64,000 nucleotides of DNA, from the NCBI GenBank assembly GCA_040755755.1, contig JBFLZW010000072.1, forward strand, positions 12,574 to 76,573, given 5' to 3'. The notes beneath the pieces are model-generated. The model made no database searches and was not told the DNA's origin. It saw nothing but the letters and a program-made list of their open reading frames with translations. Positions within the stretch are counted from its first letter, which is position 1. Each line of letters starts with the position of its first letter. This document shows, piece after piece, positions 1 through 64,000 of this stretch. The translations under genes were made by a program, and so were the position numbers. This DNA is from a bacterium (lineage in GTDB: Bacteria > SZUA-182 > DTGQ01).

Positions 1-591
1 GGAATTCCGCTCCGTGGATACTTCGCTCTGCCCTGCTGAAGTCAGATATCCCACCACATTCCAGTGCTGGTACGGGATATTCTTCAATTCCTCAAATTGA
101 GCGGCCCCTTCAACACCCTCACCAAGGATCAGGGTATTTTTCCCTGCCGGTATTTTCCGTGAAATTTTGGGTTCAAGGCAGGAGTAAACAAATCGCCAGC
201 CAAACAGAAAGAGGATGTTCAGAATCCATTCAAAGAAACAGATATACCGGGACAGGCTGACATTCACCTGGTAATAGCTTCGCAATCCGTGGATGGAGGC
301 GAAAATAATGATCGTACTTAAGGTTGCAGCCTTAAAAACCTTTTCAATAATCTCGTAGGCAGGACTCTCTTCATTCAGGTCATAGGCTCCGAAAAAGAAC
401 AGGAAAAACAATCTGATGCAGGTGGCAGCCAAGGCAAAGGTCCGGTAGAAAATCCACAGAGAGCCATGAAAATAGATTTCCTCTCCTGGATACAGGAGAT
501 ATCCGCCGATTATGGCCAGGTTGATAAACAGGATATCAACCAGGACCGATACGGCTTTTCTCTGATTATTCTTCGGTGACAGACCTTTCAT
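1..591 (-). CDS. Membrane sugar transferase (polyprenyl glycosylphosphotransferase, WbaP/EpsB-like), N-terminal 197 codons; the rest lies beyond the window start
   Basis: Not in the supplied ORF track. My own minus-strand translation from the ATG at 591-589 reads MKGLSPKNNQRKAVSVLVDILFINLAIIGGYLLYPGEE... It shows four hydrophobic helices, then NTLILGEGVEGAAQFEEL (Rossmann-like linker typical of priming glycosyltransferases). The frame is open to position 1. Confidence 0.4.
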   Translation of the reverse strand, partial: MKGLSPKNNQRKAVSVLVDILFINLAIIGGYLLYPGEEIYFHGSLWIFYRTFALAATCIRLFFLFFFGAYDLNEESPAYEIIEKVFKAATLSTIIIFASIHGLRSYYQVNVSLSRYICFFEWILNILFLFGWRFVYSCLEPKISRKIPAGKNTLILGEGVEGAAQFEELKNIPYQHWNVVGYLTSAGQSEVSTERNS

Positions 592-613
592 TACCTTATT
601 CCACCTGTTGTAA

Positions 614-760
614 CAGTGATCAGTGATCAGTGGTCAGTGATCAGTGGTCAGGAGCGCAAGGCGTTATCCTGCGCAGTGGCCAAAACACAGCTCCCTGAAC
701 TCGGGTGATCAGTTTATAGCGATTAGTGATCGTTACTGCTTTACTGGCCACTGATCACTT
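614..760. repeat. Heptanucleotide array (CAGTGRT)5 at 614-651 with an inverted partner (CTGGCCACTGATCAC) at 745-758
   Basis: Direct reading: cagtgatcagtgatcagtggtcagtgatcagtggtcag ... ttactggccactgatcactt. The same motif family occurs at 8306-8336, 9082-9151 and 57716-57740. Confidence 0.85.
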
Positions 761-769
761 TTCTACTCT

Positions 770-1696
770 TTAATGAACCACCGTATTTTCCACCGCAGGC
801 TCCGGCAGTATCTTCATGGCCGCAACCTCCGGCTCCATCAGCCATTTTTCTGATAAGGTCAGGGCTTGGGGAATGCACTCGATAATCTTATTGACCTGGG
901 TGGCCGGGGTCGGCCTGGCCAGTCTTCCTGCCTCACGGTTGGCCCGGGCCGCAATCAGACAGGCATCGATCAGGTCGATGCCCCGGTAAGCCAGGGCGGA
1001 TAAAATGCCGGTTATGGTATCTCCGGTGCCGCCAATAGCTTCCAGTTCCGGGATGGAGGGTTCGCTCATGCTGTGGTAAATTTGCCCGCCACGGCAGATA
1101 TGATCGGTGCTTCCTTTCACGAAGAGGATATCGGCTGCATTTTTCCAGTGATAAGCCCGCTGGACCAGTTCGCTGGCCTGCTCGTTCATATGCCAGATGA
1201 ACCCCCGGGTGTAAGCCGGATGGGCCGCTTTCTCATCCGCCAGAAAAGCCAGCTCTCCCATATCGGGAGTAAAAATGTCGTAATAGGGTGCATGGCCGCC
1301 TGCCTTGGCCACATACATGGAGCCTGCATCGGCAATGAGCAGCGGTTTTTGCCTCACCAGTTTGATGGCTTTAATCAACCGGTTATTTTTCAGGATATCC
1401 GGCATGATATAGTGGAAAACCATAACCTGCGGATTCAATTCTGAAACGTGTTCGGTAAGGTAGTTATACACCTTGCTGCTGCCGTCCCGCTTGCCAATGT
1501 CCCCGGCCACGACGCACAGCGGAGCGTCCAGGCCGTATTGCTGACAGACCACGGCCACCGTGGTCATCATGGCCGCAGTCCCCCGGTTCTGATCCAGCAG
1601 ATGGCCATTGATCACCAGTCCTTCGGAAGTGAGAATTCCCTGTCCGGCCAGGAGCGGTAATCCCTGCACGGGTATAGTGCCTGCCAAAACTAACAT
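770..1696 (-). CDS. Ribokinase-fold carbohydrate kinase family protein (YjeF-C / NAD(P)HX dehydratase-like)
   Basis: 308-aa ORF. The C-terminal signature AIGGTGDTITGIL resembles the GG[ST]GD anion-hole motif of YjeF-C/ribokinase-fold enzymes. Its start overlaps the stop of the upstream gene by 7 nt. Confidence 0.5.
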   Translation of the reverse strand: MLVLAGTIPVQGLPLLAGQGILTSEGLVINGHLLDQNRGTAAMMTTVAVVCQQYGLDAPLCVVAGDIGKRDGSSKVYNYLTEHVSELNPQVMVFHYIMPDILKNNRLIKAIKLVRQKPLLIADAGSMYVAKAGGHAPYYDIFTPDMGELAFLADEKAAHPAYTRGFIWHMNEQASELVQRAYHWKNAADILFVKGSTDHICRGGQIYHSMSEPSIPELEAIGGTGDTITGILSALAYRGIDLIDACLIAARANREAGRLARPTPATQVNKIIECIPQALTLSEKWLMEPEVAAMKILPEPAVENTVVH

Positions 1697-2256
1697 CGTT
1701 GTTCCTCCATAATTTTCAAAGCCTCTTCATAGGCCACGCTCAGGGAGTAAGCGCACAGGGTATAGCCGAGCTTGCGCGGATTGGGAGCATCGGAAAGGCG
1801 CTTGCCGATCATCTCCGAAGCCAGGTATGGGACGTCGGGACATCCTCCGCCGGAAATGTTGACGATTTTCCAGCTCAACTTATGAACCGTAATCTTCATA
1901 TTGGCCGCTTTGATCATCAGATAATCCCCAAAGTCGGTTATCCGGCAGAGCTTCAGCGGCTCCAGACGGTCTCCGGAAAGCGGCAGAACATCAAGAGGGG
2001 CAATACCTTCCTCTTTCAGGCGTCGGACTATTCCCAACTGCTCCACCAGGGGAAAATCGATAGCCAGATCACAGCCGGTTCGATACTGCGCCGGCGGGCT
2101 TACGACCCCGATCTGATAACCACTGGATTTTAAAACCTCTTCGGCTTTTATGACCTCAGTGGTATTGGAAAATATCAAAAGTCCCCTGGCCTGCTGTGAA
2201 TCGGCATCGCTTGGGGTCTTTTTATTATCAAAAATCCTGTTTAACAGATTCTTCAT
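1690..2256 (-). CDS. DUF3343 (putative Se/S carrier-like) domain protein with an unassigned Cys-containing C-terminal domain
   Basis: 188-aa ORF. The N-terminal GLLIFSNTTEVIKAEEVLKSSGY..VVSPPAQYRTGCDLAIDF fits the DUF3343 pattern with its conserved Cys. The C-terminal half carries GGGCPD. Confidence 0.5.
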   Translation of the reverse strand: MKNLLNRIFDNKKTPSDADSQQARGLLIFSNTTEVIKAEEVLKSSGYQIGVVSPPAQYRTGCDLAIDFPLVEQLGIVRRLKEEGIAPLDVLPLSGDRLEPLKLCRITDFGDYLMIKAANMKITVHKLSWKIVNISGGGCPDVPYLASEMIGKRLSDAPNPRKLGYTLCAYSLSVAYEEALKIMEEQRC

Positions 2257-2286
2257 GACTCTCTCGTTCCTTCATTCACCAGGAGC

Positions 2287-2985
2287 TCAATCTCTGGGAC
2301 CAAAGATGGCACTCCCCACCCGGACCAGGGTAGCTCCTTCCTCGATAGCTACCTCGAAATCGTGAGACATGCCCATGGATAGAGTTTTCAGAGGAGATGG
2401 CAAATACCGGTTGAGCTGATCGCGCACATCCCGCAAACCGGCAAAATATGGCCTCACCTTTTCAGGATCATCGACCTCGGGCGGTATGGTCATCAGCCCT
2501 TCCAGAGAAAGATGGGGCAGCTTGATGATCTGCCCTGCCATCTCCCCTGCCTCCTGCGGCGCGATACCGGATTTTGATTCCTCCCCGGCCATATTTATCT
2601 GGATAAGGATCGACTGTATCTTTCCTTCTCTTTGTGCCCGCTGACTGATCAGCCGGGCCAGTTCCAGAGAATCCACCGTATGAATCAGGGTAAAGAGGGG
2701 AACAGCCAGCTTGACTTTATTGCTCTGCAGATGACCGATCAGATGCCACTCGATCGGATATCCGGTCAGCAGGGGAATTTTCTCCTGAGCCTCCTGAACA
2801 TAATTTTCACCCAAAACCCTGGCCCCGGCATCGACAGCCTGGCGGATCTTTTCCATGCTCTGCTTCTTGCTGACCGCAACCAGGGTAATTTCCTCCGGTG
2901 AGCGGCCAGCCCGAAGCGCTGCCCGGTCAATGCGCTCTTTGATCCTTTGCCAGTTTTCCTTTATGCTTACGGTATTCTGGACCAT
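2287..2985 (-). CDS. yggS: YggS-family pyridoxal-phosphate homeostasis protein
   Basis: 232 aa with VAVSKKQ (PLP Lys), GENYVQEA, WHLIGHLQSNK and SMGMSHDFEVAIEEGATLVRVGSAIFG. This is full-length family architecture. Confidence 0.85.
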   Translation of the reverse strand: MVQNTVSIKENWQRIKERIDRAALRAGRSPEEITLVAVSKKQSMEKIRQAVDAGARVLGENYVQEAQEKIPLLTGYPIEWHLIGHLQSNKVKLAVPLFTLIHTVDSLELARLISQRAQREGKIQSILIQINMAGEESKSGIAPQEAGEMAGQIIKLPHLSLEGLMTIPPEVDDPEKVRPYFAGLRDVRDQLNRYLPSPLKTLSMGMSHDFEVAIEEGATLVRVGSAIFGPRD

Positions 2986-3007
2986 CTCAATCTCTCCCCA
3001 GGGCCTG

Positions 3008-4405
3008 TTATTTCAAAACCGCCTCTTCCAGGCAGGGTGCATCACACCTGCCCTGGCTGCATTGATCTTCCGCCATATCCTGCGCTACCTCTTCCACTTT
3101 CTCCAGGAACATCATAAGATCGGCAGGAGTATGGGCCGTGGAAATCGCCCCGCCGCCGTGCATTACAAATACCCCTTTGTTTAACAGCCGCATCCTCAAC
3201 TCCTTTTCCCGCTTTTCCAGATCACAGTCTACAGCCAGGGCATGGGAATCTTTCAGCTCTTCCAGCCTGACCTTGGGGAAATGAGTCATAAACAGGGAAC
3301 CGATACCCGTACACCTGGCCGCAATCCCATGCCGGGCAAAAGCCCTCTCGATACCGCCCCTGACTTGAATTCCGGCAGCTTCAAGAGAGGGATAAATTTC
3401 CCGGGCATTTTCTTCGAGATGCCGCAGCATGGCTATGCCTGCCGTCATGCACAGGGGTGCACAGGAGAACGTCCCTCCGCCGATGAGTGTTTTCCGGTAT
3501 TCAGGCAGATTAGCCGTCGGACTGCACAGCTCCATGATATCCGCCCGGCCGGCGACTGCACCGATGGGCATCCCGCCGCCCAGGATCTTGCCCAGGGTGG
3601 TAAGATCGGGAGTAATATTATAGAGCCCCTGGGCTCCTCCCAGACCCACCCGAAAGCCGGTGATGATCTCGTCGAAGATGAGCAAAGCTCCGGCTTTCTG
3701 CGTCTCCTCACGGATGACTTTCAGGAATTCCCGGTCTCCGGGGATAAAACCGCCCTCGCCCAGGATCGGTTCCATGATGACCGCAGCCAGATCATCGGCA
3801 TGTTCTCTGATCCGGTCAAAAGCCTCCTGGGTATCGTTGAACCGGACCAGAACGGTATTCTGGATGGCATCCTCACAGGCACCGCCCCGCTTTCCCTGAT
3901 TCAGGTCCGGGTTGTCGATCGTGGCTGAATGCGTGCCCGCACCATGCCATGATCCTTCCATTTTGATAAACTTCTGCCGGTCAGTAAAGGCCCGGGCCAG
4001 CCTGCGGGCATAAATGACCGCTTCGGTGCCGGAGCAGCAGAAGCGGACCTTTTCCGCCGAAGGGATGAGCCTGCTTACGATTTCGGCCAGTTCGATCTGA
4101 AGCTCATGAACAATGCCCCACTGGACACCCTCCCGCACCTGCCTCTCCAGGGCGGAGGTGACCTGCCACGGCGTGTGCCCCAGAATGTTCAGGTAATGCC
4201 CCATCCAAAAATCCAGATACTCGTTGCCGTCAACGTCCCAGAACCGGGGCCCCTCGGCCCTGGCCAGATAACAGGGGTAGGGAGCGAAATAGCGCAAATT
4301 GTGGCTCACCCCGCCAGCCATGACCCGCGAGGCGCGGGTGTACAGATCGAGAGATTTCCCGGTCCGGGATCGATACTTTTGGTATTCCTGATTCAGAGAA
4401 CTCAT
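3008..4405 (-). CDS. Class-III aminotransferase (glutamate-1-semialdehyde 2,1-aminomutase-like)
   Basis: 465 aa with FWDVDGNEYLDF, DEIITGFRVGLGGAQ and TLGKILGGGMPIGAV (PLP-lysine context), typical of HemL-like class-III enzymes. Confidence 0.7.
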   Translation of the reverse strand: MSSLNQEYQKYRSRTGKSLDLYTRASRVMAGGVSHNLRYFAPYPCYLARAEGPRFWDVDGNEYLDFWMGHYLNILGHTPWQVTSALERQVREGVQWGIVHELQIELAEIVSRLIPSAEKVRFCCSGTEAVIYARRLARAFTDRQKFIKMEGSWHGAGTHSATIDNPDLNQGKRGGACEDAIQNTVLVRFNDTQEAFDRIREHADDLAAVIMEPILGEGGFIPGDREFLKVIREETQKAGALLIFDEIITGFRVGLGGAQGLYNITPDLTTLGKILGGGMPIGAVAGRADIMELCSPTANLPEYRKTLIGGGTFSCAPLCMTAGIAMLRHLEENAREIYPSLEAAGIQVRGGIERAFARHGIAARCTGIGSLFMTHFPKVRLEELKDSHALAVDCDLEKREKELRMRLLNKGVFVMHGGGAISTAHTPADLMMFLEKVEEVAQDMAEDQCSQGRCDAPCLEEAVLK

Positions 4406-4410
4406 GTTGA

Positions 4411-5619
4411 CTACCCTTCCATTTCTGCCTGCAGCTCCGGAACATCAAGGCGCAGCCTGCCGGTGCAGCCGATAACTACGGTCTGGTCCGGCCGGATCAT
4501 TCCCTTTTTGGCCAGCTTCTCCACTCCGGCCAGAGCAGCCAGAGATTCAAGACCTGCCTTCCCTTTGGGAATGCCATCGGCATGGAACAGCTCCAAAAGC
4601 CGCGGAAATTCTTTCAGTTCAGTTTTCTTTCCACCTTCAAAAACATCTTCAAACGTCACGCCGATCCTGCACAGATGAGGATAGGATTCAAAAATTTTCG
4701 GAATACCGATGCCGATTACATAGGTATCGAGAACCGGTACCACCCGCTTGCCAACCGTACCTTCAACCAGACCGCGGGAGGCCAGAACCATCGGAGCGCA
4801 TCCTGCGGGCTGAATGCCGCCAAAGTTCGGGCTCTTTTTGAAAACCTCCGTGCATCCCTTCCAGAAGGAAAAGATGCCCGTACCACTGCCCAGTCCCTGA
4901 ACATACCAGTCAGGGATCCGGCCCAGGTCCTCCAGAACCTCAAGACCCAGGGTTTTCATCCCCTCGATTCTCATCTGGTTGTAAAACCAGTATTCTATGG
5001 GCAGATTCATCTTGTCGGCAAAGGCATAGGCATTGGCAATGGCCTCATCGAAGGTAGTGCCGCTGTAGTGGATCTGGACATAGCTGTAATCATATGCGCC
5101 GTCGCCGGACATCATCCGGTTATACAACTCCTCCCACCGCTCACGGGCATTATTCGGGACAAACATGTGCAGGCCCATCCTGCTGATGGCTGCTCCCCGG
5201 CAGTGAGAGATACCGCTGTCTCCGGTGCTGGCACCCACCAGTTCCCGGTAGCCCATCTCCTTCAGCCGGGAGAGGGTCATGAAGGCTTCCCGGTCCTTGA
5301 AGGTCTCGGTAGGCTGCATGGAATCCAGCTTGACATAGACCTCGGATAATCCAAACTGCCGGGCAATGTTGTGGCAGCGAATGAGCGGAATCTTTTTGAT
5401 ACCCAGCTCGATTGCGTTTTCCATATTGAAGAGGGGGAGAATTTCATGAAAACGCCATACCGAATCACCATACCGGGGATCGGGATAATTATCCCAGTTA
5501 ACCTCCGGATAGTAGAATGGCAACAGTCCCTCCGGCGAGCAGTCGCAGTTTCTGACATGTTTATTAACATCATGGATTTTGCCGCACTTGACACACTGGC
5601 GATAAAATTGGCGGGCCAT
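4411..5619 (-). CDS. PLP-dependent enzyme of the Trp-synthase-beta fold (threonine synthase / cysteate synthase-like) with an N-terminal Zn-ribbon
   Basis: CVKCGKIH..NCDC Cys cluster, TETFKDREAF (PLP Lys as in the SFKDR of threonine synthases) and a GLGSGTGIF glycine loop. I prefer the ATG at 5619, preceded by AAGGAGG. The track start at 5640 is a GTG inside that RBS. Confidence 0.65.
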   Translation of the reverse strand: MARQFYRQCVKCGKIHDVNKHVRNCDCSPEGLLPFYYPEVNWDNYPDPRYGDSVWRFHEILPLFNMENAIELGIKKIPLIRCHNIARQFGLSEVYVKLDSMQPTETFKDREAFMTLSRLKEMGYRELVGASTGDSGISHCRGAAISRMGLHMFVPNNARERWEELYNRMMSGDGAYDYSYVQIHYSGTTFDEAIANAYAFADKMNLPIEYWFYNQMRIEGMKTLGLEVLEDLGRIPDWYVQGLGSGTGIFSFWKGCTEVFKKSPNFGGIQPAGCAPMVLASRGLVEGTVGKRVVPVLDTYVIGIGIPKIFESYPHLCRIGVTFEDVFEGGKKTELKEFPRLLELFHADGIPKGKAGLESLAALAGVEKLAKKGMIRPDQTVVIGCTGRLRLDVPELQAEMEG

Positions 5620-5654
5620 AAAAAGGATCCTCCTTTCCACATGCGGCCCTCTTC

Positions 5655-5716
5655 AGAGGGCGGTTTTCTTACAACGAAATACTTAAGAGGGCGGTTTTCT
5701 TACAACGAAATACTTA
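5655..5716. repeat. Perfect 31-bp tandem duplication (agagggcggttttcttacaacgaaatactta x2)
   Basis: Copies at 5655-5685 and 5686-5716 are identical on direct reading. The second copy contains the YedE-like stop codon (5714-5716). A gccctc-ttca-gagggc hairpin abuts it at 5645-5660. Confidence 0.9.
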
Positions 5717-6877
5717 CATTCCGGATGAACGATAATGCTTCCTCTGGTATTCTTCCGGAACTTCCCATTGCTCTTCCTGAGCAACCGATATCTTCCGGGC
5801 TTTAATCTTCCGGGTCCGAAAAGCGATACCGACCGCCAGAAGAAAAACCAAGCCGGTCAGTACGGCGACTTTACCGGCAAAGGTAGCGCCGGCAATGGTA
5901 GCGCGAATCTCCCAGCTTTGAACGATCCCTCCTCCGATCAGCATGCCCAGGAGAGTCAGACCTGCATCCGTATTCCCCTCACCGGCCATGATAACCTGCC
6001 GAAAAGGGCATCCGTTGGCCAGGACCGAGATCCCGCCCACCAGAAACATTCCCAGAAAGGACCAGCCATGAGCCAGATGAGATCCCGGCTGGCCGTTGAT
6101 GCCAAGCCGGAAATGTCCGGTCAGAAGGGCCAGCCCCAGGGCTGTCAGGAACATGGCCAGAATGCCCTTGAGCAGAAAGCCGTTTCTGGCGATAAAAAAG
6201 TTCCGGAATCCGGCCATCATGCAAAAAGTCGACCGCTGCGCAAACCCGCCGATCAGGATGCCAGCCAGCAGGGAAATCCAAAGCGGGGCATGCATGGCTG
6301 CCGGGCCTTTGGCACCCAGGACGATGAAAGCAGGCTTTATCAGGATGAACAGAAGCAGGATGCTAAAAAAGACCGGCATAACCAGACCGTTGACCTTGCC
6401 AATTTCCTGCTCCCTCTCCAGGGCAAAACCTCCCCGCAGGTACTGTAAGCCAAACCATACACCCGCCACAAATCCCAGAATAGCGGGAGCAGCCGTCAGG
6501 TCACCGGCAGAAAGGCGGAGCACCGATTTTACCGGACAACCGATAAACATGGCTGCCCCGACCATAAGGAAAAATCCCATCAGGAACCGGATCAGGGCGG
6601 ATGAGCCTCCCCGGACCCGAAACCGTCCGCTCATGAGGGCCATGAGAAATGAACCGATTACCAGGCCGATGATCTCTGGCCGCAGGTAGCTCATTCTCGC
6701 ATTCTGGTGCAGATGGAGGGACCCGGCAATATTTTCCAGAAAGCAGGAGATGCAGATCCCCGAATTTTCAGGATTTCCCATGATAGCCAAAAAGATGCCA
6801 AGTCCTCCCAGGAGCACTCCGGTAATAATTGCACTGCTCAGCGGTATCTTTTCTGCCTTATGGATAAGTGTTCTCAT
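5714..6877 (-). CDS. YeeE/YedE-family sulfur/selenium-compound transport membrane protein
   Basis: Polytopic membrane protein with the family's Cys motifs (GICISCF, FIGCPVKSVLR, NGCPFRQ). The start is trimmed to the ATG at 6877, 4 nt after the upstream stop. The track start at 6955 overlaps the TPR gene. Confidence 0.7.
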   Translation of the reverse strand: MRTLIHKAEKIPLSSAIITGVLLGGLGIFLAIMGNPENSGICISCFLENIAGSLHLHQNARMSYLRPEIIGLVIGSFLMALMSGRFRVRGGSSALIRFLMGFFLMVGAAMFIGCPVKSVLRLSAGDLTAAPAILGFVAGVWFGLQYLRGGFALEREQEIGKVNGLVMPVFFSILLLFILIKPAFIVLGAKGPAAMHAPLWISLLAGILIGGFAQRSTFCMMAGFRNFFIARNGFLLKGILAMFLTALGLALLTGHFRLGINGQPGSHLAHGWSFLGMFLVGGISVLANGCPFRQVIMAGEGNTDAGLTLLGMLIGGGIVQSWEIRATIAGATFAGKVAVLTGLVFLLAVGIAFRTRKIKARKISVAQEEQWEVPEEYQRKHYRSSGM

Positions 6878-6881
6878 GATT

Positions 6882-7379
6882 TCACTCACACCCCTGGCCA
6901 AGCTTTCGCTGGCAGAAATACAGATTTTGCAGAAGGTTTGCAACCTGTGCGTCATTTGGCTTCAGTTCCCTGGCACGCTTGAGCTTGGGAATGTTTTTCT
7001 GGACCATGTCCTTGAGATTGGCCGATGCCAGCTCCACAAGGTCCGGATTATTTTCGATGCTCGTGCGGCATAAGGAGATGGCCTTTTCCATGTCTCCCTG
7101 CTGGTTATAAATTGCAGCCAGAAAGACCTGCGACTCAGGTTTTTGAGGATATCTGTTCATAATGTTCTTCAATACCTTCAGGGCTTCCTCGTATTGTGCC
7201 GATTTTATAAGCCTCTCCACCTCTCCATAGAGATTCTGATCAACAGATTTTGCCTGTTGCGGCTGAGCGGAGCCTGCAACCGGAAGCGGCTCCTGATGCA
7301 GGGCAACCATACCCGTAATCAGGGCACTCAAGAGAATAATCAAGCCGATACTCAGGATATCCAGCCGGTCCATGATCAA
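6882..7379 (-). CDS. Membrane-anchored TPR-like repeat protein
   Basis: 165 aa with an N-terminal TM helix (ILSIGLIILLSALITGMVAL) and TPR-like helices (AQYEEALKVLKNIMNRYP..AAIYNQQGDMEKAISL). Confidence 0.5.
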   Translation of the reverse strand: MIMDRLDILSIGLIILLSALITGMVALHQEPLPVAGSAQPQQAKSVDQNLYGEVERLIKSAQYEEALKVLKNIMNRYPQKPESQVFLAAIYNQQGDMEKAISLCRTSIENNPDLVELASANLKDMVQKNIPKLKRARELKPNDAQVANLLQNLYFCQRKLGQGCE

Positions 7380-8287
7380 TATTCCTCGTAAGGAGACATC
7401 TTGCAGCGCCTGAGCATCTCCCTGAGAGGATCATAGTCGCTGTCTTTTACCTCGACGAAGCGCTCAAGCCCGGCACTTTTCAGAATCTTCACAACCTCTC
7501 CTCCCACCAGGGAGCTGTCTTCCTGGGTAATGCCGACGAGAAGGCTCTTGACTTTCTGAACAAGCTGAGGATCCACATGGGACAGGGCTGCAAAGGTGCA
7601 ATATGCAATTGGCTCGCTTTCAGCCACGATAGTAAAGTCATTCAGATCGATTTTCCCCTCTTCAGCCATCTGATCAAGGTCGATCCGCGGCGCTGCTCCT
7701 GCGTCATAAGCACCGAACAGGACCCCGTAGATAACCTTTTCATGCTTCCACGATCCCCCCGGAATATTATAGAAAGCCAGATCTTCATCCGGATTAATGC
7801 CGGCTTTCAGCATGAGATCATACTGGGCCAGAAAGCCCATGGGGGCCAGAGACGGTCCGAAAATCATGCTCTTGCCTTTCAGATCCTGAATGGTTTTGAT
7901 ACCGCTCTTGCGGCTGGCAATGATCGTGCCTGCATCCTTGTTGCCATACCTTCCCCGGATCTCTCCGGTCAGGGGGACGGCCTGATACCTTTCCTTAAAG
8001 ATCACATACAGGATGGAATTGGTATGGGTAAAGTCGATCTCTTTTTTCTGGACCGCAGCCTCGACATCCTGGGTGTTCAGATAAATCGATTCCACCGGCC
8101 GCTTCAACTGCTCCGCCAGATAGGCGGTGATCGGCTCGAAACGGGCTCTCGATTCAGGCAGGCTGTTGCAGATCATATAACAGATTTTCAATGGCTTTTG
8201 AGAAGAGGCCGCTGGTTTCCGGCAGCCGAAGGCCAGGGTACACCACAGCACCAGCAGGCTTAAGATGACCGCTCCCTTTTTTAACAT
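7376..8287 (-). CDS. PhnD-type (phosphate/phosphonate ABC) periplasmic substrate-binding lipoprotein
   Basis: 303 aa with a lipobox (LAFGC) and PhnD-like blocks (KICYMICNS..FEPITAYLAEQL, DFTHTNSILYV, MIFGPSLAPMGFL). Confidence 0.55.
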   Translation of the reverse strand: MLKKGAVILSLLVLWCTLAFGCRKPAASSQKPLKICYMICNSLPESRARFEPITAYLAEQLKRPVESIYLNTQDVEAAVQKKEIDFTHTNSILYVIFKERYQAVPLTGEIRGRYGNKDAGTIIASRKSGIKTIQDLKGKSMIFGPSLAPMGFLAQYDLMLKAGINPDEDLAFYNIPGGSWKHEKVIYGVLFGAYDAGAAPRIDLDQMAEEGKIDLNDFTIVAESEPIAYCTFAALSHVDPQLVQKVKSLLVGITQEDSSLVGGEVVKILKSAGLERFVEVKDSDYDPLREMLRRCKMSPYEEY

Positions 8288-8305
8288 CGTATCCTCCGTT
8301 TGAAA

Positions 8306-8336
8306 AGTGGTCAGTGGTCAGTGACCAGTGGTCAGT
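8306..8336. repeat. Heptanucleotide array (GTGRTCA/GTGACCA)4, forward orientation
   Basis: agtggtcagtggtcagtgaccagtggtcagt, read directly in the spacer between 8287 and 8378. Confidence 0.85.
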
Positions 8337-8377
8337 AAATTTTTGTCTGGCCACCGGGCACTTTTTTTCCTGACTCA

Positions 8378-9016
8378 CTAGATTGCCCATCGAATCAGTT
8401 TTCTTTCCTCTAAGAATGCCTTGACCGCAACTTTCAGTTCTTTCTTCTGTTTTAACTCCCCGATGGCCTCATTGGAGACCTTGCCGCCAAGCTTATTGAT
8501 CAGCCTGGGAAGGACCGGGAAGCGGTTCAGGACATCGCGTCGCGCTACACAAACCGCCTGATTCGGAATACCCTTCAGCTCTTCGGGGACATGAGGAAGG
8601 ATAGCCGGATTGTCGTAACCGAAGGGTTTCAGCCAGATCAGAGAAAACCGCTTGTCAGACAGGTGCTTAACTGTGGAGTAAGCCTTATCGGGAGTTTCGA
8701 TCCGGGCTTTTTCACCACCGAGAACAGTCAGCAGGCCAGAGCAGACATAATCCACATAGAGATCCAGCTCCTGCTTTTTGATAGCCTCCCGGCACTCATC
8801 CAGGGTTTTGAACTGGACAATATTTACCTTTGTGCCCGTGCTCTCGCCGATCATCGTGGCCAGCATTTCAGCCATAACCTTCTGATCTTCGATATTCGCA
8901 ACTCCCAGAGAAAGAATACGGCCAACGCACGGGATTGCCTTTGGCGGCAGAAAGCCGGCCAGGAACATCATCAATACAGTGACACTCAAGATCCTTCTTC
9001 TCATTTCTCCCCTCAT
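8378..9016 (-). CDS. Small secreted substrate-binding protein, OpuAC (glycine-betaine-binding)-like
   Basis: 212 aa with a signal peptide. LGVANIEDQKVMAEMLATMI..ELDLYVDYV..FSLIWLKPFGYDN resembles the OpuAC fold. It is shorter than typical family members. Confidence 0.4.
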   Translation of the reverse strand: MRGEMRRRILSVTVLMMFLAGFLPPKAIPCVGRILSLGVANIEDQKVMAEMLATMIGESTGTKVNIVQFKTLDECREAIKKQELDLYVDYVCSGLLTVLGGEKARIETPDKAYSTVKHLSDKRFSLIWLKPFGYDNPAILPHVPEELKGIPNQAVCVARRDVLNRFPVLPRLINKLGGKVSNEAIGELKQKKELKVAVKAFLEERKLIRWAI

Positions 9017-9081
9017 CTCATTCTTCCTTTGATCATACGCTACGCAACCATCACTTCCTCAGACTCTCCCTTTGGATGCTG

Positions 9082-9151
9082 GAGGCAGTATTCAGTTGTC
9101 AGTTCTCAGTATTTACTGACCACTGACCACTGATCACTGGCCACTGGCCAC
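9082..9151. repeat. Composite heptamer array: degenerate (NNNTCAG)4 followed by reverse-orientation (TGRCCAC)5
   Basis: gaggcag tattcag ttgtcag ttctcag tatttac tgaccac tgaccac tgatcac tggccac tggccac, read directly. The right half is the reverse complement of the 8306-8336 type. Confidence 0.85.
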
Positions 9152-9166
9152 TTGCTTCTCCCTCTC

Positions 9167-11035
9167 CTAACCTCTGAGCTGCTTCAGCCAGTCAAAGTAA
9201 CTCACTAAGCCCTGGGAAATCCTGTCGCCAAAATGAGCAGTAATGGAGATAGGTATTTCCCTCTGAAATTTGACAGCTTCGCCAAACCGGACACCGTAGT
9301 GCTCTGCCACCTGGTTGGCCGCTGTCGTCCAATCTCCGGTTGAGCCATCGTGAGGCCCGGCCACAACGAGCAGGCTGTACCCGTCATCGCGGAAGGCATA
9401 AATGTCCTCGATCTCCTGGCTGGAAAAGGGACGGCTGTCTGCCTGCCCCGACAGTATCCACAGTTGCCCGTAGCCTTCCAGGGCTGATCTATCCAGGTTC
9501 GGCAGATCCTTGCGGGCAGCGAAGGTGACCTGAAATTCCCCCTCTTCAGTAAGAATCGCCTCCAGTCCTTCCCGGAAAGAATCGTTGGTCAGGCCACGAT
9601 CCACATAGGTGTTGTAAATCAGGATGCGGTTATTGTCCGGATGGATTGCAGTCTGTTTCAGCCAGCGGGCAATGTTTCTGATATACTGCTGATTTCCCTT
9701 CATGTGAAGAGACCCGTTGCGGAAACGGTTCCAACTGGCATCAAACACAATGCCGCTTCCTCCTTCCATATCCTCATACCAGGCAATAATAGGCTTTCGG
9801 TCCGGATCAACCGCCACCCGGACAGCTTCACCAGATTTGGAAATTATGGCCGACTCTCCACCGGCCAGAGCCGAGACTTTGGCCAGAATCGGACTGTTGG
9901 TATCGACATGGTTGATAAACAGCAGATTACCAAAGGTGTAGGCGAAAAATATCGTGCCCAGGATACTGATGCCCATATACAGGACAAAGACTCTCTTTCT
10001 AAACATGCTCCACAGCAGCGTCATGGCAGGAATGGCGGTTACCGGCCCGCCGATAAGGAAAGCCAGGGCGGCGCTGTTATCCATCGTTCCGGGCAAGGAT
10101 GCCTTGATATGATAGAGAATGCTCGAAGCACTGATCTGGTGTAAGAAAAGCGGTATACTGCCTACGGTTACCCAGATAACGCTTAAAGTTCCCCCGTGGC
10201 CGAACAGACTTTGAATGTAGGTATGAGGGATATACCTTTCCACCACGCAGCCGACGGCAATGCCCACCAGAACATATTTTCCGATCAGCCAGAACATCTC
10301 CGTAGTTTTGGCCAGAAAGATGATCAGCTTGTTTTTCGTTTTCCGGGCTATCCGGTTGCTCATCTTCTCATTGCAGGTGCAGCGAAGCCGCTCGTCAGGA
10401 TAGTCCGGATCATGAAAATCACCTTCCGGAATACCTCCGTCAAGGAATAAATCAGAGGCCTCAAATCCCAGTCTGCTGACGAGCAGGGTGACAACTCCAG
10501 CCAATACCCCCATCAGAAAGGCCACCAGGGTCCGGACAAGAGCCCAGTGCATTCCCAGGTCATTCAGCGTCAGGAAAAAGGTCGTCGGGCTCATCAGGGG
10601 TGATGAAATGAGAAGCGCCATGGCCGGTGCCAGAGGAAGACCGGCAGCGAGGAGAGCAACCACTGTGGTCAGGATGCCGCAGGAACATAAGGGGCTGAAG
10701 ACGCCAATAAAGGCAGCCAGAAAAATCCCGCTGTATTTATACCGGATCAGCACTTTCCGAAGCCGGATGTGGAATTTGTAAGTCCTGATATAGCCGGCAA
10801 TGATAATACCGATGAGAAAGTAAATAAATACTTCCTTAAGCTCCATCAATATTCCATGCCGGTCGATAATGAGAGACCAGAGCTCTTTTCCGAAGGAAAG
10901 AACCATCGACTGCCGGTGGTGAACCCAGACATGCCAGGTAACCAAAAGGAGTCCCATCAGGATCAGCGAGCCGAGTGTCCAGTTCACCGTTCTCTTTGTT
11001 TTGCCATGGAGCTCACAACTTTCCCTTTTGCTCAT
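9167..11035 (-). CDS. Predicted permease (ArsP_1/DUF318 family, CxCG motif) fused to a ~240-aa soluble C-terminal domain
   Basis: 622 aa. GVFSPLCSCGILTTVVALLAAGLPLAPAMALLISSPLMSP is the family hallmark. About 8 TM segments are followed by a hydrophilic domain (IRNIARWLKQ..ILIYNTY..LWILSGQAD..LLVVAGPHD). Confidence 0.55.
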   Translation of the reverse strand: MSKRESCELHGKTKRTVNWTLGSLILMGLLLVTWHVWVHHRQSMVLSFGKELWSLIIDRHGILMELKEVFIYFLIGIIIAGYIRTYKFHIRLRKVLIRYKYSGIFLAAFIGVFSPLCSCGILTTVVALLAAGLPLAPAMALLISSPLMSPTTFFLTLNDLGMHWALVRTLVAFLMGVLAGVVTLLVSRLGFEASDLFLDGGIPEGDFHDPDYPDERLRCTCNEKMSNRIARKTKNKLIIFLAKTTEMFWLIGKYVLVGIAVGCVVERYIPHTYIQSLFGHGGTLSVIWVTVGSIPLFLHQISASSILYHIKASLPGTMDNSAALAFLIGGPVTAIPAMTLLWSMFRKRVFVLYMGISILGTIFFAYTFGNLLFINHVDTNSPILAKVSALAGGESAIISKSGEAVRVAVDPDRKPIIAWYEDMEGGSGIVFDASWNRFRNGSLHMKGNQQYIRNIARWLKQTAIHPDNNRILIYNTYVDRGLTNDSFREGLEAILTEEGEFQVTFAARKDLPNLDRSALEGYGQLWILSGQADSRPFSSQEIEDIYAFRDDGYSLLVVAGPHDGSTGDWTTAANQVAEHYGVRFGEAVKFQREIPISITAHFGDRISQGLVSYFDWLKQLRG

Positions 11036-11313
11036 CTTGCCATCCTTACCATAAGTCCTGCTGAAGAATTAAAATGGTTATTAACCGCCCGAAGCCTGGA
11101 CGGTTGTCGATATTTCAAAGTTGAAGGTTTCATGGATAATAGACAAAGGAAAATCATTTTTCTTGCACTCTCACTCCCTAGCCATTAAATTAATCAGGAT
11201 ATGTACCAAGATAACCTTTGCTCAGAATCCACGGCAAATACAATCTTGGCTCTGTTTCCAGCAATTTTGGTGCCTGGTTCATGCTGCCGTAAAATCCTTG
11301 GAGCAGCAAGCCC

Positions 11314-11351
11314 GGGGATATACTACCCGGGGATATAGGGGATATACTATA
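11314..11351. repeat. Three direct GGGGATATA(CTA) iteron-like repeats
   Basis: ggggatatactac-cc-ggggatata-ggggatatactata, read directly inside the AT-rich gene desert. Confidence 0.7.
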
Positions 11352-12028
11352 TGACAATATGAGGAAGCAATATGATCTACCGGCTTATTGTCATGTAAGG
11401 AGCCCCTTTCCTGGCATCCTGATTTCAGGTTATCAGCTTTTCCCTTCACTATTTTAAATTATTGCAACACTGATGCCAAGAGGATAAGTTAATTTTTAGC
11501 CAATTTTATTCCGATGTATTTTTTGTCCCTTTTGTACTGATTATAACTGAATGTTTTAGGATAATTAAGCACCTGATACCCATATCTTCAAGATCATGGT
11601 TCTTAAAAATATTTATGGCCATAAAGTCACCATTGACGATTCCCTCCAGGCGGTAATTTTTTTGATCCCTGGGAGGAGTGGCTTATGAGTTATATTTTCC
11701 AGGTCATCAATTTTATGTTCTTTTCGACGTAGATACTACATAAATTTAGTACCTGCAAAGAATATTGATTTTTATATCTATCTTACCATATTTTATACTA
11801 TGGTATATATATCATTTATACGAGCGATTGAAGCCGACCTTTCCCTTGTAGTCAATTATCAATATATTTTATATAATATAAAAAATGGTTCAATAATTTC
11901 ATGGAAAAAATAAAGTTGATACAATGCATCATCATATGTAAAAATTTGCATAGTACGCAATTCCATCTGCCTCTGGCGCAAGACCTGGCAGCAGCAGTAA
12001 AAAAATGCCATTCCGGAAAACAAAATTC

Positions 12029-12057
12029 TTTACAAAGAAGGGGAGAGTGTGTATAAT
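12029..12057 (+). promoter_or_regulatory. Sigma70-type promoter for tRNA-Glu (TTTACA-17-TATAAT)
   Basis: -35 TTTACA at 12029-12034, a 17-nt spacer, then -10 TATAAT at 12052-12057. The -10 ends 28 nt upstream of the tRNA 5' end. Confidence 0.6.
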
Positions 12058-12085
12058 CTGCTCTTACATTTACTCAATAAGAAAA

Positions 12086-12160
12086 GTCCCCATCGTCTAG
12101 CCCGGTCAAGGACATCGCCCTTTCACGGCGGTAACGGGGGTTCGAATCCCCCTGGGGACG
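12086..12160 (+). tRNA. tRNA-Glu (anticodon UUC)
   Basis: GTCCCCATCGTCTAGCCCGGTCAAGGACATCGCCCTTTCACGGCGGTAACGGGGGTTCGAATCCCCCTGGGGACG. It has a 7-bp acceptor stem, a GGGGG/CCCCC T-stem with a TTCGAAT loop, and the anticodon loop CTTTCAC. It closely resembles bacterial tRNA-Glu. CCA is not encoded. Confidence 0.95.
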
Positions 12161-12427
12161 CCTTTGTGATATTTTTCAGATACCTCTTTTCTTTAACCTT
12201 TCCATCTCATTTCAACTCATTCGATACCAGGCAGGATTGTGCAGGGTGCTTCTCATGTGTGTAGAAATTTGCACACTGCCTTGAGATTTCCCCGGCGGTG
12301 AGATACGCAAGAGAAACCTCTGGATAAATTCCTCCCTTCCTGATAAAATGATCTTCTCCGGGAAAGTATTCCACAAGGCGACTTTCACCACAGAACCAGA
12401 CACAAGCTCAGGGACAAGACGACCATC

Positions 12428-13627
12428 ATGCCGATGAGAGCAAAAGCGCTTACTCCACAAGGGAAAAAACTTATTGCAGGAATTTTCTTCCTGGCATTTT
12501 CCCTCGCAGCCCGTGCGGGCACCAGCAGGGATATCTTTGTGCCGGAAGATTTTCCTACCATTCAGGAGGCCATTGAGGCTTCGGAATTCGGAGATTCAGT
12601 CCGGGTCAGGCCCGGCATTTACTATGAACGGGTTATTATCCGGGAAGGCATCTCACTGGTAAGCGACAGCGGACCTGAGGGCGAAAGACTGATCAAGGGC
12701 CCCGGTGAGAAGCAGGTCCTTCAGCGGGCACTCAAGACCATTATCGATGGATCCAAACTCGATCCTCCGGATTATCTGGTGAGCTTTCAAAAGGAAAGCA
12801 CCTCTCCGATGAAACTCGATGGCTTTACCATCCGCAACCTTCCGACCAGGACTATCGATAAGCTGTACCTCGTGGAGGTACGGGGCTGCTCTGCGGAGGT
12901 TATCAACAATATCGTCTGTCAGAACCACTCGAAGGGGAAGGGAGGGGGCATGCTTCTGACAGGATTAGGCCCTTCCATGGGTTCCCCTTTGGAAACTGTG
13001 GCCAAACCGACTGTTCGTAACAACGTTATCTATGATAACTTCGGTGCAGGTATTGCCAATGGACCAAACTCGATGGCTCTTATCGAGGATAATGAGATTT
13101 TCAACAATCATTTCCAGCAGGCCAAAGATACAGAACAGGATGCGCCTGGTATTGGTATCAGGGAATATGCCAGGCCCCGGATCATCCATAATCTCTGCTA
13201 TCAGAATGGGAGCGGGATTGGCGGGCTCGATCTGGTCACTCACGATCGGCCGATCGTGATCCAGGACAATATTATCCGCCACAACTGGCGGGCCGGGATC
13301 GGCCTGACCGGAATCAACGATCGGCAGAAAAATATTACCGTCTCAATAGAGGGAAATGAAGTGTACGGGAACCTCAAGGCTGGAGTACGGCTTGAAAGTA
13401 TTACCGAGTCTAACCTGAAAGCCAATCAGATTCACCATAACCTGAGAGCGGGCATAGCCGTGCATGGGGGAGGAATCACCCGGATCATCCAAAATACTAT
13501 CTCCGGAAATCTTTCCGCCGGCTTAGTCATAGATACCCGTGAAGCCCTGGTCAGGCACAATATGATTTACCATAACCTGACCACGGGCATTACGGTCCTG
13601 CCTCCGTCCGAGACCGTGGAGAAATAG
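12428..13627 (+). CDS. Secreted right-handed parallel beta-helix (PbH1/NosD-like) repeat protein
   Basis: 399 aa with a signal peptide. It has repeated ~22-aa units containing N..I..N...GI (NNVIYDNFGAGI, DNEIFNNH, IRHNWRAGIGL, GNEVYGNLKAGVRL, IHHNLRAGIAV, ISGNLSAGLVI). Confidence 0.65.
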   Translation: MPMRAKALTPQGKKLIAGIFFLAFSLAARAGTSRDIFVPEDFPTIQEAIEASEFGDSVRVRPGIYYERVIIREGISLVSDSGPEGERLIKGPGEKQVLQRALKTIIDGSKLDPPDYLVSFQKESTSPMKLDGFTIRNLPTRTIDKLYLVEVRGCSAEVINNIVCQNHSKGKGGGMLLTGLGPSMGSPLETVAKPTVRNNVIYDNFGAGIANGPNSMALIEDNEIFNNHFQQAKDTEQDAPGIGIREYARPRIIHNLCYQNGSGIGGLDLVTHDRPIVIQDNIIRHNWRAGIGLTGINDRQKNITVSIEGNEVYGNLKAGVRLESITESNLKANQIHHNLRAGIAVHGGGITRIIQNTISGNLSAGLVIDTREALVRHNMIYHNLTTGITVLPPSETVEK

Positions 13628-13630
13628 CCG

Positions 13631-14716
13631 ATGCTCATGAACAGAAGAGGGCTCATCTTCCTGCTTCCGGTCTGGCTCTGCTGGCTACTTTTCTCCTGTC
13701 AGAAAGCCCTGTTCAGGCAGCGGAACCTGTTCGTTCCGGATGAATTTCCCACCATCGAGAAGGCGGTGAAAAATTCAACCTCCGGAGATACCATTGTCGT
13801 CAGCCCGGGAAAGTATTCCATTTCCCCGGCAGGCATCCATATTACCCAAAAAAATCTGACTCTTCGTGCTGCTTCAGGTGCCCAGGAAACGGTTTTGACA
13901 GGAACGGGAGACAGACCGCTCATCTCATTCGGAAAGGAAAGTCAGGCCATCCTGGATGGTTTCACTCTCACCGTTTCAGCACCTGATCCCAATAAGCCCT
14001 GTCCACTCCACGGAGGGGGAATTTATTGTGCCCCTTACTCATCTCCCACCATTATCAATAATATCATCGTTAATCAAAAGGCTCAATTCGGAGGGGGAAT
14101 TTATTGTGCCCACTCCTCAGCTCCGAAAATCCTTCACAACACCATCGCCAATAATCAGGCCGGAGTCTGCGGGGGAGGAATATTTTCTTTCCATGCCTCT
14201 GCCAGGATCGTACAGAACCGGTTTTTCCGAAACACTGCCTGCTTTGGAGGAGCGATATTCTGTGATACCGACAGCTCGCTTATTCAAAACAACATCCTGG
14301 CCGAAAACAGAGCCTCGCATTCCGGCGGAGGATGCAGCCTGATCGATTCTGCGGCGGCTGTGATTAATAACACCTTATCCCGCAATACTGCCCTGTTCGG
14401 GGGAGGCATCTTCGGATCAGCCGGGGAATTTCAGCAGATCAATAATATCCTCTGGGCAAACCAGGACGACCTTTGCCTCGTCGATTTCAAGATGACATCC
14501 CGGCCCAGATTTTCCAACATTGCCGATGCCGATTATCTGGGGGTCAATGGGAACATTGCCCAGGACCCATTGTTCATCGACCCCAATCAGGGAGATTACC
14601 GGCTGAAAGCCCAATCCCCCTGCCGCCACAGCGGTGATCCGCAAAGTATATACCATGATCCCGATGGTTCCCGAAATACCATAGGCGCGTATGGCGGGCC
14701 GGAAGCTTTTCAATAA
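13631..14716 (+). CDS. Secreted right-handed parallel beta-helix repeat protein (GGGI[YF]C-type repeats)
   Basis: 361 aa with a signal/lipobox-like N-terminus (LLFSC). It has repeats GGGIYCA..INNII, GGGIYCAH..ILHNTI, GGGIFSF..IVQNRF, GGAIFCD..IQNNIL and GGGIFGS..INNILW. Confidence 0.65.
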   Translation: MLMNRRGLIFLLPVWLCWLLFSCQKALFRQRNLFVPDEFPTIEKAVKNSTSGDTIVVSPGKYSISPAGIHITQKNLTLRAASGAQETVLTGTGDRPLISFGKESQAILDGFTLTVSAPDPNKPCPLHGGGIYCAPYSSPTIINNIIVNQKAQFGGGIYCAHSSAPKILHNTIANNQAGVCGGGIFSFHASARIVQNRFFRNTACFGGAIFCDTDSSLIQNNILAENRASHSGGGCSLIDSAAAVINNTLSRNTALFGGGIFGSAGEFQQINNILWANQDDLCLVDFKMTSRPRFSNIADADYLGVNGNIAQDPLFIDPNQGDYRLKAQSPCRHSGDPQSIYHDPDGSRNTIGAYGGPEAFQ

Positions 14717-14753
14717 GGTAATCCTGGCCAGGTGAACCTGAAAGCCCGATTCG

Positions 14754-14788
14754 GGCAAAGAAGTCAGAAGGCAGAAGTCAGAATGGAT
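14754..14788. repeat. Heptamer run (AAGKCAG-type: ggcaaag aagtcag aaggcag aagtcag aatggat)
   Basis: Read directly. It has the same 7-nt period and ...CAG ending as the TGRTCAG arrays. Confidence 0.6.
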
Positions 14789-14919
14789 CGACAATGGGCT
14801 TCCAGATGTCACCGATACAACAGCCCGTCGTAGTTGTGAAGTTAACCCCTCGACTTCCTCTTTGGGGAAATTATTACTCTAGCGGTAAACAGAACCCTAC
14901 CCCTGTGGTTATAAGAGAG

Positions 14920-14949
14920 AACAGGCGGGGTCGGCGAACCCCGCCTGTT
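14920..14949. terminator. GC-rich hairpin between convergent genes (candidate bidirectional terminator)
   Basis: aacaggcgggg-tcggcgaa-ccccgcctgtt is a perfect 11-bp stem, with T-rich flanks on both strands. It lies between the 14716 (+) and 14976 (-) gene ends. Confidence 0.7.
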
Positions 14950-14975
14950 GAAATCTTCATTCTTCGCATATACTC

Positions 14976-16190
14976 TCAATAAAGCCGGTCGATAGGCCCG
15001 GTTAATTCCATGCCTCTGCCTTCGTAGCGGGCGGGTTTGCGGCCGAAGCAAAAGCCCATGGTTTCATAGAGGGCTACCATGTCCAGGTTAACATGCCGCT
15101 GCTTGATGACCTCCTCGGTTTTTTGATAAAGGATGGTCCTCCCTTTAACCCCGCAAATCGTCACTCCGGAGATTCCCTGCTTCAGCAGCAGCACCGCACC
15201 GGCCCCTGCTTCCTTGCCAAAGTTGACATCGTAGGATGAGGATTCACCGGACCGCACCAGGTGGCCGGGAGTGACGCTGCGGACTTCGGGTATCTCGTAA
15301 ACTCCCTCTACATACTGGCCGCTGTCCTGCATAAACTTTTTGATCCTGGGGTCAGTTTTCAGCCTTTTTTCCAGTTCCTGGCAGACGTATTTTGCCGCTC
15401 CGGCCAGTTTCTTGTGTCCGAAAGCGTCAACTCCGGCACTCTCGTCAACGATTTCTTTACCCGAAGCATCGGCCAGCCCCTCGGCCACGACAACGGTATA
15501 GGTTCCGGCCCTTACGTCATTTTCCAGGATGCGCCGGGTAAAGGTGGAAAACATATGCTGGTAGAGAATGTCAAAGTCTACCGGGATCTCCGGAATCAGG
15601 ATGGCGTCAGCTTCTGCAGCCACTCCGCCCCGGAAGGCGGTATGACCGGCATATCTGCCGAAAACCTCGGTGACGACAACCCGGTTATGGGTTCTGCCCG
15701 TGGTTTTGAGATCCTGCACAAACCGGCTGATCCGGTTGATAGTCGAATCTCCCCCCACGGAGTAACTCTGCAAGTCCAGGTCCATGGTCTTTGGCGCATG
15801 GATGCAGGAGATACCCTTTCCCGCCAGGTCCACCAGCACGCTGCCGGTATCATCTCCTCCACTGATAACCAGAGCGTCGATTCCAAAGCGCTGCAGCCCC
15901 TGTTTTATCCGGTCATATTTGTCAGGATCCTTGATTTTTTTTATTTTTACCCGTGAATGGCCTGCCTCTGATCCGGCGGGATAGGCTTCGAATCGGTCCA
16001 GGCGGTTTGGGGTGAGCGTAACCAGGCTTTCGAAATTCACCAGGTTATAGAGTCCCGCATACCCATTCGGAACAATTACCGCCTCGATTCCCAGGGAATT
16101 AGCCATCTGGGCAGCACCTTTGACTACCGCGTTCAGGCCGCCACAATCACCACCACTCGTCAGAATGCCGATTTTCCTGATTTCAGCCAT
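14976..16190 (-). CDS. pfk: 6-phosphofructokinase (GGDDT-type, possibly PPi-dependent)
   Basis: 404 aa with IGILTSGGDCGGLNAVV, VISGGDDTGS and PKTMDLDL (cf. PKTIDND). Confidence 0.8.
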   Translation of the reverse strand: MAEIRKIGILTSGGDCGGLNAVVKGAAQMANSLGIEAVIVPNGYAGLYNLVNFESLVTLTPNRLDRFEAYPAGSEAGHSRVKIKKIKDPDKYDRIKQGLQRFGIDALVISGGDDTGSVLVDLAGKGISCIHAPKTMDLDLQSYSVGGDSTINRISRFVQDLKTTGRTHNRVVVTEVFGRYAGHTAFRGGVAAEADAILIPEIPVDFDILYQHMFSTFTRRILENDVRAGTYTVVVAEGLADASGKEIVDESAGVDAFGHKKLAGAAKYVCQELEKRLKTDPRIKKFMQDSGQYVEGVYEIPEVRSVTPGHLVRSGESSSYDVNFGKEAGAGAVLLLKQGISGVTICGVKGRTILYQKTEEVIKQRHVNLDMVALYETMGFCFGRKPARYEGRGMELTGPIDRLY

Positions 16191-16332
16191 GCTTTTTCTC
16201 CTTTTTTGCCAACGATAAAATAATAACTGCCGGGAAATACCGACTATGAAATTGGGTGATTAGGGTAAAAGTTTGACGATCAGCGAATAAATACTGTGCT
16301 GCTGTTACAGCACAATACATACTGTGCCGTTG

Positions 16333-16764
16333 CTAAAGCACCTGGATAATCTGTGGCATAAAACGTTCTGTTGATTTTCGGCGGCGGTCGAAAAACCGGA
16401 TGCCGAAAAAAATTCCAGCCATGACACTCAGCCCGGCCACGGCAGCGAAAAGCTCCGATGCCCGGTCGGACACAACAGGGGTCACAAGCGCCTTTCCGGC
16501 GATGGATCCCAAAATAAGCCCTGCCAGGGGGAGGAGATAGAGCAAAAACGATGCAGCCAGGACCGACCCAGGGGCGACAGACAATTGCACGCGCTGGCCG
16601 ACCCTGGCCCCGGCACTGTTGCGGGCTTTGACGATTATCGTCTGATCAGGCCCGATGTGACAGAATCCCGCCGACGGGCAGTGCGCACAACCAGCGCTGC
16701 GTACAACCCTGACCAGGGCATAGGGTCCCTCAACTGATGTTACCATTCCTTCCTCGGCAGACAT
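16333..16764 (-). CDS. rseC: RseC/MucC-family (SoxR-reducing system) membrane protein
   Basis: 143 aa with an N-terminal beta domain carrying Cys (VRSAGCAHCPSAGFCH), followed by two TM helices. Confidence 0.65.
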   Translation of the reverse strand: MSAEEGMVTSVEGPYALVRVVRSAGCAHCPSAGFCHIGPDQTIIVKARNSAGARVGQRVQLSVAPGSVLAASFLLYLLPLAGLILGSIAGKALVTPVVSDRASELFAAVAGLSVMAGIFFGIRFFDRRRKSTERFMPQIIQVL

Positions 16765-16800
16765 CTTTTACTCCTGAGAACCTGCCCACCCATGAGCTTT

Positions 16801-16868
16801 TCTCTGTGCCTCTGTGTCTTGAGTGGTGTCCTTTGTATTTGTTTTTGTTTTTATTTTTGTTTTTGAGG
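16801..16868. repeat. CACAGAG-octamer core plus A-rich hexamer microsatellite (minus-strand sense)
   Basis: The minus strand reads (AAAAAC/AAAAAT)n-AAAGGACACCACTCAAGACACAGAGGCACAGAGAAAAGC, immediately upstream of the rseC start. A near-identical core is at 40057-40110. Confidence 0.8.
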
Positions 16869-16877
16869 ACATCCTCC

Positions 16878-18497
16878 TTATCTCCAGCGAGAGTTTCCCT
16901 CAGGCGACTTACTGAAGCTCTCATCTTTGGCATGGCGGACCCGGCTTTTTTTCGCTGCTCTCTGCGAATCAGTCATCCCCTGCACCAGTTGAGAGATCGT
17001 TACGATCTCATAGCCCTTGGCGCGTAATCCGTCGATTATCCCCGGCAATTGGAGGTAAACCTTGTCCTGATGGGGACGGTTTGTACTGAAATGCATCAAC
17101 ACGATCCCCCCATTGGCTCCGGATTCCGTACCCTTGCCGAAGTTGACAATCTGGTTGCGAATCTCCTCTGCCGTATGATACCTGCCTGAATTCGTATCCG
17201 CTACCCAGTCCATACTGTCCAGCCCATTCTCCCAATCCCGTCCGCAGGTCCATGAGACATGAACGTATCCCAGCTCTTCAGCCCACTTGCGGATATCCAG
17301 ATTGGTCTCTCCATAGGGAGCACGCCAATAGGGGCTCATATGCCTGCCGGTCAGGTGGTAAAAGGCCTCCTCTGCCCTTTTCAGCTCATGGTGGAGAAAT
17401 TCCCGATTGACTCCGGGAAGGCAGGTGGTGGACCGGCGATTCTCGATCCTGGTGAGGTGAGGATGGGTATCGGTATGATTTGCGACCTCATGGCCTTCCT
17501 CGACTATTCTCCTGACAATTTTCGGGTTTCGTCGAATAAATTCGCCGGTCAAAAAAATGGTTGTCCGGATACGCTTTTCTTTCAGGATATCCAGGATAAC
17601 CGGGGCGGCATCCGCATTCTCCCCACTGTCAAAGCTCAGGCAAATCCTGGCCTGGTCCATGTTTCCCCGATTGATATCGAGGCCCTTTTCCATAACCTGC
17701 GAGGTCGCCGTATCGACAACCAGCTCCAGGGTATTGGAATAGCACCAGCCTCCATCCGCAGTAATCAGCTTGGCCTGCAAAACGTTCCTGTTCCTCTCCA
17801 GGCCAATCCGAGGGAAGAAAAACCGATCTCCCCTGCACGGTACAGTATCACACAATCGATCATTTTTGTAAAGAGCAATGATACTGTTTGGTGGAGCATT
17901 GCCGTAAATATCAACAATATAGACAGGTTGCTTGATACGATTAGGCGCAAGACCGATATGAAAATTGGAACATATTTCATCCATAACAGCATCGTCTTGC
18001 GTTGATTTGCCGGCAGCCTTTGCCGGAGAGCTCATCTTTGCCTTTCCCTTGGACGGGCGAGTTGCCGCAGGCTCTTTCTCTTTTGAATCCAAAGTTGTAT
18101 TCTGGCCGCTGGCGGGAATTGCCGCAGGCTGAGAAGCTGCCCTGGGCAGAGGAGTATGCTTTTCCTCGGTCGATGCGGAATGCAGGAGGAGTGCGCCTGC
18201 GCCAACGATAAGCATGAACAGGAGGAAGGTTGAGTATTTATTGAGATGTTCAACTTTTGTGCGCAGGTAAAGATTGTGCCTGAAAAAAACCCGCTGGCTG
18301 TGCAGCCGGATATTCTTGAGCTGGAAGAGAGTATGACATTTCCGGCTGCAAAACGATTGATCTTTCACCCTGATTTGACAATCCTGGCACAGGGATTTCC
18401 AGCAATACTGGCACCGCCCCTTTGCTTGTCTTTCCGGATGATTTTCGCAATGCATGGATGTTATGTGCTTTTTACTCTCATCATAAAAATAGGTCAA
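16878..18497 (-). CDS. Polysaccharide deacetylase (NodB domain) with N-terminal B-box-like Zn-ribbon and a TM anchor
   Basis: 539 aa with CENHPERQAKGRCQYCWKSLCQDC, one TM segment, a low-complexity linker, and then the NodB motifs LSFDSGE and HEVANHTDTHPHL. Confidence 0.7.
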   Translation of the reverse strand: MTYFYDESKKHITSMHCENHPERQAKGRCQYCWKSLCQDCQIRVKDQSFCSRKCHTLFQLKNIRLHSQRVFFRHNLYLRTKVEHLNKYSTFLLFMLIVGAGALLLHSASTEEKHTPLPRAASQPAAIPASGQNTTLDSKEKEPAATRPSKGKAKMSSPAKAAGKSTQDDAVMDEICSNFHIGLAPNRIKQPVYIVDIYGNAPPNSIIALYKNDRLCDTVPCRGDRFFFPRIGLERNRNVLQAKLITADGGWCYSNTLELVVDTATSQVMEKGLDINRGNMDQARICLSFDSGENADAAPVILDILKEKRIRTTIFLTGEFIRRNPKIVRRIVEEGHEVANHTDTHPHLTRIENRRSTTCLPGVNREFLHHELKRAEEAFYHLTGRHMSPYWRAPYGETNLDIRKWAEELGYVHVSWTCGRDWENGLDSMDWVADTNSGRYHTAEEIRNQIVNFGKGTESGANGGIVLMHFSTNRPHQDKVYLQLPGIIDGLRAKGYEIVTISQLVQGMTDSQRAAKKSRVRHAKDESFSKSPEGNSRWR

Positions 18498-18515
18498 AAT
18501 TCCCGGCTACTACAA

Positions 18516-21179
18516 TTATGGTTCCTGCAATTTTCGTGCCTTCACTTCAGCCTCTCCTAACAAAAATTGCAGTTGAGCGACCTGCTGATTGGCATTCTCG
18601 ACCAAAGACTGCTGCTGTGCCAGGGTGTCAAGTTTTACCTTGAGATCCTCCGCCATCAGATCCAGGTTTCTCATCCGATAATCAGCATCGTCAATCAATT
18701 GAACATTCTTCAGAATAGTTCCCATCTTCTCGTGAGTATCGGCAATCAAATCGTGAAGACTCTTCAGCTTGGCACCGACCTCATCCACCTTCTCGCTTTC
18801 GGAAAGCAGATTTTGCATCCTTGCCCGGATGTCCTGTGCCAGCAGCCGTACTTCCTGAATTTCACGGTTGGTCCTCTCGATCACATCTTTTCCGCCTGAT
18901 ATTTTTGCCAGGTTTTCATCAATTCCCTGGGATAGCTCCTCCAGAGTTCCGATCTTTCTCTCCAGCTCGGAGAGGGCGGCTTTGCGGCTGGTAAGCGTAT
19001 CGATTTTATGCTCGATATCCCGGTGCAGTTGAGAGAGATTTTGCAATTTATTTTCCATCTTGTCAATATCTATCATTCCATTCAAAACCCGGCCCACCCC
19101 TTCTTCCATCTGCCGCAGCAGATCCCGGAACTGCCCCCGGTGGCCCTCCGCTATTCCCTGGGCCTGGGTGCGCCAGTGTTCGAGGTCATTGATTTTATGG
19201 TCAATCGCCCCAAAGAGACTGGATATCCTGGTCTCATTTTCCACCATCTCAACATGAATCCGCTGGACTGCATCCTTATTCCGGTTGATTTGACTCACCA
19301 TCTGCCGTATCTCTTCAGCCTGGGTCTTCAGCTCTGCCAGTTGAGCAGCCTGTTCCTGAATCTGCTCTCTCTCGGCCTGCAATTCGGTGTTCCTGATCTG
19401 AACATCCTCGATAATGACTTTCAGGGCATTCAACCCCTCTTCGGCCTTCTCGACTTCGGATTTATTCTGAAGAACAACCCCGATCCGGGTTTCCAGCTCG
19501 TTACTGAGCTGGCTCAGCCGCAGAATCCGGTTCTCCAGATTCTGCACCAGGGCCTGCCGGTGTTCCAGCCGCCCCATCTTTTCATTCAGCTCGCCGGAGA
19601 GGGTGACCAATTTCTCCATTTGCTTGCGGGCATCTTCAATGTAATCGATCTGCTCGATGATTTCATCTTCCGTCCTGGACAGGTCTTCGGCCAGCTTTTT
19701 AATGTCCTGGATCTGGGATTCCAACTGGCCCAGCTCGGACCGTTTGTTTTCCAGATCGTTCATTCGATCCTCGATATCCATAAGGCTGGACGTCAGGGTT
19801 TCCACTTTGCTTTCAATCCGCTCGATCAGCTTGCTTTTCTCCTGGATCTTCTCTGCCTCGGATTGCATGTTGTGAGCCAAAAGGTCTATTTCCAGTAACT
19901 GGTTTTTCACCTCTTTAATGATACCCTTCTGATTGAGCACCTCTTCAAATTCCCGCTGCAGGTCCTGCAGTTCCTGATTCACCTGCTGAATCTGATCGTT
20001 CACCCGCTGAATGTCAGTCTGGAGGGCAAGAATTTCATCTCCTTTGCGTTCCGCATCTTCCAGCCGGGAATGCAGGTAGTCGATCCTCCCGCTCAGGTTG
20101 TTCATAACAGCCCGTGTCTCATTGAGCTCCCGGGTTTTATTGCTGATTTCCGTTGACAGGTTCTGGAGCTCCTCCATCCGTCCGGTAACAGCGGCCAGAA
20201 ATTCCTTGGCCTCGATAACCTGCCTGGTCTTGAGGTCTATCTCGTTGAACATGGATTCGAGCCGCCAGATATTCTTTTCCGTCTTTTTAATTAATTTATT
20301 CTCTTCGGCCAGTTTGTTGATCTTGGCTTCCATGTCCCAGAACAGGACATTGAGTCTTCCCGCTTCCTCATTGGCCTTTTCCACAATCAGCCGCTGCTGG
20401 GAAAGGGTATTCATTTTGGTTTTAATGTACTCGCCCAGGGAATTCAAACTGTCGAGTTTTTGCCGGGTGGATTCGTAAAGCTTTCGATCTCTGTCCAGCT
20501 CTTCGGCCTTTTGCCGCATATCGAAAGCCAGAGATTCATATTTGGCGACCTGCTCGGTAAAATTCTTCATTTTAGTGAGAGCATCCAGCCGCTCCTGCTC
20601 CATGCCCTGAAATTCACTGCGTAACTTTTTCGTCAGGGAGGAAAACTGGTTGGCCTCTTCCACTGCCAGGTCAATATCGACCTTGCGGTCGGAAATCTGA
20701 GCCATTTTCTCCCCCAGATCACGGGTTTGGGTCTGTAAAACATCAACCGTCCGGCCAATATGCTCGGCAGCCTGCTGAAACTGTCCGACCTCTTCCTTCA
20801 TCTGGTTGAAGACCTGGGCCTGGCCGCTCAGCTCATCGAATTTTTCAGACAACTCGAGAGCCAGGGTAGTAAAACTGTCCAGTTTCCGATTGACCTCGTC
20901 GATATTTTCCCGAAACCGCAGGACCTCGGTAATTTTCTTCTCCGTGGATTGAGACAAAAACTGCAGGGTCTCGACCCGCTTTTCAACCCGCAGGATCATC
21001 TCACTGTTTTCACAAAGGCTGGCTATCTGCATCCGGATCTGATTCAGCAAGGCCTCCAGACCTTCCCGCTCTTTCCTGGACTCCTCCAGCATATGACCCA
21101 GAATAGCCATGTTCTCGGCAAGGATTGATTCTTTGTTATCGCTTCGAAGCATAGACTGGCTTTGTATATCCTTATGCAT
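18516..21179 (-). CDS. 887-aa coiled-coil protein with no recognisable enzymatic motif
   Basis: Heptad-rich E/K/Q/L composition throughout. I can see no Walker A, TM segment or signal peptide. Confidence 0.6.
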   Translation of the reverse strand: MHKDIQSQSMLRSDNKESILAENMAILGHMLEESRKEREGLEALLNQIRMQIASLCENSEMILRVEKRVETLQFLSQSTEKKITEVLRFRENIDEVNRKLDSFTTLALELSEKFDELSGQAQVFNQMKEEVGQFQQAAEHIGRTVDVLQTQTRDLGEKMAQISDRKVDIDLAVEEANQFSSLTKKLRSEFQGMEQERLDALTKMKNFTEQVAKYESLAFDMRQKAEELDRDRKLYESTRQKLDSLNSLGEYIKTKMNTLSQQRLIVEKANEEAGRLNVLFWDMEAKINKLAEENKLIKKTEKNIWRLESMFNEIDLKTRQVIEAKEFLAAVTGRMEELQNLSTEISNKTRELNETRAVMNNLSGRIDYLHSRLEDAERKGDEILALQTDIQRVNDQIQQVNQELQDLQREFEEVLNQKGIIKEVKNQLLEIDLLAHNMQSEAEKIQEKSKLIERIESKVETLTSSLMDIEDRMNDLENKRSELGQLESQIQDIKKLAEDLSRTEDEIIEQIDYIEDARKQMEKLVTLSGELNEKMGRLEHRQALVQNLENRILRLSQLSNELETRIGVVLQNKSEVEKAEEGLNALKVIIEDVQIRNTELQAEREQIQEQAAQLAELKTQAEEIRQMVSQINRNKDAVQRIHVEMVENETRISSLFGAIDHKINDLEHWRTQAQGIAEGHRGQFRDLLRQMEEGVGRVLNGMIDIDKMENKLQNLSQLHRDIEHKIDTLTSRKAALSELERKIGTLEELSQGIDENLAKISGGKDVIERTNREIQEVRLLAQDIRARMQNLLSESEKVDEVGAKLKSLHDLIADTHEKMGTILKNVQLIDDADYRMRNLDLMAEDLKVKLDTLAQQQSLVENANQQVAQLQFLLGEAEVKARKLQEP

Positions 21180-21340
21180 TTCCTTCTCCCAAAAATGGTA
21201 AAATCGTCCAGGAACACTCGACCTGGCAGTAATTCCTGCAAACTACTCTGGCAGCCTGTCGAAAGACCCCGTGGAATCCCTGGGATCGTGCTTTTCATCC
21301 TGCCGTGAATGAGAGCTAGAGTAATAGGAATAATAAGTGA

Positions 21341-24181
21341 TCAATCGTCTATCTTTATATTATCATCTAAGCCCAATTCACGTAAAGCGATTTTGGTCTC
21401 TTCGATCTTTTGCTCTGAGATGCCCTCATCAGGAGCGACCTCTACTTTTAAGGTTAACTTTAGACCTTTGCCCACAGCAAACTTAGAAAGAACTTTGGTG
21501 TAAAAGTTCATCCATTTCTGTGGCTGGACATCTCCGGTCCAGGCCAATCTTGCGGCACCAGCTCTTGGCAAAGGCGAAGGTGTAACGGTAGCATTTCCTC
21601 CCCTCGGTTGTACCCCGGTGAAATCTGATAAATTGCCGGGCTCAGGCGGGACTGGAGGTCCCGGAGGCCATGCATAATTAGGAGTAGGTGTATCAGGTGA
21701 AGAGGATGTTTTTTTCGTGCTTAAGCAGGTTTCTGCAACCTCCTTGGTGATGATGAACATATCATCTGATATCTCCACTTCGTGAGCAGTCAAGCTTTTA
21801 TTGTAAATAAATGGATTATAATCACCCATCCCTGTCTTACCAACATAAGCCAGCAAACCGTTACTTACCCCCCTGGCGATGGTGTCTTTAATTATCTCAG
21901 GCTTAAGAAGCCTTGGGAATTGTGGTGAAGCGTAGAACATATCCCGAACGGACTTCGTGCTCCACTCCGTGAAAGCGGGAGGCCAGTTTGCTATCAATTT
22001 AAGGGGGCTATACCCTTCTGTTATCTCATCTTCCTGCCGTAGCCGGTTCAGGATAAAGGTAACTATGGTATCGGCTGCACTGGAATGAACCAACCCGAGG
22101 TCTATGGGGCGCATGGTGTTATCTTTGCCCAAAAATAATATGTTCTTATAGGTTCGCCAGACGCATTCCCTGAGGTCTCTTTGCGCTTTCTGGTGGCTTT
22201 CAAACAATTGGCGTCTTTGCCCCTCATCAAGACGATGGGACTCTTCCTCATCCCGAATGTCCTCCCAGGCAAGAGCTTTTCTCGCCTCATCGCGGATGGT
22301 ACTGGCTCCGTCCGGAATACACCAAATCAAGGCGCTTTTATAGGTTCTGGCTGAAGTACCATACTCTCTGGTCATGGTATCCACCCAATCGGTAGTCTTC
22401 CTTTCATCCTGCATTACCTGGTCAGGGGCAACAATTATTAACGTCAAGGCAGGCCGGTCAGGGATCTGGATGCTTTTTTCTGGGAAAAAGACTTGCTCTA
22501 CGATATTTGATCCGCAGGTGAATACCTTCTGTATCTCATTGCGTACCCGCTCATCGATCTTCGACGACTGGATGCTGGCCCTCCGGTCAGCCAAGATTTT
22601 ATTCAGGTTCTTTAAAAAGCTAAAGCGGTACTTATTTCGCTCCACACAGAGAAAATAACAGGTGTTGCTCAAGGCTTCAAGAACAGTCTCCACATTGCCG
22701 ATATCCAGTCCTGGTTCAGCTACAGCAATACGGATCTCAGGTACAGTGGCTTCAGCCTTCATTTGTCCTCCATTCGATTCGAAAAAAATGGCTGTAGCTG
22801 CTTTCTTATGAAGGCAGGCTTTTTTTATGGTATCCACTGCTTCCTTATCAAGACGGACAGCATGAGAATCCTGCTTGCCGCAAATGTCTGTGGTGACAGC
22901 AGTTTCAAACTGCTTGAGGTCACCACCCAATTGCTCGAGTAGGGCTGGACGAAACAGCATTGAATCATCGAGCGGGGCTGAACCAAGGCCAATGAGGGAA
23001 TCCCCATATGTTCTCTTATACCCTTCCTGGTAAGCCCTGGAAACCCATATGGCTAAAAGCCTCAAGATTCCCCGTGTCTGTTGAAAACGGGGTAATGCCT
23101 GCCACTTCCGCTCAAAGACTGAGAGCAATACCGGGTGGAACGGGTAGGTAGCTTCGAATGCTTCCCTGGCATGGTCAACAGGAAACCAGCTTGGAATCTG
23201 CAATCGATGGTCAACAATCCACTCTGCATATTCGCTGCAGGTTTGCTTCGCATCCCTGCTGAGTAAAACTTTCCCATCGCTGCCTACCGCTTGTAGTTCC
23301 CACTCAAATAACCGGCGACGAATAATCTCCGATGTTTCGCTCTCCGCAGACATAATTACCGCCTTGCCAAGACGGTCCAGCATCTTCTTGATACGCTCAT
23401 AATCCAGCTTGTCTTCAACGGTCATCTCCAATTCTTCAGATGCAGGTACAGACACTACCAGGACAATAGTTTTTTCACCACGAGCAGTCTCTGACAAATT
23501 ATGAAGAAAATCATAAAACTGTACTGACAGGCCGCTTTTGCGATTCCGGCTGACATAGTTCATCAACTCGTCCATAAGGATTAAGCAGGGCCGATCCTGG
23601 GGAAGTATTCTGCGGATTACATCTCCTGCCGGAGCAATCATCTGTTTTTCGTGCTCAGCCACAAGAGCAAAGGCTTCCTCGCCACCAAGCTGATAGGCAA
23701 TTTCACCCCAGGGAGTTTTCCGAATTGGTCTTCCGTCATGGCCGCCGCGGCCGGTTAAGGAATCGAATTCCGTACCGACAAATACGGCCGTAGCTGCCCT
23801 GGGCACACTGTTTATCCCTGCCTTGGACAGTATTTTATTCACCCCGGGCCAGCTATTGGCATCTGGTCCGCTCTGGGCCAGATGATAGAGCAAAGTCAAT
23901 GCGTGGGTTTTCCCGCCTCCAAATTGGGTAGCCATATTAAAAACAGCCGAGGCTTCAGTTCTCTCACCGGATAATCGTCGAAGAGCTTCAGAAGCAAGGG
24001 CTGTTAAATTTTGGGTCAGATAGGTACGTTCAAAAAACTGTCTGGGATTTTGATATACACCCGGCGCTCTTCCATCCCGAACCTGGTCGAGATGAACGGC
24101 AAACTCAGCAGCATCGAGAGGCTTGCCTTCACATAAATCTTCGCGCGGTGTAACAACCTTATACCAGGGTCTCAGGTTCAT
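21341..24181 (-). CDS. DUF499-type P-loop ATPase (BrxC/PglY-like N-terminus)
   Basis: 946 aa. The N-terminus PWYKVVTPREDL..AEFAVHLDQV..FFERTYLTQNL..RLSG is characteristic of the family. Walker A is QFGGGKTHAL and Walker B is CLILMDELMNY. The stop of the upstream MTase lies 13 nt from its start. Confidence 0.75.
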   Translation of the reverse strand: MNLRPWYKVVTPREDLCEGKPLDAAEFAVHLDQVRDGRAPGVYQNPRQFFERTYLTQNLTALASEALRRLSGERTEASAVFNMATQFGGGKTHALTLLYHLAQSGPDANSWPGVNKILSKAGINSVPRAATAVFVGTEFDSLTGRGGHDGRPIRKTPWGEIAYQLGGEEAFALVAEHEKQMIAPAGDVIRRILPQDRPCLILMDELMNYVSRNRKSGLSVQFYDFLHNLSETARGEKTIVLVVSVPASEELEMTVEDKLDYERIKKMLDRLGKAVIMSAESETSEIIRRRLFEWELQAVGSDGKVLLSRDAKQTCSEYAEWIVDHRLQIPSWFPVDHAREAFEATYPFHPVLLSVFERKWQALPRFQQTRGILRLLAIWVSRAYQEGYKRTYGDSLIGLGSAPLDDSMLFRPALLEQLGGDLKQFETAVTTDICGKQDSHAVRLDKEAVDTIKKACLHKKAATAIFFESNGGQMKAEATVPEIRIAVAEPGLDIGNVETVLEALSNTCYFLCVERNKYRFSFLKNLNKILADRRASIQSSKIDERVRNEIQKVFTCGSNIVEQVFFPEKSIQIPDRPALTLIIVAPDQVMQDERKTTDWVDTMTREYGTSARTYKSALIWCIPDGASTIRDEARKALAWEDIRDEEESHRLDEGQRRQLFESHQKAQRDLRECVWRTYKNILFLGKDNTMRPIDLGLVHSSAADTIVTFILNRLRQEDEITEGYSPLKLIANWPPAFTEWSTKSVRDMFYASPQFPRLLKPEIIKDTIARGVSNGLLAYVGKTGMGDYNPFIYNKSLTAHEVEISDDMFIITKEVAETCLSTKKTSSSPDTPTPNYAWPPGPPVPPEPGNLSDFTGVQPRGGNATVTPSPLPRAGAARLAWTGDVQPQKWMNFYTKVLSKFAVGKGLKLTLKVEVAPDEGISEQKIEETKIALRELGLDDNIKIDD

Positions 24182-24194
24182 ATTTCATTCTCCG

Positions 24195-27100
24195 TTAAAA
24201 TCCTAGCCCTTTTTTGCGAGCCAAGACACCGTCTACCCACCGCTTTTCATCACAATGAGCCGGGTAAAGAGCTGACAGTGCCTGGGCCAATCGCCAGAAG
24301 CGTTGATCGCGGCCTACACCCTTTTCCACTAAAAACCGTTTAAGGGCTTCACCCCGCCCTGCGGCAAAAAGGATCATGCTTTGATGAATGCGGTCGAGGA
24401 TGGTGATGCCGAGTTTTGGTACATTCTTTTCCCCCCAGCCTCCACTTTCCTCTTCAACCTCATCAAGGGTGACAAAAAGAGCAAGTTGTCTCGTTTTTTT
24501 CTTCTGCTTTTTTGCCTGGGGAGCCTTATCTTCATCCTTGCCAAAAAGATGCCTTGTCCGTTCCGATACCGGCATGAGTCGAGCCTTATCCCCTTTTACT
24601 TCCACTATGCTTGTCAAATGCTCCAGGTGGGCTCCAAGACCCTGGGCGATTTTTCGAGCCGCGTCATACTCAAGGACAAAGCCGCTTACTTTAATTCCAG
24701 TGGCAGGTGATTCTTCATCCTCGGTGTCGTCTTCTTGTCTTTCATTAGGGACAGATTTAGCCTTACCATTGCCATTTCCGTTTCCGTTCCCGTTTACACC
24801 GGTCGAGAGGGTCCACAGCCACATGGCCGTGAGCCGGGCATCTTCTTCAAATCCGGTGGCATCTGCTCCCTTAAAGATCATATTCAAGGCTTCCCTGGAA
24901 ACAGTAGCCCAGACGTGTTCGAGATATTCTCTGAGTGTCACTTGTTCACCGCTGGCCTTCTCTACCCTTGAATATCGAGAGAAGATTTCCAGGGCTGGAC
25001 CAAGACAAGCGAAAATGGCGTCGGCACCGACGACACCTTCGGCGGATAGACGGGGCATCCATTCATGGATGCGGGTGGGAAGTTCTGCGAGGATGTCACG
25101 CCAATCGCCGATGTCGGCGGGGTGGAGGAGATCGTTGAGTTTTTGGCGGGGACGGCAGACGAGATGAACTGAAGACATCAAACGAGACTGCCCGATACCA
25201 GCAACTTTTGTGGCCATTTCAGTATCGATTGGCCACGAGCCTGTAATTATCCAGCCAGCATCCATCATTGCCTGTAGTTGAGCCTCCCATCCAGATGTAG
25301 ACTTATGAGCGAAGACAACTACGCCAATGCCGCCTGGGGATAGTATTCGCTGCCCTTCCGACATTGCCTGTGTCATCTTTTTAAGGTAGAAATTTACATC
25401 CTTGATACCAACACTCTCGACAGGTGTTGGCTCAACAATTATCTCTTCGGCTTTTGGAGTTAGTGGGGATTCCCACTGTTTTCCATTTAAGGTTCTTCTT
25501 AACCAAACATAAAAGAAGTCACTTAAATCTGCATAGCTGATCATGTCGTAGTAGGGTGGATCTGTAAAAAAACATTGAGCTGCACTATCGGGTAAAGGGT
25601 GCGCGGTTGCAGAAGAGCATTCAATTTGGCCAACCGACCAGTTACAGCCAATATTGGAAAGTGTCTTTACCAATGTATCAAAAAAAACTTTGAATGAACC
25701 ACTCGAAATGCTTAAAGGCACTCCTTCTGCAAAGTCCCATACCATTGGGATTGCTTGTCTTCCAAAAAGATGTCGAGGACATTGCGCAATAGGTTCCCAT
25801 GCATTTAAAGAATTTCCCAAGTCAGCCTGTTTATCCAATACTAAAGCTAATAATGACTGTATTGCTGAAGCTAATCCTTTTTCATGGTTGGTTGCTACCT
25901 TTTCCCCTGCTTTATGTACTAGCCGCGAAAAGGTTGATAGCATAAGTGCTTGACGGGGCGTAAAAACATCTCCCCATGTTTCCATCCCATAGAGTGGAAC
26001 CCGGTTAACAGAATGAGGTAATGGATTAACCGGCTCATTGGGCAAAAGTGATAATTGGCCTACATGCGCTTTATCACGCTGTTTTAGTTCTTGAGCTGCA
26101 TTCTTAAGAATTTTTATATCATAATCATTAGGTAGACGGTAAAATCGTCCCTGCTGACCCACTCGAGTTGTTACTATACAAAGTAGCACTGCATCTGCTG
26201 TCCCACCCTTTCTCTCTTTCAATTGCCGCCGCACCGAATCCACTTGAGTAGTAAATCCACAGCAAGGACAAGTAGCAGACCCACGACGAACCGTCCCATC
26301 TTTTATATCCTGGGCTTTAGCGTTCTGGATTATCTCGAAATCCACACGTTTTTCTCTTTGATTTGGAACCATCCGCAGCGCTACAGACCTGCTCCCCTTC
26401 TTAGCCAACCACAGGGACCTTATCAATGGCACCTCCGCTCCACACCCTGGCCCTTCACACCTAATAGTCCTCGCCCAAAGGTAGGCAATAGGCGTAGCGC
26501 CATCCGGATCTTTGGGGTAAAACTCGGCCAATTCTTTTTCCGCTTCCTTTTTTATCCACTCACCCCATTTGCGAACTTCATTAGCTAACTGCTGGCCATA
26601 CTTTGGGATGTATTCCAGCACTACCTTATTGAGAAGCACAGCAACAGGATTTAGATCACTGGCAAAAGCATCCGCTCCTACTCTCAATGCTTCCAGGGGA
26701 ATAGACCCGCCCCCGGCAAAAGGGTCCACCACAAGAGGCTTTGTTCCCGGCATGCCGCCCAATGCCTCATGAGCGGTTTGGGTTAAGGCCCTGCTGGTTT
26801 CCAGATATTCTCCTCTGGTTGAATTGTCCCAGTTGGAAAAATCGGCTATGAAATCAAGCAGTGCATATCGCAGCTCCAAGTTATCGTTAAATTTATCAGG
26901 GTTTTTCTGAAAGCCTATAAATCGCTTGAGACTTTCGGGGCTCAATAATGCGCGGTAATTATTGGCCCATTTTCGTATCCACTCCTTTGCTGCTTCCCGG
27001 AACGAATCAGGACAAAGAGGGTCTGCCGGATCTGGCCACAGGGCTGCACATATCACCGCACGGCAGGCTGCGAGTGGCCGTCGCGCCCACCAGATATGGA

Positions 27101-27206
27101 GGGTGGAGATATGCCCATGCCTTATGCTTTTTTCCCTGCGGGCATTTTCAGAAATCCGCTTGATGGGAAGATCCACTTCGATTAATCGCTTGGGGTATCG
27201 ATTCAA
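24195..27206 (-). CDS. DUF1156-type DNA methyltransferase with Zn-ribbon (N6A/N4C class, DPPY)
   Basis: 1003 aa. N-terminus KRLIEVDLPIKRISENARREKSIRHGHISTLHIWWARRPLAACRA (DUF1156), SAM motif VVDPFAGGGSIP, Cys4 ribbon (CEGPGC...CPCCG) and catalytic FTDPPYYD. The start is TTG. It contains an internal (NG)5 insert. Confidence 0.8.
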   Translation of the reverse strand: MNRYPKRLIEVDLPIKRISENARREKSIRHGHISTLHIWWARRPLAACRAVICAALWPDPADPLCPDSFREAAKEWIRKWANNYRALLSPESLKRFIGFQKNPDKFNDNLELRYALLDFIADFSNWDNSTRGEYLETSRALTQTAHEALGGMPGTKPLVVDPFAGGGSIPLEALRVGADAFASDLNPVAVLLNKVVLEYIPKYGQQLANEVRKWGEWIKKEAEKELAEFYPKDPDGATPIAYLWARTIRCEGPGCGAEVPLIRSLWLAKKGSRSVALRMVPNQREKRVDFEIIQNAKAQDIKDGTVRRGSATCPCCGFTTQVDSVRRQLKERKGGTADAVLLCIVTTRVGQQGRFYRLPNDYDIKILKNAAQELKQRDKAHVGQLSLLPNEPVNPLPHSVNRVPLYGMETWGDVFTPRQALMLSTFSRLVHKAGEKVATNHEKGLASAIQSLLALVLDKQADLGNSLNAWEPIAQCPRHLFGRQAIPMVWDFAEGVPLSISSGSFKVFFDTLVKTLSNIGCNWSVGQIECSSATAHPLPDSAAQCFFTDPPYYDMISYADLSDFFYVWLRRTLNGKQWESPLTPKAEEIIVEPTPVESVGIKDVNFYLKKMTQAMSEGQRILSPGGIGVVVFAHKSTSGWEAQLQAMMDAGWIITGSWPIDTEMATKVAGIGQSRLMSSVHLVCRPRQKLNDLLHPADIGDWRDILAELPTRIHEWMPRLSAEGVVGADAIFACLGPALEIFSRYSRVEKASGEQVTLREYLEHVWATVSREALNMIFKGADATGFEEDARLTAMWLWTLSTGVNGNGNGNGNGKAKSVPNERQEDDTEDEESPATGIKVSGFVLEYDAARKIAQGLGAHLEHLTSIVEVKGDKARLMPVSERTRHLFGKDEDKAPQAKKQKKKTRQLALFVTLDEVEEESGGWGEKNVPKLGITILDRIHQSMILFAAGRGEALKRFLVEKGVGRDQRFWRLAQALSALYPAHCDEKRWVDGVLARKKGLGF

Positions 27207-27230
27207 ACCGCATGCTCCCTGAGAATTTAC

Positions 27231-27578
27231 TTATTTTTCTAGTTCTTCAATAATTTTTTCTATTTTTTCTTTTAACTCAGGAATCTTGTCCTGTATAGCA
27301 TCCCATACAATATCCCAGTTCACTCCAAAATAATAATGGATAATTTTATCTCTCATCCCAGCGATTTTTTTCCATTGAATGTCTGTGTATCTTTTTTTGA
27401 AATCATGAGAAAGACTTTTTACTGCTTCACCAATAATTTCAAGGCTTCTGGTGCAACCTCTTTTCAGTAATTCATGAGAGATAAAATCTTCATAGGTAAA
27501 TCCGCTGGTTTCATGTAAGAGAAATTTTGTTTCATCCAGGATATGTTTAAGATACGGTAAGTTCTGCTTCATAACCAC
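27231..27578 (-). CDS. HEPN (DUF86) toxin of a HEPN/MNT pair
   Basis: 115 aa with the Rx4H motif in GMRDKIIHYYFGV. It overlaps the upstream MNT gene by 10 nt. Confidence 0.8.
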   Translation of the reverse strand: MVMKQNLPYLKHILDETKFLLHETSGFTYEDFISHELLKRGCTRSLEIIGEAVKSLSHDFKKRYTDIQWKKIAGMRDKIIHYYFGVNWDIVWDAIQDKIPELKEKIEKIIEELEK

Positions 27579-27868
27579 TTGATCTCTTTTTCTACGTGTG
27601 GTTGAATATAGGGACTCAAACTGCCTTTCGTTATAAGTTCTATCTTTCTACCAAATAAATCTTCAAGATAAAAAGCGAGATCCATAAAATTATCAAAACT
27701 GGGAGTTTCAAACTCGATAAGAAAATCTATGTCACTATTTTCTTTTTGTTCTCCTCTGGCATAAGAACCAAATAATCCTATCCTTTTAACTTTATACTTT
27801 CTCAAAATATCACTGTGCTCTCTCAGTGCTATGAGTATCCCTTCCTCTGTAAGTTCCTTGCTCTTCAT
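27569..27868 (-). CDS. Minimal nucleotidyltransferase (MNT) antitoxin
   Basis: 99 aa with the GLFGSYARGEQKENSDIDFLIEF (GSx10DxD) signature. Confidence 0.85.
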   Translation of the reverse strand: MKSKELTEEGILIALREHSDILRKYKVKRIGLFGSYARGEQKENSDIDFLIEFETPSFDNFMDLAFYLEDLFGRKIELITKGSLSPYIQPHVEKEIKWL

Positions 27869-28009
27869 TGTAAACTCCCAAAATGCTCAGTTCTCCCTTT
27901 GGGAGGGGAGCATTACCAGTTTGTCAAAATCGAATTTCTCGTTCTCCATCCAGATCACCTCTCGCACCCTGTTGAGATGGCATGATTGACGGTTACGGTG
28001 CATTGGTTT

Positions 28010-28111
28010 CTATACTCTTAACGAATGGGTAATCCTCCCTCGGCAGTCATGTTCAGAAATCCGCTTGATGGGAAGATCTACTTCGATTAACCGCTTGGGA
28101 AACTGAGTCAA
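28010..28111 (-). pseudogene. Orphan 5' fragment of a DUF1156 methyltransferase gene (first ~20 codons, then divergence and a stop)
   Basis: My translation is TTG-TQFPKRLIEVDLPIKRISEHDCRGRITHSLRV*. Positions 28052-28099 match 27147-27194 at 46/48 nt. The TTG overlaps the stop of the 184-aa gene (TTGA). Confidence 0.75.
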
Positions 28112-28662
28112 GTTGCTCTCTCTTCTGGAATTTGCTGGGATTCTTTAATGATTTGATCGACTTTATGAGCTGCTGATCGAGCCTCATCCACACTGATATG
28201 CGGTTTCAGTTCATTAATCTTGCGAGCCCTGGTCTCGACATCTCCATCAAACTCATAAGTCACATAGAGTGCTGTAGCCAGACATTCAAGTTCAGTTACT
28301 TTCTTACTACCAAGTTTTTCTGCAATGAATTTTACCTGATTATCATATCTTTTCAAGGTCTTGGGAAAGCGATCCTTTAACAGTTCGCTTCCTTCATCCG
28401 GGAGGAGACTAGGGCCATAAGGGTAGGGCTGAGGCTGCAACCTAATTAGCGCGTCTGCCCTCATAGCTGTAATTTCATCATTCAGATCAAATGAAAACGG
28501 CCCATGTTTGTATAAGGTGAACTCAAAACCTAGCGGAACTCCTAGCATTTGTTGAAGGAAATAGGCTGCCTTTTGGATGTGTGTCTCCCCACACCAACTC
28601 CCATGATCCTTAAGGTTTTTGGCCAATGACAGGAGTATAGCAGCACGTTGTAATCTTTTCAT
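28108..28662 (-). CDS. YwgA-like / Panacea (DUF4065)-like protein of unknown function
   Basis: 184 aa. THIQKAAYFLQQMLGVPLGFEFTLYKHGPFSFDLNDEI fits the (K)LQK..Y......F.F..Y.[YH]GP[YF]S..L pattern of YwgA/SocA-type proteins. A GGAGGA RBS precedes the ATG. Confidence 0.4.
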   Translation of the reverse strand: MKRLQRAAILLSLAKNLKDHGSWCGETHIQKAAYFLQQMLGVPLGFEFTLYKHGPFSFDLNDEITAMRADALIRLQPQPYPYGPSLLPDEGSELLKDRFPKTLKRYDNQVKFIAEKLGSKKVTELECLATALYVTYEFDGDVETRARKINELKPHISVDEARSAAHKVDQIIKESQQIPEERAT

Positions 28663-28760
28663 GATTCTTCCTCCTCTTTCGGAGCGATTATAGTTTCACG
28701 ATTTTCTTTTAACCAGTTCTCGGCCTTATCTCTATGTTCCGGAGAAATAAAAACATTCGC

Positions 28761-28918
28761 TACCGGACACTTTTTTTTCAATTCCTGTAATCAACCGCGA
28801 ATGCACACGAATAGACGCTAATAAATTCTTTTGATTTGCCTTCATTATCGAGTCCTCTTTGTTCAGTTCGCGTTCATTCGCGTTCATTCGCGGTTGTTAC
28901 CTCAAAAGTGTCCGGTAG
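28761..28918. mobile_element. MITE-like palindromic element (~158 bp) with nested inverted repeats
   Basis: Outer inverted repeat: taccggacactttt (28761-28774) / aaaagtgtccggta (28905-28918). Inner inverted repeat: caaccgcgaatg (28792-28803) / cattcgcggttg (28885-28896). There is an internal 10-bp tandem cgttcattcg x2. A 9-bp direct repeat taaaaacat lies at 28748-28756 and 28923-28931. Confidence 0.5.
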
Positions 28919-29022
28919 AGAGTAAAAACATAGTCTATAGCGGCAACCGGTACATTCTTTAATGAATTCGATAGAGCCAATGACGAAATGATGCGCTCGT
29001 CTTTGGCTTGTATAGGGGTAAT

Positions 29023-29053
29023 TACTCAGGCACAGAGCTTCTGTGCCTGAGTA
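29023..29053 (-). terminator. Perfect 13-bp stem-loop downstream of the helicase gene
   Basis: tactcaggcacag-agctt-ctgtgcctgagta, read directly. There is no strong U-tract on the minus strand, so terminator function is uncertain. Confidence 0.4.
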
Positions 29054-29118
29054 GTTACTACTATTTTATGTATTCACATTCATGTGAGGGGATACACTTG
29101 TAGTCGATAGAGATTGCA

Positions 29119-32100
29119 CTATTCATTCTTGCAGTTTTTCTCACCAAGTATCGCCTTGGCCCCCACATGGTAATGCTCAATCTTTACCAGAGGTTGCCAG
29201 CCTAAACGTACCGGGTCCTGAATGGTATGTACCTCTGGCATATCAGCGCAATTAAACACAACATAGAGCCAGTAATCTTCCCTGAGCCTCTGGGCAGTCT
29301 TATATTCGTTGGTTGTCATGGCCACATCACCTACTGCAGCCCGTCCCTTTACTTCAATGAATCGAACCTCGGTGGCTGTTTTCGGGTCTTCAGGGTGCAG
29401 TTTCCGGGAGATAAGATCAAAGCCCCTATCCTCATTTTCGACACTTTCAACAACCCAGCCACGGGCTTCTTCATGAGCGATAGCCTTTTGTACTGCGATC
29501 CTCTCGATTTCCTCATCGCGAACCATAGGAGCAATATCGGGTGTTGAACGCTCCGGATGAGGCAATACCCAGGCTCGTCCCTGGTGCTGAATATCAGAAA
29601 TGGTGCAATGGCGCTCCTGCTGTAATTCCTCCCTGCGCCGCTCTAAGCGAGCGTTCAATATATCGATACGATCCTCGGTAGTTTTGATATTGGCAGACAG
29701 CAGGGGATTAGTCTCGCCGGATTGCTGGCTTTCCAGCAATTCCGCCATCCTTAAATTTTGACGATGGATCAATTCATTCAGGCTGATCTCCATATGGCGG
29801 GTTATGGTTTCGATTTCCTTCTCCCTTTGGGCGCTGATTTCATCGAGAAAAGGATGCAGGGCCTTCTCAATAAGAAATTGTTCGACCCGGCCACGGTCAG
29901 GCATGGCATCATCGTCTAAAGTTTTAGTACCGACAGGTGCCGGGGTTAAATCTAAAAAAATGGTGGGTTGCCGAACGGCCATCGTGCCGTCAAGATTGGT
30001 TTGAACTACAAAAAGACGCCGGTGAAGAATATTCCCACACCCATCACGGATCGCTGCTGAGAAAACATCCAATCGACTGGGCTCTTTATGGTGAAGATCA
30101 AAGAACACCGCACCCCGTCGAAGGTCATTCTGCACCTGATCCAGGACATCTTCTCTGACGCACTCAAATAAGGGGTGTCCCGGTGTTATCCACTCCAGGG
30201 TAGGATCATCGGTGAGGAGATTCTTATCAAAGACAATTTGTTTGTATTCTCGTCCCAGTTTGCCGAAACGTGCCTCAATCCGCTCGCCCACTGGCCAGAG
30301 CGTCCGGGGAATACGGCCGATTCGATAAATGTGTGAGTCTTTCTTTCCCATCTCTTTTCCCTTAGGGGAAGCAGCCTGGGATGTAAGGACCTTGGGATGT
30401 ACGCCGACCAAAGGACCGGATTGAACAAAAAAATCCTCAATTACCTCGGGGACCAGCCGCCGCTCTTTCGCTTCTGCGGATTTTCCTACTATAGCTGAGA
30501 GATTCAGCTCTCGCTTGGCCAGTCCTTCCAGGGTGGAATGAGTGATCCTCCGGAACCGCTCAATATCTACCTGCTCAACAATACGATCCTTAATGACTTC
30601 CTCGGTAAGGTTATGAGCATACATATCACGGAGCATACGCTCAAGCTGATTCGAAGGAAAGACATCGCCGAGAACATTAAATATCTTGCCGGTACGCTTC
30701 GGATCAAGATCATCCTCAATACTTTTAATACGCTCAAACAGTTTGTGTAAAACACGGCCCTCGCGGGTATTGGTTGAAACGAAGTTAAAAATCAGGCAAT
30801 CTTTTTCCTGACCGTAGCGGTGAATACGGCCCATGCGCTGCTCAAGGCGTACTGGATTCCAGGGGATATCGTAATTGATCATAAACCAGCAAAATTGCAG
30901 GTTTATACCTTCGCCTGCCGCTTCGGTGGCGACCATAATCTGGCTTTCCTCACGGAATTCACGCTCTGCATAGATACGGGTCCCCGGGGTATCCCGGTCG
31001 CCGATTTTCATGCCGCCATGAATCTGCGTGACCTCAAGTCCCCATTCACGCAGCTTTCCCAACGGGCGGTTATCTTTACCGTCACCAACCAGATAGTCGA
31101 GTGTATCTTTATGTTCAGTAAAGATGAGAAGTTTCATCTTCGGGTCATGAAATATCCCCTGTTTGGTAATGACTTCCTTGAGCTTTACCAGTTTGGATTC
31201 AATTTCCCTTTGCTCTAAAAGATATGCCTGGTCAATGAGTTTGGCGAGCTGCAAAATCTCTTCCTTGAGCGCAGGAGGATCGACCGATGCAACCACATTC
31301 TCTAATTGGGTAATGATTTCCTGTTGTTCATCTTCCGGAAGGTCATCGAAATCATCAGGAACTTTTTTGAGGATTTGTTCTTTTCGGTAGCCATCAGGAT
31401 CAGCCAGGATCTTTTCTCGCTTGGCTTTCATACGCTCAAGGCTTCGGCGAACGGCATAAATGCTGGAAGCAAACCGGCGTTGCAGCATAGCCATAGTAAA
31501 GCCAAGTGCACGGCCGCGGGCTGAGTCATCTGCCGCAGCTTTGATGGATTGATCCTCTACATACCGGGTCAGGTTGTCATAGAAATCCCATTCTTTCTCA
31601 CAAATCTGAAATTCTGTAGTCTGAACCTTGCGTTTTGAAAAAAGAGCTTTCACTTGTTTTGTATCAGGATCGGGAAAGGTTACTAACGCTTCCTTAACAC
31701 GGCGGAGATAAAAAGGAGCTTCACGCCGCTTCATGGCCTCTTCCAGGCTTTTAACGTCACCATAGACATCATTATCCAGGAGTTCGAGAAACAGGCAGAA
31801 GTTCTTGGGATCGCCCTTGTGCGGTGTGGCTGTCATAAGGAGATAATGGTCGGTCATGTGCGATAGGGACTCACCGAGTTGATAAGCCAGCGTTTTTTTA
31901 TCCGAACTATATGCACTCATCTTATGGGCTTCATCGACGATAATCAAATCCCAGTGGCTGCGAAGAAGGCTTTCTTTGGCATCTTCAATCCGTGAAACCC
32001 AGGATACTGAGGTGATAACCTGATTTCTCTCCTGCCAGGGATTAGAGCCATAATTTGCCCGCAGGATTTCTCCCCGGATGATTTCAAATTGCTCGCGAAA

Positions 32101-32619
32101 TTTGTCTTTCATCTCACGCTGCCACTGAAACGATAAATTGGCAGGCGTGACAATCAAGGTGCGCTTAATCAATCCCCGAATTTTCAGCTCCTTAATTAAG
32201 AGGCCCGCCATGATTGTCTTCCCTGCTCCCGGATCATCGGCCAGCAGAAAACGGATGCGTGGCAGCTTCAGGAAATAGTCATAGACTGCCTCCAACTGAT
32301 GTGGCAATGGATCAACCCGGGCAATGGATAAGGTAAAGTAAGGATCATATTCATAGGCCAGGGCGAGTCGTATGGCCTCAATCCCAAGGCGGAACCGCGA
32401 GGCATCTCCATCGAATGGCTCCTTTTCCGGCGTAGTTTCCAGGGTGGCTAACTGCTCAGGCGATAAGACAGGCTCATACACCTGGCCGCTTTTCATACCC
32501 TTACCAATGAGCTTGATGCATTCGCCCATAGGGATAGTCGTAATCACCTGGACCGGTTCGGGAAGTATCGGCCCTTGGATAATCATATTTGGTTTAGGTA
32601 TTATTCCATCATCTTTCAA
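29119..32619 (-). CDS. SNF2-family helicase with a C-terminal DUF3883-like (PD-(D/E)xK fold) domain
   Basis: 1166 aa with helicase motifs LADDPGAGKT (I), LIIVDEAHKM (II), LLMTATP (III) and QRMGRIHRYGQ (VI). The C-terminus has GWVVESVENEDRGFDLISRK...RFIEVKGR. The start is ambiguous: TTG at 32619 or ATG at 32586. Confidence 0.8.
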   Translation of the reverse strand: MKDDGIIPKPNMIIQGPILPEPVQVITTIPMGECIKLIGKGMKSGQVYEPVLSPEQLATLETTPEKEPFDGDASRFRLGIEAIRLALAYEYDPYFTLSIARVDPLPHQLEAVYDYFLKLPRIRFLLADDPGAGKTIMAGLLIKELKIRGLIKRTLIVTPANLSFQWQREMKDKFREQFEIIRGEILRANYGSNPWQERNQVITSVSWVSRIEDAKESLLRSHWDLIIVDEAHKMSAYSSDKKTLAYQLGESLSHMTDHYLLMTATPHKGDPKNFCLFLELLDNDVYGDVKSLEEAMKRREAPFYLRRVKEALVTFPDPDTKQVKALFSKRKVQTTEFQICEKEWDFYDNLTRYVEDQSIKAAADDSARGRALGFTMAMLQRRFASSIYAVRRSLERMKAKREKILADPDGYRKEQILKKVPDDFDDLPEDEQQEIITQLENVVASVDPPALKEEILQLAKLIDQAYLLEQREIESKLVKLKEVITKQGIFHDPKMKLLIFTEHKDTLDYLVGDGKDNRPLGKLREWGLEVTQIHGGMKIGDRDTPGTRIYAEREFREESQIMVATEAAGEGINLQFCWFMINYDIPWNPVRLEQRMGRIHRYGQEKDCLIFNFVSTNTREGRVLHKLFERIKSIEDDLDPKRTGKIFNVLGDVFPSNQLERMLRDMYAHNLTEEVIKDRIVEQVDIERFRRITHSTLEGLAKRELNLSAIVGKSAEAKERRLVPEVIEDFFVQSGPLVGVHPKVLTSQAASPKGKEMGKKDSHIYRIGRIPRTLWPVGERIEARFGKLGREYKQIVFDKNLLTDDPTLEWITPGHPLFECVREDVLDQVQNDLRRGAVFFDLHHKEPSRLDVFSAAIRDGCGNILHRRLFVVQTNLDGTMAVRQPTIFLDLTPAPVGTKTLDDDAMPDRGRVEQFLIEKALHPFLDEISAQREKEIETITRHMEISLNELIHRQNLRMAELLESQQSGETNPLLSANIKTTEDRIDILNARLERRREELQQERHCTISDIQHQGRAWVLPHPERSTPDIAPMVRDEEIERIAVQKAIAHEEARGWVVESVENEDRGFDLISRKLHPEDPKTATEVRFIEVKGRAAVGDVAMTTNEYKTAQRLREDYWLYVVFNCADMPEVHTIQDPVRLGWQPLVKIEHYHVGAKAILGEKNCKNE

Positions 32620-32694
32620 ATTAGAATAATTCGCCTCTTTTTTCTAATGGATTCCCATTTTTAAGAGGATTACAAGGAATCTCCGACAAGGCTG

Positions 32695-33660
32695 CTAGGA
32701 ATACTTTTCCGCAGCTTTGGCCTGAATATCCTTGGGAAGCTGGATGCCCAACCTATAGGAAGTAGAGAGGTTGATAAAGATATCCGGTCGAGGAAGAAGA
32801 ATGGGAATCTGAGCAGGAGTTTTATTCTGCTTGATGATCTGATAAATAATATTATCCGCTACCTGCCTGCCTAACCGCTTTTGGTCATATTCCAGGGCAG
32901 CCAGGGCTCCCATTTGCGCTCCTATTTTTCCGCCTCCGATGAAGGGGAGCCTGCGATTCAGGCAGCTCGAAGTAATGACCGGCAAGGCTGCCTCGACATT
33001 TTTATCCTGAACAACTCCCAGGAGAGCATCTATCTTATCTAACAGGAAATCCAGCTTCTCCGGTAACTCCCTCCCGTTTTCAGGAATCGGGAGGGGCTTT
33101 ATCTCAAGGCCCTGACTGGTGCGGGCGAAATTTTGCAGGGCCTCAACCTGCTCTCTGGATCCGGGGATGCTTTCTGAATAGAGAACTCCAATCGTCTTCA
33201 GCCCCGGCAAAATACTGGTGTACAGCTTCATGCTCTCGGACCAGTCAAATCCGGAAAAGACTCCCGTGTAATTGGCAGCAGGTTTTTCCTGAAATTGAGC
33301 ATAGCCGATGATCGTACGTCCGGGAAGCTTTTCAAGAACCCGTTTCACTTTCTCCGTCCCGATGACATAAACGGGATCCTCTTTAATTTCTCCTAGGCTT
33401 GACTCCTGATAGAAGATGGTATGAATCCCCTTGAACAATAGTCCCTCCCGCAGCCCCTGGATATGCGCTTTATATTCCGCGTAACCATCGACAATGGCCA
33501 CCATGCCCCGTGCTCCGGGCGGAACCGGATCCTGAAAAGGTTTCCTCCTCACGAAGTAAATGATGATGACTATAATAACCAATAAGCTTAAATAAGTAAA
33601 GCTCCTAACCAAAATAACCTGCAATGCCTCACCGATATCTTCTTTTTCCTTCGACTGCAT
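32695..33660 (-). CDS. Membrane-anchored ABC-transporter substrate-binding protein (ABC_sub_bind/DUF534-like)
   Basis: 321 aa with an N-terminal TM segment. KTIGVLYSESIPGSREQVEAL...IDALLGVVQDKNV...LPFIGGG is typical of this family. Confidence 0.55.
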   Translation of the reverse strand: MQSKEKEDIGEALQVILVRSFTYLSLLVIIVIIIYFVRRKPFQDPVPPGARGMVAIVDGYAEYKAHIQGLREGLLFKGIHTIFYQESSLGEIKEDPVYVIGTEKVKRVLEKLPGRTIIGYAQFQEKPAANYTGVFSGFDWSESMKLYTSILPGLKTIGVLYSESIPGSREQVEALQNFARTSQGLEIKPLPIPENGRELPEKLDFLLDKIDALLGVVQDKNVEAALPVITSSCLNRRLPFIGGGKIGAQMGALAALEYDQKRLGRQVADNIIYQIIKQNKTPAQIPILLPRPDIFINLSTSYRLGIQLPKDIQAKAAEKYS

Positions 33661-33681
33661 TGGCTCTCACTTCCTTCATCC

Positions 33682-36597
33682 CTATCGTTTGAAAAAAAAG
33701 GTTATAACAGCGGCCAGTACCCCAAAAAAGGTAACGATGGTCGATAAAGCTATGATCATGGCGAAAAATGTTTTAATGTATAAAAAGCCGACCAGGGTGG
33801 CGACGATGATTGTCAGGGTTATGGTAATCCAGGTAATATAACTGCTGATATCCCCGCTATGGATTTCACTCGCCCTTTTACACATGCGCAAAAACCGTGA
33901 TTGAGCAAAATCGTTTCCTCCCAGTTGGATTTTCGACAAATCTTCAGAGCCGATAATATCAAAGAGCGCTCGCTCGATGAACCTGTCATACCAGACCTCA
34001 ACGATATTAAAATACTTCCAGAGCCCGGCCTTGAATTCATCGCGTCTGGTTAACATGCCCCAGAAAAAGCGGCTGAAAATAACCCGGTCATACGCTCCAC
34101 TCAACTGGCCATCCGCTCTGGTGGCGTTATCGAAAATGCTGCGCTTGTCCGCTGCCAGGTCAAAAGAGTCTGAAAATTTTTCATCAGCATGTGAAATTCT
34201 GTCAAACAGCCTTCTCTCGGCAACAGCCCTGGCCTTATCAAAAACCATATCGTACATCGCATCTACCCGGGAAAAATGACCAAACATACGCCTGGTCCGG
34301 GCAGTCCGGTCGATAACCTGGGTATAGCTCTCATCGACCTGGGAAATGTGGCCGAATATTCCCTTGGCCCGAACGGTCTGATCAACGGACCGGGCATAGT
34401 GCTCGTCAACATGGGAAATCAGCCGGAACATGCCTTTTTCAGCATGCTGAACCGGATCAGGCACAATCAGTTCCCGTTTGATTCCCGGAATCCACAGATA
34501 CACCATCAGCACGGAAATAATTTTCTCGGCCACCCCGACAACTCTCTGGTAGGTTACCCGGCACACAGTGCGAAAGCCGGTAAATGCTTTCTGGTAATAG
34601 GGAGTCAATCCCCAGGCAGGCGACAGGACTTTTTCGGAAAGCCCGGAAGCCAGAAAGATGAGGAAAATCGTTCCTCCAGCCAAAATAGCCGTGCTGCCGC
34701 CGGAAAGGTTGTGAATTGCCTCCGTACTGGCCAGCAGGGTCCGGTGAACCGGATCATACCACAGCGGCAGGGTGGAGTGGGGCAGAGCGGCAGCATGGAT
34801 ATTATAGATCAGATGATAGGCATGAGAATGGGCGTCAAATCCAAAGTAGGGCAGCATGGGACCGATACAATGCTCCAGCAGCCAGTTGGGAAACAATCCA
34901 AAGAGCACAATACCTGCTGAAAAAAGAAGCAGTGAGATATTCATGCCCAGAGGCGAGGGAGAAGAAACCGGTTTACTCGTCGCCTCCTTTTTCGGTCCCA
35001 GAAAGACCATGCTGAAAAGTTTCATGGTATAGGCGAAGGTGCCGCCAGCCGTAATGATGAAAATGATTTCAGCTATCCGAAGCCCGAAATCGGGAGTGTG
35101 TGTGGGGGAGAAATGGACCGAGTGCTGATAGGCCTCCAGGATGGCATGGTGCAGCATGGTCTTGCTGGCAAAACCGTTCAGCAAAGGGAAGCCGGCAATA
35201 GCCAGGACACTGATCAGCAGCGTCAGGGCGGCAATCGGCAAATCCCGCCACAATCCGCCGAGTTTTCGGATATCAAGCTCCCTGGTGTGAAAGTAGACCG
35301 CTCCGACGCTCAGGAATAAGCCCACCTTGAACAGGGCGTGATTGACGATATGGTAGAGGGCTCCTGCAAGGCCCATCGCCCCGCTCCTGCCCATATAGGC
35401 AGCGCAGCCGATGCCCATGACAATGTAGCCCATCTGACTGACACTGGAATAGGCTAAAAGCCGCAGCGCCTGGGTGGAAAGCAGGGCATTGACAGCCCCC
35501 AGCAGCATGGTCATGATCCCCACAAAGATCAGCACATAGCCTAATTGCGCACAGGTCATCCAGGCCGCGGAGTTTTCCAGGTGGCTGGAAGGAGCAAAAA
35601 TCAGGTTGACGGTCCGGAATATCCCATAAGCGCCAACCTCGATCATGACCCCCGACGAGAGGGCAGCGGTGAGGCAGGGGGCTGAACCATAGGATGAAGG
35701 CATCCAGATATGCTCAAGAAAGACACCGGCTTTGCCGCCAAATCCTATGAGAAAGAGCGCGGCCACCCCATACTTGAGAGCCGGATATGCCATCCGGTCA
35801 AGGGCACCCGCCGCACTCTGCATGTCAACCGTACCGGCAAAATACGAGAACAGGAAAATTCCGAACAGCAGCAAAAGGCCGGTAAATACCCCAAAGTAAA
35901 GATAAACCCTGGCAGACTGCAGGGCTTCCTCATCCTCGCGATGAATAACCATCAGGTAGAGAAAGAGAAGGATCGATTCATAAAATATGTATAGAGTAAA
36001 GAGGTCCCCGGCCAGGAAAGCCCCCAGGGTTACACTCAGGCAGCACAGATTGGCGAAATTGTACCGCAGGCGGTGCTGCTCAACGGCTAAATACCCCTGC
36101 GAGAACATGGCAACCAAAAACCATACCAGGCAGGTAAAAACCGCCAGCGTAAAGGCCGCAGGATCGACCCTGAAGGTCAAATTCAGTGAGAACGAGGGCA
36201 AAAAGGGAAGAGCATAGTAGATTCCCTGGCGCAGAGCGCCTGCAAACCTTTGCCCCTGGATCACCGGCGAGTACATCAGCAGGGAAGTGGCCAGGGTCAG
36301 ACCGCTGAACAGGGTGACAATGATCCCCTGCCCCTGACTGTCCCGCAGCCACAGGAGCATCAGAGCCCCGATCAGGGGGATGAGGATAACCACCAGCGGG
36401 AGGGGGGAAGGAATGGACGTTTCCGGAGCCACTCTTTGGGTGACTTCCCCTGCTGCATGAGAACTATGCTCCGCGGGCTGTGAGGCCCAAACTTCAGACA
36501 CCAGGGAGGGAGGAGAAAAAGCAGGGGAAGGAAGAGAACAAAAAAGGAAAAATACCAAAACCACGCCGACGCCGACCGATGCTGTTATCTTGTTCAT
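33682..36597 (-). CDS. NuoL/MrpA-like proton-antiporter subunit with a long repeat-containing C-terminal extension
   Basis: 971 aa with Proton_antipo_M core motifs (FGGKAGVFLEHIWMPSSY, SSGVMIEVGAYGI, LAYSSVSQMGYIV, HIVNHALFKVGLFL). About 260 hydrophilic residues with ~24-aa tandem repeats follow, then two terminal TM helices. Confidence 0.75.
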   Translation of the reverse strand: MNKITASVGVGVVLVFFLFCSLPSPAFSPPSLVSEVWASQPAEHSSHAAGEVTQRVAPETSIPSPLPLVVILIPLIGALMLLWLRDSQGQGIIVTLFSGLTLATSLLMYSPVIQGQRFAGALRQGIYYALPFLPSFSLNLTFRVDPAAFTLAVFTCLVWFLVAMFSQGYLAVEQHRLRYNFANLCCLSVTLGAFLAGDLFTLYIFYESILLFLYLMVIHREDEEALQSARVYLYFGVFTGLLLLFGIFLFSYFAGTVDMQSAAGALDRMAYPALKYGVAALFLIGFGGKAGVFLEHIWMPSSYGSAPCLTAALSSGVMIEVGAYGIFRTVNLIFAPSSHLENSAAWMTCAQLGYVLIFVGIMTMLLGAVNALLSTQALRLLAYSSVSQMGYIVMGIGCAAYMGRSGAMGLAGALYHIVNHALFKVGLFLSVGAVYFHTRELDIRKLGGLWRDLPIAALTLLISVLAIAGFPLLNGFASKTMLHHAILEAYQHSVHFSPTHTPDFGLRIAEIIFIITAGGTFAYTMKLFSMVFLGPKKEATSKPVSSPSPLGMNISLLLFSAGIVLFGLFPNWLLEHCIGPMLPYFGFDAHSHAYHLIYNIHAAALPHSTLPLWYDPVHRTLLASTEAIHNLSGGSTAILAGGTIFLIFLASGLSEKVLSPAWGLTPYYQKAFTGFRTVCRVTYQRVVGVAEKIISVLMVYLWIPGIKRELIVPDPVQHAEKGMFRLISHVDEHYARSVDQTVRAKGIFGHISQVDESYTQVIDRTARTRRMFGHFSRVDAMYDMVFDKARAVAERRLFDRISHADEKFSDSFDLAADKRSIFDNATRADGQLSGAYDRVIFSRFFWGMLTRRDEFKAGLWKYFNIVEVWYDRFIERALFDIIGSEDLSKIQLGGNDFAQSRFLRMCKRASEIHSGDISSYITWITITLTIIVATLVGFLYIKTFFAMIIALSTIVTFFGVLAAVITFFFKR

Positions 36598-36638
36598 GGC
36601 ACAACTCTTCTCTCTGATGCTGAAAAAATCTCATACTG

Positions 36639-38153
36639 CTAATGAAAATAAAATTGGCTGATCCGCTGGGCCAGAGCCAGCGGGAAGCCAGGGAAAATCC
36701 CGAAAATCACCGTTCCCAGAGCCAGCAGGAAGACCGGAATCATCATCACCGGCCTGGGGTCCTGCCGATTCGCTCCCCTGTTACCCTCCTCCTGGATTCC
36801 AAACCAGGCGTTATAGACAATCGGGCCATAGTAGATCAGGTTCATGAAGCTGCTGACAATCAGGGTGCCGACGGCCAGAATGCCCACCCCCAGATTATAG
36901 GAGCCCACCTTGACCGCATCCAGTGCTCCGGCAGCCAGAAACCACTTGCTGATAAACCCGTTGAAGGGCGGAAGGCCGATCATCGACAGTGCTGCTGCCG
37001 TAAAGCAGGCGGTTACCAGCGGCATGCTCCTTCCGATTCCTTTCAGATCATTCAGACACCCTTTGCCGGTCTGATGGATAAATGCACCAGCGCACAAAAA
37101 CAGGGCGGCTTTAATGATCGCATGATTGAAAATGTGCAGAATCCCGGCGGTCAGCCCCAGAGGAGAAAGCAGGGTCAGGCCGAGAATGATGTAGCCGATT
37201 TGCGATACACTGGAGTAACCCAGAAGCCTTTTGATATCTTTTTGATTAATGGCCGCCGCAGAGCCGATGAAAATGGACACCAGAGCCATTCCCAGCAGGA
37301 TAGGCACCAGAACACCTGTCCGCAGGGATTCAAGACCGATGATACTGTAGATGGTCCGGATAATCCCGTAAGCCCCGGCCTTGATCATGACACCGGACGA
37401 GAGGGCCACAGCGCAGGTCGGAGTCTCGGGATAAGCCGAAGGCATCCAGAAATGCAGGGGAAAGATGCCTGCCTTCACCCCAAAGCCGAGGATGTAGCCC
37501 CAGAAAATCAGCGGCAGCCATTTACTTCCCTTTAATCCAAGGCCCACCACGGCAAGGTCGATCGAGCCGGTCAGGGAGCAGGTCAGTAAAATGGACATCA
37601 GGAGGATGAGCCCTCCGCAGATTCCCATGAAGATATAGATAACGCCCCCCCGCATGGCCGCCGGGGTCTGTTCGTGAAGCACCAGCACCAGCGAGGCTAC
37701 GCTCAGAAGCTCAAAGAAGACATACAGGCTGAACAGGTCCCCGGTAAAGACCACGCCAAGCATGCCCACCAGGGTGAGGAGCGAAAAAACATCATACCGG
37801 ATCCGGGCATGTTTTTTCCGCATGAATTCAATGGCAAAAAAGCTGGACAGCATCCAGACCCCCACTGCGATAAGCCCGATGAAGAATCCCAGGGCATCGA
37901 CTCTGAACGAGAAAACCAGCGGGGGAAATCCTCCTTGAGGAGGGGTGAACATGGCAAAGGTCCTGGTGATGACCTTTCCCGCCCTGATGTCCGGGTACAT
38001 GGCGGCAACGGTCAGAAAGGTCAGGAGCGTGGTGAGCGCGGTAAACAGGTTGACCTTTTCCGGAAATCGCCGGTTGATCCGCAGAATCACGGCAATTCCG
38101 AGAAGGGGAATGGATAATGCTAACAAGGGTAACATGCTGCTCATCTGGTTCAT
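36639..38153 (-). CDS. mrpD: MrpD/NuoN-like antiporter subunit (paralog 3)
   Basis: 504 aa with FFELLSVASLVLVLH, GVKAGIFPLHFWMPSAY and LGYSSVSQIGYII. It is a close paralog of 41594-43153. Confidence 0.8.
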   Translation of the reverse strand: MNQMSSMLPLLALSIPLLGIAVILRINRRFPEKVNLFTALTTLLTFLTVAAMYPDIRAGKVITRTFAMFTPPQGGFPPLVFSFRVDALGFFIGLIAVGVWMLSSFFAIEFMRKKHARIRYDVFSLLTLVGMLGVVFTGDLFSLYVFFELLSVASLVLVLHEQTPAAMRGGVIYIFMGICGGLILLMSILLTCSLTGSIDLAVVGLGLKGSKWLPLIFWGYILGFGVKAGIFPLHFWMPSAYPETPTCAVALSSGVMIKAGAYGIIRTIYSIIGLESLRTGVLVPILLGMALVSIFIGSAAAINQKDIKRLLGYSSVSQIGYIILGLTLLSPLGLTAGILHIFNHAIIKAALFLCAGAFIHQTGKGCLNDLKGIGRSMPLVTACFTAAALSMIGLPPFNGFISKWFLAAGALDAVKVGSYNLGVGILAVGTLIVSSFMNLIYYGPIVYNAWFGIQEEGNRGANRQDPRPVMMIPVFLLALGTVIFGIFPGFPLALAQRISQFYFH

Positions 38154-38162
38154 AGGTCTCTC

Positions 38163-39941
38163 TTACACAACATTCATCAGATTGTGAATCCTTCTTACTA
38201 CATCCTCCGGCACAAAGGGATGGGTGATATAGTCATTCGCTCCCATCTGGAACCCTCGTTCAATCTCGGACCGCTGGGCAGAGGCCGAGAGGATGATTAC
38301 CGGAATGTTCCGGGTTTTCTCGTTTATCTTGATGATCTGGCATAAATCATAGCCGCTTAGTTTTGGAAGACTGATATCGAGCAGTATCAAATCCACAGGG
38401 TCCTGGAAGATCTTTTCCAGGGCTTCGATTCCGTCACCGGCAGTGGCGATTTTCCAATTTTGCCTGCTGATGCAGGTTATGATCAAATCCCGGATAACCG
38501 GATTATCGTCAACCACCAAGATATGACGCTTCCTGGCATCCTGCTGTCTGTCTGGGGCATCCTCAGCCGTCAGGCTGTTGCAGGGCATCTTTTTATCCGA
38601 AGGCTCTACTCTGGTCCCGGCGGCCTCAGTCAAGGCTCTTCCGGCTCTGGGCAAGGTGAAGGAAAAGGTGCTGCCCTCTCCCTTCCTGCTCTTGACCCAC
38701 ATCCGTCCATGATGCAGGTCCACGATATTTCTGGCAATGCACAGCCCCAGTCCGGTCCCTCCGTGTTCACGGGTAGCCGAATTGTCTACCTGGTAAAATT
38801 TATCGAAAATCTTATGGATTTCCTCTTCGTCCAGGCCGATGCCCGTATCACTGACATTGATCTGCACAAAGTCCTGAGCAGGCCAGTTTTCACCCTGTGC
38901 CCCTTCCTCAACTTCGGGAAAAGCTTCCAGGACGACCTCTCCCCGGGCCGGAGTAAATTTCATGGCATTGCTCAAAAGGTTGGTGAGTACCTGGGAAACT
39001 TTCTGCTTATCTGCATAAACCTGGGGAAGCCCATCCGGGATACGGGTTGTGAAGCGGATTCCCTTTTTCTCGAACAGAGGCCGCATGGAATCGATGGTGA
39101 CTCCTGCCATTCTGGCAAAATCCGAAACCTCCTGCCGGATTTCATATTTGTCCAGCTCGATCCGGGACAGATCGAGCAGGTCACTGATCAGACTATTCAA
39201 GTGATCCGCCCGCTCATCGGCGATAGTCAGCCCCTTGAGCTGCTGCTCATTGACCGGCCCCAGCCGCTGGTTTTTAATTAACGAGATATATCCCTTGATT
39301 ACTGTAAGCGGCGTTCGCAGCTCATGCGACACGATTGAGAGAAAATCCGATTTTATGGCATTCAGCCTTTCCAGTTTCGCATTGGCTTCACACAATACCC
39401 GGTCCCGCCTTTCCAGTTCCTGATTAACCCTCTCGATTTCAACCCGCCGGTCCTGCAAAGATGCAGCCATGCGGTTAAACGCTCCGGCCAGCTCTCCGAT
39501 CTCGTCATGGCTGCTGATGGCAATCCGCTCATTCAACTGCCCCTGGCCGATCGATTCCGCCTTTTTGGCCAGAGAAATGACCGGATCGGCAAATCTGTTC
39601 GCCAAAAATAACGATACGCCCAAGGTGGCGATAAAACTCAGCATCGTACCTGCAAAGAGGATGACTCTATCCCGTGCAGCTATCCTGTTTAACCGGTCCG
39701 TGCTTCGGATAACCTCCCGGTCCTTCGGACTGGAAGGGTCCAGCTTACCGCTCATTTCCCGAAGCTCATAACTAACCCGCAGCAGGGAAACATAGGCAAA
39801 GGTTCCCACCGTGATCGTACAAAAGATGACCACCAGAAACCCGATCATCAATTTCTGAGTAATCGAAAGATTCGTTATTCCTGAAAACATAAAAAATACC
39901 AGCGACCACAGAGGAAGGATGGTAACAACCATCACCCCCAC
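38163..39941 (-). CDS. Hybrid sensor histidine kinase / response regulator (TM-HAMP-HisKA-HATPase-REC)
   Basis: 592 aa with HAMP (DEIGELAGAFNRMAASL), the H-box FLSIVSHELRTPL, the G-box GGTGLGLCIARNIV and a REC domain (ILVVDDNP..DLILLDISLP). The start is GTG at 39941 or ATG at 39932. Confidence 0.85.
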   Translation of the reverse strand: MGVMVVTILPLWSLVFFMFSGITNLSITQKLMIGFLVVIFCTITVGTFAYVSLLRVSYELREMSGKLDPSSPKDREVIRSTDRLNRIAARDRVILFAGTMLSFIATLGVSLFLANRFADPVISLAKKAESIGQGQLNERIAISSHDEIGELAGAFNRMAASLQDRRVEIERVNQELERRDRVLCEANAKLERLNAIKSDFLSIVSHELRTPLTVIKGYISLIKNQRLGPVNEQQLKGLTIADERADHLNSLISDLLDLSRIELDKYEIRQEVSDFARMAGVTIDSMRPLFEKKGIRFTTRIPDGLPQVYADKQKVSQVLTNLLSNAMKFTPARGEVVLEAFPEVEEGAQGENWPAQDFVQINVSDTGIGLDEEEIHKIFDKFYQVDNSATREHGGTGLGLCIARNIVDLHHGRMWVKSRKGEGSTFSFTLPRAGRALTEAAGTRVEPSDKKMPCNSLTAEDAPDRQQDARKRHILVVDDNPVIRDLIITCISRQNWKIATAGDGIEALEKIFQDPVDLILLDISLPKLSGYDLCQIIKINEKTRNIPVIILSASAQRSEIERGFQMGANDYITHPFVPEDVVRRIHNLMNVV

Positions 39942-40056
39942 CCAGCCTCCCCTGCCACAGGGTCTCCCTGCCTCAAGGGCAGTGTCATTGCCTTCGTGCT
40001 ACTAACCCCAAGTCCCTCACCCCAACCCTCTCTCCAAAGGGACGAGGGAGAAAAAC

Positions 40057-40190
40057 GCTCTGCCTTTTCTCTGTGTTTCTCTGTGCCTCTGTGTCTCTGT
40101 GGTGTCCTTTGCCTTTGTCTTTGTATTTGTCTTTGACTTTGCCTTGGTGTTGGTATTTGCCTTAATCTTGGTCTTTGCCTTCGTCTTTTT
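40057..40190. repeat. CACAGAG-octamer core plus ~14 units of hexamer microsatellite (TTTGNN plus-strand / NNCAAA minus-strand)
   Basis: Plus strand: ctctgccttttctctgtgtttctctgtgcctctgtgtctctgtggtgtccttt gcc tttgtc tttgta tttgtc tttgac tttgcc ttggtg ttggta tttgcc ttaatc ttggtc tttgcc ttcgtc. The core matches 16801-16840. Confidence 0.85.
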
Positions 40191-40192
40191 CC

Positions 40193-41185
40193 TTACCCGT
40201 CCAGGGTGACCGGAGAGTCGGTCGCCTCATTTTTGGCCGTTGATTGAGTCTTTCGCCGGTCCTTCTGGTAATTGCTCCCCTCAATCCTCTTGACGTGCTT
40301 CTTTAATTCCGCTGCCTTCTCAGCAACCTGGAGATGATGAATAAACTGGTTGTTTTCATTCGTAATAACCACAATCGAAATAGTCATCAGCGGGAATTTT
40401 TTAACCTCTCCCCTTCGATCCTCGCTGATCAGGTATCCTCTGGTTACATCCTCCTCGTTATACTGGATCGGAATGAGACTGTCGAAGATTCTGATAATTT
40501 CCTGGCAGATCTGATCCGCTTTATCAGGAGTGGTCAGGACCACAAAATCGTCGCCGCCGATATGGCCGGTAAAGTCCTGGGGGTTGCCAAAGCGCCTTAC
40601 GCTGTCTGAAATCGTGTGCGCGCAAAATTTGATGATCCTGTTTCCAGCCGCATACCCGTAATTGTCATTATAGACCTTGAAGTTATCGAGATCGATGAAC
40701 AGGGCTGCAAAGCTTCTCTGCTCATCAATGGCCCGCTGGATTTCCTTCTCGATGGGAACATTGCCCGGCAGATGCGTCAGGGGATTCGCATAGAGATCGC
40801 GCCTCATTTTCCGGAGCAGGGCCTTGATTCTGGCCTCCAGCTCTACCGGGTCGAAGGGCTTGACCAGGTAATCGTCAGCCCCGATATTCAGCCCTTCAAC
40901 TTTATCGTTTATGGTCTGTTTGGCTGTCAGCATGATTACCGGAACATGGGCGGTTTTGGTACTTTCCTTCAGTGCCTTGCACACTTCCATGCCTGACTTT
41001 TCCGGCAGCATAACGTCAAGCACCACAACGTCAGGATCATAGGCATTAACCTTTTCCAGGGCCTCGACGCCTGTTCGGGCCTCTGAGATACGGTAAGCGC
41101 GGGAATTCAAACTCAGCCGGATAATATCCCGCGTATCCGGATCATCATCGACAATCAATATCTTGGTCTGCTCGGACGAGTTCAT
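40193..41185 (-). CDS. Response regulator with a GGDEF-family output domain (variant GGDDF motif)
   Basis: 330 aa with REC (ILIVDDDPD..DVVVLDVMLP..KP) plus a GGDEF-type domain (NDNYGYAAGNRII..GHIGGDDFVVL). Confidence 0.8.
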   Translation of the reverse strand: MNSSEQTKILIVDDDPDTRDIIRLSLNSRAYRISEARTGVEALEKVNAYDPDVVVLDVMLPEKSGMEVCKALKESTKTAHVPVIMLTAKQTINDKVEGLNIGADDYLVKPFDPVELEARIKALLRKMRRDLYANPLTHLPGNVPIEKEIQRAIDEQRSFAALFIDLDNFKVYNDNYGYAAGNRIIKFCAHTISDSVRRFGNPQDFTGHIGGDDFVVLTTPDKADQICQEIIRIFDSLIPIQYNEEDVTRGYLISEDRRGEVKKFPLMTISIVVITNENNQFIHHLQVAEKAAELKKHVKRIEGSNYQKDRRKTQSTAKNEATDSPVTLDG

Positions 41186-41201
41186 TCTCCTTCTCCTTGC
41201 G

Positions 41202-41573
41202 TCATTTTGACTCCCCCCGTAAAGTGCTGCTTTTTTTATTTTTCAACCTGTCCAGGTAGGTGATAAATCCAAAAGCCCAAAGAGCGATCCCCAGAGTCAG
41301 CTTGTAAAAAAACCGTAAAAATCCTATCTCATTGACCTCATGATATCCGGGAACAAATACTTTTGCGGCAGAATCAAAATACCCGCTTAAAATCTGTCCC
41401 TGCTCCATGAGATAGAGGGAAAGAGCCAAGAAAATGAAAAGTAAGGTCAATGGCTTGATAAGCCGATGTTTCTCCCTTTGATGGAGGAAGAAAAAATACG
41501 ACACCATAAGAACCACCATGGCGATTAATCCAACCCAATACAATTTATAGAGCAGGGGAATGTTACCAGACAT
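41202..41573 (-). CDS. Small 3-TM membrane protein, unknown function
   Basis: The ORF is trimmed to the ATG at 41573 (MSGNIPLLYKLYW...), 18 nt after the upstream mrpD stop. The track start at 41708 overlaps mrpD. Confidence 0.45.
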   Translation of the reverse strand: MSGNIPLLYKLYWVGLIAMVVLMVSYFFFLHQREKHRLIKPLTLLFIFLALSLYLMEQGQILSGYFDSAAKVFVPGYHEVNEIGFLRFFYKLTLGIALWAFGFITYLDRLKNKKSSTLRGESK

Positions 41574-41593
41574 CCAATAAAACTCCTTCCTGA

Positions 41594-43153
41594 TTACGGG
41601 AAGAATATACGGCTGATCTGCCAGGCAATGCGCAGCGGTATGCCCGGCGCAATGCCAAAGACCAGAACAGCAGTGGTTAATAGTAAGATCGGCGTCAGCA
41701 TGACCCAATTGGGATCTTCGCTTTTATGCTCTTTCGAGCCTGGATTGGCTGAAGCGGCATGAGCGTGATCCGCCACGGCAGCATGGCTGCCGGCAGGCTG
41801 GTGGGCTGCATCGTGCTCCTCTCTTGGCTGCATCCAGGCACCGATGACTACCGGACCGTAGTAAACCAGGTTCAGCAGACTGCTGAGCAGCAGGGTCAGG
41901 AGGGCGATCAAGCCCAATCCCGGCCAGTAATTACCCATTTTCATCATATCCAGCGCTCCCAGGGCCAAAAACCACTTGCTGATGAACCCGATAAACGGCG
42001 GCAGCCCGATCATCGACAGGGCGCAGATGCTGAAAGCCAGGGTAATCCACGGCATTCTCCGTCCAATTCCCTTCAGGTCCTCCAGGTTCCGCAGACCGGT
42101 TTTATAAATAAATGCCCCGGCGCACATGAACAGTGTCCCTTTCATCAGGGCATGGCCAAAGATATGGACCATGCCGCCGACAATGCCCCGCGGAGCCAGC
42201 AGGCAAAATCCCATGATGATATACCCGATCTGCGAAATACTGGAATAAGCCAGCATCTTCTTGATTTCCGTCTGGGTGATGGCGCAGGCTGACCCCAGAA
42301 AGATAGTCACCAGACTGATAATCAGCATCGGCAGCAACAGGCCCATGTGATCCTTGACAATGTCCTGATAGCCGATGATATTGTAAATGGTCTTGAAAAT
42401 TCCATACGCTCCGGCCTTGATCATAACGCCCGAAAGAAGTGCACTGGCTCCGGAGGGGGCTACCGGGTGGGCTGACGGGAGCCAGATATGGAGAGGAAAC
42501 ATACCGGCTTTGACTCCGAAACCGATGATGTAGCCCCAGAATATCCAGGGCAGCCATTTGCTCCCCTGCAGCCCGAGGCCGATCAGGGTAAGGTCTCCGG
42601 TTCCGGTAATGTAATAGGTCATGACAATGGAAAAGAGGAGCACCAGTCCTCCGGCGATTCCCAGGAACAGATACTTGAATCCCGCTTTCATGGCCTCAGG
42701 GGTTTCCTCGTGAAAGACGAGAATGGCCGAGGCCACACTCAACAGTTCGAAAAATATGTAGAGCGTGAAAAGGTTTCCGGTAAAGACCACGCCCATCATT
42801 CCGCTGAGTGAGAGAAGAGAGAAGATGTTGAACCGGGCATGTGCATGGGAATGATGCATATATTCGATGCTGTAAATTGAAGACAGGGTCCAGAGGACAA
42901 CGGAAATGAGGCCGACGAAAAGACCGGGCAGATCGGCCCGGAAAACGAAATTGAAGCCCAGCCCCGTATCCAGGGTAAGGTCAAGGATATTCCCGTCGAC
43001 AATCGCCGGATACATGGCGAGAATAAGGAGCATGGTGACTCCGCTGACAATAGCCGTATAATGATACAGCCGGTGCTTCTGGACAAAGGGGCGAAAGATC
43101 ATGGCAATGAGAGGGAACATAACCACTAACAGGGGAAGATAGCTTTTAATCAT
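41594..43153 (-). CDS. mrpD: MrpD/NuoN-like antiporter subunit (paralog 2)
   Basis: 519 aa with FFELLSVASAILVFH, GVKAGMFPLHIWLPSAH and LAYSSISQIGYII. Confidence 0.8.
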   Translation of the reverse strand: MIKSYLPLLVVMFPLIAMIFRPFVQKHRLYHYTAIVSGVTMLLILAMYPAIVDGNILDLTLDTGLGFNFVFRADLPGLFVGLISVVLWTLSSIYSIEYMHHSHAHARFNIFSLLSLSGMMGVVFTGNLFTLYIFFELLSVASAILVFHEETPEAMKAGFKYLFLGIAGGLVLLFSIVMTYYITGTGDLTLIGLGLQGSKWLPWIFWGYIIGFGVKAGMFPLHIWLPSAHPVAPSGASALLSGVMIKAGAYGIFKTIYNIIGYQDIVKDHMGLLLPMLIISLVTIFLGSACAITQTEIKKMLAYSSISQIGYIIMGFCLLAPRGIVGGMVHIFGHALMKGTLFMCAGAFIYKTGLRNLEDLKGIGRRMPWITLAFSICALSMIGLPPFIGFISKWFLALGALDMMKMGNYWPGLGLIALLTLLLSSLLNLVYYGPVVIGAWMQPREEHDAAHQPAGSHAAVADHAHAASANPGSKEHKSEDPNWVMLTPILLLTTAVLVFGIAPGIPLRIAWQISRIFFP

Positions 43154-43221
43154 AATCGTTGTCTCCTTGAGCTACCGAAAATGCGCCAATAGTAAAAGCC
43201 AGGGGGGCAGCTTCACCTCTT

Positions 43222-44799
43222 TTACCTTAACAGCAGCCTGGCCGCAGGCAAGGCAGCACCGTGATAAGGATATTTTACGAGCACTCCCAGGATAATTACT
43301 AATACGGCTAAAATGCAGACCGGTATCAACATTGTTTTAGATGCTTCGTCAACTGTCTCTATCTCTATCTTCGGATTTCCAAAATAGCTGATCGCCACTA
43401 CCCGAAAATAATAAACCGCATTCAACAGGCTGCTGACCAGAAGAACAATAAGCAGCCACGGCATACCCGCCTGGATAGTGGCTGTAGCCAGAACCCATTT
43501 GCTCATGAAACCGCACATCGGAGGAATCCCCACCAGCGAACAGGCTCCGATGGTGAAACAGGCCATGGTGGCAGGCATCCGATATCCCAATTTTCCCATG
43601 TCGGTGATATTCCTGATGCCCGTTTTGTACAGAATGATTCCGGAGCACAGAAACATCAAACTCTTAACAATGGCATGGTTAACGATATGGAGGATAGATC
43701 CGGCCAGCCCATAGGGAGTGATCAGAGCTATCCCGAAAAGAATGTACCCCATCTGGGCAATGGTTGAATAGGCCAGCATTCTTTTTAACTGCGTCTGAAC
43801 TATTGCAAAAAGTGAGCCACTCAGAATGGTGATACTGCTGATAATTAAAAAAAGCGGAGAGATGATTTCTCCATAGTAGCCTTTATGGATGCCAAAAACC
43901 GTGAACACAAAGCGAATCAGTAAAAATACCCCGGTAGTTTTGACAATCAGTCCGGATAAAAGAGCACTGATCGATGCCGGGGCCGCGGGATGAGCATCAG
44001 CCAGCCAGGCATGGCTGGGGAAAAAGGCAGCCTTGATACTGAATCCCATGATGAATAATCCCAGTGAAGCATAAACCAGATACCGGTAGGGAGAGAGCGG
44101 TGATCCGGGATGAGAGCCGACGATTTTGGCAATCTGCTGGGAGGCATAATTCATATTGAGCGTTCCGGTGGCATTAAAGAGGAGCCCAATGGCAAAAACG
44201 ATCAGGATTGAGCTCAAAGCCCCGGTGAGAATATACTTGAAGGTGGCTTCCAGCGACTCAGGCCGCCCGCTGATAGAGACCAGCGTATAGGAGCTGATGG
44301 AAGCGATTTCGAAAAAAACATAGAAATTGAAGCAGTCGCCGGTGATGGCAATCCCGGACATTCCTGCCAGCATCAGGAGCAGCAGAGTGTAATAATAGGT
44401 GTGCTTTTCCTTCGGTACTTCATGGTGAATGTATCGGCAGGAATAGAGCGAGGCCAGAAAACCGATGCCGTTGATCAAAATCAGCAGGATGGCCCCGAAA
44501 AGATCTGTGCGCAGGGCGATGCCGATCGGCTGGCCTGTCTGGAGCTGGCTTTTGCCTCCCCAGTGATATCCGGTCAGATACTCGATATATCCGGTGGGGG
44601 AGGCCAGGACCTTGGTCAGGATCGCCAGAGAGGCTGTAAAACCGGCCACGGTGACCAGAAGGACCAGGGGCTCCCGGTATTTCGGGTTGAGCCTGGAAAT
44701 GATGGGAATTACCAGGGCACTGGCTATTAAAATAACCGGGACCAAGATTTGTAAATGAGATGCACCGATGCCAATAGCTGAATCCATACTACCAACCAT
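43222..44799 (-). CDS. mrpD: MrpD/NuoN-like antiporter subunit (paralog 1)
   Basis: 525 aa with FFEIASISSYTLV, SIKAAFFPSHAWLADAH and LAYSTIAQMGYIL. Confidence 0.8.
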   Translation of the reverse strand: MVGSMDSAIGIGASHLQILVPVILIASALVIPIISRLNPKYREPLVLLVTVAGFTASLAILTKVLASPTGYIEYLTGYHWGGKSQLQTGQPIGIALRTDLFGAILLILINGIGFLASLYSCRYIHHEVPKEKHTYYYTLLLLMLAGMSGIAITGDCFNFYVFFEIASISSYTLVSISGRPESLEATFKYILTGALSSILIVFAIGLLFNATGTLNMNYASQQIAKIVGSHPGSPLSPYRYLVYASLGLFIMGFSIKAAFFPSHAWLADAHPAAPASISALLSGLIVKTTGVFLLIRFVFTVFGIHKGYYGEIISPLFLIISSITILSGSLFAIVQTQLKRMLAYSTIAQMGYILFGIALITPYGLAGSILHIVNHAIVKSLMFLCSGIILYKTGIRNITDMGKLGYRMPATMACFTIGACSLVGIPPMCGFMSKWVLATATIQAGMPWLLIVLLVSSLLNAVYYFRVVAISYFGNPKIEIETVDEASKTMLIPVCILAVLVIILGVLVKYPYHGAALPAARLLLR

Positions 44800-44965
44800 T
44801 CCTTATGAGCTTTTAGATCAACAAGTTGCTTATACCTGGCTAGCTTTCGCGCTCGAGATTATATCCTTTTGATCGCTCTCATGATCACCCTACACCAGAG
44901 AGAGGAGCATTCGTAGCCTTGATGCCGCCCTGCAAGGATCATCTATTTTTTGAGATCGTTAATCT

Positions 44966-45370
44966 TTACCCTTTTAATCTCATGATCTTCCGAGTATCCA
45001 ATGTCCCGTAATGTTCGTATATTTTTATGGATAAGGCCAAAGAAATGGCCGTTACACTGATGCTGACCACAATGGCCGTTAAAATAAGGGCCGATGGTAT
45101 TGGATTAACCAAAGCCACCTGCCCGGCTGCCGCTCTGGCCGCATGCGCGGCATCGGCAATTTCCGGCGGTCCTGCCCACTGCCAGGTGGCAGGTCCAAGC
45201 CGGACATCCGCCGAGGCGATGAAGAACAGGTAGACCGAAGTTTCGATCACATTCATCCCGATCAGTTTCTTGATCAGATTGGGTTTTACGATCAGCGCAT
45301 ACAGCCCGATGCAAAACAGGATGACGGTAACAATGTAATCGATTCTACTCAATACCGGTTCGATCCACAT
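44966..45370 (-). CDS. mrpC: MrpC/NuoK-like subunit
   Basis: Trimmed to the ATG at 45370 (MWIEPVLSRIDYIVTVILFCIGLYALIVKPNLIKKLIGMNVIETSVYLFFIA). It has three TM segments and overlaps the mrpB end by 26 nt. Confidence 0.65.
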   Translation of the reverse strand: MWIEPVLSRIDYIVTVILFCIGLYALIVKPNLIKKLIGMNVIETSVYLFFIASADVRLGPATWQWAGPPEIADAAHAARAAAGQVALVNPIPSALILTAIVVSISVTAISLALSIKIYEHYGTLDTRKIMRLKG

Positions 45371-45887
45371 CCGACCATCTCCTCGTGTACGGCAGTTCCC
45401 GGTGATTTTTCCGATAGGCTTCATCCCGCCTCTCTTCCAGGAATGCGAAAAATAACCCGGTGAAGATACTGGCCACAGCCAGACCGACACCGATATTAAT
45501 CCAAAAAAGAGTCCCTCCGCTGAGAAGCTCTCCCGGCATACCGGACGGATAGATACCAGCCGCCTTATTGGCCAGAAAACGATATCCCAGGAACATACCG
45601 GCCAATCCTGCGCCGATATACAGGAATATCCCCGCACTGACCCCCCACATCAATGAAGAAGCGGGGACCATCTTGCGGCCCTTTTTTCTCTGAAAAGCCA
45701 GAGTGAAGAGAATGCATGCGGCACTGATAATCACCCCGCCCTGAAATCCCCCTCCCGGAGTCAAATGCCCGTGAGTGATCAGGTAGATGCCGAACATGAT
45801 AACAAAGGGGCACATTATCCGGCTGACCTGCTGAATGACAATGCCTGTATGGTATTCCTGTCGATCTTTCCTTCCCTGGTCATTCAT
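45345..45887 (-). CDS. mrpB: MrpB/MbhF-like subunit
   Basis: Trimmed to the ATG at 45887 (MNDQGRK...). The HGHLTPGGGFQGGV signature is that of MnhB-type subunits. Confidence 0.7.
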   Translation of the reverse strand: MNDQGRKDRQEYHTGIVIQQVSRIMCPFVIMFGIYLITHGHLTPGGGFQGGVIISAACILFTLAFQRKKGRKMVPASSLMWGVSAGIFLYIGAGLAGMFLGYRFLANKAAGIYPSGMPGELLSGGTLFWINIGVGLAVASIFTGLFFAFLEERRDEAYRKNHRELPYTRRWSDVDRTGIE

Positions 45888-46221
45888 GGGGGTTGTCACT
45901 CTCTCTCGTGCCGATGATGGAAAGTACGCCAATCAGGGCTGCAAATAAAACAGTTGTTTCAAAAAGGGTATCATACCCCCGGTAATCGAAAATAATGGCC
46001 GCGATAATATCCAGCGCACCCGTCTCCGCGCAGGCATGACGATTGTAGTGCAGGGCAACGGAATCGGCCTTTTCAACCACCTGAGCTTTGGTCAGGGAAG
46101 GATCAACGAAATCTGCATATCCGGGCAGATGAGGATCCCCGATGGGGTTAAACCTCATGATAACCAGTACCATGCTGAAGGCAAAAACCGTAAACAGTAT
46201 GGCCGGAAGAAATTTCCTCAC
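45880..46221 (-). CDS. MbhE-like / MrpB N-terminal-like subunit
   Basis: 113 aa. DIIAAIIFDYRGYDTLFETTV matches the D(Y/F)RG(Y/F)DTLGE motif of Mbh/Mrp B-type subunits. Confidence 0.6.
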   Translation of the reverse strand: MRKFLPAILFTVFAFSMVLVIMRFNPIGDPHLPGYADFVDPSLTKAQVVEKADSVALHYNRHACAETGALDIIAAIIFDYRGYDTLFETTVLFAALIGVLSIIGTRESDNPHE

Positions 46222-46470
46222 TTAATCCTCCCTCCTCTTTGTCCTGCAGAGGGCGGCGACGAACAAAATGCTGGAAATTCCAGCTCCCACGGCAGCTTCG
46301 GTCATGGCCACATCCACTGCCCTCAATATGCTGTAGGTTACGGTAATAGTAAAGCTGTAAGCACTGTAAATAATGACCGATTCCAGAAGGTCCCTGGACA
46401 TGATGGCCGCAAGAGCAGTCGCCACCAGAAAGATCAGGATAATCACATGAGCCAGGATTACAGGATCCAT
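46222..46470 (-). CDS. DUF4040 / MbhD-like small membrane subunit
   Basis: Trimmed to the ATG at 46470 (MDPVILAHVIILIFLVATALAAIMSRDLLESVIIYSAYSF..MTEAAVGAG), giving 82 aa. Confidence 0.55.
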   Translation of the reverse strand: MDPVILAHVIILIFLVATALAAIMSRDLLESVIIYSAYSFTITVTYSILRAVDVAMTEAAVGAGISSILFVAALCRTKRRED

Positions 46471-46490
46471 ATTTTTTTCTCTTTCCTTAC

Positions 46491-46844
46491 TCAACCTTTC
46501 CGGTCCTTCAAAAGATTCACGGTGGTTCCCTTCACCCACGGCACCCCGGTCTTGTAGCAGAACCGCAGAATGGCATGCACCGCTATCGGGTTGGAAAACA
46601 ACATGAAAACAAGAATCAGCAGGATTTTTAAACTCTCCAGGGGGTTGATGGTCAACCAATAGAGCCATACGCCGGTCAGGGAGAGGAGAAACCCCGGGCC
46701 ATCACCCTTTCCGGCTGCATGGGCCCGGTTATACGGGTCAGGCATCCGGATGATACCGACCGTGGCTGCAACGAAAAAAAATACACCGCCGGTAATAAAG
46801 ATTCCGGCTACAATCTGCAGCAATACCGTCACGTAGATCATCAC
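46491..46844 (-). CDS. mrpG: MrpG/MnhG-like subunit
   Basis: 117 aa with GIIRMPDPYNRAHAAGKGD (the RxPDxYxRxHAxxK signature). Confidence 0.7.
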   Translation of the reverse strand: MMIYVTVLLQIVAGIFITGGVFFFVAATVGIIRMPDPYNRAHAAGKGDGPGFLLSLTGVWLYWLTINPLESLKILLILVFMLFSNPIAVHAILRFCYKTGVPWVKGTTVNLLKDRKG

Positions 46845-47116
46845 TCACCCAGGTCCCGATGTTCCAGATATTTGATAAAAGCGATTGTGGTCACATAGAT
46901 CAGCATGGCATAGAGCATGGCGATATCGAGGAACGAGCTTTTTTGAAAAATGGCCGCCAGAAAAACGAACGCCACTACGGCCTTGGTCCCCACTACATTG
47001 ATGCCAATAATCCGGTCGGCAGTGGTCGGACCCAGCACAGCCCGGTAGAGGCAGAAAAAAATCGTGCAGGACAGGACCAAAATAGCCAGTTTCAATAAAA
47101 AGTCGAGCTCAATCAC
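46841..47116 (-). CDS. mrpF: MrpF/MnhF-like subunit
   Basis: Trimmed to the GTG at 47116 (GTGA overlap with the mrpE stop; GGAGG lies 8 nt upstream). LYRAVLGPTTADRIIGINVVG is the MnhF signature. Confidence 0.65.
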   Translation of the reverse strand: MIELDFLLKLAILVLSCTIFFCLYRAVLGPTTADRIIGINVVGTKAVVAFVFLAAIFQKSSFLDIAMLYAMLIYVTTIAFIKYLEHRDLGE

Positions 47117-47676
47117 CTTTGTTTCCTCCGATAAATAGAGCGGATTTTCTCCACAAATCCCCCGCTCTCCAGTATCCCCTTCACTGCTTCCTGACTGATA
47201 CAATGAACCCAGAAAATACTTCCTTTATCCGTTTTTTCCGCCTCAATAGTAATCGTACCGGGCGTAAGAGTAATCGAGTTGGCGTTCAGGGTAATCTCCC
47301 CATCCGTGTGCAGAGGAGTTTCAACCTGGACAATGCCCGGAGAGATCATCAATTGTCTGCGCAATACTCTCCTGGCCACATCGATTCCGGCCAGGAAAAT
47401 ATCGATCATCAGACGATTGCCGTACATGACCAGCCGAAACAGCGTTCCAAGGTCACGGTGCTTCGAGATTTGCCGGGAACTGAAAATACATTCCGGGTAC
47501 AGGGAAACGATGAGCAGGGAAATGATCAATCCGACGATACTGTGTTCGAAAAGATTTATCAGACCTAATTTTGACCAGATGCCGTCATGGAGAGAAATAA
47601 CCATCCAGAACAAAAAAAGACAGACTGCCGCCACCCCAAATTCATCCCTCTTTTTTCCCCTCAATAACCTTCTCAA
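47113..47676 (-). CDS. mrpE: MrpE/MnhE-like subunit
   Basis: 187 aa with two N-terminal TM helices and NANSITLTPGTITIE (the MnhE SITLTPGT block). Confidence 0.7.
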   Translation of the reverse strand: MRRLLRGKKRDEFGVAAVCLFLFWMVISLHDGIWSKLGLINLFEHSIVGLIISLLIVSLYPECIFSSRQISKHRDLGTLFRLVMYGNRLMIDIFLAGIDVARRVLRRQLMISPGIVQVETPLHTDGEITLNANSITLTPGTITIEAEKTDKGSIFWVHCISQEAVKGILESGGFVEKIRSIYRRKQR

Positions 47677-47784
47677 AGCTTACTTACCACCACAGCACTT
47701 GTGTTAAAGCCACCACCATCCGTGAGGTGGCCATACTGTATCCCAACCCGCCACCTCGACTTTCAAAACAATCAGCACGTTAAA

Positions 47785-47814
47785 AATTTACCATACCGGC
47801 ACTGGCTTTGTCAA
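47785..47814 (-). promoter_or_regulatory. Candidate sigma70 promoter of the mrp operon (TTGACA-18-TAAATT)
   Basis: Minus strand: ttTTGACAaagccagtgccggtatggTAAATTt, about 100 nt upstream of the mrpE start. Confidence 0.35.
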
Positions 47815-48002
47815 AATTATTTTTAGTGAATTATCTCTGTCTTAAGTCTAAAAAATACAAGCCATTAATACCCTGTGGCTGGGAAAAACCCAGAATGAAA
47901 AACTCTCCTTACGCACCATTCATACATCATTCTTCGATACAAAATCTACTCAAACCGACTTTTTTTAGGAATAAAACTTGCATGCCCCCCAAAAGCCAGC
48001 AT

Positions 48003-48914
48003 TCAACCGCTCATGATAAACTTGCTGCTCAAGGCATTATGAGCCGGGTAAGCCAAAAGCCCTGAAAAAGGCAAATGCAGCCCGGAACCGGTCAAATAAC
48101 CATTAATGATCCTTTGCGGAGCGGCCTTGATAAACCACTCGTTCTGCTCGTAGACGACCGTATGCCGCCCGCCGGGAGAGAAGATATCGAACTCGCTCCC
48201 ATTCAGTGGCGTGCGGAACAATACCGCCGCCGCCGATACGGAGCCGGTACCGCAGGAAAAGGTTTGCCGCTGAGATCCTCGCTCATAGGTCCTGATAAGG
48301 GCATTCCTGTCCTTTACCTCAAACACCATGGTGATATTCACTCCGCCTTTAATGCCGGTAATATCCCGCAAGGGACGACAGTAGTCCTCGAAATCCTTCT
48401 GGTTCATACGAACCCCGTTGAATGAAGCCGGAGTATCTATAACCAAATGGGGCTCCCCGGCCCGCACGAGGCCGAATACCGGTTTGCCCTGAAGCAGGAA
48501 TCCGGGAATTTTTGTCAATTCCTGGGTGAGGAGAACTGCCGGGCCAATTTCCACCTTCCATTCCCCGTTAAGTTTAACGGCCATCTTCACCCCGCTTGCA
48601 CTTTCAACCTTAATCCTGTTGCTGCTCATCTCCTCGCCAACCTTGGCAGCCGCATAAATCATGCCGTTTCCGCAAAAATCGGCCTCATGACCATCTCCAC
48701 CCAGGACCCGCAGACGCACGTCAGCTATGGGGGAATCCTGGAGTACGAGCAGATCGTCAGCCAAGGGAGTTGTACAGAGGATTCTTGCCAGCCAGAAGAG
48801 ATACTCCATCGGAAGACCTTCCATTCCTCGACAGTCGAGCAATACAAAGTGGTTCAGAAGCGTATGTCCCAGCTCCACCGGTATTTTCCCTGAGTTTAGC
48901 GATCGCCTCATCAT
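48003..48914 (-). CDS. dapF: Diaminopimelate epimerase
   Basis: 303 aa with two catalytic-Cys blocks, FCGNGMIYAA and FSCGTGSVSAAAV, in the expected half-domain positions. Confidence 0.75.
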   Translation of the reverse strand: MMRRSLNSGKIPVELGHTLLNHFVLLDCRGMEGLPMEYLFWLARILCTTPLADDLLVLQDSPIADVRLRVLGGDGHEADFCGNGMIYAAAKVGEEMSSNRIKVESASGVKMAVKLNGEWKVEIGPAVLLTQELTKIPGFLLQGKPVFGLVRAGEPHLVIDTPASFNGVRMNQKDFEDYCRPLRDITGIKGGVNITMVFEVKDRNALIRTYERGSQRQTFSCGTGSVSAAAVLFRTPLNGSEFDIFSPGGRHTVVYEQNEWFIKAAPQRIINGYLTGSGLHLPFSGLLAYPAHNALSSKFIMSG

Positions 48915-49125
48915 AGTTTACCCTTCTCCGTTATTATATTTAACCAAATATATAATCAGCCTGTTCGGGATGCTGCTATCATCCCCGGCCTTCTCTCTCC
49001 CTCACCCCCAATCGGCATGTTCATTCTCCGGAAGCTACCAGATGGGGGAGGGGCGAGGATGGAACAAGTGTGCAGGGACTTGACGTGCCTTTACCGAATA
49101 TTCTTAGAAATAAGGACAACGATGC

Positions 49126-50346
49126 ATGGCCGACATTGATCTCTCAAAACTCAAGCTGGATAGATCCCCGGTAGCCGAACCTTCGGCCAAAGCCGCACGG
49201 CGTGGGTATCGTCGGCTTCTCGCCGTATTTATCCTTTTGGGTGCTGCTGCATTCGTTTTCAGAAAAGTGCTGGTCCCAACTCACCAGGTAGAAGTCACCA
49301 CGGTTTCCCAGATATACCCCGCTCAAACCCTTACTGTTTTAAACGCCAGCGGCTATGTGGTTGCGCAGCGCAAAGCTGCTGTATCATCCAAGATCACTGG
49401 CCGGCTGGTATCACTGTCGGTTGAAGAGGGAAGCAGGGTCAGGGAGGGGCAGGTGATTGCCCGGCTTGAGGAAGCTGATGCTGTCTCGGCCCGGAATCAG
49501 GCAAAAGCCAATCTGAGGGCGGCGCGGTATAATCTCGAGCAGGCCAGGGCTGAACTTCGAGAAGCTGAACTGGTGTTAAACCGAAGCAGGCAGATGCTGA
49601 GCCGCGGCTTCCTGTCACAGGCAGACTACGATAGTGTCGAAGCCCGCTACCAGAAAACCTCGGCCGCGGTTACCGCAGCCGAGGCAGCGGTGGATGCTCA
49701 GGCAGCAGCCCTTGAGGGAGCCAGCATATCGGTTGACCACACCTTTATCCGGGCCCCCTTCGATGCTGTGGTGCTGACCAAAAACGCCGATGTCGGCGAT
49801 GTCGTTACCCCTTTGGGGGCTGCGGCCAACATCAAGGCTGCCGTAGTCACCATCGCTGATATGAATTCCCTCCAGGTTGAGGTGGATATTTCCGAATCCA
49901 ATCTGGAAAAGGTGAAAATAGGCCAGCCATGTGAGATCCAGCTCGACGCTCTGCCCCAGTTCCGTTTCAGCGGGGTCGTTCATATGATCGTACCGACCGT
50001 GGACCGGACCAAAGCGGCCATCATGGTCAAGGTACGGTTTTTGGATAAAGACAGCCGCATCCTGCCTGAGATGAGCGCCAGGGTTGCTTTCCTCTCACGT
50101 CCGCTGAGAAACGACGAGAAAACCCTGCGGCAGGTCGTAAGCTCGACCGCCATCGTGACCCGGCAGGGGAAAAGGGTGGTCTTTATGGTCAAAGGAGACC
50201 GGGTGATTGAAACCCCGGTTACGAGCGGCGACAGGTTCGGCGATATGGTTGAAGTGGTAGGCGGGGTGAAGGTTGGGGACAGGCTCGTGGTAAAGCCGCC
50301 GGACGAATTGCGGCACAGGGCCAGGGTAAGGGTTAATGAAACCTGA
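49126..50346 (+). CDS. Efflux pump periplasmic adaptor (HlyD/MacA/DevB family)
   Basis: 406 aa with an N-terminal TM segment, a biotinyl-lipoyl-like block (SKITGRLVSLSVEEGSRVREGQVIARLE), a coiled-coil hairpin and a beta-barrel domain. Confidence 0.8.
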   Translation: MADIDLSKLKLDRSPVAEPSAKAARRGYRRLLAVFILLGAAAFVFRKVLVPTHQVEVTTVSQIYPAQTLTVLNASGYVVAQRKAAVSSKITGRLVSLSVEEGSRVREGQVIARLEEADAVSARNQAKANLRAARYNLEQARAELREAELVLNRSRQMLSRGFLSQADYDSVEARYQKTSAAVTAAEAAVDAQAAALEGASISVDHTFIRAPFDAVVLTKNADVGDVVTPLGAAANIKAAVVTIADMNSLQVEVDISESNLEKVKIGQPCEIQLDALPQFRFSGVVHMIVPTVDRTKAAIMVKVRFLDKDSRILPEMSARVAFLSRPLRNDEKTLRQVVSSTAIVTRQGKRVVFMVKGDRVIETPVTSGDRFGDMVEVVGGVKVGDRLVVKPPDELRHRARVRVNET

Positions 50347-51016
50347 GCAGCCGATTGTCGAAATACGGAATCTGTCCAAATCATATCGCCGGGACAGCCA
50401 GAGGGTGTCGGTCCTTGAGGGCATAACGCTCGACATCGAGGCAGGGGAATTCCTCGCTCTGATGGGGCCTTCCGGCTCCGGGAAAAGCACCCTCCTGAAC
50501 CTGGTCGCCGGCATCGATAAGCCGGACAGCGGAACTATCAGAGTGGGCGGTATTGATATATCGCTCCTTTCCGAAGCTCAACTGGCCCGGTGGCGGGCCG
50601 CTCATGTGGGTTTCATTTTTCAGTTTTACAACCTGATCCCTGTGCTCACGGCCTTTGAGAATATCGAATTGCCCCTGCTTCTGACCAGCCTTTCCCGGCA
50701 GGAACGGCGGGAGCATGTCGATGTGGCCCTTCATCTGGTCAATCTCCAGGACCGGCAGGATCACTACCCCGGCCAGCTCTCCGGAGGCGAGCAGCAGCGG
50801 GTGGCCATTGCCCGGGCCATTATCACCGATCCGACCATCGTGGTGGCGGATGAGCCGACAGGCGATCTGGACCGTATCTCTGCCGGGGATGTTCTCGACC
50901 TTATGGACCGTCTCAACCGGGAGCTGGGCAAAACCATCATCATGGTGACCCATGACCCGCGGGCAGCCGAAAAGGCCCGGATTATCAGGCACCTGGAAAA
51001 AGGGGTCCTGCAATGA
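50336..51016 (+). CDS. ABC transporter ATP-binding protein (MacB/LolD-type)
   Basis: 226 aa with Walker A GPSGSGKST, signature LSGGEQQRVAIARA and Walker B IVVADEPTGDLD. Confidence 0.9.
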   Translation: MKPEQPIVEIRNLSKSYRRDSQRVSVLEGITLDIEAGEFLALMGPSGSGKSTLLNLVAGIDKPDSGTIRVGGIDISLLSEAQLARWRAAHVGFIFQFYNLIPVLTAFENIELPLLLTSLSRQERREHVDVALHLVNLQDRQDHYPGQLSGGEQQRVAIARAIITDPTIVVADEPTGDLDRISAGDVLDLMDRLNRELGKTIIMVTHDPRAAEKARIIRHLEKGVLQ

Positions 51017-52170
51017 TGCTTCAACTCAAGCTGCTGTTCAAAAATGCCTTCCGCCATAAGGTCCGCACGTTTTTAACCATTCTCAGCATCACCATTGCCC
51101 TTCTGGCCTTCGGGCTCCTGCAAACGTTCATCAATGCCTGGTATGCCGGGCCGGAAACCTCTTCCGCCTGCCGGATGGTGACCAGAAACGCCATTTCCCT
51201 CACCTTTCCCCTTCCCCTTTCCTATAAAGATAAAATCCGCCAGATCGAGGGAGTGCGGGAATTGACCTACGGGAACTGGTTTGGCGGCATCTATATCGAA
51301 GAAAAAAACTTCTTTGCCAACTTCGCCATCGAGCCGCTGGGGTATCTTAAACTCTACGACTACGCGATACCGGACGGGCAAAGGGAAAAATTTCTGCGTG
51401 ACCGCCGGGCGGCCCTCGCCGGGCGGGCGATCGTGGAGAGATTCGGCTGGAAGATCGGCGATATTATTACCCTGAAAGGAACGATCTATCCCGGCACCTG
51501 GGAATTTATGCTGGCCGGTGTCTATCGCCGGGGGAGTGTCGATATCGATGAATCCCAGTTTTTCTTCCATTGGGATTACCTCAATGAAGCGCTCAAGAAG
51601 TCCATGCCCCATCGGGCGGATCAGGTCGATTTCTATATTATTGGCGTGAGCAGGCCGGAAATGACCACAGAAGTGGCTCTGGCAGTGGATAAAACCTTCA
51701 AAAACTCTCTGGCCGAGACCCTGACCGAAACCGAACGGTCCTTCCAGCTCAGTTTTATCACCATGAGCGAGGCGATCATCAAGGCCATACAGCTTATCTC
51801 TTTTGTGGTAATCGGCATCATCATGGCTGTGGCTGTCAACACCATGACCATGTCGGTCAGGGAAAGGATCGGTGAGTATGCGGTCTTTAAAACTCTGGGT
51901 TTCGGTGGCCGCCAGATCGTCGCCTTGATCGTCGGAGAGTCTCTGATTATCACCATGACAGGCTGCATTATCGCTATTTTCCTTACCTTTCCGATGGTAA
52001 AAACCCTGGGCCGGACCCTTCGCAATTACCTGCCGATATTCAGGGTGGATCGAGAGGTCTTTTATTACTACCTGGCAGCCTCTTTTGTGGTCGGGATCGT
52101 GGCGGCCATTATCCCGGCATGGCGGGCGCTCAGGGTTCCCGTCGCCGAAGCTTTGCGGAGGATCGCCTAG
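51013..52170 (+). CDS. ABC transporter permease (FtsX/MacB-type)
   Basis: 385 aa with an N-terminal TM segment, a large periplasmic domain and a C-terminal 3-TM FtsX-like domain (REIGxxKxLGF-type: RERIGEYAVFKTLGF). Confidence 0.8.
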   Translation: MMLQLKLLFKNAFRHKVRTFLTILSITIALLAFGLLQTFINAWYAGPETSSACRMVTRNAISLTFPLPLSYKDKIRQIEGVRELTYGNWFGGIYIEEKNFFANFAIEPLGYLKLYDYAIPDGQREKFLRDRRAALAGRAIVERFGWKIGDIITLKGTIYPGTWEFMLAGVYRRGSVDIDESQFFFHWDYLNEALKKSMPHRADQVDFYIIGVSRPEMTTEVALAVDKTFKNSLAETLTETERSFQLSFITMSEAIIKAIQLISFVVIGIIMAVAVNTMTMSVRERIGEYAVFKTLGFGGRQIVALIVGESLIITMTGCIIAIFLTFPMVKTLGRTLRNYLPIFRVDREVFYYYLAASFVVGIVAAIIPAWRALRVPVAEALRRIA

Positions 52171-53340
52171 ATGGCCGGCATTCCCTTTTCCTACAGCGTT
52201 CGAAACCTCTGGACCCGCAGGCTGACTACCTTTCTTACTGCCCTTGGCATGGCGCTGGTGGTATTTGTTCTGGCTTCGAGTCGGATGCTGGCCGAGGGGC
52301 TGAAAAAAACCCTGGTCCAGACCGGATCCGCGGACAATGTGGTGGTTATCCGCAAGGGAGCGCCTACCGAGGTCCTCAGCGGTATTGCCCGTGAGCAGGC
52401 AGCCATAGTCGAGTCACAGCCCGAGATCGCGCTCGGCCCCCGGGGACAGCCCTTGCTGGCCAGGGAAGTGGTGGTCCTGATCAACCTTCAAAGGCGGGAG
52501 AGCGACAGACAGGCGAATGTAGTGATCAGGGGCATCGGCGAGCGCTCGATGCTCCTTCGGCCCAAGGTGAAACTGGCGCAAGGACGCCTGCCAAGGCCGG
52601 GGACATCGGATATTATCGTCGGACGGAATATCGCCAGAAGATTTCAGGGAAGCGGCATCGGGGAAACTCTCCGCTTCGGCCTGCGGGAGTGGACGGTAGT
52701 GGGTATATTCGATGCCGGAAATACCGGCTTTGGCTCGGAAATATGGGGTGATGTCGATCAGCTCATGCAGGCTTTCCGCCGTCCGGTCTATTCTTCGATC
52801 ATCTTCAGGCTGAACAGAATTTCGCATTTTCAGCAACTGAAGGCAAATATCGAAACCAACCCGCGCCTGAGACTGGAGGTCAGGCGGGAAATCGAATATT
52901 ATGCAGAGCAATCGAAATGGATGGCTAAATTCCTGCGTGTTCTGGGAACGACATTGACCGTGATCTTCTCGCTGGGAGCCGTTATCGGGGCCATAATCAC
53001 CATGTATGCCGCCGTGGCCACCAGAACCCGCGAAATCGGGACCTTACGCGCTCTCGGCTTCCGGCGCACAGACATCCTCTCGGCCTTTCTCTTCGAGTCC
53101 CTGCTCCTCGGCTTTCTGGGCGGTGTGGCAGGCCTGTTTTTTGCCTCCTTCCTGCAATTTTTAACCATCTCGACCACGAACTTTCAAACCTTCTCGGAGC
53201 TGACCTTTTCCTTCTCCCTTTCCCCCAGGATAGCTTACCAGGCCCTGGCTTTCTCACTGATCATGGGCCTCGTGGGTGGAGTGCTCCCGGCCTTCAAGGC
53301 TTCACGCATGAATATCGTCGAGGCGCTTCGGGCAGGTTGA
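52171..53340 (+). CDS. ABC transporter permease (FtsX/MacB-type), second copy
   Basis: 389 aa with the same architecture (TREIGTLRALGF). Confidence 0.8.
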   Translation: MAGIPFSYSVRNLWTRRLTTFLTALGMALVVFVLASSRMLAEGLKKTLVQTGSADNVVVIRKGAPTEVLSGIAREQAAIVESQPEIALGPRGQPLLAREVVVLINLQRRESDRQANVVIRGIGERSMLLRPKVKLAQGRLPRPGTSDIIVGRNIARRFQGSGIGETLRFGLREWTVVGIFDAGNTGFGSEIWGDVDQLMQAFRRPVYSSIIFRLNRISHFQQLKANIETNPRLRLEVRREIEYYAEQSKWMAKFLRVLGTTLTVIFSLGAVIGAIITMYAAVATRTREIGTLRALGFRRTDILSAFLFESLLLGFLGGVAGLFFASFLQFLTISTTNFQTFSELTFSFSLSPRIAYQALAFSLIMGLVGGVLPAFKASRMNIVEALRAG

Positions 53341-53359
53341 AAGGTAAATCGGTTAGTAT

Positions 53360-53388
53360 TTGACATTATTTTAATGAACTAGTATATT
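53360..53388 (+). promoter_or_regulatory. Sigma70-type promoter (TTGACA-17-TATATT)
   Basis: -35 at 53360-53365 and -10 at 53383-53388, about 80 nt upstream of the 53471 start. Confidence 0.55.
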
Positions 53389-53470
53389 ATATAAAAAGCT
53401 ATATTTCATTCCTGCTTTCGATTATGAAAGAAAGCCTCTCTAGCTACCACAAAGAAAAAGGAGAAAATGA

Positions 53471-55900
53471 GTGATACCAGGAAAAGTTATCAGAACAATG
53501 TCTGTTGTGTCACTGTTTCTTGCTGTGGTTTTGCTTGCCGTTATGGCTGACGGAATGGCCGGGGCCACGAATATCGTGGTTAATCCCGGCTTCGAGGACA
53601 GAACCCAGTGGGAGGATTGGCCAAGACCCTGGTGGGCTGAAAATGAAGGGAGAAACTGGTCACGTGAGAATACGGTATCTCATTCCGGCACATGGAGCTT
53701 CAAGGTCACCTATCCAACCGCACAGCCGCACAACCTGGCTGGTCAGGGGATCACGGTAACGGGGGGTGAGTTTTATCAGGTCGGTGCCTGGATCAAGACT
53801 CAGAACGTAACCGGCGATGGAGCTACCATACGGATTGAATGGCTTCGCCAGGATGGAGGATATTTAGGTGGAGAGTATGGGTTCCCACGGGTCAGCGGGA
53901 CCAGGGACTGGCAATTCATCAGCCTTTCCCAGGTGCAGGCTCCGGCCACAGCCACACGGGCTATCATCTACCTTGAGCTGACTGATGGATCGGCCGGAAC
54001 GGCCTGGTATGATGACGCTATTGTCGAAAAATGTATCAGGGCTGCTTTAAGCTCATTTATTCTGCGCCCCAACTATGCATACAAGATCCTGCCGGATGCT
54101 CCTTCTCCGGAAATCGAAGCCGAAGTTACTGTAAGCCTCGAAGACGGCGATTCATCCCTGGACCAGGTAAAAATCGTGGCCACCCTGAAGGATCAAAACG
54201 GGAGTACGGTCGTCCACAAGAATGTCGATCCTCTCCCTTCGAGTACCTTTACCGTCAGCCTGGATATGCCTGCAGGCGCACCGGCGGGAAATTATGATCT
54301 GGACATTGCGCTCTTTGCCAAAAGCGGCGGCCAATTGGCCCAAAATGCCTACTCGATGGATAAACTCTCCCAGGTCCAATTTGCCAGCCTCACCTCCTAT
54401 ATCGACAGTCATAACCGCTTCATCCTCAATGGAGAGCCCTTCTTCCCGATCGGCATCTATCTGGGAGTTGAGCCCCAGTGGGGGTATTCCCAGGCTGATG
54501 AAATAGCTGACAGCCCCTTCGACACCATCATAAATTACGCGATCAATGCCGGCAATACCAGTCAAATCACCGGCTACCTGGATTACCTGCACTCGAAGGG
54601 TCTCAAGCTCATTTACTCCCTCAAGGACGAGACTGACCTCACTATCATATCCCAGAAGGTGACTGCCTTCAAGGGTCATCCGGCAATCATAAGCTGGTAT
54701 ATGAATGATGAGAGGGGCCTGGAGTTTCTTCCTGAATTGGAAGCCGGCTACCAGAAGGTGCGGGAGCTTGACGAAAATCATCCGATCTGGTCAGTCCATT
54801 GGCAACAAACCTCTCTGGTCGGGGAAGCCCATACAACGGATATCCTGGGAGTTGATCCCTACCCCATACCTGCCAGCCCCATCACCCTGGTTTCAGATAT
54901 GGCAGATTGGGCCAAAGATGCGGGCCGGGGATACCGCCCCCTCTGGCTGGTTCCGCAAATATTCGATCAGAGCAATTACGACCGCCCCGGAAGGCTCCCC
55001 ACCCCGGAAGAGATGCGGGCCATGACGTATCTGGCCACCAATCATGGTGCCAGGGGGCTTGTCTATTATTCGTATTTCGACATCCGCTCCAAGCCCTACT
55101 ATCAGACCCACTGGGCAGCGGTAAAAAAAATCGCCAGTGAGATCAAATCCCTGCGGCCGGTATTTCTCTCTCTTGAAAAGACCGGCGAAAACGATATTGT
55201 CTGCAGCAATACCAGCATTGACTGCAAGCTGATGAAAAATGGGAACAGCTATTATCTTTTTGCCGTCAATACCCTGCAACAGGATATCACCAGCGCCTCG
55301 TTCCAGATCAACCTGGCCTATAGACCGGCGATAATCAACACTGAATTCGAAGACGGCCGTCAGATCGAGGCCACAAACGGCAGGTTCACCGATGACTTTT
55401 CGCCGTATGAGGTCCATATCTATCAATTCGACAGGCCAACCCTGATCGAGCTGGGCAAATTCACTGCCACCCCTCAGTCGGACCGGATTATTATCACCTT
55501 CAGCACCCTGAGCGAAACCAATACCGCAGGGTTTAACCTCCTGCGCAGTGAGGAAGAAAACGGAGAATACGTTAGAATCAATCCCCACATCATCGAAGCA
55601 CGGGGCGGAGTTACTCAAGGGTCGGATTACTCTTATGCCGATACCGCAGTCAGTCGCGGGATCACCTACTACTATAAACTGGAGGAAAAAGATACGGGAG
55701 GCGGGAGCGCCCTTTACGGCCCGGTTTCGGCTGCGCTCCCCGCAGACAGACCTTCCGGCGGGAGCTCTGGCTCGTGCTTTGTTCTGCTGCCCTATTTCTG
55801 GCCCCGACCACCGGCAGCATGGCCGTTTTCCTGGTTATCACCGCGCTCCTTCCCGCACCACCCGCACCCGCTCTGGTGGGGGAAACCCAGCGAGCACTGA
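53471..55900 (+). CDS. Secreted protein: CBM4/9-like sugar-binding module plus a TIM-barrel glycosidase-like region plus an Ig-like C-terminal domain
   Basis: 809 aa with a signal peptide. NIVVNPGFED..W fits a CBM_4_9-type start. The central region resembles GH-like barrels (WYMNDE). The C-terminus has a FlgD-Ig-like block (GFNLLRSEEENGEYVRIN..YYYKLEE) and an odd P/W-rich tail. Confidence 0.45.
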   Translation: MIPGKVIRTMSVVSLFLAVVLLAVMADGMAGATNIVVNPGFEDRTQWEDWPRPWWAENEGRNWSRENTVSHSGTWSFKVTYPTAQPHNLAGQGITVTGGEFYQVGAWIKTQNVTGDGATIRIEWLRQDGGYLGGEYGFPRVSGTRDWQFISLSQVQAPATATRAIIYLELTDGSAGTAWYDDAIVEKCIRAALSSFILRPNYAYKILPDAPSPEIEAEVTVSLEDGDSSLDQVKIVATLKDQNGSTVVHKNVDPLPSSTFTVSLDMPAGAPAGNYDLDIALFAKSGGQLAQNAYSMDKLSQVQFASLTSYIDSHNRFILNGEPFFPIGIYLGVEPQWGYSQADEIADSPFDTIINYAINAGNTSQITGYLDYLHSKGLKLIYSLKDETDLTIISQKVTAFKGHPAIISWYMNDERGLEFLPELEAGYQKVRELDENHPIWSVHWQQTSLVGEAHTTDILGVDPYPIPASPITLVSDMADWAKDAGRGYRPLWLVPQIFDQSNYDRPGRLPTPEEMRAMTYLATNHGARGLVYYSYFDIRSKPYYQTHWAAVKKIASEIKSLRPVFLSLEKTGENDIVCSNTSIDCKLMKNGNSYYLFAVNTLQQDITSASFQINLAYRPAIINTEFEDGRQIEATNGRFTDDFSPYEVHIYQFDRPTLIELGKFTATPQSDRIIITFSTLSETNTAGFNLLRSEEENGEYVRINPHIIEARGGVTQGSDYSYADTAVSRGITYYYKLEEKDTGGGSALYGPVSAALPADRPSGGSSGSCFVLLPYFWPRPPAAWPFSWLSPRSFPHHPHPLWWGKPSEH

Positions 55901-55977
55901 AACGTTACGGAGTCCTCTTGAGATACCTTTCCCTCACCTGAGTCTCTAATACTACAACGAGACATGGAAGAATGATC

Positions 55978-56050
55978 CTCCCGCAGAGGCGCAGAGGCGC
56001 AGAGAATGACCAAAAATAATATCCTCTGCGCCTTCGCGTCTCTGCGGGAG
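55978..56050 (+). terminator. Long imperfect hairpin built from GCGCAGAG octamers (candidate terminator)
   Basis: ctcccgcagaggcgcagaggcgcagag - 19-nt loop - ctctgcgccttcgcgtctctgcgggag, about 78 nt after the 55900 stop. Confidence 0.5.
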
Positions 56051-56125
56051 AAATACCAACCCTTTTATTTTCTCACTTGCCACCTTTTTTTAACCTGGGG
56101 AACATCTGGGCCCTGGGTATATAGT

Positions 56126-56154
56126 TTGACAGAAATGTAATTATCCTCTATAAT
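56126..56154 (+). promoter_or_regulatory. Consensus sigma70 promoter (TTGACA-17-TATAAT)
   Basis: -35 at 56126-56131 and -10 at 56149-56154 are both perfect consensus. It lies about 55 nt upstream of the DEAD-box helicase start. Confidence 0.7.
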
Positions 56155-56208
56155 ATAGAAATCTATCAAAGTGACAATTCTTTAAGGAGAGGATATCAAT
56201 TATTTTCT

Positions 56209-57714
56209 ATGGACTTCGCATCACTGAAAATACCAGAAGCGGTTCTGAAAGGGATTGAAGCTGTCGGCTTTACCGAATGCACTTCGATCCAGGAAGCAAC
56301 GATTCCCCTGGCCCTGGAGGGAAGGGATATTGCCGGTCAGGCACAGACAGGGACCGGAAAAACCGCAGCCTTTTTGATTGTCCTGTTTACCCGCCTCCTG
56401 GAAGACCCGCCACCTCCTGACGGGTCCCCAAAGCATGCCCGCGCGCTCATCATTGCTCCCAGCCGGGAGCTGGTAGTCCAGATTCATAAAGACGCTATGG
56501 CCATAGGTCAATATACCGGACTGACCATGGCTCCCATCTTCGGAGGAATTGATTACCAGAAACAGGCGCAAACCCTTCGAAACGGTGTGGATATCATTAT
56601 CGGTACTCCGGGCCGGTTGATCGACTACTACAATCAGAAAATGTTCAGCCTCAAACACATCAAGATCCTGGTCGTAGATGAGGCGGACCGGATGTTTGAC
56701 ATGGGATTTATCCGGGACATCCGGCATATTATGCGCAGGCTCCCCCCCTATGACCAGCGGCAGAGTATGCTGTTTTCAGCAACGCTGTCCACCAGGGTCA
56801 TGGAATTGACTTATGAACATATGAACATGCCGGAAAAAATCGTGATCAATCCGGAGCAGATGACCGTAGACCGGGTCGAGCAATCCCTCTATCACGTGGG
56901 CAAAAACGAGCGCTTCAGCCTTCTGATGGGCATCCTGAAAACGGACGGCTGTGACCGGACCATGATCTTTTCCAATACGCGTCGCGAAGCCCAACAGATT
57001 ACCGATTACCTGCGGGCCAATAATTACCAGGCCCAGGCAATCACCGGCGATCTTCCGCAAAAAAAACGGCTGCGCATCCTGGAGAGTTTCAAGCAGGGCC
57101 GCCTTCCCATTCTGGTAGCCACGGATGTCGCTTCCCGCGGAATCCATATTGACGATGTCACCCACGTCATTAACTACTGCATTCCGCAGGATCGGGAGGA
57201 TTATGTCCACCGCATCGGACGCACAGCCAGGGCCGGAGCGGCCGGAAAGGCTATCAGCCTGGTCTGTGAGGACTGTGCCCTGTACCTGGAAAACATCGAG
57301 GAATTTATCAAGGGGAAAATTCCCGTGTACTGGGCCGAGGATGAGCTTTTGTTGAAATACCAGCGCCCGGCCAGGAAGAGAAGCCCATCACCCCAAAAAG
57401 GAGAGGGGCAAAGGCGCAGCGGCGACAGCAGGAAACACCATCCCAGAAAAAAAAGAGCATTTGCAGGCAGGTCAGGTTCAGGAAATGCTCAACTTGCCAG
57501 GGCTGCGGAGAATAAACCGGCAGAGGAAGAAAAGGCGGCGCATTCCAGCGCGGTTCCCGGCCAGAAGATTTCTAGCGGAGAGGTTCCGGCAAAAAAGAAG
57601 CGGCGACGCCGACGCCGAAAACGAACCCGAAGTGATCAGGCCCACAAGAAGCCGGAGGCAGGATCTTCTGAGGCCGAAGCCCCACAGGCACAGTCCCAGG
57701 AGACAGGCGGTTGA
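56209..57714 (+). CDS. DEAD-box ATP-dependent RNA helicase with an Arg/Lys-rich tail
   Basis: 501 aa with a Q-motif region, AQTGTGKTAAF, VVDEADRMFDMGF, SAT and HRIGRTARAG. The C-terminal tail is basic (KKKRRRRRRKRTR). Confidence 0.9.
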   Translation: MDFASLKIPEAVLKGIEAVGFTECTSIQEATIPLALEGRDIAGQAQTGTGKTAAFLIVLFTRLLEDPPPPDGSPKHARALIIAPSRELVVQIHKDAMAIGQYTGLTMAPIFGGIDYQKQAQTLRNGVDIIIGTPGRLIDYYNQKMFSLKHIKILVVDEADRMFDMGFIRDIRHIMRRLPPYDQRQSMLFSATLSTRVMELTYEHMNMPEKIVINPEQMTVDRVEQSLYHVGKNERFSLLMGILKTDGCDRTMIFSNTRREAQQITDYLRANNYQAQAITGDLPQKKRLRILESFKQGRLPILVATDVASRGIHIDDVTHVINYCIPQDREDYVHRIGRTARAGAAGKAISLVCEDCALYLENIEEFIKGKIPVYWAEDELLLKYQRPARKRSPSPQKGEGQRRSGDSRKHHPRKKRAFAGRSGSGNAQLARAAENKPAEEEKAAHSSAVPGQKISSGEVPAKKKRRRRRRKRTRSDQAHKKPEAGSSEAEAPQAQSQETGG

Positions 57715-57715
57715 G

Positions 57716-57740
57716 AGTGGTCAGTGATCAGTGGTCAGTA
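57716..57740. repeat. Heptamer array (GTGRTCA)3
   Basis: agtggtcagtgatcagtggtcagta starts 2 nt after the helicase stop, between convergent genes. Confidence 0.8.
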
Positions 57741-57774
57741 GAAAAAGCATACTGAAGATCGATCCCTGACAACT

Positions 57775-58758
57775 TCAGACTGATAGCTTTTTTCTCAAAG
57801 AGCTGGCTACCTCGCAGGCACGGCTGGCCAGCTCCGGGCTGATCAGCCCCAGGGCCACAGCCCTGTCCAGTTTTTCCCGATCGACAATCTGGGGTACCAG
57901 CCCCGGCTTTTGAACTACATCGATATGCAGATCCAGGTAGCGGATGTGATCAGGATAGAACTCGATGGGGGTGTTGATATTCCAGTAGGTTCCCTTCAAT
58001 GAGCCATCCTGAGCATAGTAGGAGTGCTGTAAAAACCAGGCGTTTTCCGTAACTTCCGTAATTCCATAATCCCCCTGTTCGATGGGAAGTCCAAGGCCAT
58101 CATAGCAACCGTGAGCTTCGGAAAATTCTCTCCGCATGACCAGATGGCTGTTTTCCAGGGAGATGATTTTCCCTCCCCGAAGTGAAATTTCCTGCCCTTC
58201 CGGATGGACATGAATCAGGCCGATCAGCCCTTTCTGGCGGCTCAAGGGGCTGAGAACGATGGTTTCCCGCAGCCCTTCCTCCAGCTTCGCCTTGAGGAGA
58301 GGCATAGAGCGGATCGCCTCTTCCGCCAGTTCGACCCATAGCGAGGAAACAATTTTCAGCAGATGATGGTTCCGTACGGTTGGCGTTACCCGGTCCCGGA
58401 GGGTATCAAGGGCTGCTTTCGATGCTCCGGGAAATTCTATTTCCATTTCGAGCTCAGCCTCGATCGGACATTCCCCTGCCCGCTGCCCGAATCCGGCAGG
58501 CCGCACAGCCATATCGAGGAAGTGGCTTCTGAACAGCGAGATCAATTGCACAACCAGTTCCCTGTCTCCTGAAAGCAGCACGCCCTGGTGATCTTCGCGG
58601 TCACGGATCTTGATATCCCCGGGGGATTTTACTCCCGAAAATCCAAAGCGCTCCTGGATCTGCCGGGATGGCCGGGCGATTTTATACCCGTGGTCAAGGA
58701 GAAACCGGGTCAGGGCGGTGGAATAGAAGCCGCGGATTTTGACTGACGGTGCAGGCAT
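57775..58758 (-). CDS. FAU-1 / RNase-E/G-like RNA-binding protein with a DUF402 domain (archaeal-type)
   Basis: 327 aa. The N-terminus VKIRGFYSTALTRFLLDHGYKI closely resembles archaeal FAU-1 (IRGIYSTALTKLLLD-type). The C-terminus has YWNINTPIEFYPDHIRYLDLHIDVV (DUF402). Confidence 0.55.
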   Translation of the reverse strand: MPAPSVKIRGFYSTALTRFLLDHGYKIARPSRQIQERFGFSGVKSPGDIKIRDREDHQGVLLSGDRELVVQLISLFRSHFLDMAVRPAGFGQRAGECPIEAELEMEIEFPGASKAALDTLRDRVTPTVRNHHLLKIVSSLWVELAEEAIRSMPLLKAKLEEGLRETIVLSPLSRQKGLIGLIHVHPEGQEISLRGGKIISLENSHLVMRREFSEAHGCYDGLGLPIEQGDYGITEVTENAWFLQHSYYAQDGSLKGTYWNINTPIEFYPDHIRYLDLHIDVVQKPGLVPQIVDREKLDRAVALGLISPELASRACEVASSLRKKLSV

Positions 58759-58789
58759 TTTTTCTCCGTATCACCGGCTGATATAAGGG

Positions 58790-59833
58790 TTATGGCCAGA
58801 AGCCGACCCCTTCGATCCGGATCATGCCGCTCTCCTCCGCAGTCTTGGCTCCAAGGATTGTATTGACCAGCCACAGATTGGTTTCGATATGCGGGGTCAT
58901 TTGAGGAATACGGTATTCGGTGGTCCCTTTGGCCAGTCCGGCAAAGAGGATCAACTGATCAGCCAGGTGCCGGTCCACCGAAGCTCCGGACCGAAGGTCC
59001 GCAAGGAGCATGCGGGCCACCTGGTCTGCGATCCACTCCGACCTTCTGCCGGGCTTGCCTGCCAGATCCGCCCCAAGAAGGCAGCCGGCCCGGGTGGATG
59101 CAGCCACAAAGAGGGCGGCTCCCTTCTGGACTGCCGAGGTGTCATCGATTATCTCGAACCGGGCTTCAAGACCGTTTTTGTGCAATATCTTCTGACAGGT
59201 TTCAGCCATGCGCTGGCTGACCTTCTGCTCCGCAAGGTGAGAGGAGAGGGAAATGCCCTGCACCTGCCGGATATCTCCCTGGACAGGCAGAGAAATACCC
59301 GAAAGGGACTGATCACAGGGAGCGGTGATAAGCTCGATCTTTCCCTGCCCCTGCGGTACATAGCCGGGTTGAAGGATTTTCAGCTCCGCCTTCAATCCCA
59401 TGGTGGCCAGAAGGGGCAGGAGGGCATGCTGCATATGGTAGGCGCTGGGAGCGAAATCCTGAAACAGCCCGCCGGTGATCGTAAAGCTGTGGGGCTGGCG
59501 GGAGAAGACAGCCAGGGGCAGGATGCCGAAGGCCAGCATGGTGGTTGATCCGGCAGTGCCGATATCCCAGGAAAAGTCCCGGCGAAGGACTTTGGCCGGG
59601 CCGGGACGATAGAAAATTTCACCTGAGCCGACCTGTGCTCCCTCCACCCTGCCTCCCGTCATCTCGCAGCAGGCAAGAAGGGCCGTAAGATGCTGCGGGC
59701 GAAGCCCGGGTTTGTCCCTCCTGGCCCGGATATTGACCAGATGAAGGTCTTCTCCCAGCAGGGAGGCAAGGCTCACTGCAGAGCGCAGGATCGTTCCGCT
59801 TCCTGATTTTGTGGCCCCATCAAGTTCGATCAT
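58790..59833 (-). CDS. rtcA: RNA 3'-terminal phosphate cyclase
   Basis: 347 aa with LDGATKSGSGTILRSAVSLASL, RARRDKPGLRPQHL and GADLAGKPGRRSE, matching RtcA length and family blocks. Confidence 0.8.
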   Translation of the reverse strand: MIELDGATKSGSGTILRSAVSLASLLGEDLHLVNIRARRDKPGLRPQHLTALLACCEMTGGRVEGAQVGSGEIFYRPGPAKVLRRDFSWDIGTAGSTTMLAFGILPLAVFSRQPHSFTITGGLFQDFAPSAYHMQHALLPLLATMGLKAELKILQPGYVPQGQGKIELITAPCDQSLSGISLPVQGDIRQVQGISLSSHLAEQKVSQRMAETCQKILHKNGLEARFEIIDDTSAVQKGAALFVAASTRAGCLLGADLAGKPGRRSEWIADQVARMLLADLRSGASVDRHLADQLILFAGLAKGTTEYRIPQMTPHIETNLWLVNTILGAKTAEESGMIRIEGVGFWP

Positions 59834-59879
59834 AGGTAATCTTTTCTCTCCGGCTAGCAGCTTTTCCTCAAGAGATCAT

Positions 59880-60260
59880 TTTACCGTACCAGTATGCCGA
59901 TCGACTCCCTCCTCAAGAAGTTCTACCCGCTCATAGAGTGTCTTACGGGAGTCAGGTTTACAAACCAGAATAACATTAAAGCCTATAGCTAACAATGCGT
60001 TACATATAGACTGCTTACAGTACAGATCATCCCCTCATATAGTTGCCCCCATATCGCTATATTTCCCACCACGATTTTGAATCCAGCGCTTGGCTGCCGC
60101 CTTCTCACAATCCTGTTTCTCACTCCCATCCGGGGGTAAAATGAACTCAGGAGCAAGCGCGCAATGCTGTCAAGGGGACGGCTTCGAGCGGGGATGTGTC
60201 CGAATGGCTGAAGACCGCCAGGGAGAAGCTGCGGCAGGGTTGCTGCAGGGGGGCGGTTCT
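59880..60260 (-). pseudogene. Transposase remnant (frameshifted, with internal stops)
   Basis: My minus-strand translation gives ..DGSEKQDCEKAAAKRWIQNRGGKYSDMGATI* and then, in another frame, GDDLYCKQSICNALLAIGFNVILVCKPDSRKTLYERVELLEEGVDRH. This resembles the central region of a DDE transposase family. No intact ORF is present. Confidence 0.4.
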
Positions 60261-60268
60261 TTTATTGA

Positions 60269-60847
60269 TTATTCTTTCTGCTTTGTCATGAGGAATTGAA
60301 GGATAGTATGATTGAGCTGAGAGATTTCCTGCCTGACTTGTCCGATCTGTGTATCAAGTTTCTGTCCAACCTGTCCGATCTGTGCATCAAGTTTCTGTCC
60401 AAGATTATCTATTCTTTGATTTATTGCTCCGATTTCCTGCCGTAATTCTCCCCCCTGATTGTCAATTTTCTGGTTCATTTGATCTATCCGTTGAATCAAT
60501 AAAGTGCTTACGGTATCAATTCGCTGGTTTAATTGATTACTTAAAGAGTCAATCTTGTTATTGAAGAATCTGGAATCCTCTTCCTGACGATGTTTAACTT
60601 CATCCATAATGGTATAAATATCATCCAGTACCGTTCTTTTTAATGCCTTTGCTGTGGTTTTTGCTGTTGCGGCGAATGGTTCTTTCATTTTGGATTCCCT
60701 TGACACTTGATTGGTTTTTCTCTTTGAGAGTCTATCCACCGTTGAATTTCCTCTTCCTCTATCGTGAATCTTAATATCTTGAATCTTAATGGCCTTCCGA
60801 TCCTCTATGACGGCATCTCGTCGGTTTTGATCCTTCTTTTTATCCAT
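60269..60847 (-). CDS. Small coiled-coil protein with internal 11-aa repeats
   Basis: 192 aa with a basic N-terminus, then repeats (NQRIDTV, QRIDQMNQKIDNQ, NQRIDNLGQKLDAQIGQVGQKLDTQIGQV). Confidence 0.5.
   Translation of the reverse strand: MDKKKDQNRRDAVIEDRKAIKIQDIKIHDRGRGNSTVDRLSKRKTNQVSRESKMKEPFAATAKTTAKALKRTVLDDIYTIMDEVKHRQEEDSRFFNNKIDSLSNQLNQRIDTVSTLLIQRIDQMNQKIDNQGGELRQEIGAINQRIDNLGQKLDAQIGQVGQKLDTQIGQVRQEISQLNHTILQFLMTKQKE
60336..60401. repeat. 33-bp tandem duplication inside the coiled-coil gene (31/33 identical)
   Basis: acttgtccgatctgtgtatcaagtttctgtcca / acctgtccgatctgtgcatcaagtttctgtcca, encoding GQKLD(A/T)QIGQV twice. Confidence 0.9.
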
Positions 60848-60974
60848 AGAGGACTAACCATCAGTAATTCAGCCAGTTCCTTTGTCGTGTAAGACTCTTT
60901 TTCCATTACAATCTTACCTTATCGTTAGGCAGCAAATCTATTTTTTTCAAGTATTCTAATTGTATACTTAAATA

Positions 60975-61829
60975 TCAAGAATGGTCAATGCTAAAAAATA
61001 CTCGCTCATAGGTGATAGCCATTACCTCATGGTGATAGCACAAAGCAACAGTAGGGTGGGGCTCAAATGCCTCATTGCTGCTATGAGGGAAAAAGCAATC
61101 CTGGCATGATCGGGTATGCTCATCTCGATGCCTTCGAATGACATCGGCTGGGGTCCGCAGGTGATCATCCTGCTTCAGGGTCAGTCTCCACTGAACACAG
61201 GCCCAACCCAAGTGTACCACTGCACACCACGTGTCAGTGACTTCGTAAGACTGGACACGAAAGTCTCCCAGGCCCAAACGAGTCTTCAGGTAAAAGTTGT
61301 CGGTCTCACAGCCCCAACGTTTGGCATGCCACTGGAGCGGTTGAGAAAGCCCCAGGGACAGATCCGTACAGACAAAGTACGCCGGGTGTCGATCCCGGTA
61401 ATGCCTCTTTGATACCTTGCCGATGAATATACTTTAAGGAGCGAGCAGATGCATACCAGATGTCAAATAGAACATAGACTGAAAAATCCTTGGGTAACAG
61501 TGACCTTAGCTCCCTGAGGATTTGACGAAGCAGACTGTTCTTGTTGACAAAGTGCAAATGATGCGCGGACGCACGGGTTCGGTTGAGACGGCGGATAGTT
61601 TCCTCTCGTAAGTAAAGCCGAATGGTGTACGTGAAAGCAAGTCCACCGATCCACAGGTTGCAGTCCAGATAGACAAAGCCGTTTTTGTACCGTGGCTTAC
61701 CCTTGCCACTCTCAGTATGGTCATCGTGCCAATCCACAACCTCCAATTACTGGTATTGAAGATATTGCCTGGCAAAAACAAGAAGACATCTGATATTTTC
61801 TCCAGGCAACTCTCCCTAAAATGAAGCAA
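60975..61829 (-). pseudogene. IS4/IS701-like DDE transposase, C-terminal part, frameshifted
   Basis: Fragments found: VLFDIWYASARSLKYIHRQG (61306-61746 ORF), then in another frame HAKRWGCETDNFYLKTRLGLGDFRVQSYEVTDTWCAVVHLGWA (the Y..RW.IE..F...K..LGL..YQVRS-type C-terminal block). No N-terminal part and no terminal inverted repeats are identifiable. Confidence 0.55.
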
Positions 61830-62970
61830 TCAGCCGCGCGATGAGGGAAGCTCCCTGGTAATCGCGGTCGTTGTTCTTCAGGAGAAAGCCCTTGAGCATC
61901 GCGTCGGCATCGAGCCGGGAAGTAATCTGCCAGCCTGCTCCGGCTCCCAGTGAAAGTTTTTGCTTCTTTCCGAGATACAGGGGATCGGTCCGGAGATAAT
62001 CGTTCTCATCGGCCCAGAGAAATTCCATTTGGGATTTCAGAGATGTCTGGTCGTTCAGGGAATACCGCCCGGAGATACCGGCTATCCATTCATCACCGTG
62101 CCGGTTTTTGTCTTCGGTTGTAAAGGCGGGTGCAGGCTCTTCCTCGATCGATTTGCTTTTTCCCCGCAGGATGCTTTGCAGGCTGGCCTGCGCATCCCAG
62201 CGGGTCTGGCTGTAATTCAGTCCAAACCCCAGCCGGAGGAAGTTCCCCTCCTGAAAAGAATCCTTTCCTCGTTTGGTATCTTTGGTGAAATAAGCATAAT
62301 CAGCGAAGAGACGCGCCTGGTAACTGGTGAGGAAATTATAGTTCACCTGGGTGGTGAGATTAACGATATCCCCCGGATCATAGTCTCTGACCGTTTCGCA
62401 ATAGTCGTACTTTCCCCGAAAGACGTAACCGAGCCCAAGCCCGGCTGCCCAGCTTGTCCACTCCTTAGCCAGGGAAACAGTCGGGTTGATGTTCAGACCC
62501 TCTCCAAAATTCGTGATTGAGACAATATCCGGGTTGCCGATGAAAACCAGTTCCTTTTCCTTCAGATCGGTCCGGCCGGTGGGGAGATTCAAATCCAGGC
62601 CGAGAAGAATATCGACGGGCAATTGGTCGGTGATGGGGTAGGCGAGGTTGAGCCTGGTATCGAGGGTATTGGTCATGTATATTTTTTCTCCCTGTGCGAG
62701 GTTGAATTGGGTCCTGGCGGCTCCGGCCAGGATACCGGCGGAAAATTTCTGAAAGTCAAGCTCGATCTTGACCGGGATAGAGAATTGATACCCTTTGGTC
62801 GCCTCTGCTGCCCGCTGCCAAGCATGGCTGTGGCCGCTGCCGGTAAACCAGTCGAAGAAAAAGCCCGACCGGGCTTTTATTTCGGCTGCCGAGCTCATCC
62901 CGGCACTTATGCTCAGGACAGCAGCCGTCAGCAATGTCGCTGACACTATGATTACTCGGTATCTGTTCAC
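61816..62970 (-). CDS. Outer-membrane beta-barrel protein
   Basis: 384 aa with a signal peptide (..SAGMSSAAE), alternating amphipathic beta-strand pattern and a C-terminal ...ARLIASF (terminal Phe). Confidence 0.55.
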   Translation of the reverse strand: MNRYRVIIVSATLLTAAVLSISAGMSSAAEIKARSGFFFDWFTGSGHSHAWQRAAEATKGYQFSIPVKIELDFQKFSAGILAGAARTQFNLAQGEKIYMTNTLDTRLNLAYPITDQLPVDILLGLDLNLPTGRTDLKEKELVFIGNPDIVSITNFGEGLNINPTVSLAKEWTSWAAGLGLGYVFRGKYDYCETVRDYDPGDIVNLTTQVNYNFLTSYQARLFADYAYFTKDTKRGKDSFQEGNFLRLGFGLNYSQTRWDAQASLQSILRGKSKSIEEEPAPAFTTEDKNRHGDEWIAGISGRYSLNDQTSLKSQMEFLWADENDYLRTDPLYLGKKQKLSLGAGAGWQITSRLDADAMLKGFLLKNNDRDYQGASLIARLIASF

Positions 62971-63001
62971 GGCTCATCGTCCTCCTTTGCCATGATATAG
63001 T

Positions 63002-63973
63002 CTAGGGGAATTCGGTGGGTGGAAATTCAACAGAAGCGGGGTGACCGGCTTGGCCGCCAATCTCACGCACTGTGTCACCTGATGGTCTTCCTTCCCGTTT
63101 TATCGCATCTTCCGGAGTCAATTGGTCGGTGAGTGAAGTCTGATCCTTGATTGAGTGCAGGAAAGAATCCCTGCTCCGCGAATTCGGAACCAGGCCAAGA
63201 TCCTGCAACTCTCCAAGCGCCTCCCGTGCATGAGCGATCGAAGGATCTTCCCGTAATGCCCGCTGATAGAACCCGGCTGCTTTCCGGTAATCCCCTTCGT
63301 CACTGGCTGCAATCCCCGCGAACAGGTTGAGGGCGGCTTTTATACTCGTGGTCAATGGCTTTTGTAATCTTTTTTTCTCCTCCGGTGTAGGTTCAATCTT
63401 CAAATAACCGAGGATTTCAGAAACAAGCTCTTTCTCCAGATCGAATAATCTGGCTAAATCACCTTCGGTCACCGGCTGTTTCAGAACTTCAGCGGTCGGC
63501 ACATCCAGCAAAAGGGCCTTGATCTGCAATGGATGAAGCTGGCCATTCTGAAGATCACCACCGATCAGGCGCTGCGCGCCGAGTAATTTTCCAACCCGGG
63601 GTGCTTCATCCATATTCACCAAGCCGGACTTCCCAAGCTCCATTTCGTCCACAAGCGCCTGGAGCTTGACCCTTTCCACGACCTGAAGGCTCTTGATTTG
63701 AGAAAGGTCAGTGATGAGCATCAGGGCCATTCCCTTTTGCACGGGGTCCAGTTCCGGTTTTCCGGTCTTGTTCTGAAAAGGGAAAATGGCAAGGGTATTC
63801 GGCGCACCCGGTGCTCCAAGCCCCTTTTCTTTTGCCAGGACCTGCCTGGCCCAGAGTCTGTCTTCCTGCGTAATCACCTGCCCGGCCCACAAGGATGAAG
63901 CAAAAACAGCCAAAAACAGGATACAGCATAAGCAGATGGTTAACCATATATCCATTTTGGTGGTTTCGTTCAT
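63002..63973 (-). CDS. CsgG-like (COG1462-type) periplasmic lipoprotein-like protein with a C-terminal TPR segment
   Basis: Trimmed to the ATG at 63973 (MNETTKMDIWLTICL...). LAIFPFQNKTGKPELDPVQKGMALMLITDLSQIKSLQVVERVKLQALVDEMELGKSGLV is CsgG-like, and YRKAAGFYQRALREDPS is TPR-like. Confidence 0.5.
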   Translation of the reverse strand: MNETTKMDIWLTICLCCILFLAVFASSLWAGQVITQEDRLWARQVLAKEKGLGAPGAPNTLAIFPFQNKTGKPELDPVQKGMALMLITDLSQIKSLQVVERVKLQALVDEMELGKSGLVNMDEAPRVGKLLGAQRLIGGDLQNGQLHPLQIKALLLDVPTAEVLKQPVTEGDLARLFDLEKELVSEILGYLKIEPTPEEKKRLQKPLTTSIKAALNLFAGIAASDEGDYRKAAGFYQRALREDPSIAHAREALGELQDLGLVPNSRSRDSFLHSIKDQTSLTDQLTPEDAIKREGRPSGDTVREIGGQAGHPASVEFPPTEFP

Positions 63974-64000
63974 TTCGACAGCCTCGCACTGAGATGCCAA

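Follow-up and report, generated by a model that had tools for sequence, protein, structure and literature searches.

Which anti-phage system does the cluster of minus-strand genes in this bacterial contig represent, and which of its genes belong to that system? In the window, the whole 64,000-nucleotide stretch that was analysed, the original prediction had read four of these genes as a defence operon lacking PglZ and built of a helicase, a DUF1156 methyltransferase and a DUF499 ATPase, with a YwgA-like gene as a possible fourth component. Our analysis indicates that the block very probably holds an intact Hma (helicase–methylase–ATPase) system, of a kind already catalogued, which reached the chromosome of this uncultured bacterium by horizontal transfer as an insertion of ~11.5 kb (Table 1).

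Table 1. Features of the inserted block, in window coordinates
Feature	Position	Strand	Basis
Whole inserted block, Hma plus embedded cargo	21213..32694	-	empty-site relatives, GC
hmaC, DUF499 AAA+ (ORC/Cdc6-like) ATPase, 946 aa	21341..24181	-	PADLOC, Pfam, Walker motifs
hmaB, DUF1156 N6-adenine-type DNA methyltransferase with nested Zn-finger target-recognition insert, 1003 aa	24195..27206	-	PADLOC, Pfam, motifs
hepT-like HEPN RNase (predicted type VII toxin), 115 aa, 10-nt overlap with mntA	27231..27578	-	Pfam, motif
mntA-like nucleotidyltransferase (predicted type VII antitoxin), 99 aa	27569..27868	-	Pfam, PADLOC, motif
Spacer of mobile MNT/HepT unit, 38-aa ORF	27869..28042	-	identity to L089, L087
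hmaB', truncated duplicate of hmaB 5' end; start codon overlaps YwgA-like stop codon	28043..28111	-	ORF, direct repeat, tblastn
YwgA-like gene, resembling DarG C-terminal antitoxin-like region, orphaned from HD partner, 184 aa	28108..28662	-	homologs, profiles, model
HD-domain gene remnant, last ~60 codons in two frames; lost YwgA partner	28665..29016	-	tblastn
MITE-like palindromic insert splitting HD remnant	28757..28921	.	inverted repeats
Strong hairpin, 25-nt arms, 3-nt loop, between hmaA stop codon and HD remnant	29012..29064	.	inverted repeat I2
hmaA, Snf2-family helicase/translocase with C-terminal NOV_C (DUF3883) PD-(D/E)xK nuclease, 1166 aa	29119..32619	-	PADLOC, Pfam, motifs

Identity and boundaries of the block

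The core of the original prediction was right. The best PADLOC matches of the three large proteins are HmaA (7.2e-191, spanning residues 13-1134), HmaB (1.1e-131) and HmaC (2.3e-117), and Pfam recovers SNF2-rel_dom, Helicase_C and NOV_C (the former DUF3883) in the first, DUF1156 (3e-22) and MethyltransfD12 in the second and DUF499 (5e-22) in the third. The anti-phage helicase-methylase-ATPase architecture that the prediction had half remembered is this same family. The three genes are co-directional here, as in nearly all of 80 reference Hma loci, and the gap of only 13 nt given between hmaB and hmaC is as measured.

All motifs previously quoted were found in the translations, including GFDL1066 and IEVKG1088 of HmaA and GGGKTHAL88 and LILMDE200 of HmaC, and none of the Hma catalytic motifs is missing; across 62-80 loci they show essentially no variation. 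For HmaA these are GAGKT131, DEAH229, QRMGRIHRYGQ594 and the nuclease residues D1068/E1089/K1091/E1105 (62-73 other loci). In HmaB, motif I (DPFAGGGS161), motif IV (DPPY549) and C250/C255/C313/C316, the Cys4 ribbon noted earlier, are invariant or near-invariant in 78-80 loci. HmaC has an invariant Walker A (GGGKTH88-93) and a Walker B (DE204-205) kept in 61 of 62 loci; because Walker A begins at residue 88, an N-terminal HEPN fusion on HmaC is excluded. The nearest solved structure to HmaA is RapA, and none was found for HmaB or HmaC.

The system is thus already catalogued. Hma was named in 2021 and defined from 1,638 loci in 26 phyla (PMC8565338), its HmaA has been tested (PMC11232893), and since a reclassification of 2026 it has counted as a Type-1 BREX-related (BR) system, with an architecture and a model (PMC12839542). 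Our locus does not differ from Hma (Payne et al. 2021, PADLOC), that is, Type-1 BR, in the core: the three proteins match, as do their order and domain architecture of Snf2 helicase with NOV_C nuclease, DUF1156 N6-methyltransferase with Zn-finger insert and DUF499 AAA+ ATPase. It also shares genes embedded between hmaA and hmaB and a position outside any defence island. Its particulars are a DUF499 form without N-terminal HEPN, a cargo of decayed HD-YwgA and MNT/HepT genes, and a duplicated hmaB 5' stub. The only experimentally tested member, Halomonas meridiana HmaA (PMC11232893), has the same Snf2 core and a NOV_C with the D...ExK...E tetrad at D1084/E1104/K1106/E1121; that system comes from another host and embeds Septu and an AAA_21 pair, in contrast to the toxin–antitoxin-like modules found here.

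Two related groups can be set apart. First, Type-2 BR (PLD/HKD helicase, DUF1156, DUF499, DUF3780) has a homologous methyltransferase, ATPase and Snf2 helicase core, but its N-terminal HKD/PLD nuclease and its DUF3780 gene are absent here, and scores against its NCBIfam "..._antiphage" models fall far under the cut-offs (200.6 vs 1000, 134.8 vs 1200, 158 vs 1100). Second, the BREX trio with BrxHII/PglXI has a homologous helicase (BrxHII-like), methyltransferase (PglXI-like, 4e-13) and ORC-like ATPase, whereas the helicase here bears its own nuclease. No PglZ, BrxA or BrxF/iSTAND gene was found by Pfam or PADLOC in the block or its neighbours, and the PADLOC search gave no BrxC/PglY match for HmaC. 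The earlier equation of DUF499 with the BrxC/PglY ATPase is outdated, as BrxC now best matches DUF6079, with DUF499 as a sister family (PMC12839542).

The block occupies an intergenic spacer that has an ABC substrate-binding-protein gene on one side and a coiled-coil-protein gene on the other. Three relatives (L171/L172/L173) have the matching flanking synteny and lack the block, their homology to the window ending at 32695/32693 and restarting at 21212/21202; the block is therefore an ~11.5-kb insertion. No mobility genes of the block were found. The GC contrast reported earlier is real but modest, at 46.9% for the block (48.4% for the hma genes alone) and 51.7% elsewhere in the window. It is the embedded cargo that brings in the very low values, with 39.6% GC overall and 35.8% in the MNT/HepT cassette.

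Genes embedded between hmaA and hmaB

All four minus-strand ORFs of the original prediction lie where it placed them, but the block holds six intact genes, all co-directional and closely spaced; an MNT/HepT pair had been missed. The 456-nt and 239-nt intergenic "gaps" hold the HD-gene remnant, the MITE-like element and a truncated second hmaB 5' end. Scans for promoters and terminators did no better on this sequence than on shuffled controls, which leaves gene spacing and orientation as the sole basis for assuming an operon. The two unrelated passengers are an instance of the well-documented embedding habit of Hma loci. Embedded genes are present in 62.7% of Hma loci (bioRxiv 10.1101/2024.01.29.577857), and in our own sample 46 of 54 loci have gaps of at least 400 nt.

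The 184-aa protein was correctly called YwgA-like, the name that JGI annotators give its family, and it has 3785 homologs. PADLOC and NCBIfam profiles match it to the C-terminal region of DarG. Its AF2 model (pLDDT 93.6) has as sole significant PDB matches chains D and B, of ~187 residues, of the DarTG complex 7yk3 (TM 0.68-0.70). In contrast to DarTG, the macrodomain and DarT are absent here, and the usual partner of the YwgA-like protein is an HD-domain hydrolase, which has been lost. In all six other loci examined, five of them not Hma, the YwgA homolog lies directly downstream of a gene with HD and HD_assoc_2 domains, and one Hma locus (L028) carries an intact HD-YwgA pair right after hmaA.

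The remains of that partner are still visible. In tblastn, HD proteins from the loci L001-L006 match 29016-28924 (residues ~376-408, 61-65% identity) and 28790-28665 (residues ~392-436, E 4e-9). About 375 codons have been deleted, and the end of the remnant overlaps the YwgA-like start by 4 nt, like intact HD-YwgA pairs. The insert that splits it is bounded by terminal inverted repeats of 18 nt (94% complementary) and contains a further inverted repeat of 30 nt as well as a 10-nt tandem repeat in three copies; no second copy of the insert occurs in the window. The neighbouring hairpin was flagged as terminator-like on the + strand only. The YwgA-like gene is what survives of a two-gene HD-hydrolase/YwgA cassette that has otherwise degraded, and it is not an Hma component.

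The MNT/HepT pair, an intact type VII toxin–antitoxin module, is located between hmaB and the YwgA-like gene. The predicted antitoxin matches Pfam NTP_transf_2 (1.3e-16) and PADLOC PDC-S09 (1.6e-34), with a readable GSx10DxD motif; the predicted toxin matches Pfam HepT-like (7.6e-26), has the Rx4H motif (RDKIIH) and a GC content of 31.9%. As in HepT/MntA systems such as Shewanella SO_3166/SO_3165, a HEPN Rx4H toxin and a minimal nucleotidyltransferase are encoded by overlapping genes, antitoxin first. Unlike those systems, the pair sits inside a defence operon, and its NCBIfam equivalog scores (49.6 and 34.4) fall under the cut-off of 60, marking it as a divergent member.

This pair, bracketed by hmaB' and the hmaB 5' end, most probably arrived later than the rest of the locus, a view with which its low GC content of 35.8% agrees. 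Four other contigs (L087-L090) carry the ~1-kb MNT/HepT unit with 92–94% identity, and there the YwgA-like flank is 71% identical or unalignable. Its spacer is 91-96% identical to L089, and 95% identical to L087 from 28025 onward. Among the window proteins checked, MNT has relatives at 90% identity or more on other contigs, and the other six have none. The 33-aa hmaB' ORF reads MTQFPKRLIEVDLPIKRISEH... when compared with the HmaB N-terminus (tblastn E 4e-06), and a 94-nt direct repeat (28043-28136 / 27138-27231) is 77% identical with a spacing of 905 nt. The unit is a segment-wise mosaic, a pattern that recombination within the invariant core of the hmaB 5' end could produce. No DNA-level homogenisation of that end was found, and none of the 80 other Hma loci has a comparable scar.

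Could these genes instead be integral accessory parts of an Hma variant with four to six genes? The six genes run together in one direction, the order YwgA-like - hmaB' - MNT - HepT - hmaB is repeated on L089 and L090, and an embedded system can work together with the one that houses it, BrxU and BREX being an example (cited in bioRxiv 10.1101/2024.01.29.577857). Against this, the YwgA-like gene is present in only 1 of 80 other Hma loci, as is the MNT/HepT pair (in the corresponding slot of L085), so a conserved fourth component is not borne out. YwgA homologs pair with an HD gene outside Hma, and that partner is deleted here. None of 80 more distant MNT-HepT loci adjoins Hma genes, and on L087/L088, which share one locus, the unit follows ruvA without Hma. 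We consider an accessory role highly improbable.

The HD-gene deletion, the MITE-like insertion, the truncated hmaB duplicate, the odd hairpin and the lack of mobility genes could also be read as signs that the whole locus no longer functions and is what remains of a decaying defence island. This is very unlikely, as hmaA, hmaB, hmaC, mntA and hepT are full-length ORFs that align end to end with their homologs, and all catalytic residues checked are intact. Regulation may nevertheless have been lost, as the decayed embedded region shows that the locus has undergone deletions.

A probable mechanism for Hma defence

Domains and published homologs suggest a division of labour. HmaB, through its Zn-finger target-recognition insert, would mark host DNA; HmaC would recognise foreign DNA or license action on it; and the Snf2 translocase of HmaA would carry its C-terminal PD-(D/E)xK nuclease to the invading DNA, which would then be nicked or cut. 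The earlier proposal that the NOV_C tail is the effector appears likely, and HmaA alone protects against phage T4 with its helicase and NOV_C nickase residues both required (PMC11232893). The MNT/HepT pair may add an abortive-infection layer or may merely stabilise the locus. The decayed HD-hydrolase/YwgA cassette would be a passenger with only its antitoxin-like gene intact.

Methylation-based self/non-self discrimination by Hma is an inference, and HmaA may instead be a self-sufficient, sensor-triggered nickase acting in an abortive-infection-like manner, with HmaB and HmaC as regulators or in another role. In the only experimental study (PMC11232893), hmaA needed no partner to shield E. coli from T4; the effect broke down at high MOI, and cells that were infected remained intact but grew slowly. 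In the one published methylation test, HmaA still restricted T4 that had been raised on a host producing HmaB. In that study, 15-19% of the hmaA homologs were also without hmaB or hmaC. However, hmaB and hmaC are strongly conserved genes in tight linkage with hmaA, and their near-invariant AdoMet-binding, DPPY and Walker A/B motifs (62-80 loci), with the short gap between the two genes, argue for enzymatic roles. T4 DNA is hypermodified, so the negative methylation result is weak. In Type-3 BREX the homologous trio acts with a methyltransferase (PMC12839542). A self-sufficient HmaA seems rather unlikely to us, and the division of labour described above is the likelier mechanism.

Given the PADLOC matches to HmaA, HmaB and HmaC and the published T4 defence by HmaA, the Hma kind counts as already known. 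What is new here is one further intact member locus.

The Hma core

The defence operon put forward in the original prediction is real, and it is an Hma system, a further member of a kind already named, catalogued and partly validated. All four minus-strand open reading frames are present, every motif quoted for them is at its expected place, and Pfam recovered SNF2 with NOV_C (former DUF3883), DUF1156 and DUF499. The best PADLOC matches, all full length, were HmaA (7.2e-191), HmaB (1.1e-131) and HmaC (2.3e-117), with scores far exceeding those of DrmD, BrxH, PglX and generic DUF1156/DUF499 models. The name Hma, for helicase, methylase and ATPase, dates from 2021 and a set of 1,638 loci spanning 26 phyla (PMC8565338). 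A 2026 comparative study describing the same architecture renamed the family "Type-1 BREX-related (BR)" (PMC12839542). The novelty of the locus as a poorly characterised candidate was thus overrated, and it brings no new type of system: Hma is in PADLOC, its relatives have NCBI-style models, and one component has been validated.

The 1166-aa HmaA combines SNF2-rel_dom and Helicase_C with a C-terminal NOV_C domain (4.9e-21, Pfam). It is an Snf2 helicase whose C-terminus bears a PD-(D/E)xK nuclease with its D, ExK and E residues. These nuclease residues (D1068, E1089, K1091 and E1105) are near-invariant, being found in 71-73 of 72-73 loci, with K1091 and E1105 kept in all. The 1003-aa HmaB matches DUF1156 (3e-22) and a D12-class methyltransferase model in Pfam. 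Its motifs run in the order DPFAGGGS161 (motif I), C250/C255/C313/C316 and DPPY549 (motif IV), making it a DUF1156 amino-methyltransferase with a zinc-finger target-recognition insert nested between motifs I and IV; such an insert is part of the Type-1 BR description (PMC12839542). That description also gives the helicase N-terminal TUDOR and inactive-REase/alpha+beta domains, and the ATPase a C-terminal RRM (PMC12839542). The 946-aa HmaC matches DUF499 (5e-22, Pfam) and has intact Walker A and B motifs, with GGGKTH88-93 and DE204-205 kept in 61-62 of 62 loci. GAGKT, DEAH and QRxGRxxRxGQ in HmaA, and DPFxGxG, the four cysteines and DPPY in HmaB, are essentially invariant among reference-genome Hma loci (62-80 loci compared). 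Because the equivalent catalytic residues are all present here, the core looks, from its sequence, complete and enzymatically competent. The three genes are co-directional in the order hmaA-hmaB-hmaC, as in nearly all 80 reference loci, and the 13-nt spacing between the methyltransferase and ATPase genes was confirmed.

Two further features of HmaB can be noted. A hexanucleotide repeat in hmaB encodes a GNGNGNGNG linker, in an acidic, poorly conserved stretch that separates the methyltransferase core from the C-terminal region; the repeat is in frame, so there is no obvious phase-variation switch. Some HmaB homologs (P0127, P0136, P0140, P0180, P0182, P0215 and P0235) are 1170-1440 aa long with extra domains: a DprA-like PF02481, which the listing gives ahead of DUF1156, a Macro domain (PF01661) given after it, or PF04480. 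In these Hma methyltransferases the additions may be fused sensors or effectors.

The gene content and the intact motifs are observed directly. How the whole system works is something we infer, because solved structures were found for neither HmaB nor HmaC, and the nearest one for HmaA is RapA (sequence match over residues 74-297). HmaB would mark self DNA with m6A, HmaC would recognise unmodified DNA or license action on it, and HmaA would translocate and then nick or cut. The main rival is that HmaA is a triggered, methylation-independent effector. Halomonas meridiana HmaA alone protects E. coli from T4, as a 2024 study reported, and this defence depends both on the helicase domain and on D1084/E1104/K1106/E1121, the nickase residues of NOV_C (PMC11232893). 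An HmaB-conditioning experiment in the same work was negative, and hmaA homologs without hmaB or hmaC exist (PMC11232893); both points favour the rival.

Several related systems were ruled out. Type-2 BR is excluded by Pfam searches of the six block proteins, which found neither an HKD/PLD nuclease at the helicase N-terminus nor a DUF3780 gene. The PLD_Helicase match of HmaA in PADLOC is weak (1e-30) and its best stretch, residues 558-633, is helicase core; Type-2 BR NCBIfam scores fall far under their cut-offs. BREX of any type and Type-3 BR are likewise excluded, as the six block and four flanking proteins gave no PglZ, BrxA, BrxB(F) or BrxC matches, and HmaC had no match at E<=1e-3 to the BrxC/PglY profiles of PADLOC. 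No DISARM genes of the DrmA (DUF1998 helicase), DrmB or DrmC/DrmMI type occur in the block. HmaA does match DrmD profiles, yet it scores higher on HmaA (635 against 422 bits, PADLOC), and its NCBIfam score for DrmD, 357.6, does not reach the cut-off of 610.

Boundaries of the insertion

The genes on either side of the block are of ordinary chromosomal kinds and encode Mrp-type antiporter subunits, an ABC substrate-binding protein, a coiled-coil protein, a polysaccharide deacetylase and PFK. Relatives of the host with PFK 86-87% identical keep the same synteny without the block. Homology to them ends at the stop codon of the substrate-binding-protein gene (~32695) and restarts at ~21212, just upstream of the coiled-coil gene, which therefore delimits an insertion of ~11.5 kb. 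The target spacer in the empty-site relative L173 is 62 nt long. The host is an uncultured bacterium; the closest named matches of its PFK, at ~69% identity, are in Omnitrophota, Chlorobi and Spirochaetota MAGs, with further matches at 86-94%.

The predicted GC contrast holds in direction but is modest, the block standing at 46.9% and the rest of the window at 51.7%. The lowest values are due to embedded cargo (35.8-39.6%), and the hma genes themselves are at 48.4%. The window ORFs that were scanned with Pfam included no integrase, transposase or other mobility gene. Promoter and terminator scans were not above shuffled expectation, the Rfam/tRNA scan returned only a tRNA-Glu gene unrelated to the block, and megablast against E. 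coli genomes gave no match. Viral contigs yielded only three full-length hmaB matches and no free hmaB fragments. The three, on IMG/VR contigs L174, L175 and L176, are 33-59% identical, and suggest that Hma is occasionally carried on prophage-like elements.

Two other low-GC stretches of the window (43-46%) could be further acquired segments; the first adjoins the tRNA-Glu gene, the sole tRNA gene, followed by two beta-helix/NosD-like genes. Directly downstream of the insertion is a gene for an 887-aa protein that scores above the NCBIfam cut-offs for SpiroCoCo_C (168.9 against 125 bits) and the LA_3659 family (65.8 against 36 bits). Its PADLOC matches to LmuB/JetC are coiled-coil noise, and it lies outside the defence block, since empty-site relatives keep it at the same position.

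Features of the block and its surroundings, with comparison loci. Positions are those of the window unless a locus is named.
Feature	Position	Identity, window vs L089, or sequence
hmaA	29119-32619	
hmaB	24195-27206	
hmaC	21341-24181	
YwgA-like gene	28108-28662	
HD-YwgA module, window	28108-29016	
HD-YwgA module, L001	8677-10546	
HD-YwgA module, L002	8698-10549	
HD-YwgA module, L004	8691-10567	
HD-YwgA module, L006	9012-10567	
HD-YwgA module, L028 (Hma locus)	5346-7183	
MITE-like element	28757-28921	
Hairpin downstream of hmaA	29012-29064	
MNT	27569-27868	
HepT	27231-27578	
Direct repeat, true hmaB start	27138-27231	
Direct repeat, second copy	28043-28136	
Junction (homology-targeted reading)		GGATTTCTGAACATGACTGCC
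hmaB' nt 1-33 (left copy)		73%, recipient-like
hmaB' nt 34-63 (left copy)		97%
Cassette		92-96%
hmaB nt 1-63 (right copy)		94-97%, cassette-like
hmaB nt 64-190		89%
74-aa 'DUF1156' ORF, L087	9009-9233	
74-aa 'DUF1156' ORF, L088	5381-5605	
Hexanucleotide repeat in hmaB	24775-24795	
887-aa protein gene	18516-21179	
tRNA-Glu	12086-12162	
Low-GC stretches	10000-13000; 60000-62000	

A decaying cassette with a YwgA-like gene

The cargo history can also be read directly from the DNA. The block had been described as four genes; those four are real, but an intact MNT gene and an intact HepT gene were missed, and the two large intergenic gaps are filled with gene remnants. Embedded genes are the rule in Hma loci. 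The hmaA-hmaB gap is 1.9 kb here, and gaps of at least 400 nt were found in 45 of 70 reference loci in one tally and 46 of 54 in another, a sample that agrees with the published 63-67% (bioRxiv 10.1101/2024.01.29.577857; PMC11232893).

The suggestion that the YwgA-like gene is a conserved fourth Hma component failed in the neighbourhood survey. It occurs in only one of 80 Hma loci, L028, where an intact HD gene accompanies it and the pair directly follows hmaA; elsewhere it is paired with HD outside Hma. The family is large and tightly conserved, with 3785 homologs in bacteria and archaea, about 55-73% identical to the window protein. On five contigs examined, an HD + HD_assoc_2 gene (~330-440 aa) lies directly upstream of the YwgA homolog. 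With L002/L003 and L004/L005 each a duplicate pair, these contigs amount to four contexts, none of them an Hma locus. The two genes overlap by 4 nt in three loci and are 1-13 nt apart in the others.

All that the 456-nt "gap" ahead of the window's YwgA-like gene keeps of the HD gene is its last ~60 codons, in two frames. The remnant is interrupted by a ~165-nt MITE-like palindromic element and ends in the typical 4-nt overlap. The YwgA-like protein matches the C-terminal region of DarG (PADLOC, NCBIfam), and its high-confidence model (pLDDT 93.6) has as its only significant PDB matches the DarG-length chains of 7yk3, the M. tuberculosis DarTG complex, with TM about 0.7. Since HD is the partner elsewhere, an HD remnant survives here, and both profile and fold match DarG, the YwgA-like gene is the antitoxin-like half, still intact, of a two-gene passenger cassette that has otherwise degraded. 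It is not DarTG itself. That system pairs a macrodomain in DarG with the DarT ADP-ribosyltransferase, whereas the 184-aa protein lacks a macrodomain, has no DarT gene beside it, can be aligned only with DarG residues ~164-315, and resembles in fold only the 7yk3 chains.

The MITE-like element is bounded by 18-nt terminal inverted repeats and contains a further inverted repeat of 30 nt and a 10-nt sequence in three tandem copies; no second copy lies within the 64-kb window. A 25-bp hairpin, almost perfectly paired and with a loop of 3 nt, lies shortly after the hmaA stop codon, where the deletion that took out most of the HD gene has its edge; it has no T-tract on the coding strand.

HD-YwgA is a conserved, translationally coupled two-gene module of bacteria and archaea that occurs outside Hma loci. 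Its HD hydrolase, of ~435 aa, is only weakly dGTPase-like (PADLOC), and a search of the literature on YwgA/YwfO and the HD-YwgA pair found nothing relevant. Because the YwgA-like partner is modelled with the DarG antitoxin chain fold, the two genes may constitute a toxin-antitoxin or defence module. Widespread and uncharacterised, it is a reasonable candidate for either in its own right.

MNT/HepT and the duplicated hmaB start

The second passenger is intact. MNT and HepT overlap by 10 nt and match NTP_transf_2 (1.3e-16) and HepT-like (7.6e-26) in Pfam, although they fall below NCBIfam equivalog cut-offs. HepT has RDKIIH as its Rx4H motif and MNT has GSYARGEQKENSDID as its GSx10DxD motif. A HEPN Rx4-6H RNase and a minimal nucleotidyltransferase from overlapping genes make a type VII toxin-antitoxin pair (HepT/MntA), which would form an independent abortive-infection or addiction layer. 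The pair is only 32-34% GC and is bracketed by a direct repeat, in which the true hmaB start recurs as a truncated copy, hmaB', whose start codon overlaps the stop codon of the YwgA-like gene.

Relatives of MNT at least 90% identical exist in other genomes; six other window proteins, including three housekeeping proteins, HmaC and the YwgA-like protein, have none from another genome. Four other contigs carry a ~1-kb unit, made up of the spacer, MNT, HepT and the beginning of hmaB, at 92-94% identity. L089 shares the hmaB'/cassette/hmaB arrangement, and in L090 the unit follows a YwgA-like gene only 71% identical. In L087/L088, a single shared locus, it lies after ruvA and is followed by a decaying 190-nt hmaB fragment, with no Hma system. 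This fragment, in the ruvC-ruvA neighbourhood, is annotated as a 74-aa 'DUF1156' ORF and has a 3-nt insertion and a mutated WW motif. Because it is an hmaB fragment carried with the cassette, stand-alone DUF1156 calls may be relics instead of real genes.

The window and L089 together form a mosaic (see table). It is what would be expected if a unit with a short hmaB arm had recombined within an invariant 30-nt core, and we take it as suggestive because the segment counts are small. Since the mosaic fits, we raise tentatively, as a possibility somewhat on the unlikely side, that the pair is a homology-targeted passenger. The cassette would carry ~60-70 nt copied from the invariant hmaB 5′ end, recombination between the hmaB' and hmaB repeats would excise it as a ~0.9-kb circle, and the circle would re-insert, Campbell-style, at the hmaB start of other Hma loci.

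The scar is not a general feature, as a second hmaB 5′ fragment was seen in 0 of the 80 further Hma loci searched. Homogenisation of the hmaB 5′ end at the DNA level was also rejected: pairwise codon identity at conserved residues (synonymous sites) was 0.359 in the N-terminal region and 0.365 in the rest of hmaB (p = 0.50). More distant MNT-HepT loci lie next to Hma genes in 0 of 80 cases, which rejects a systematic link. The association is limited to the MNT clade of at least 90% identity, and the unit was found in only five loci. An unrelated MNT/HepT pair occupies the same slot in the Hma locus L085.

The value of this locus is as a clean, well-delimited natural example, with an intact Hma core and boundaries fixed by empty-site relatives. 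It holds two stages of cargo turnover at once, one cassette decaying and the other newly arrived. The new points, the cargo history and the hmaB-duplication scar, are modest. The scar is a testable hint on how cargo gets into Hma loci and, if the homology-targeted reading were true, it would provide a concrete mechanism for at least some of the cargo embedding that the literature leaves unexplained.

Follow-up and report, generated by a model that had tools for sequence, protein, structure and literature searches.

The window analyzed here, a 64,000-nucleotide stretch of a bacterial contig, contains an array of minus-strand genes for which Pfam searches confirmed the order MrpE-F-G-MbhD-MbhE-MrpB-MrpC followed by four antiporter-like subunits, with genes for a small transmembrane (TM) protein, a regulator with REC and GGDEF-like domains, and a hybrid histidine kinase breaking up the row of antiporter-like genes. 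The array had been described in an earlier note, the coordinates and family calls of which are strongly supported throughout. All features given below are on the minus strand. Upstream of mrpE (MrpE/MbhA-like, 47113-47676; PF01899 MNHE, E=8e-27), a consensus scan finds a promoter-like site, a pattern match only (47785-47814; TTGACA-18-TAAATT with TG, 10/12). The genes that follow encode MrpF/MbhB-like (46841-47116; 91 aa from GTG 47116; PF04066, E=4e-15), MrpG/MbhC-like (46491-46844; PF03334, E=4e-22; TIGR01300, 64.6 bits, above the 63.1 cutoff), MbhD-like (46222-46470; equivalent to MrpA TM17-19; PF13244, E=9e-19; aligned to 6u8y_D and 6cfw_D), MbhE-like (45880-46221; equivalent to MrpA TM20-21; PF20501, E=5.5e-7; aligned to 6cfw_E, 6u8y_E, and 6z16_A), MrpB/MbhF-like (45345-45887; PF04039 MnhB, E=6e-29; aligned to 6cfw_F and 6z16_B), and MrpC/MbhG/NuoK-like (44966-45370; 134 aa; PF00420 Oxidored_q2, E=7e-24) proteins. 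The MbhD-like gene is the one previously labeled DUF4040; its start codon, like those of the mrpF and mrpC homologs, was chosen according to the relatives. With the antiporter-like subunits, the Mrp domain set is complete: E, F, G, B, C, D, MrpA-C in the form of MbhD and MbhE, and MrpA-N in the form of the last and longest of these subunits, denoted L.

When start codons are picked to agree with the relatives, the genes overlap by 4-26 nt or are separated by 0-21 nt, apart from four longer junctions: 166 nt between mrpC and the first antiporter-like gene (D1), 68 nt between D1 and D2, 251 nt between the regulator and kinase genes, and 41 nt between D3 and L. The tight spacing and the spacers of 166 and about 250 nt reported previously are thus borne out, but the list of exceptions has to be extended by the 68-nt and 41-nt gaps. 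The 166-nt spacer (44800-44965) includes blocks that are conserved in alignments of the closest relatives; an Rfam search with this spacer yielded no match. The cluster reaches one gene beyond the array as originally drawn, to a membrane-anchored periplasmic binding protein (32695-33660; ABC_sub_bind, PF04392, E=8e-21; N-terminal TM segment), the gene for which is conserved right after L in this clade, and the genes flanking the cluster on both sides are unrelated. The operon is thus genuine and conserved, and its product is probably a Mrp-type cation/proton antiporter of enlarged size.

The four antiporter-like modules belong to three orthogroups. D1 (43222-44799; 525 aa; PF00361 Proton_antipo_M, E=2e-65) is of the MbhH/MrpD type (orthogroup H), matching 6cfw_H at 286 bits and placed in a clade with a bootstrap of 0.955, whereas D2 (41594-43153; 519 aa; Proton_antipo_M, E=4e-60) and D3 (36639-38153; 504 aa; Proton_antipo_M, E=2e-54) are close paralogs of each other (about 490-500 bits) that form the separate orthogroup Y. 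The fourth module, L (33682-36597; 971 aa; Proton_antipo_M, E=1e-45), is of the MrpA-N/NuoL/MbsH' type. The count of four modules in the earlier note therefore stands, but its description of D1-D3 as three MrpD paralogs does not hold in the phylogeny, where D2 and D3 fall into a different clade. For each of the four, the best match among solved relatives is MbhH. All four modules retain the canonical TM5 Glu, TM7 Lys, and TM12 Lys together with a pair of His residues in TM11, the key residues being E164, K256, K287, and K434 in D1, E136, K215, K246, and K393 in D2, E148, K227, K258, and K403 in D3, and E207, K289, E320, and K479 in L. With the Glu/Lys relay intact, each module is expected to conduct H+. 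In L, the TM8 residue, E320, is Glu, fixed in this lineage, in a position occupied by Lys in other L-type subunits.

In the L subunit, the TM1-14 core and TM15 are followed by a putative lateral element of about 250 aa, after which the chain would end in two TM helices. In the AF2 model, residues 66-700 have high pLDDT, including the core, TM15, and a helix at 664-700, whereas residues 700-971 are modeled as helical at pLDDT <50; a Foldseek search with this model gives MrpA (7qru_A) as the top match, with about 880 aligned columns. Where the lateral helix meets TM16, the C-terminus of L has the motif IHSGDISSY, of a kind (HTGD..Y) that MbhI and NuoL have as well. Within the lateral element, residues 723-845 (34063-34431) comprise five tandem repeats of 24-26 aa, with a period of 24 (z=10.3) that was matched in none of 500 shuffles, and the conserved repeat positions fall on a single helical face (p about 0.005). 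The L subunits of the relatives carry 4-5 copies. The number of repeats does not follow the number of pumps across loci, and to span three neighboring subunits, a lateral element of one-half to one-third this length would be enough. Because a pump gene of about 500 aa precedes one of about 970 aa, we also considered the DAB (DabA/DabB) CO2-hydration complex, and rejected it given that the 971-aa protein is itself a Proton_antipo_M/N protein and that no match to the DabA partner (DUF2309/PF10070) was obtained.

Most of the residues of the Na+ path proposed for Mrp, namely, MrpA Glu687 and Glu780 and MrpB His34/Phe41 (PMC9568556), have counterparts here. The MbhD-like subunit retains the Glu of the AMTEAAVGAG motif (equivalent to Glu687), the MbhE-like subunit the DYRGYDTLFE motif and the equivalent of Glu780, and the MrpB-like subunit the GHLTPGGGF motif with the equivalents of His34 and Phe41. 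However, alignment to 6z16_F, 6u8y_B, and 6cfw_B places an Asn of the MrpF-like subunit at the position of the conserved, mutation-sensitive Asp38 of Bacillus pseudofirmus MrpF. This Asn is present in 15 of the 15 relatives that carry the cassette, whereas Mbh/Mbs, Mbx-like, and Halanaerobiales clusters have Asp; the replacement, with a nearby Lys (INVVGTK), spans the whole clade and recurs in ANME-2 clusters. Together with the Lys to Glu change in TM8 of L, it suggests that the cation path, or the ion itself, may differ from those of the characterized Mrp systems.

Between D2 and D3 lie three genes of other kinds. The small protein (41202-41573; 123 aa, three TM segments) belongs to an unnamed family without matches in Pfam or NCBIfam, which is very rare (34 representatives among 1.84e9 proteins) and yet has homologs in every locus with the cassette; the protein encoded here does not have the N-terminal segment found in its relatives. 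The response regulator (40193-41185) joins REC to a GGDEF-like domain with the motif GGDDF in place of GG[DE]EF, where the Pfam match spans 6-111 of 161 positions. The hybrid sensor histidine kinase (38163-39941) has 2 TM segments and HAMP, HisKA, HATPase_c, and REC domains. The spacer between the two signaling genes (39942-40192), with a purine-rich, low-complexity repeat at 40061-40188, is not conserved in the relatives.

The earlier claim that the window encodes no redox subunit withstood Pfam, phmmer, and motif searches. There is no Pfam redox match in any window ORF of at least 150 aa, no homolog of NuoA/B/C/D/H/I/J/E/F at E≤0.01 in phmmer searches of window ORFs of at least 40 aa, and no CxxCxxCxxxC motif in window ORFs, and the approximately 10 kb beyond the window start likewise contain no redox homologs. 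Neither the MbhJ/K/L/N-like (NuoB/C/D/I) and MbhM-like (NuoH) genes of an Mbh/Mbs/Mbx system nor the nuoA, B, C, D, H, I, and J genes of a complex I are present in the window; the latter surround the distal cassette in two other loci, L006 and L007. About 10 genomes of uncultivated bacteria, counted at the species level, share this layout (same order in L008-L015 and L017; L016 differs only by the absence of the two-component genes), and variants occur in 4 more (L018-L021). In 12 of these 14 closest species-level genomes, the cluster comes without redox genes, the two exceptions being L020, where it is directly followed by nuoABCDH, and L018, where the locus stops before L.

The Mbh-like rather than classical mrpABCDEFG order, emphasized in the earlier note, is indeed present, but it is already known as the layout of group 3 Mrp and is not new in itself: the stand-alone mrpEFGBB'CD of Pyrococcus furiosus has the same order (PMC8415708, PMC5703873), so that the order alone does not signify an Mbh-type complex. 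In keeping with the definition of group 3 (PMC8415708, PMC5703873), the operon has no full-length mrpA, an irregular order, and at least one mrpD-type gene. The subunits are no ordinary members of group 2 Mrp: only MrpG reaches an NCBIfam equivalog cutoff, and all four pumps match MbhH best among solved relatives. With group 3 Mrp, especially P. furiosus Mrp and the cyanobacterial mrpCD1D2EFGAB, the operon shares the encoding of the MrpA C-terminal domain in separate small genes, a gene order that reads E-F-G-(A-C)-B-C-D, if need be after circular permutation, the absence of redox genes, and, in some cases, several mrpD copies. However, group 3 systems have one to three pump modules compared to four here, and the operon differs from them further in a separate 971-aa MrpA-N-type subunit with its repeat-built lateral element, the 3-TM subunit, the MrpF replacement, the embedded two-component system, and the linked periplasmic binding protein (PMC8415708, PMC5703873).

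With the group 1/2 complexes (B. pseudofirmus 7QRU, Anoxybacillus flavithermus 6Z16, Dietzia 7D3U), the operon shares all seven subunit domains, the equivalents of Glu687, Glu780, and His34/Phe41, and the similarity of the L model to MrpA; it differs in that MrpA is split into three genes, two pump subunits are added, the TM8 position of L is Ser/Glu instead of the His248 switch of MrpA, and MrpF Asp38 is missing. The Thermococcales Mbh/Mbs complexes (6CFW, 6U8Y) have the same order of the first eight genes, the protein to which D1 is most similar (MbhH), and, in MbsH', the same MbhI-type C-terminal motif (IHTGD..Y); here, MbhJ/K/L/M/N are absent, and further pump subunits stand where those complexes have their redox module. 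Variants of complex I to which pumps have been added (Nitrospira 2M, rhizobial 'green', Manganitrophus Complex_I_3; PMC9040806) also have an elongated amphipathic lateral helix in the terminal subunit, with insertions of 26 aa that the 24-26-aa repeat unit matches. In those variants, however, each added subunit goes with a single insertion of about 26 aa and the host is a complex I, whereas the Mrp described here has a tandem array of 4-5 copies that exceeds the need by about 150 aa. Novelty resides in the four modules from three orthogroups, the repeat-built element of L, the rare 3-TM subunit, the lineage-fixed MrpF Asp38 to Asn and L TM8 Lys to Glu changes, and the two-component system inside the operon.

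Probably, if by no means certainly, the product of the operon is a cation/proton antiporter of the Mrp type that works on its own, belongs to group 3 with its split MrpA and Mbh-like order, and has been lengthened to four modules. The complete Mrp domain set, the unrelated flanks, and the absence of redox genes in 12 of 14 relatives support the stand-alone, expanded translocator, the first of the two readings offered in the earlier note, as do the co-directional array with overlapping or short junctions and the promoter-like site; the MrpF Asn, the L Glu, the overlong lateral element, and the presence of the cassette inside or beside complex I operons speak against it. These latter cases raise the prospect of the second reading, unlikely in our assessment, in which the operon supplies only a membrane arm to a redox-driven pump resembling Mbh/Mbs/Mbx or complex I, and the genes for the peripheral and NuoH-like modules lie at another place in the genome. 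In L006 and L007, nuoK and nuoM flank the distal cassette (X/Y-small-Y-L), bringing each of these nuo operons to six pump genes, more than the five described in PMC9040806, and nuoABCDH directly follows the whole Mrp-like cluster in L005, as it does in L020. However, the nuo cluster of L005 and L020 includes nuoJ, nuoK, and pump genes of its own and, accordingly, looks like a separate complex. The MbhH matches of all four pumps and the loss from MrpF of the Asp used by classical Na+/H+ Mrp fit a redox-driven arm as well, but NuoH/MbhM, NuoB/C/D/I, and ferredoxin genes are missing from the window and, in 12 of the 14 closest genomes, also from the vicinity of the cluster. Moreover, an MrpA-N-type L is present here, whereas in Mbh the redox module replaces MrpA-N (PMC8415708), and separation of a respiratory operon from its entire Q-module is unusual.

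The two-component genes and the 251-nt spacer divide the array in the window, and the products conceivably could form two assemblies, a small P. furiosus-like Mrp (E-F-G-MbhD-MbhE-B-C-D1, to which D2 and the small protein might be added) and an independent D3-L pair expressed with, or controlled by, the intervening two-component system. Although P. furiosus Mrp functions with one MrpD and no MrpA-N (PMC8415708), and MrpD-like pairs on other complexes are known, such as TO_2 in Manganitrophus (PMC9040806), we regard this arrangement as quite improbable. The pump genes are contiguous, without the regulator and kinase, in L016, L004/L019, L005, and L020, which implies that the two-component genes were inserted later; the spacer measures 74 nt in L002 and 13 nt in L003, and contains no minus-strand terminator-like site in the window; D2 and D3 are close paralogs; and L apparently carries a lateral helix and a distal anchor, elements that clamp the neighboring pumps in every solved homolog (PMC9568556). 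A stand-alone antiporter for a cation other than Na+ (K+, Ca2+, NH4+), or a mainly proton-coupled sensor or regulator, would be explained by the fixed charge changes in MrpF, with its nearby Lys, across the clade and ANME-2 clusters, and in TM8 of L across the clade, and is consistent with the embedded signaling genes and with the existence of K+- or Ca2+-specific Mrp systems (PMC5703873). We nevertheless deem it improbable: the remaining proposed Na+-path residues are retained, Na+ may also reach the MbhD Glu by a second route that bypasses MrpF, as proposed in PMC9568556, and sequence cannot reveal ion specificity.

For the four-module antiporter, the function suggested by its sequences is, most likely, stand-alone, pmf-driven cation/H+ antiport with a raised H+ stoichiometry. 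P. furiosus provides the precedent of a functional stand-alone group 3 Mrp with the same order (PMC8415708), and complex I that of extra pumps acquired together with lateral-helix insertions (PMC9040806). Judging from the solved structures of Mrp, Mbh, and Mbs, we infer that MrpE/G/F/B, MbhD/MbhE, and MrpC would make up the cation-handling end, with D1 next to MrpC, followed by D2 and D3 with the 3-TM subunit between them, and with L at the end of the row, its lateral element, apparently enlarged to about 250 aa by the five one-faced helical repeats, reaching back along the row and anchored by the two C-terminal helices. The membrane potential would then drive more H+ inward per expelled cation than the approximately 2 H+ per Na+ of the model proposed for two-pump Mrp (PMC9568556). 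An external signal might adjust expression or activity by way of the hybrid kinase, the regulator with REC and GGDEF-like domains, and the membrane-anchored periplasmic binding protein. With more H+ per cation, cation extrusion or pH homeostasis could be possible at low pmf or against steep gradients. The operon thus offers a natural test of how complex-I-like machines gain extra pump modules.

On the minus strand, from 47676 to 33682, runs a continuous array of genes, E-F-G-MbhD-MbhE-B-C-D1-D2-small-RR-HK-D3-L, and both the Pfam assignments and the gene map confirm the layout listed in the earlier note. The families recognized by Pfam are MNHE (MrpE), MrpF, MrpG, MbhD (PF13244, formerly DUF4040), MbhE (PF20501), MnhB and Oxidored_q2 (MrpC/NuoK), along with four Proton_antipo_M proteins, the pump subunits D1, D2, D3 and L, of 525, 519, 504 and 971 aa, and a two-component pair, namely, a REC+GGDEF-like protein (RR) and a HAMP-HisKA-HATPase-REC hybrid kinase (HK). 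For the 123-aa ORF located between D2 and the regulator, the family search gave no match. With start codons set from ribosome-binding sites and ortholog sizes, the junctions are mostly 4-26-nt overlaps or gaps of at most 21 nt; the tight packing described previously largely holds, but the exceptions are more numerous than the two spacers then listed, comprising mrpC-D1 (166 nt), D1-D2 (68 nt), RR-HK (251 nt) and D3-L (41 nt). A good promoter-like site was found by pattern matching upstream of mrpE, and an Rfam search (E<=1) of both long spacers, mrpC-D1 and RR-HK, detected no RNA element. The mrpC-D1 spacer (44800-44965), which contains blocks conserved with two closely related loci, L008 and L009, such as 'CATCAAGGCTACGAATGCTC' and 'GATAGCCAGGTATAAGCAACTTGTTGATCTAAAAGCTCA', could be an internal promoter or leader. 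The RR-HK spacer, only 13-74 nt long in relatives, is of low complexity and lacks conservation; most of it is occupied by a purine-rich tandem repeat (40061-40188) that is (AAAGRC)n-like on the coding strand.

The array has no redox partner in the window: there is no redox Pfam match among ORFs of at least 150 aa, no resemblance to NuoA/B/C/D/H/I/J/E/F among ORFs of at least 40 aa, and no CxxCxxCxxxC motif in the window ORFs, in agreement with the initial reading of the sequence, and the ~10 kb past the window start carry glycosyltransferase-type genes only. The order E-F-G-MbhD-MbhE-B-C-H, where H is the orthogroup of D1, is widespread, and in Thermococci and Hadarchaea (Mbh/Mbs), it is accompanied by hydrogenase-type genes. 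The Mbh-type order highlighted in the earlier note is indeed present but is not distinctive: such layouts are group 3 Mrp, of which the stand-alone mrpEFGBB'CD of P. furiosus has been characterised (PMC8415708, PMC5703873), and the gene order itself is, therefore, already known. Other clusters of this type include stand-alone E-F-G-MbhD-MbhE-B-C-H-X-L arrays with three pumps and an L of ~640-710 aa in ANME-2/Methanosarcinales MAGs (L022-L043, L057, L085), where neither of the conserved Asp residues is present in MrpF ('GPGIFNRIIAVNVIGTK'), and Mbh-ordered Mrp clusters of Halanaerobiales MAGs (L083, L084, L086), with three or four ~500-aa pump genes, no long L-type subunit, and the MrpF Asp kept.

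The bacteria in which the 971-aa protein has its nearest homologs are uncultivated and unclassified, and on the contigs of the nearest relatives, the gene order is kept, with the small protein, both two-component genes, and, directly downstream of L, the gene for a membrane-anchored periplasmic binding protein (ABC_sub_bind). A scan with aligned D1 orthologs, in which each species was represented by a single genome, followed by phmmer annotation of the close loci, yielded 14 such loci (L008-L021), nine of them with an order identical to that in the window, either in full (L008-L011, L013-L015, L017) or to the contig end (L012). L016 differs solely in missing the two-component genes; L018 and L019, from Candidatus Schekmanbacteria, have H-X-Y-small-L, with the L018 contig ending before L; L020, from an Elusimicrobia MAG, has H-X-small-Y-L; and L021 has three pumps only, its L being ~725 aa long and the small protein missing. 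The two-component pair was therefore inserted later, into a pump array that already existed; linkage of the ABC_sub_bind gene to the cluster persists even in loci without the kinase. The same synteny counts against two alternatives, namely, that the array is part of a redox arm whose partner is encoded far away, and that it specifies two separate assemblies, both of which are less likely than the stand-alone cation/proton translocator suggested at the outset.

Beyond the ABC_sub_bind gene, the window contains an Hma anti-phage system on the minus strand (21341-32619; PADLOC E-values 1e-117 to 1e-191), consisting of the HmaA SNF2 helicase (29119-32619), the HmaB methylase (24195-27206) and the HmaC ATPase (21341-24181). 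Together with a DarG-like 184-aa ORF (28108-28662), these genes make up an inserted segment of ~11.5 kb, lower in GC, that separates ABC_sub_bind from a minus-strand gene (18516-21179) for an 887-aa protein with weak coiled-coil-type matches only; this gene, whose proximity to the cluster is conserved in the related loci L002 and L003, is adjacent to ABC_sub_bind there. An 809-aa ORF on the plus strand (53471-55900) has no Pfam match.

P. furiosus MbhH is the best solved-structure match for all four pump proteins, D1 being by far the strongest (286 bits). A classification based on BLAST and a bootstrapped NJ tree, with resolution down to the level of orthogroups, assigns D1 to orthogroup H (bootstrap 0.955), D2 and D3, which match each other with ~490-500 bits, to Y (0.94), and the 971-aa protein to L (0.865); orthogroup X (0.92) has no member in the window. 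The count of four pump modules thus stands, but the three presumed MrpD paralogs do not form a single set, with D1 set apart from the D2/D3 pair. Alignment with E. coli NuoL/M/N shows the TM5 Glu, TM7 Lys, TM12 Lys and the TM11 His pair in all four modules, whereas the TM8 Lys is kept in D1-D3 and replaced by Glu in L (E320). All 15 of the closest L homologs, and the three-pump relative as well, share this Glu, whereas more distant L-types have Lys. Interpretation of D3 and the 971-aa protein as a DabA/DabB pair was rejected because the latter is itself a pump subunit and lacks DUF2309.

In the cation-handling subunits, alignments show conservation of the MbhD Glu (equivalent to MrpA Glu687), the MbhE Glu (Glu780 equivalent) and the MrpB His/Phe gate, residues whose roles have been described (PMC9568556). 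MrpF, however, has Asn in place of Asp38 in the window, in 15 of 15 relatives that bear the cassette (Y-small-Y-L or its X/Y variants), and in the ANME-2/Methanosarcinales stand-alone clusters, as opposed to Asp in the Mbh/Mbs, Mbx-like and Halanaerobiales clusters. An antiporter of a cation other than Na+ is a less probable alternative, for which the fixed MrpF Asn and the fixed L Glu speak.

The long L subunit was modelled with AlphaFold2 from a 46-sequence alignment: the 14-TM core, TM15, and a helix spanning residues 664-700 are confident, whereas residues 700-971 are predicted, with pLDDT <50, as helical segments followed by two terminal TM helices. Foldseek searches with this model ranked MrpA chains at the top (~880-900 aligned columns), and the C-terminal motif 'IHSGDISSYITW' is the counterpart of the 'QTG....Y' motif that ends the NuoL lateral helix and is also present in MbhI-like ORFs of Thermococcales loci. 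On the strength of the motif and the predicted structure, we therefore class L as a putative terminal subunit of the MrpA-N/MbsH'/NuoL type, bearing both a lateral element and an anchor at its distal end. At ~250 aa, the lateral element has 2-3 times the length that three neighbours need, and includes five tandem repeats of 24-26 aa each (residues 723-845; period 24, z=10.3, with none of 500 shuffles scoring as high). Relatives with at least 49% identity have 4-5 copies, and the consensus over 59 copies, [ILM]F..I[ST].[AV]D..[YLF]...[VF]DK[AV]I..[RK], places the conserved positions on one helix face (p about 0.005). Most long L-types show a period of 24-28 aa in their lateral regions; among them are the L-types of complex I operons whose C-terminus is of the canonical NuoL kind, with three almost identical copies. 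The unit length matches that of the 26-aa insertions reported in complex I that gained a pump subunit (PMC9040806). A simple rule of one repeat per pump is unsupported: four-pump and six-pump relatives alike carry 4-5 repeats, and the L of the three-pump locus L021 is shorter by ~250 aa, not by 26 aa.

All cassette loci encode a homolog of the small subunit, a protein with three TM helices in which one His-Glu pair never varies. In the window (within 41202-41708), its gene is short, specifying 123 aa, and overlaps the end of D2; compared with its relatives of 175-269 aa, the window protein has neither the N-terminal signal anchor nor the His/acid-rich periplasmic segment. The family is very rare: a word-based search recovered only three relatives, and an exhaustive profile search found 34 representatives in 1.84 billion clustered proteins. 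Its presence tracks the length of L, in that it occurs in every locus with an L of at least 834 aa and is missing where L is 728 aa or less. Neither of the two identities considered survived: an MrpC/NuoK paralog is out, at an hhalign probability of 0.1%, and MbhI was rejected because its motif is located in the C-terminus of L rather than in the small protein.

The cassette is also linked to complex I. For two more distant relatives of L (L006:1-17520 and L007:232-17272), the complex I operons are complete (nuoA-B-C-D-H-I-J-K ... nuoM-N-E-F-G) and carry X-Y-small-Y-L between nuoK and nuoM/N, which brings the number of Proton_antipo_M genes to six, one more than the five pump subunits that a 2022 study called unique (PMC9040806). 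NuoG of these operons, 1788 aa long, is fused to molybdopterin domains. In L005 (12990-19763) and L020, nuoA-B-C-D-H directly follows a four-pump Mrp-like cluster; in L005, a 641-aa fusion that joins Fer4 to a pyridine-nucleotide-disulfide oxidoreductase stands in the place of NuoI, and the nuo cluster contains a Y1 transposase gene. Full-text literature searches returned no account of lateral helices built from repeats, nor of an Mrp that has four pumps and these features.

The operon is a group 3 Mrp variant that has several features not described before and is linked to complex I operons of six pumps. Its reading as a stand-alone Mrp-type antiporter is supported. The data show directly which genes it contains, how they are conserved, the key residues and the repeats; the subunit arrangement, ion identity and stoichiometry are what we infer. 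The best-supported reading is a self-contained, electrogenic Mrp-type cation/H+ antiporter, in which two extra H+-conducting modules would raise the H+ per cation ratio, starting from the 2 H+/Na+ model of the two-pump Mrp (PMC9568556). The lateral element of L and the small subunit would keep the longer row together, and environmental control would come from the binding protein together with the kinase and the REC-GGDDF regulator. More tentatively, and with considerable doubt, Y-small-Y-L can be envisaged as a portable pump-extension cassette that combines a repeat-built, extendable clamp with a re-wired, high-H+/cation ion path. The clamp of the terminal subunit would consist of tandem ~25-aa units, each roughly one pump width, and could be lengthened through repeat duplication as modules join; placed on an Mrp front end, the cassette may have yielded the four-pump antiporter of the window, and within complex I (L006, L007), a six-pump enzyme. 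The changes from Asp to Asn in MrpF and from Lys to Glu in L would then be marks of the re-wired path and of an unusually high H+/cation ratio.

How distant antiporter-like modules are coupled in Mrp and complex I, and what fixes the ion stoichiometry, are still debated. Here, a naturally occurring Mrp has twice as many pump modules as usual and, in addition, a lateral element built from repeats, an accessory subunit of its own, and altered charges at two positions central to the mechanism. It therefore offers a ready-made comparison that bears on whether stoichiometry scales with module number, whether the lateral helix is a passive strut with its length matched to the row, and which acidic residues are truly needed for cation transfer. 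Moreover, the shared cassette points to six-pump complex I variants in uncultivated bacteria, which would widen the known range of respiratory energy coupling.

What the first reader, a model, noticed from the sequence alone, without database searches (positions are those of the whole stretch)
34072..34443. Five or more tandem ~24-aa repeats in the C-terminal tail of the NuoL-like subunit: a possible extra-long lateral helix
Seen in sequence:
- Residues ~722-843 read MFRLISHVDEHYARSVDQTVRAKG / IFGHISQVDESYTQVIDRTARTRR / MFGHFSRVDAMYDMVFDKARAVAERR / LFDRISHADEKFSDSFDLAADKRS / IFDNATRADGQLSGAYDRVIFSR.
- The repetition is also visible in the DNA.
- Weaker repeats follow, and then two terminal TM helices.

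Established knowledge: in NuoL/MrpA, a long amphipathic helix (HL) followed by a C-terminal TM anchor runs along the neighbouring antiporter-like subunits.

Inference: the repeat expansion lengthens this connecting element so that it spans the three additional MrpD paralogs encoded in the operon, roughly one repeat block per neighbour. I am not aware of this being described.
Basis: partly seen in the sequence, partly recalled or inferred. Interest (0 to 1): 0.65.

Follow-up and report, generated by a model that had tools for sequence, protein, structure and literature searches.

The report
Repeat-built oversized lateral helix, Mrp subunit
The largest subunit of an unusual four-pump Mrp-type ion antiporter has, where relatives carry a single surface "strap" helix, a much longer helical tail built from five tandem 24-26-residue modules.

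Summary
Observation confirmed. The gene at 33682-36597 (minus strand, 971 aa) has a Proton_antipo_M core. Residues 723-843 hold five tandem 24-26-aa units (period-24 self-similarity z = 9.4; each unit matches a repeat HMM at E = 4e-11 to 2e-9). Two terminal TM helices follow. The DNA-level repeat is weak.

Interpretation partly supported. The tail occupies the TM15 / lateral helix / anchor position of MrpA and NuoL. It is Pro-free, amphipathic and predicted helical, but as one ~20-residue helix per unit and at low confidence (pLDDT 33-58).

The family is rare and lineage-restricted, and its operon is conserved. Operons with two MrpD genes have one unit and a 152-aa tail (2 loci). Operons with three MrpD genes plus a small 3-TM protein have 3-5 units and tails of 214-298 aa. 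At a constant three MrpD genes the count differs between close relatives in three separate lineages, so there is no one-to-one rule. The tail is also about twice as long as the neighbours require.

Scaling of lateral-helix length with pump number, including ~26-aa insertions, is already published. Building the helix from tandem modules of variable copy number is what I did not find described. Verdict: a new variant of a known device, of moderate interest.

The parts
33682..36597 (-). Gene for the long antiporter-like subunit (971 aa, P0001), of MrpA-N/NuoL type
   Evidence: ORF. PF00361 E = 1.4e-45 and PF00662 E = 7.5e-6. Best PDB sequence matches are MbhH 6cfw_H and MrpA 7qru_A. Best Foldseek matches are MrpA 9a6h_A, 7qru_A and 6z16_A.
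34843..36402 (-). 14-TM antiporter core (residues 66-585) with the canonical charged residues E207, K289, H296, K424 and K479
   Evidence: AlphaFold2 pLDDT is mostly above 90. These residues are invariant across 59 L- and D-type sequences.
34648..34725 (-). TM15 (residues 625-650), preceded by a His-rich periplasmic loop (586-624)
   Evidence: DSSP helix 625-650. Motif HNLSGGSTAILAGG is conserved; N630, L631, G641 and G642 are invariant. Loop composition.
34465..34608 (-). Pre-repeat amphipathic helix (residues 664-711), conserved in the family
   Evidence: DSSP helix 664-711 in both models, pLDDT 55-66 in the second. Alignment A2.
34360..34431 (-). Repeat unit R1 (residues 723-746)
   Evidence: HMM E = 4e-10. 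Predicted helix 724-744.
34288..34359 (-). Repeat unit R2 (residues 747-770). This is the extra unit absent from the closest relatives. It resembles both R1 and the first half of R3.
   Evidence: HMM E = 4e-11. It appears as a 24-column insertion in alignment A2. In 24-nt windows at a 72-nt offset, 12-19 of 24 bases match R1 and 13-17 of 24 match the first half of R3. The sister protein in L001 has 4 units.
34210..34287 (-). Repeat unit R3 (residues 771-796, 26 aa)
   Evidence: HMM E = 8e-10.
34138..34209 (-). Repeat unit R4 (residues 797-820)
   Evidence: HMM E = 2e-9. Predicted helix 798-817.
34069..34137 (-). Repeat unit R5 (residues 821-843), ending in the family-wide VIFSR motif. This unit aligns with the single unit of the 2-MrpD forms.
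   Evidence: HMM E = 2e-10. V839, I840, F841, S842 and R843 are invariant among the 10 closest homologues. Alignment A2.
33952..34068 (-). Degenerate repeat units (residues 844-882: FFWGML... and WKYFNIVEVWYDRFIERALF)
   Evidence: The same HMM detects this unit in L010 and L004 at E = 6e-5 and 1e-3. Predicted helices 843-850 and 853-882.
33850..33951 (-). Conserved pre-anchor segment (residues 883-916: GSEDLSK ... IHSGD)
   Evidence: Invariant G883-K889, H913, G915 and D916.
33691..33849 (-). Terminal TM hairpin (residues 917-938 and 944-969), the presumed anchor (TM16-17)
   Evidence: DSSP helices. Hydrophobic sequence, with the C-terminus ending in KR.
36639..38153 (-). MrpD paralogue 3 (504 aa), immediately upstream of the long subunit
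   Evidence: PF00361 E = 1.8e-54.
41594..43153 (-). MrpD paralogue 2 (519 aa)
   Evidence: PF00361 E = 4.1e-60.
43222..44799 (-). MrpD paralogue 1 (525 aa)
   Evidence: PF00361 E = 2.4e-65.
41202..41708 (-). Small membrane protein (about 3 TM) with no family match. It is present in every 3-MrpD operon examined and absent from the 2-MrpD operons.
   Evidence: Translation. No Pfam or NCBIfam hit. Orthologues P0021 and P0022. Synteny.
44966..47676 (-). MrpE, F, G, MbhD-like, MbhE-like, MnhB and MrpC genes. These form the proximal (Na+/Pc-type) module of the same operon.
   Evidence: PF01899, PF04066, PF03334, PF13244, PF20501 and PF04039. PF00420.

Best explanation
The 971-aa protein is the MrpA-N/NuoL-type long antiporter-like subunit of an Mbh-ordered Mrp (CPA3-type) cluster. 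The cluster encodes four pump modules (three MrpD plus this one) and no redox module in the operon.

After the 14-TM core and TM15, a 266-residue cytoplasmic tail (651-916) leads to a two-helix membrane anchor. I read this tail as the equivalent of the lateral helix HL, in a segmented and oversized form. It has three parts:
- a conserved 48-residue helix;
- five 24-26-residue amphipathic modules with consensus Phi-F-x-x-I-S-K-A/V-D-E-K-Y/L/F-S-G-x-Phi-D-K-A-I-x-x-K/R-G;
- two degenerate modules.

Each module would be a ~20-residue helix re-phased at a Gly-rich junction. Its apolar face would sit on the membrane or protein surface. A conserved acidic flank (D9, D17) would face the pump subunits, and a basic flank would face lipid head-groups. 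The strap would tie the distal subunit to the three MrpD subunits and the small 3-TM protein, and would anchor near the proximal module.

Modules are gained and lost by unequal recombination. The window's R2 is such a gain. One module (about 36 A) is close to the pitch of one pump subunit, but modules are not matched one-to-one to subunits. A minimum length seems to be required, and surplus modules are tolerated.

Shown here: the repeats, their position in the protein, the helical and amphipathic prediction, the copy-number variation and the synteny. Inferred: the cytoplasmic side (by homology), the lateral course along the neighbours, the docking role of the conserved face and the site of anchoring.
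For: - Repeat statistics.
- Position between TM15 and the terminal TM hairpin, with a confident NuoL/MrpA-type core.
- Foldseek alignments to MrpA and NuoL run through the C-terminal extension (870-882 and 714-760 columns), against ~530 columns for MrpD-type chains.
- The tail is predicted helical in two independent AlphaFold2 runs. The repeat region has 0 Pro in 121 residues, and the whole tail has 40 K/R.
- Over 45 units, the apolar arc spans 320-100 degrees, the acidic flank 80-160 degrees and the basic flank 240-300 degrees.
- 2-MrpD operons (L006, L020) have one unit and exactly 152 aa from TM15 to the anchor. 3-MrpD operons have 214-298 aa.
- Literature: HL is universal in this superfamily and its length scales with the number of antiporter-like subunits (PMC8165549). 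A ~26-aa HL insertion accompanies an extra subunit (PMC9040806). [quoted passage not shown]
Against: - The repeat region has pLDDT of only 33-58. I had no access to model coordinates, so I cannot say whether the predicted helices are collinear or packed.
- A 24-residue period turns the amphipathic face by -120 degrees per unit, so a single continuous surface helix is unlikely.
- If fully helical, the tail would be about 400 A. Four pump modules plus a small subunit need about 175 A.
- Unit number varies from 3 to 5, and tail length from 214 to 298 aa, at constant subunit content.
- No multimer model or experimental structure exists.
- The 2-MrpD class rests on two related loci only.
Confidence: 0.55

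Rival explanations
1. The repeat array is a cytoplasmic helical-repeat scaffold or tether rather than a strap lying along the neighbours. It could bind a partner such as a regulator, a second protomer or another complex. It could also simply give the TM hairpin a long leash. Only the conserved flanking helices would then do the HL job.
For: - AlphaFold2 predicts discrete ~20-residue helices with breaks at every unit boundary.
- The tail is about twice as long as the neighbours need.
- A conserved acidic residue (D9) sits at the edge of the apolar face, which suggests specific protein contacts.
- Unit number changes freely, with near-identical units in L030 and P0011.
- The 2-MrpD forms manage with one unit plus the flanking helices.
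Against: - No candidate partner is conserved. The two-component genes are absent from L005, L008, L009, L013 and L027, although the repeats are present there.
- With an acidic flank on one side and a basic flank on the other, flat antiparallel packing of neighbouring units would put like charges together (inference).
- Neither a profile of the tail against PDB sequences nor a Pfam scan finds any known repeat domain.
Confidence: 0.25
2. The units are selectively near-neutral expansions of a slippage- and recombination-prone linker. Any helical spacer above a minimum length would do, and the motif conservation only reflects recent common origin.
For: - The unit count differs between close relatives in three lineages, and there are near-identical copies elsewhere in the family (P0011, L030, L027).
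- Tail length varies widely at constant operon content.
Against: - Units within one protein are old (36-65% nucleotide identity, 14-45% amino-acid identity). They nevertheless keep nine positions at 91% or more of one residue class across 45 units from about 11 proteins (F2 41/45, D9 36/45, D17 37/45). That indicates purifying selection on one helical face.
- The 2-MrpD forms keep exactly 152 aa despite their divergence.
Confidence: 0.12
3. The tail is periplasmic. The hydrophobic stretch 686-703 would act as an additional TM helix, and the tail would form an extracytoplasmic helical domain working together with the His-rich periplasmic segments and the PF04392 binding-protein-like gene product.
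For: - Residues 686-703 have a mean Eisenberg hydrophobicity of 0.67.
- His-rich periplasmic segments and a conserved downstream PF04392 gene exist.
Against: - The hydrophobic stretch is not conserved as a TM candidate in P0016, P0018 or P0012.
- The tail carries 40 K/R, and the C-terminus ends in KR after a two-helix hairpin, which fits a cytoplasmic tail.
- By homology with NuoL and MrpA, TM15 exits to the cytoplasm (PMC9568556).
Confidence: 0.05

Closest known systems
Lateral helix (TM15-HL-TM16) of MrpA in Mrp/CPA3 antiporters (PDB 7qru_A, 6z16_A, 7d3u_A)
   Same: - The 14-TM antiporter core is followed by TM15, a cytoplasmic amphipathic helical element and a TM anchor.
- These are the best Foldseek matches, with 870-882 aligned columns.
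- The operon holds MrpE, F, G, B, C and D homologues.
   Different: - The tail is 266 residues, not the roughly 65-70 of the E. coli NuoL amphipathic helix (estimated from PMC3274701).
- It is built from tandem 24-26-aa modules and is predicted to be segmented.
- It must pass three MrpD subunits instead of one.
- The anchor is a two-helix hairpin.
- The MrpA C-terminal domain is not fused; it is encoded separately as MbhD- and MbhE-like genes.
HL-extended NuoL of Nitrospira '2M' complex I, and MrpD2 of 'Ca. Manganitrophaceae' Complex_I_3 (PMC9040806, citing Chadwick et al. 2018)
   Same: - An extra antiporter-like subunit is accompanied by a longer HL.
- The published insertion (~26 aa) has the same size as one module here (24-26 aa).
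   Different: - Those cases have a single insertion in a bona fide complex I with a redox arm.
- Here there are 3-5 or more tandem homologous modules with copy-number variation.
- No redox module is present in the operon.
- The extension is far longer than one module per extra subunit.
MbsH' of the P. furiosus MBS complex (PDB 6u8y_X) and HyfB/HycC-type long subunits
   Same: - A long antiporter-like subunit carries HL and TM15-16, in a cluster where the MrpA C-terminal part is split off as D/E subunits.
- The top NCBIfam hits to the core are PRK08668 (annotated NADH dehydrogenase subunit M; 613 positions) and hydrogenase-4 subunit B.
- The phmmer match to 6u8y_X has E = 7.7e-32.
   Different: - Those complexes carry a hydrogenase- or sulfane-reductase-type peripheral arm and one or two pump modules.
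- Their HL is short and non-repetitive (PMC8165549).

Membership tests
NuoL/MrpA-N-type antiporter-like subunit (Proton_antipo_M with a C-terminal HL extension) | 14-TM Proton_antipo_M core with the conserved TM5 Glu, TM7 Lys, TM8 His and TM12 Lys | tested here: met
   PF00361 E = 1.4e-45. E207, K289, H296 and K424 are invariant in 59 sequences. Core pLDDT is above 90. In Foldseek, MrpD-type chains superpose on the core at 2.8-3.5 A rmsd.
NuoL/MrpA-N-type antiporter-like subunit (Proton_antipo_M with a C-terminal HL extension) | A 15th TM helix, then an amphipathic helical element, then a terminal TM anchor | tested here: met
   TM15 at 625-650, helices across 664-882, terminal TM helices at 917-938 and 944-969. 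Amphipathic consensus. Alignments to MrpA and NuoL extend beyond the core.
NuoL/MrpA-N-type antiporter-like subunit (Proton_antipo_M with a C-terminal HL extension) | The helical element runs laterally along the neighbouring antiporter-like subunits on the cytoplasmic surface | not testable with these tools
The repeat region has pLDDT 33-58.
NuoL/MrpA-N-type antiporter-like subunit (Proton_antipo_M with a C-terminal HL extension) | HL is essentially one helix of about 65-70 residues (about 110 A in complex I) | tested here: not met
   There are 266 residues between TM15 and the anchor. Nine helices (4-48 residues long) are predicted between them, with breaks at every unit boundary. The E. coli AH spans about residues 525-589 (PMC3274701). 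The 110 A figure is from my own knowledge of Efremov & Sazanov 2011.
Canonical MrpA (full length) | Fused C-terminal domain (TM17-21, MrpB/NuoJ-like) | tested here: not met
   The protein ends after a two-helix hairpin. MbhD-like (PF13244) and MbhE-like (PF20501) genes are separate.
Mrp / CPA3-type multisubunit antiporter cluster (Mbh gene order) | MrpE, F, G, B, C and D homologues in one operon | tested here: met
   PF01899, PF04066, PF03334, PF04039, PF00420 and PF00361. The same order is found in 15 or more related loci.
Mrp / CPA3-type multisubunit antiporter cluster (Mbh gene order) | Na+(K+)/H+ antiport activity | not testable with these tools
   No functional data exist. All carriers are uncultured MAGs.
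2M-type complex I NuoL with extended HL | Part of a nuo operon with a redox (N/Q) module and a second NuoM | tested here: not met
   No Nuo redox-arm genes are present in the operon at 33682-47676 or in the related loci.

The most novel reading that the evidence does not exclude
The 24-26-residue module may be a quantised pitch unit of the lateral strap, since about 36 A is roughly the width of one antiporter-like subunit. Unequal crossing-over would then let the strap be resized in whole-subunit steps, which would make it an evolvable ruler for adding pump modules. The roughly two-fold surplus length in this family would mean that the strap runs the full length of the complex, including the small-subunit (Na+) module, or that it reaches a second protomer. 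That would be an architecture not seen in any solved complex-I-like machine.
Probability: 0.2. Interest if true: 0.7.

Novelty: new variant of a known kind. Interest (0 to 1): 0.5.

Why it matters
The lateral helix is the one element that physically ties together the pump modules of complex I, Mrp, MBH and MBS. Whether it is a passive clamp or a coupling element has long been debated.

This family offers a natural series of strap lengths on an otherwise conserved four-pump complex. The strap is built from exchangeable modules, and their number differs between close relatives (1 to 5 or more). That makes it a convenient system for asking how much strap length and rigidity matter for assembly and coupling, and how complexes gain extra pump modules.

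It also shows that the published rule (HL length tracks the number of antiporter-like subunits) holds only as a lower bound here.

Tried and rejected
- **Tandem Repeats Finder** on 33000-36000 found nothing at a minimum score of 30. The repeat is a protein-level feature.
- **First AlphaFold2 run**, with only the 10 closest homologues, gave a mean pLDDT of 44.6 and was unusable for tertiary structure. I replaced it with a 59-sequence alignment that adds L- and D-type subunits from related loci.
I could therefore not measure whether the repeat helices are collinear.
I used the full-length alignment A1 instead.
- **Profile search of the tail against PDB sequences** gave only noise, with E > 3. 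The Pfam scan of the tail gave no family.
An assembly artefact is unlikely, because the units share at most 65% nucleotide identity.
- **A TM helix at 686-703**, which would put the tail in the periplasm, was rejected. The stretch is not hydrophobic in P0016, P0018 or P0012, and the charge distribution argues against it.
- **Dependence on the embedded two-component genes** was rejected. Five related operons lack those genes but keep the repeats.
- **The ISME J 2018 paper on 2M complex I** is not in the library. I cite its content through PMC9040806.
Full report
**1. What is at the coordinates**

The finding lies on the minus strand, inside the ORF 33682-36597 (971 aa, P0001). Positions 34072-34443 correspond to residues 719-842. 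All five quoted peptide units are present: R1 723-746, R2 747-770, R3 771-796, R4 797-820 and R5 821-843.

The BLOSUM62 self-similarity of residues 716-900 has a single peak, at an offset of 24 residues. The score there is +0.66, against -0.92 +/- 0.17 in 2000 shuffles (z = 9.4); offsets 25 and 26 are at background. A profile HMM built from units of the family finds exactly five units in the window protein, each at E = 4e-11 to 2e-9.

At the DNA level the repeat is weak. Pairwise nucleotide identity is 36-65%, and Tandem Repeats Finder reports nothing. The remark that it is visible in the DNA holds only for R1 against R2.

**2. The protein and its operon**

The protein has a Proton_antipo_M core (PF00361, E = 1.4e-45) and the N-terminal PF00662 motif. 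Its best sequence matches among solved structures are MbhH (6cfw_H), MrpA (7qru_A), MrpD and MbsH' (6u8y_X). All of these alignments stop at about residue 580.

Upstream on the same strand lie, in order:
- MrpE, MrpF and MrpG;
- MbhD-like and MbhE-like genes;
- MnhB and MrpC;
- two MrpD paralogues;
- a small ~3-TM protein with no family match;
- a REC-GGDEF regulator and a hybrid histidine kinase;
- a third MrpD.

Then comes this gene, followed by a PF04392 binding-protein-like gene. The operon therefore has four pump modules, and no redox module is encoded in it.

**3. Structure prediction**

A 10-sequence alignment gave an unusable model, with mean pLDDT 44.6. Adding the L- and D-type subunits of the related loci (59 sequences) raised the mean pLDDT to 72.4, with the 14-TM core mostly above 90.

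After the core the model has:
- TM15 at 625-650;
- a 48-residue helix at 664-711 (pLDDT 55-66);
- one ~20-residue helix per repeat unit (724-744, 748-767, 779-792, 798-817, 821-840), with breaks at the unit boundaries;
- helices at 843-850, 853-882 and 901-913;
- two TM helices at 917-938 and 944-969.

The repeat region has pLDDT of only 33-58. I had no access to the coordinates, so I take from this model only the secondary structure.

Foldseek against the PDB ranks MrpA chains first (9a6h_A, 7qru_A, 6z16_A), with 870-882 aligned columns. NuoL, ND5 and NdhF chains follow with about 680-800 columns (714-760 for the NuoL chains listed). MrpD, NuoM and NuoN-type chains align over only about 530 columns. 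The protein is therefore of the long type (core, TM15, lateral helix, anchor) and not of MrpD type.

By homology, TM15 exits to the cytoplasm. [quoted passage not shown] The composition agrees with a cytoplasmic tail:
- the tail carries 40 K/R in 266 residues;
- the C-terminus after the hairpin ends in KR;
- the repeat region has no proline.

**4. Anatomy of a unit**

Across 45 units from about 11 proteins the consensus is Phi1-F2-x-x-I5-S6-K7-A/V8-D9-E10-K11-Y/L/F12-S13-G14-x-Phi16-D17-K18-A19-I20-x-x-K/R23-G24. On a helical wheel:
- the apolar positions (1, 2, 5, 8, 12, 16, 19, 20) fill an arc from 320 to 100 degrees;
- the conserved S6, D9, D13 and D17 lie on one flank (80-160 degrees);
- the basic positions 4, 7, 11 and 18 lie on the other flank (240-300 degrees).

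This is a clearly amphipathic helix with an acidic edge and a basic edge. Such asymmetry is what one would expect of a strap lying at a protein-lipid boundary, with one edge toward the protein and the other toward lipid head-groups. This is my inference and has not been tested.

Two features argue against a single continuous helix. First, 24 residues at 100 degrees per residue rotate the face by -120 degrees per unit. Second, Gly is frequent at positions 24 and 14 (36% each) and at position 3 (22%).

**5.

The tail is rare. A phmmer scan of 1.84 billion representative proteins found 11 hits. The word-indexed search of 5.8 billion clusters found 10. Among the window genome's relatives, the tail is present throughout the genus, family and order and in part of the class. 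It then appears in only 1 of 21 genomes related only at the domain level. Carriers are uncultured MAGs labelled 'bacterium' or 'Pseudomonadota bacterium'.

I parsed 26 related loci. Two operon types exist.

- **Type A:** E-F-G-MbhD-MbhE-B-C-D-D-small-[regulator and kinase, optional]-D-L-SBP.
  - The small protein follows the third D in L009 and L027.
  - The long subunit is 893-1045 aa where the gene is complete.
  - The distance from TM15 to the anchor motif IHSGD is 214-298 aa.
  - There are 3-5 strict units.
- **Type B** (L006 and L020): E-F-G-MbhD-B(fused)-C-D-D-L-SBP, with no small protein.
  - The long subunit is 722-723 aa.
  - The distance is exactly 152 aa in both loci.
  - A single unit is present, and it aligns with the window's R5.

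Within type A, however, the unit number changes with no change in subunit content:
- the window has 5 units, while its sister L001 and the whole surrounding clade have 4;
- L014 and L017 have 5, while their sisters L015 and L018 have 4;
- the fragment P0011 has 5, with two near-identical copies;
- L019 has 3.

These states are placed on a maximum-likelihood tree of the core (unit calls). The window's extra unit, R2, appears as a clean 24-column insertion in the alignment. In the DNA it resembles R1 along its whole length and R3 in its first half. This fits an old tandem duplication offset by half a unit.

More distant members show the same tendency:
- L030 has four nearly identical 25-aa units;
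- L027 carries an exact 12-aa duplication;
- L028 has a 360-aa tail made of longer units.

The rule of roughly one repeat block per neighbour is therefore not supported. Going from 2 to 3 MrpD genes adds 3-4 units, and copy number drifts at constant composition.

**6. Length bookkeeping**

In E. coli NuoL the amphipathic helix spans roughly residues 525-589, with TM16 starting at about Y590 (PMC3274701). In complex I it is about 110 A long and serves three pump modules (the length is from my own knowledge of Efremov & Sazanov 2011). That is about 22-24 residues, or about 37 A, per module.

One unit here (24-26 aa, about 36 A as a helix) has that size. So does the ~26-aa HL insertion reported for NuoL of the Nitrospira 2M complex I and for MrpD2 of 'Ca. 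Manganitrophaceae' (PMC9040806).

Four pump modules plus a 3-TM protein would need roughly 110-120 residues. The window tail has 266, and the shortest type-A tail has about 190. The tail is long enough to run the whole length of such a complex, or to have slack. I cannot tell which.

**7. Explanation and rivals**

My best reading (0.55) is a segmented, oversized lateral-helix strap. Its modules are gained and lost by unequal recombination. A minimum length is set by the number of modules to be spanned, and surplus length is tolerated.

The rivals are:
- a cytoplasmic helical-repeat scaffold or tether with another partner (0.25);
- near-neutral linker expansion (0.12), which is weakened by the strong conservation of one helical face in old, diverged units;
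- a periplasmic domain (0.05).

**8. Novelty**

Two points are already published. HL length scales with the number of antiporter-like subunits (PMC8165549). HL can also be lengthened by about 26 aa for an extra subunit (PMC9040806, citing Chadwick et al. 2018).

My four full-text searches found no description of an HL built from tandem homologous modules with copy-number variation, nor of an HL-position element this long. This is an absence in the library searched, not proof.

Earlier AI notes of this scan report repeat-built lateral helices with 24-27-aa modules in several other genomes, with the same conclusion that module number does not track subunit number. Those stretches share no sequence words with this one. 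I treat them as leads, not evidence. If they are real, they would point to repeated independent invention of a ~25-residue module.

I rate the finding a new variant of a known kind, with interest 0.5.

Noticed in passing
window 34726-34842 (residues 586-624) and 36403-36531 (residues 23-65); relatives P0005 and P0006 (N-termini); P0021 and P0022: The predicted periplasmic side of the long subunit is His-rich. A conserved loop before TM15 (DAHSHAYHLIYNIHAAALPHS; S591, H592, Y594 and H595 invariant) has 6 His. After the N-terminal signal-anchor comes a His-containing stretch, which in relatives expands into long HEEA/SHE-type repeats. The small 3-TM protein of relatives has a similar His-rich N-terminus. 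By homology-based topology, periplasmic loops hold 10 His and cytoplasmic loops hold 1. This could be a metal-binding or proton-antenna feature.
   Followed up: partly
window 41202-41708 (-) and 41594-43153 (-): The small 3-TM protein ORF overlaps the end of MrpD2 by 115 nt. It lacks the signal-anchor and His-rich N-terminus seen in its orthologues (193-223 aa as called). The real start is probably the internal Met (MSGNIPLLYKLYW...). In the window, a His-rich stretch (EEHDAAHQPAGSHAAVADHAHAAS) sits instead near the C-terminus of MrpD2.
   Followed up: partly
L030:1170-3851 (-), genome G026: A distant family member has four nearly identical 25-aa tandem units (GGMWEVFGRADTNYDSMLGEAIQKQ) in the same tail position. 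It has a different, single-TM C-terminal end, and a further MrpD-like gene lies downstream of the long subunit. This looks like a very recent expansion.
   Followed up: no
L028:346-3141 (-), genome G019; L027:13566-16496: L028 has a 360-aa TM15-to-anchor distance, built from about 7-8 longer units of the type L..hE..Y...hD+hIFG. L027 carries an exact duplication, SEKQVWDELKIL x2. The contig of L028 is too short to show its operon.
   Followed up: no
window 38163-41185 (-); loci L005, L008, L009, L013, L027: The REC-GGDEF regulator and the hybrid histidine kinase lie inside the operon in only part of the family. Five related operons lack them, with otherwise the same gene order, so they look like a lineage-specific insertion.
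   Followed up: partly
window 32695-33660 (-); L001, L003-L006, L010, L011, L013-L017, L019, L020, L025: A PF04392 (ABC_sub_bind) protein gene follows the long subunit gene in 15 of the related loci parsed, including the 2-MrpD type (L006, L020/L025). It may be a conserved periplasmic component or a sensor of the system. Contigs L002, L012 and L018 end before the position. No such gene was detected after the long subunit in L007, L008 or L009.
   Followed up: no
window 21341-32619 compared with L001:13082-17119 and L003:13158-16875: In relatives, the SBP-like gene is followed directly by an ~889-aa protein with no Pfam hit, then by polysaccharide deacetylase, RseC and PFK genes. In the window, about 11 kb (helicase / methyltransferase / ATPase genes) lies between the SBP-like gene and an 887-aa ORF (18516-21179).
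   Followed up: partly
window 44966-45637 (-): The MrpC/NuoK-like ORF is 223 aa from its first GTG, but the Pfam match begins at residue 101 and the orthologues are 134-135 aa. The true start is probably internal, and the long form overlaps the MnhB gene.
   Followed up: no
L007:5180-7750 (genome G013): An orphan long subunit (856 aa, two units, 201-aa tail) has no Mrp genes within its whole 12-kb contig. It lies among glycosyltransferase and polysaccharide-synthesis genes.
   Followed up: no
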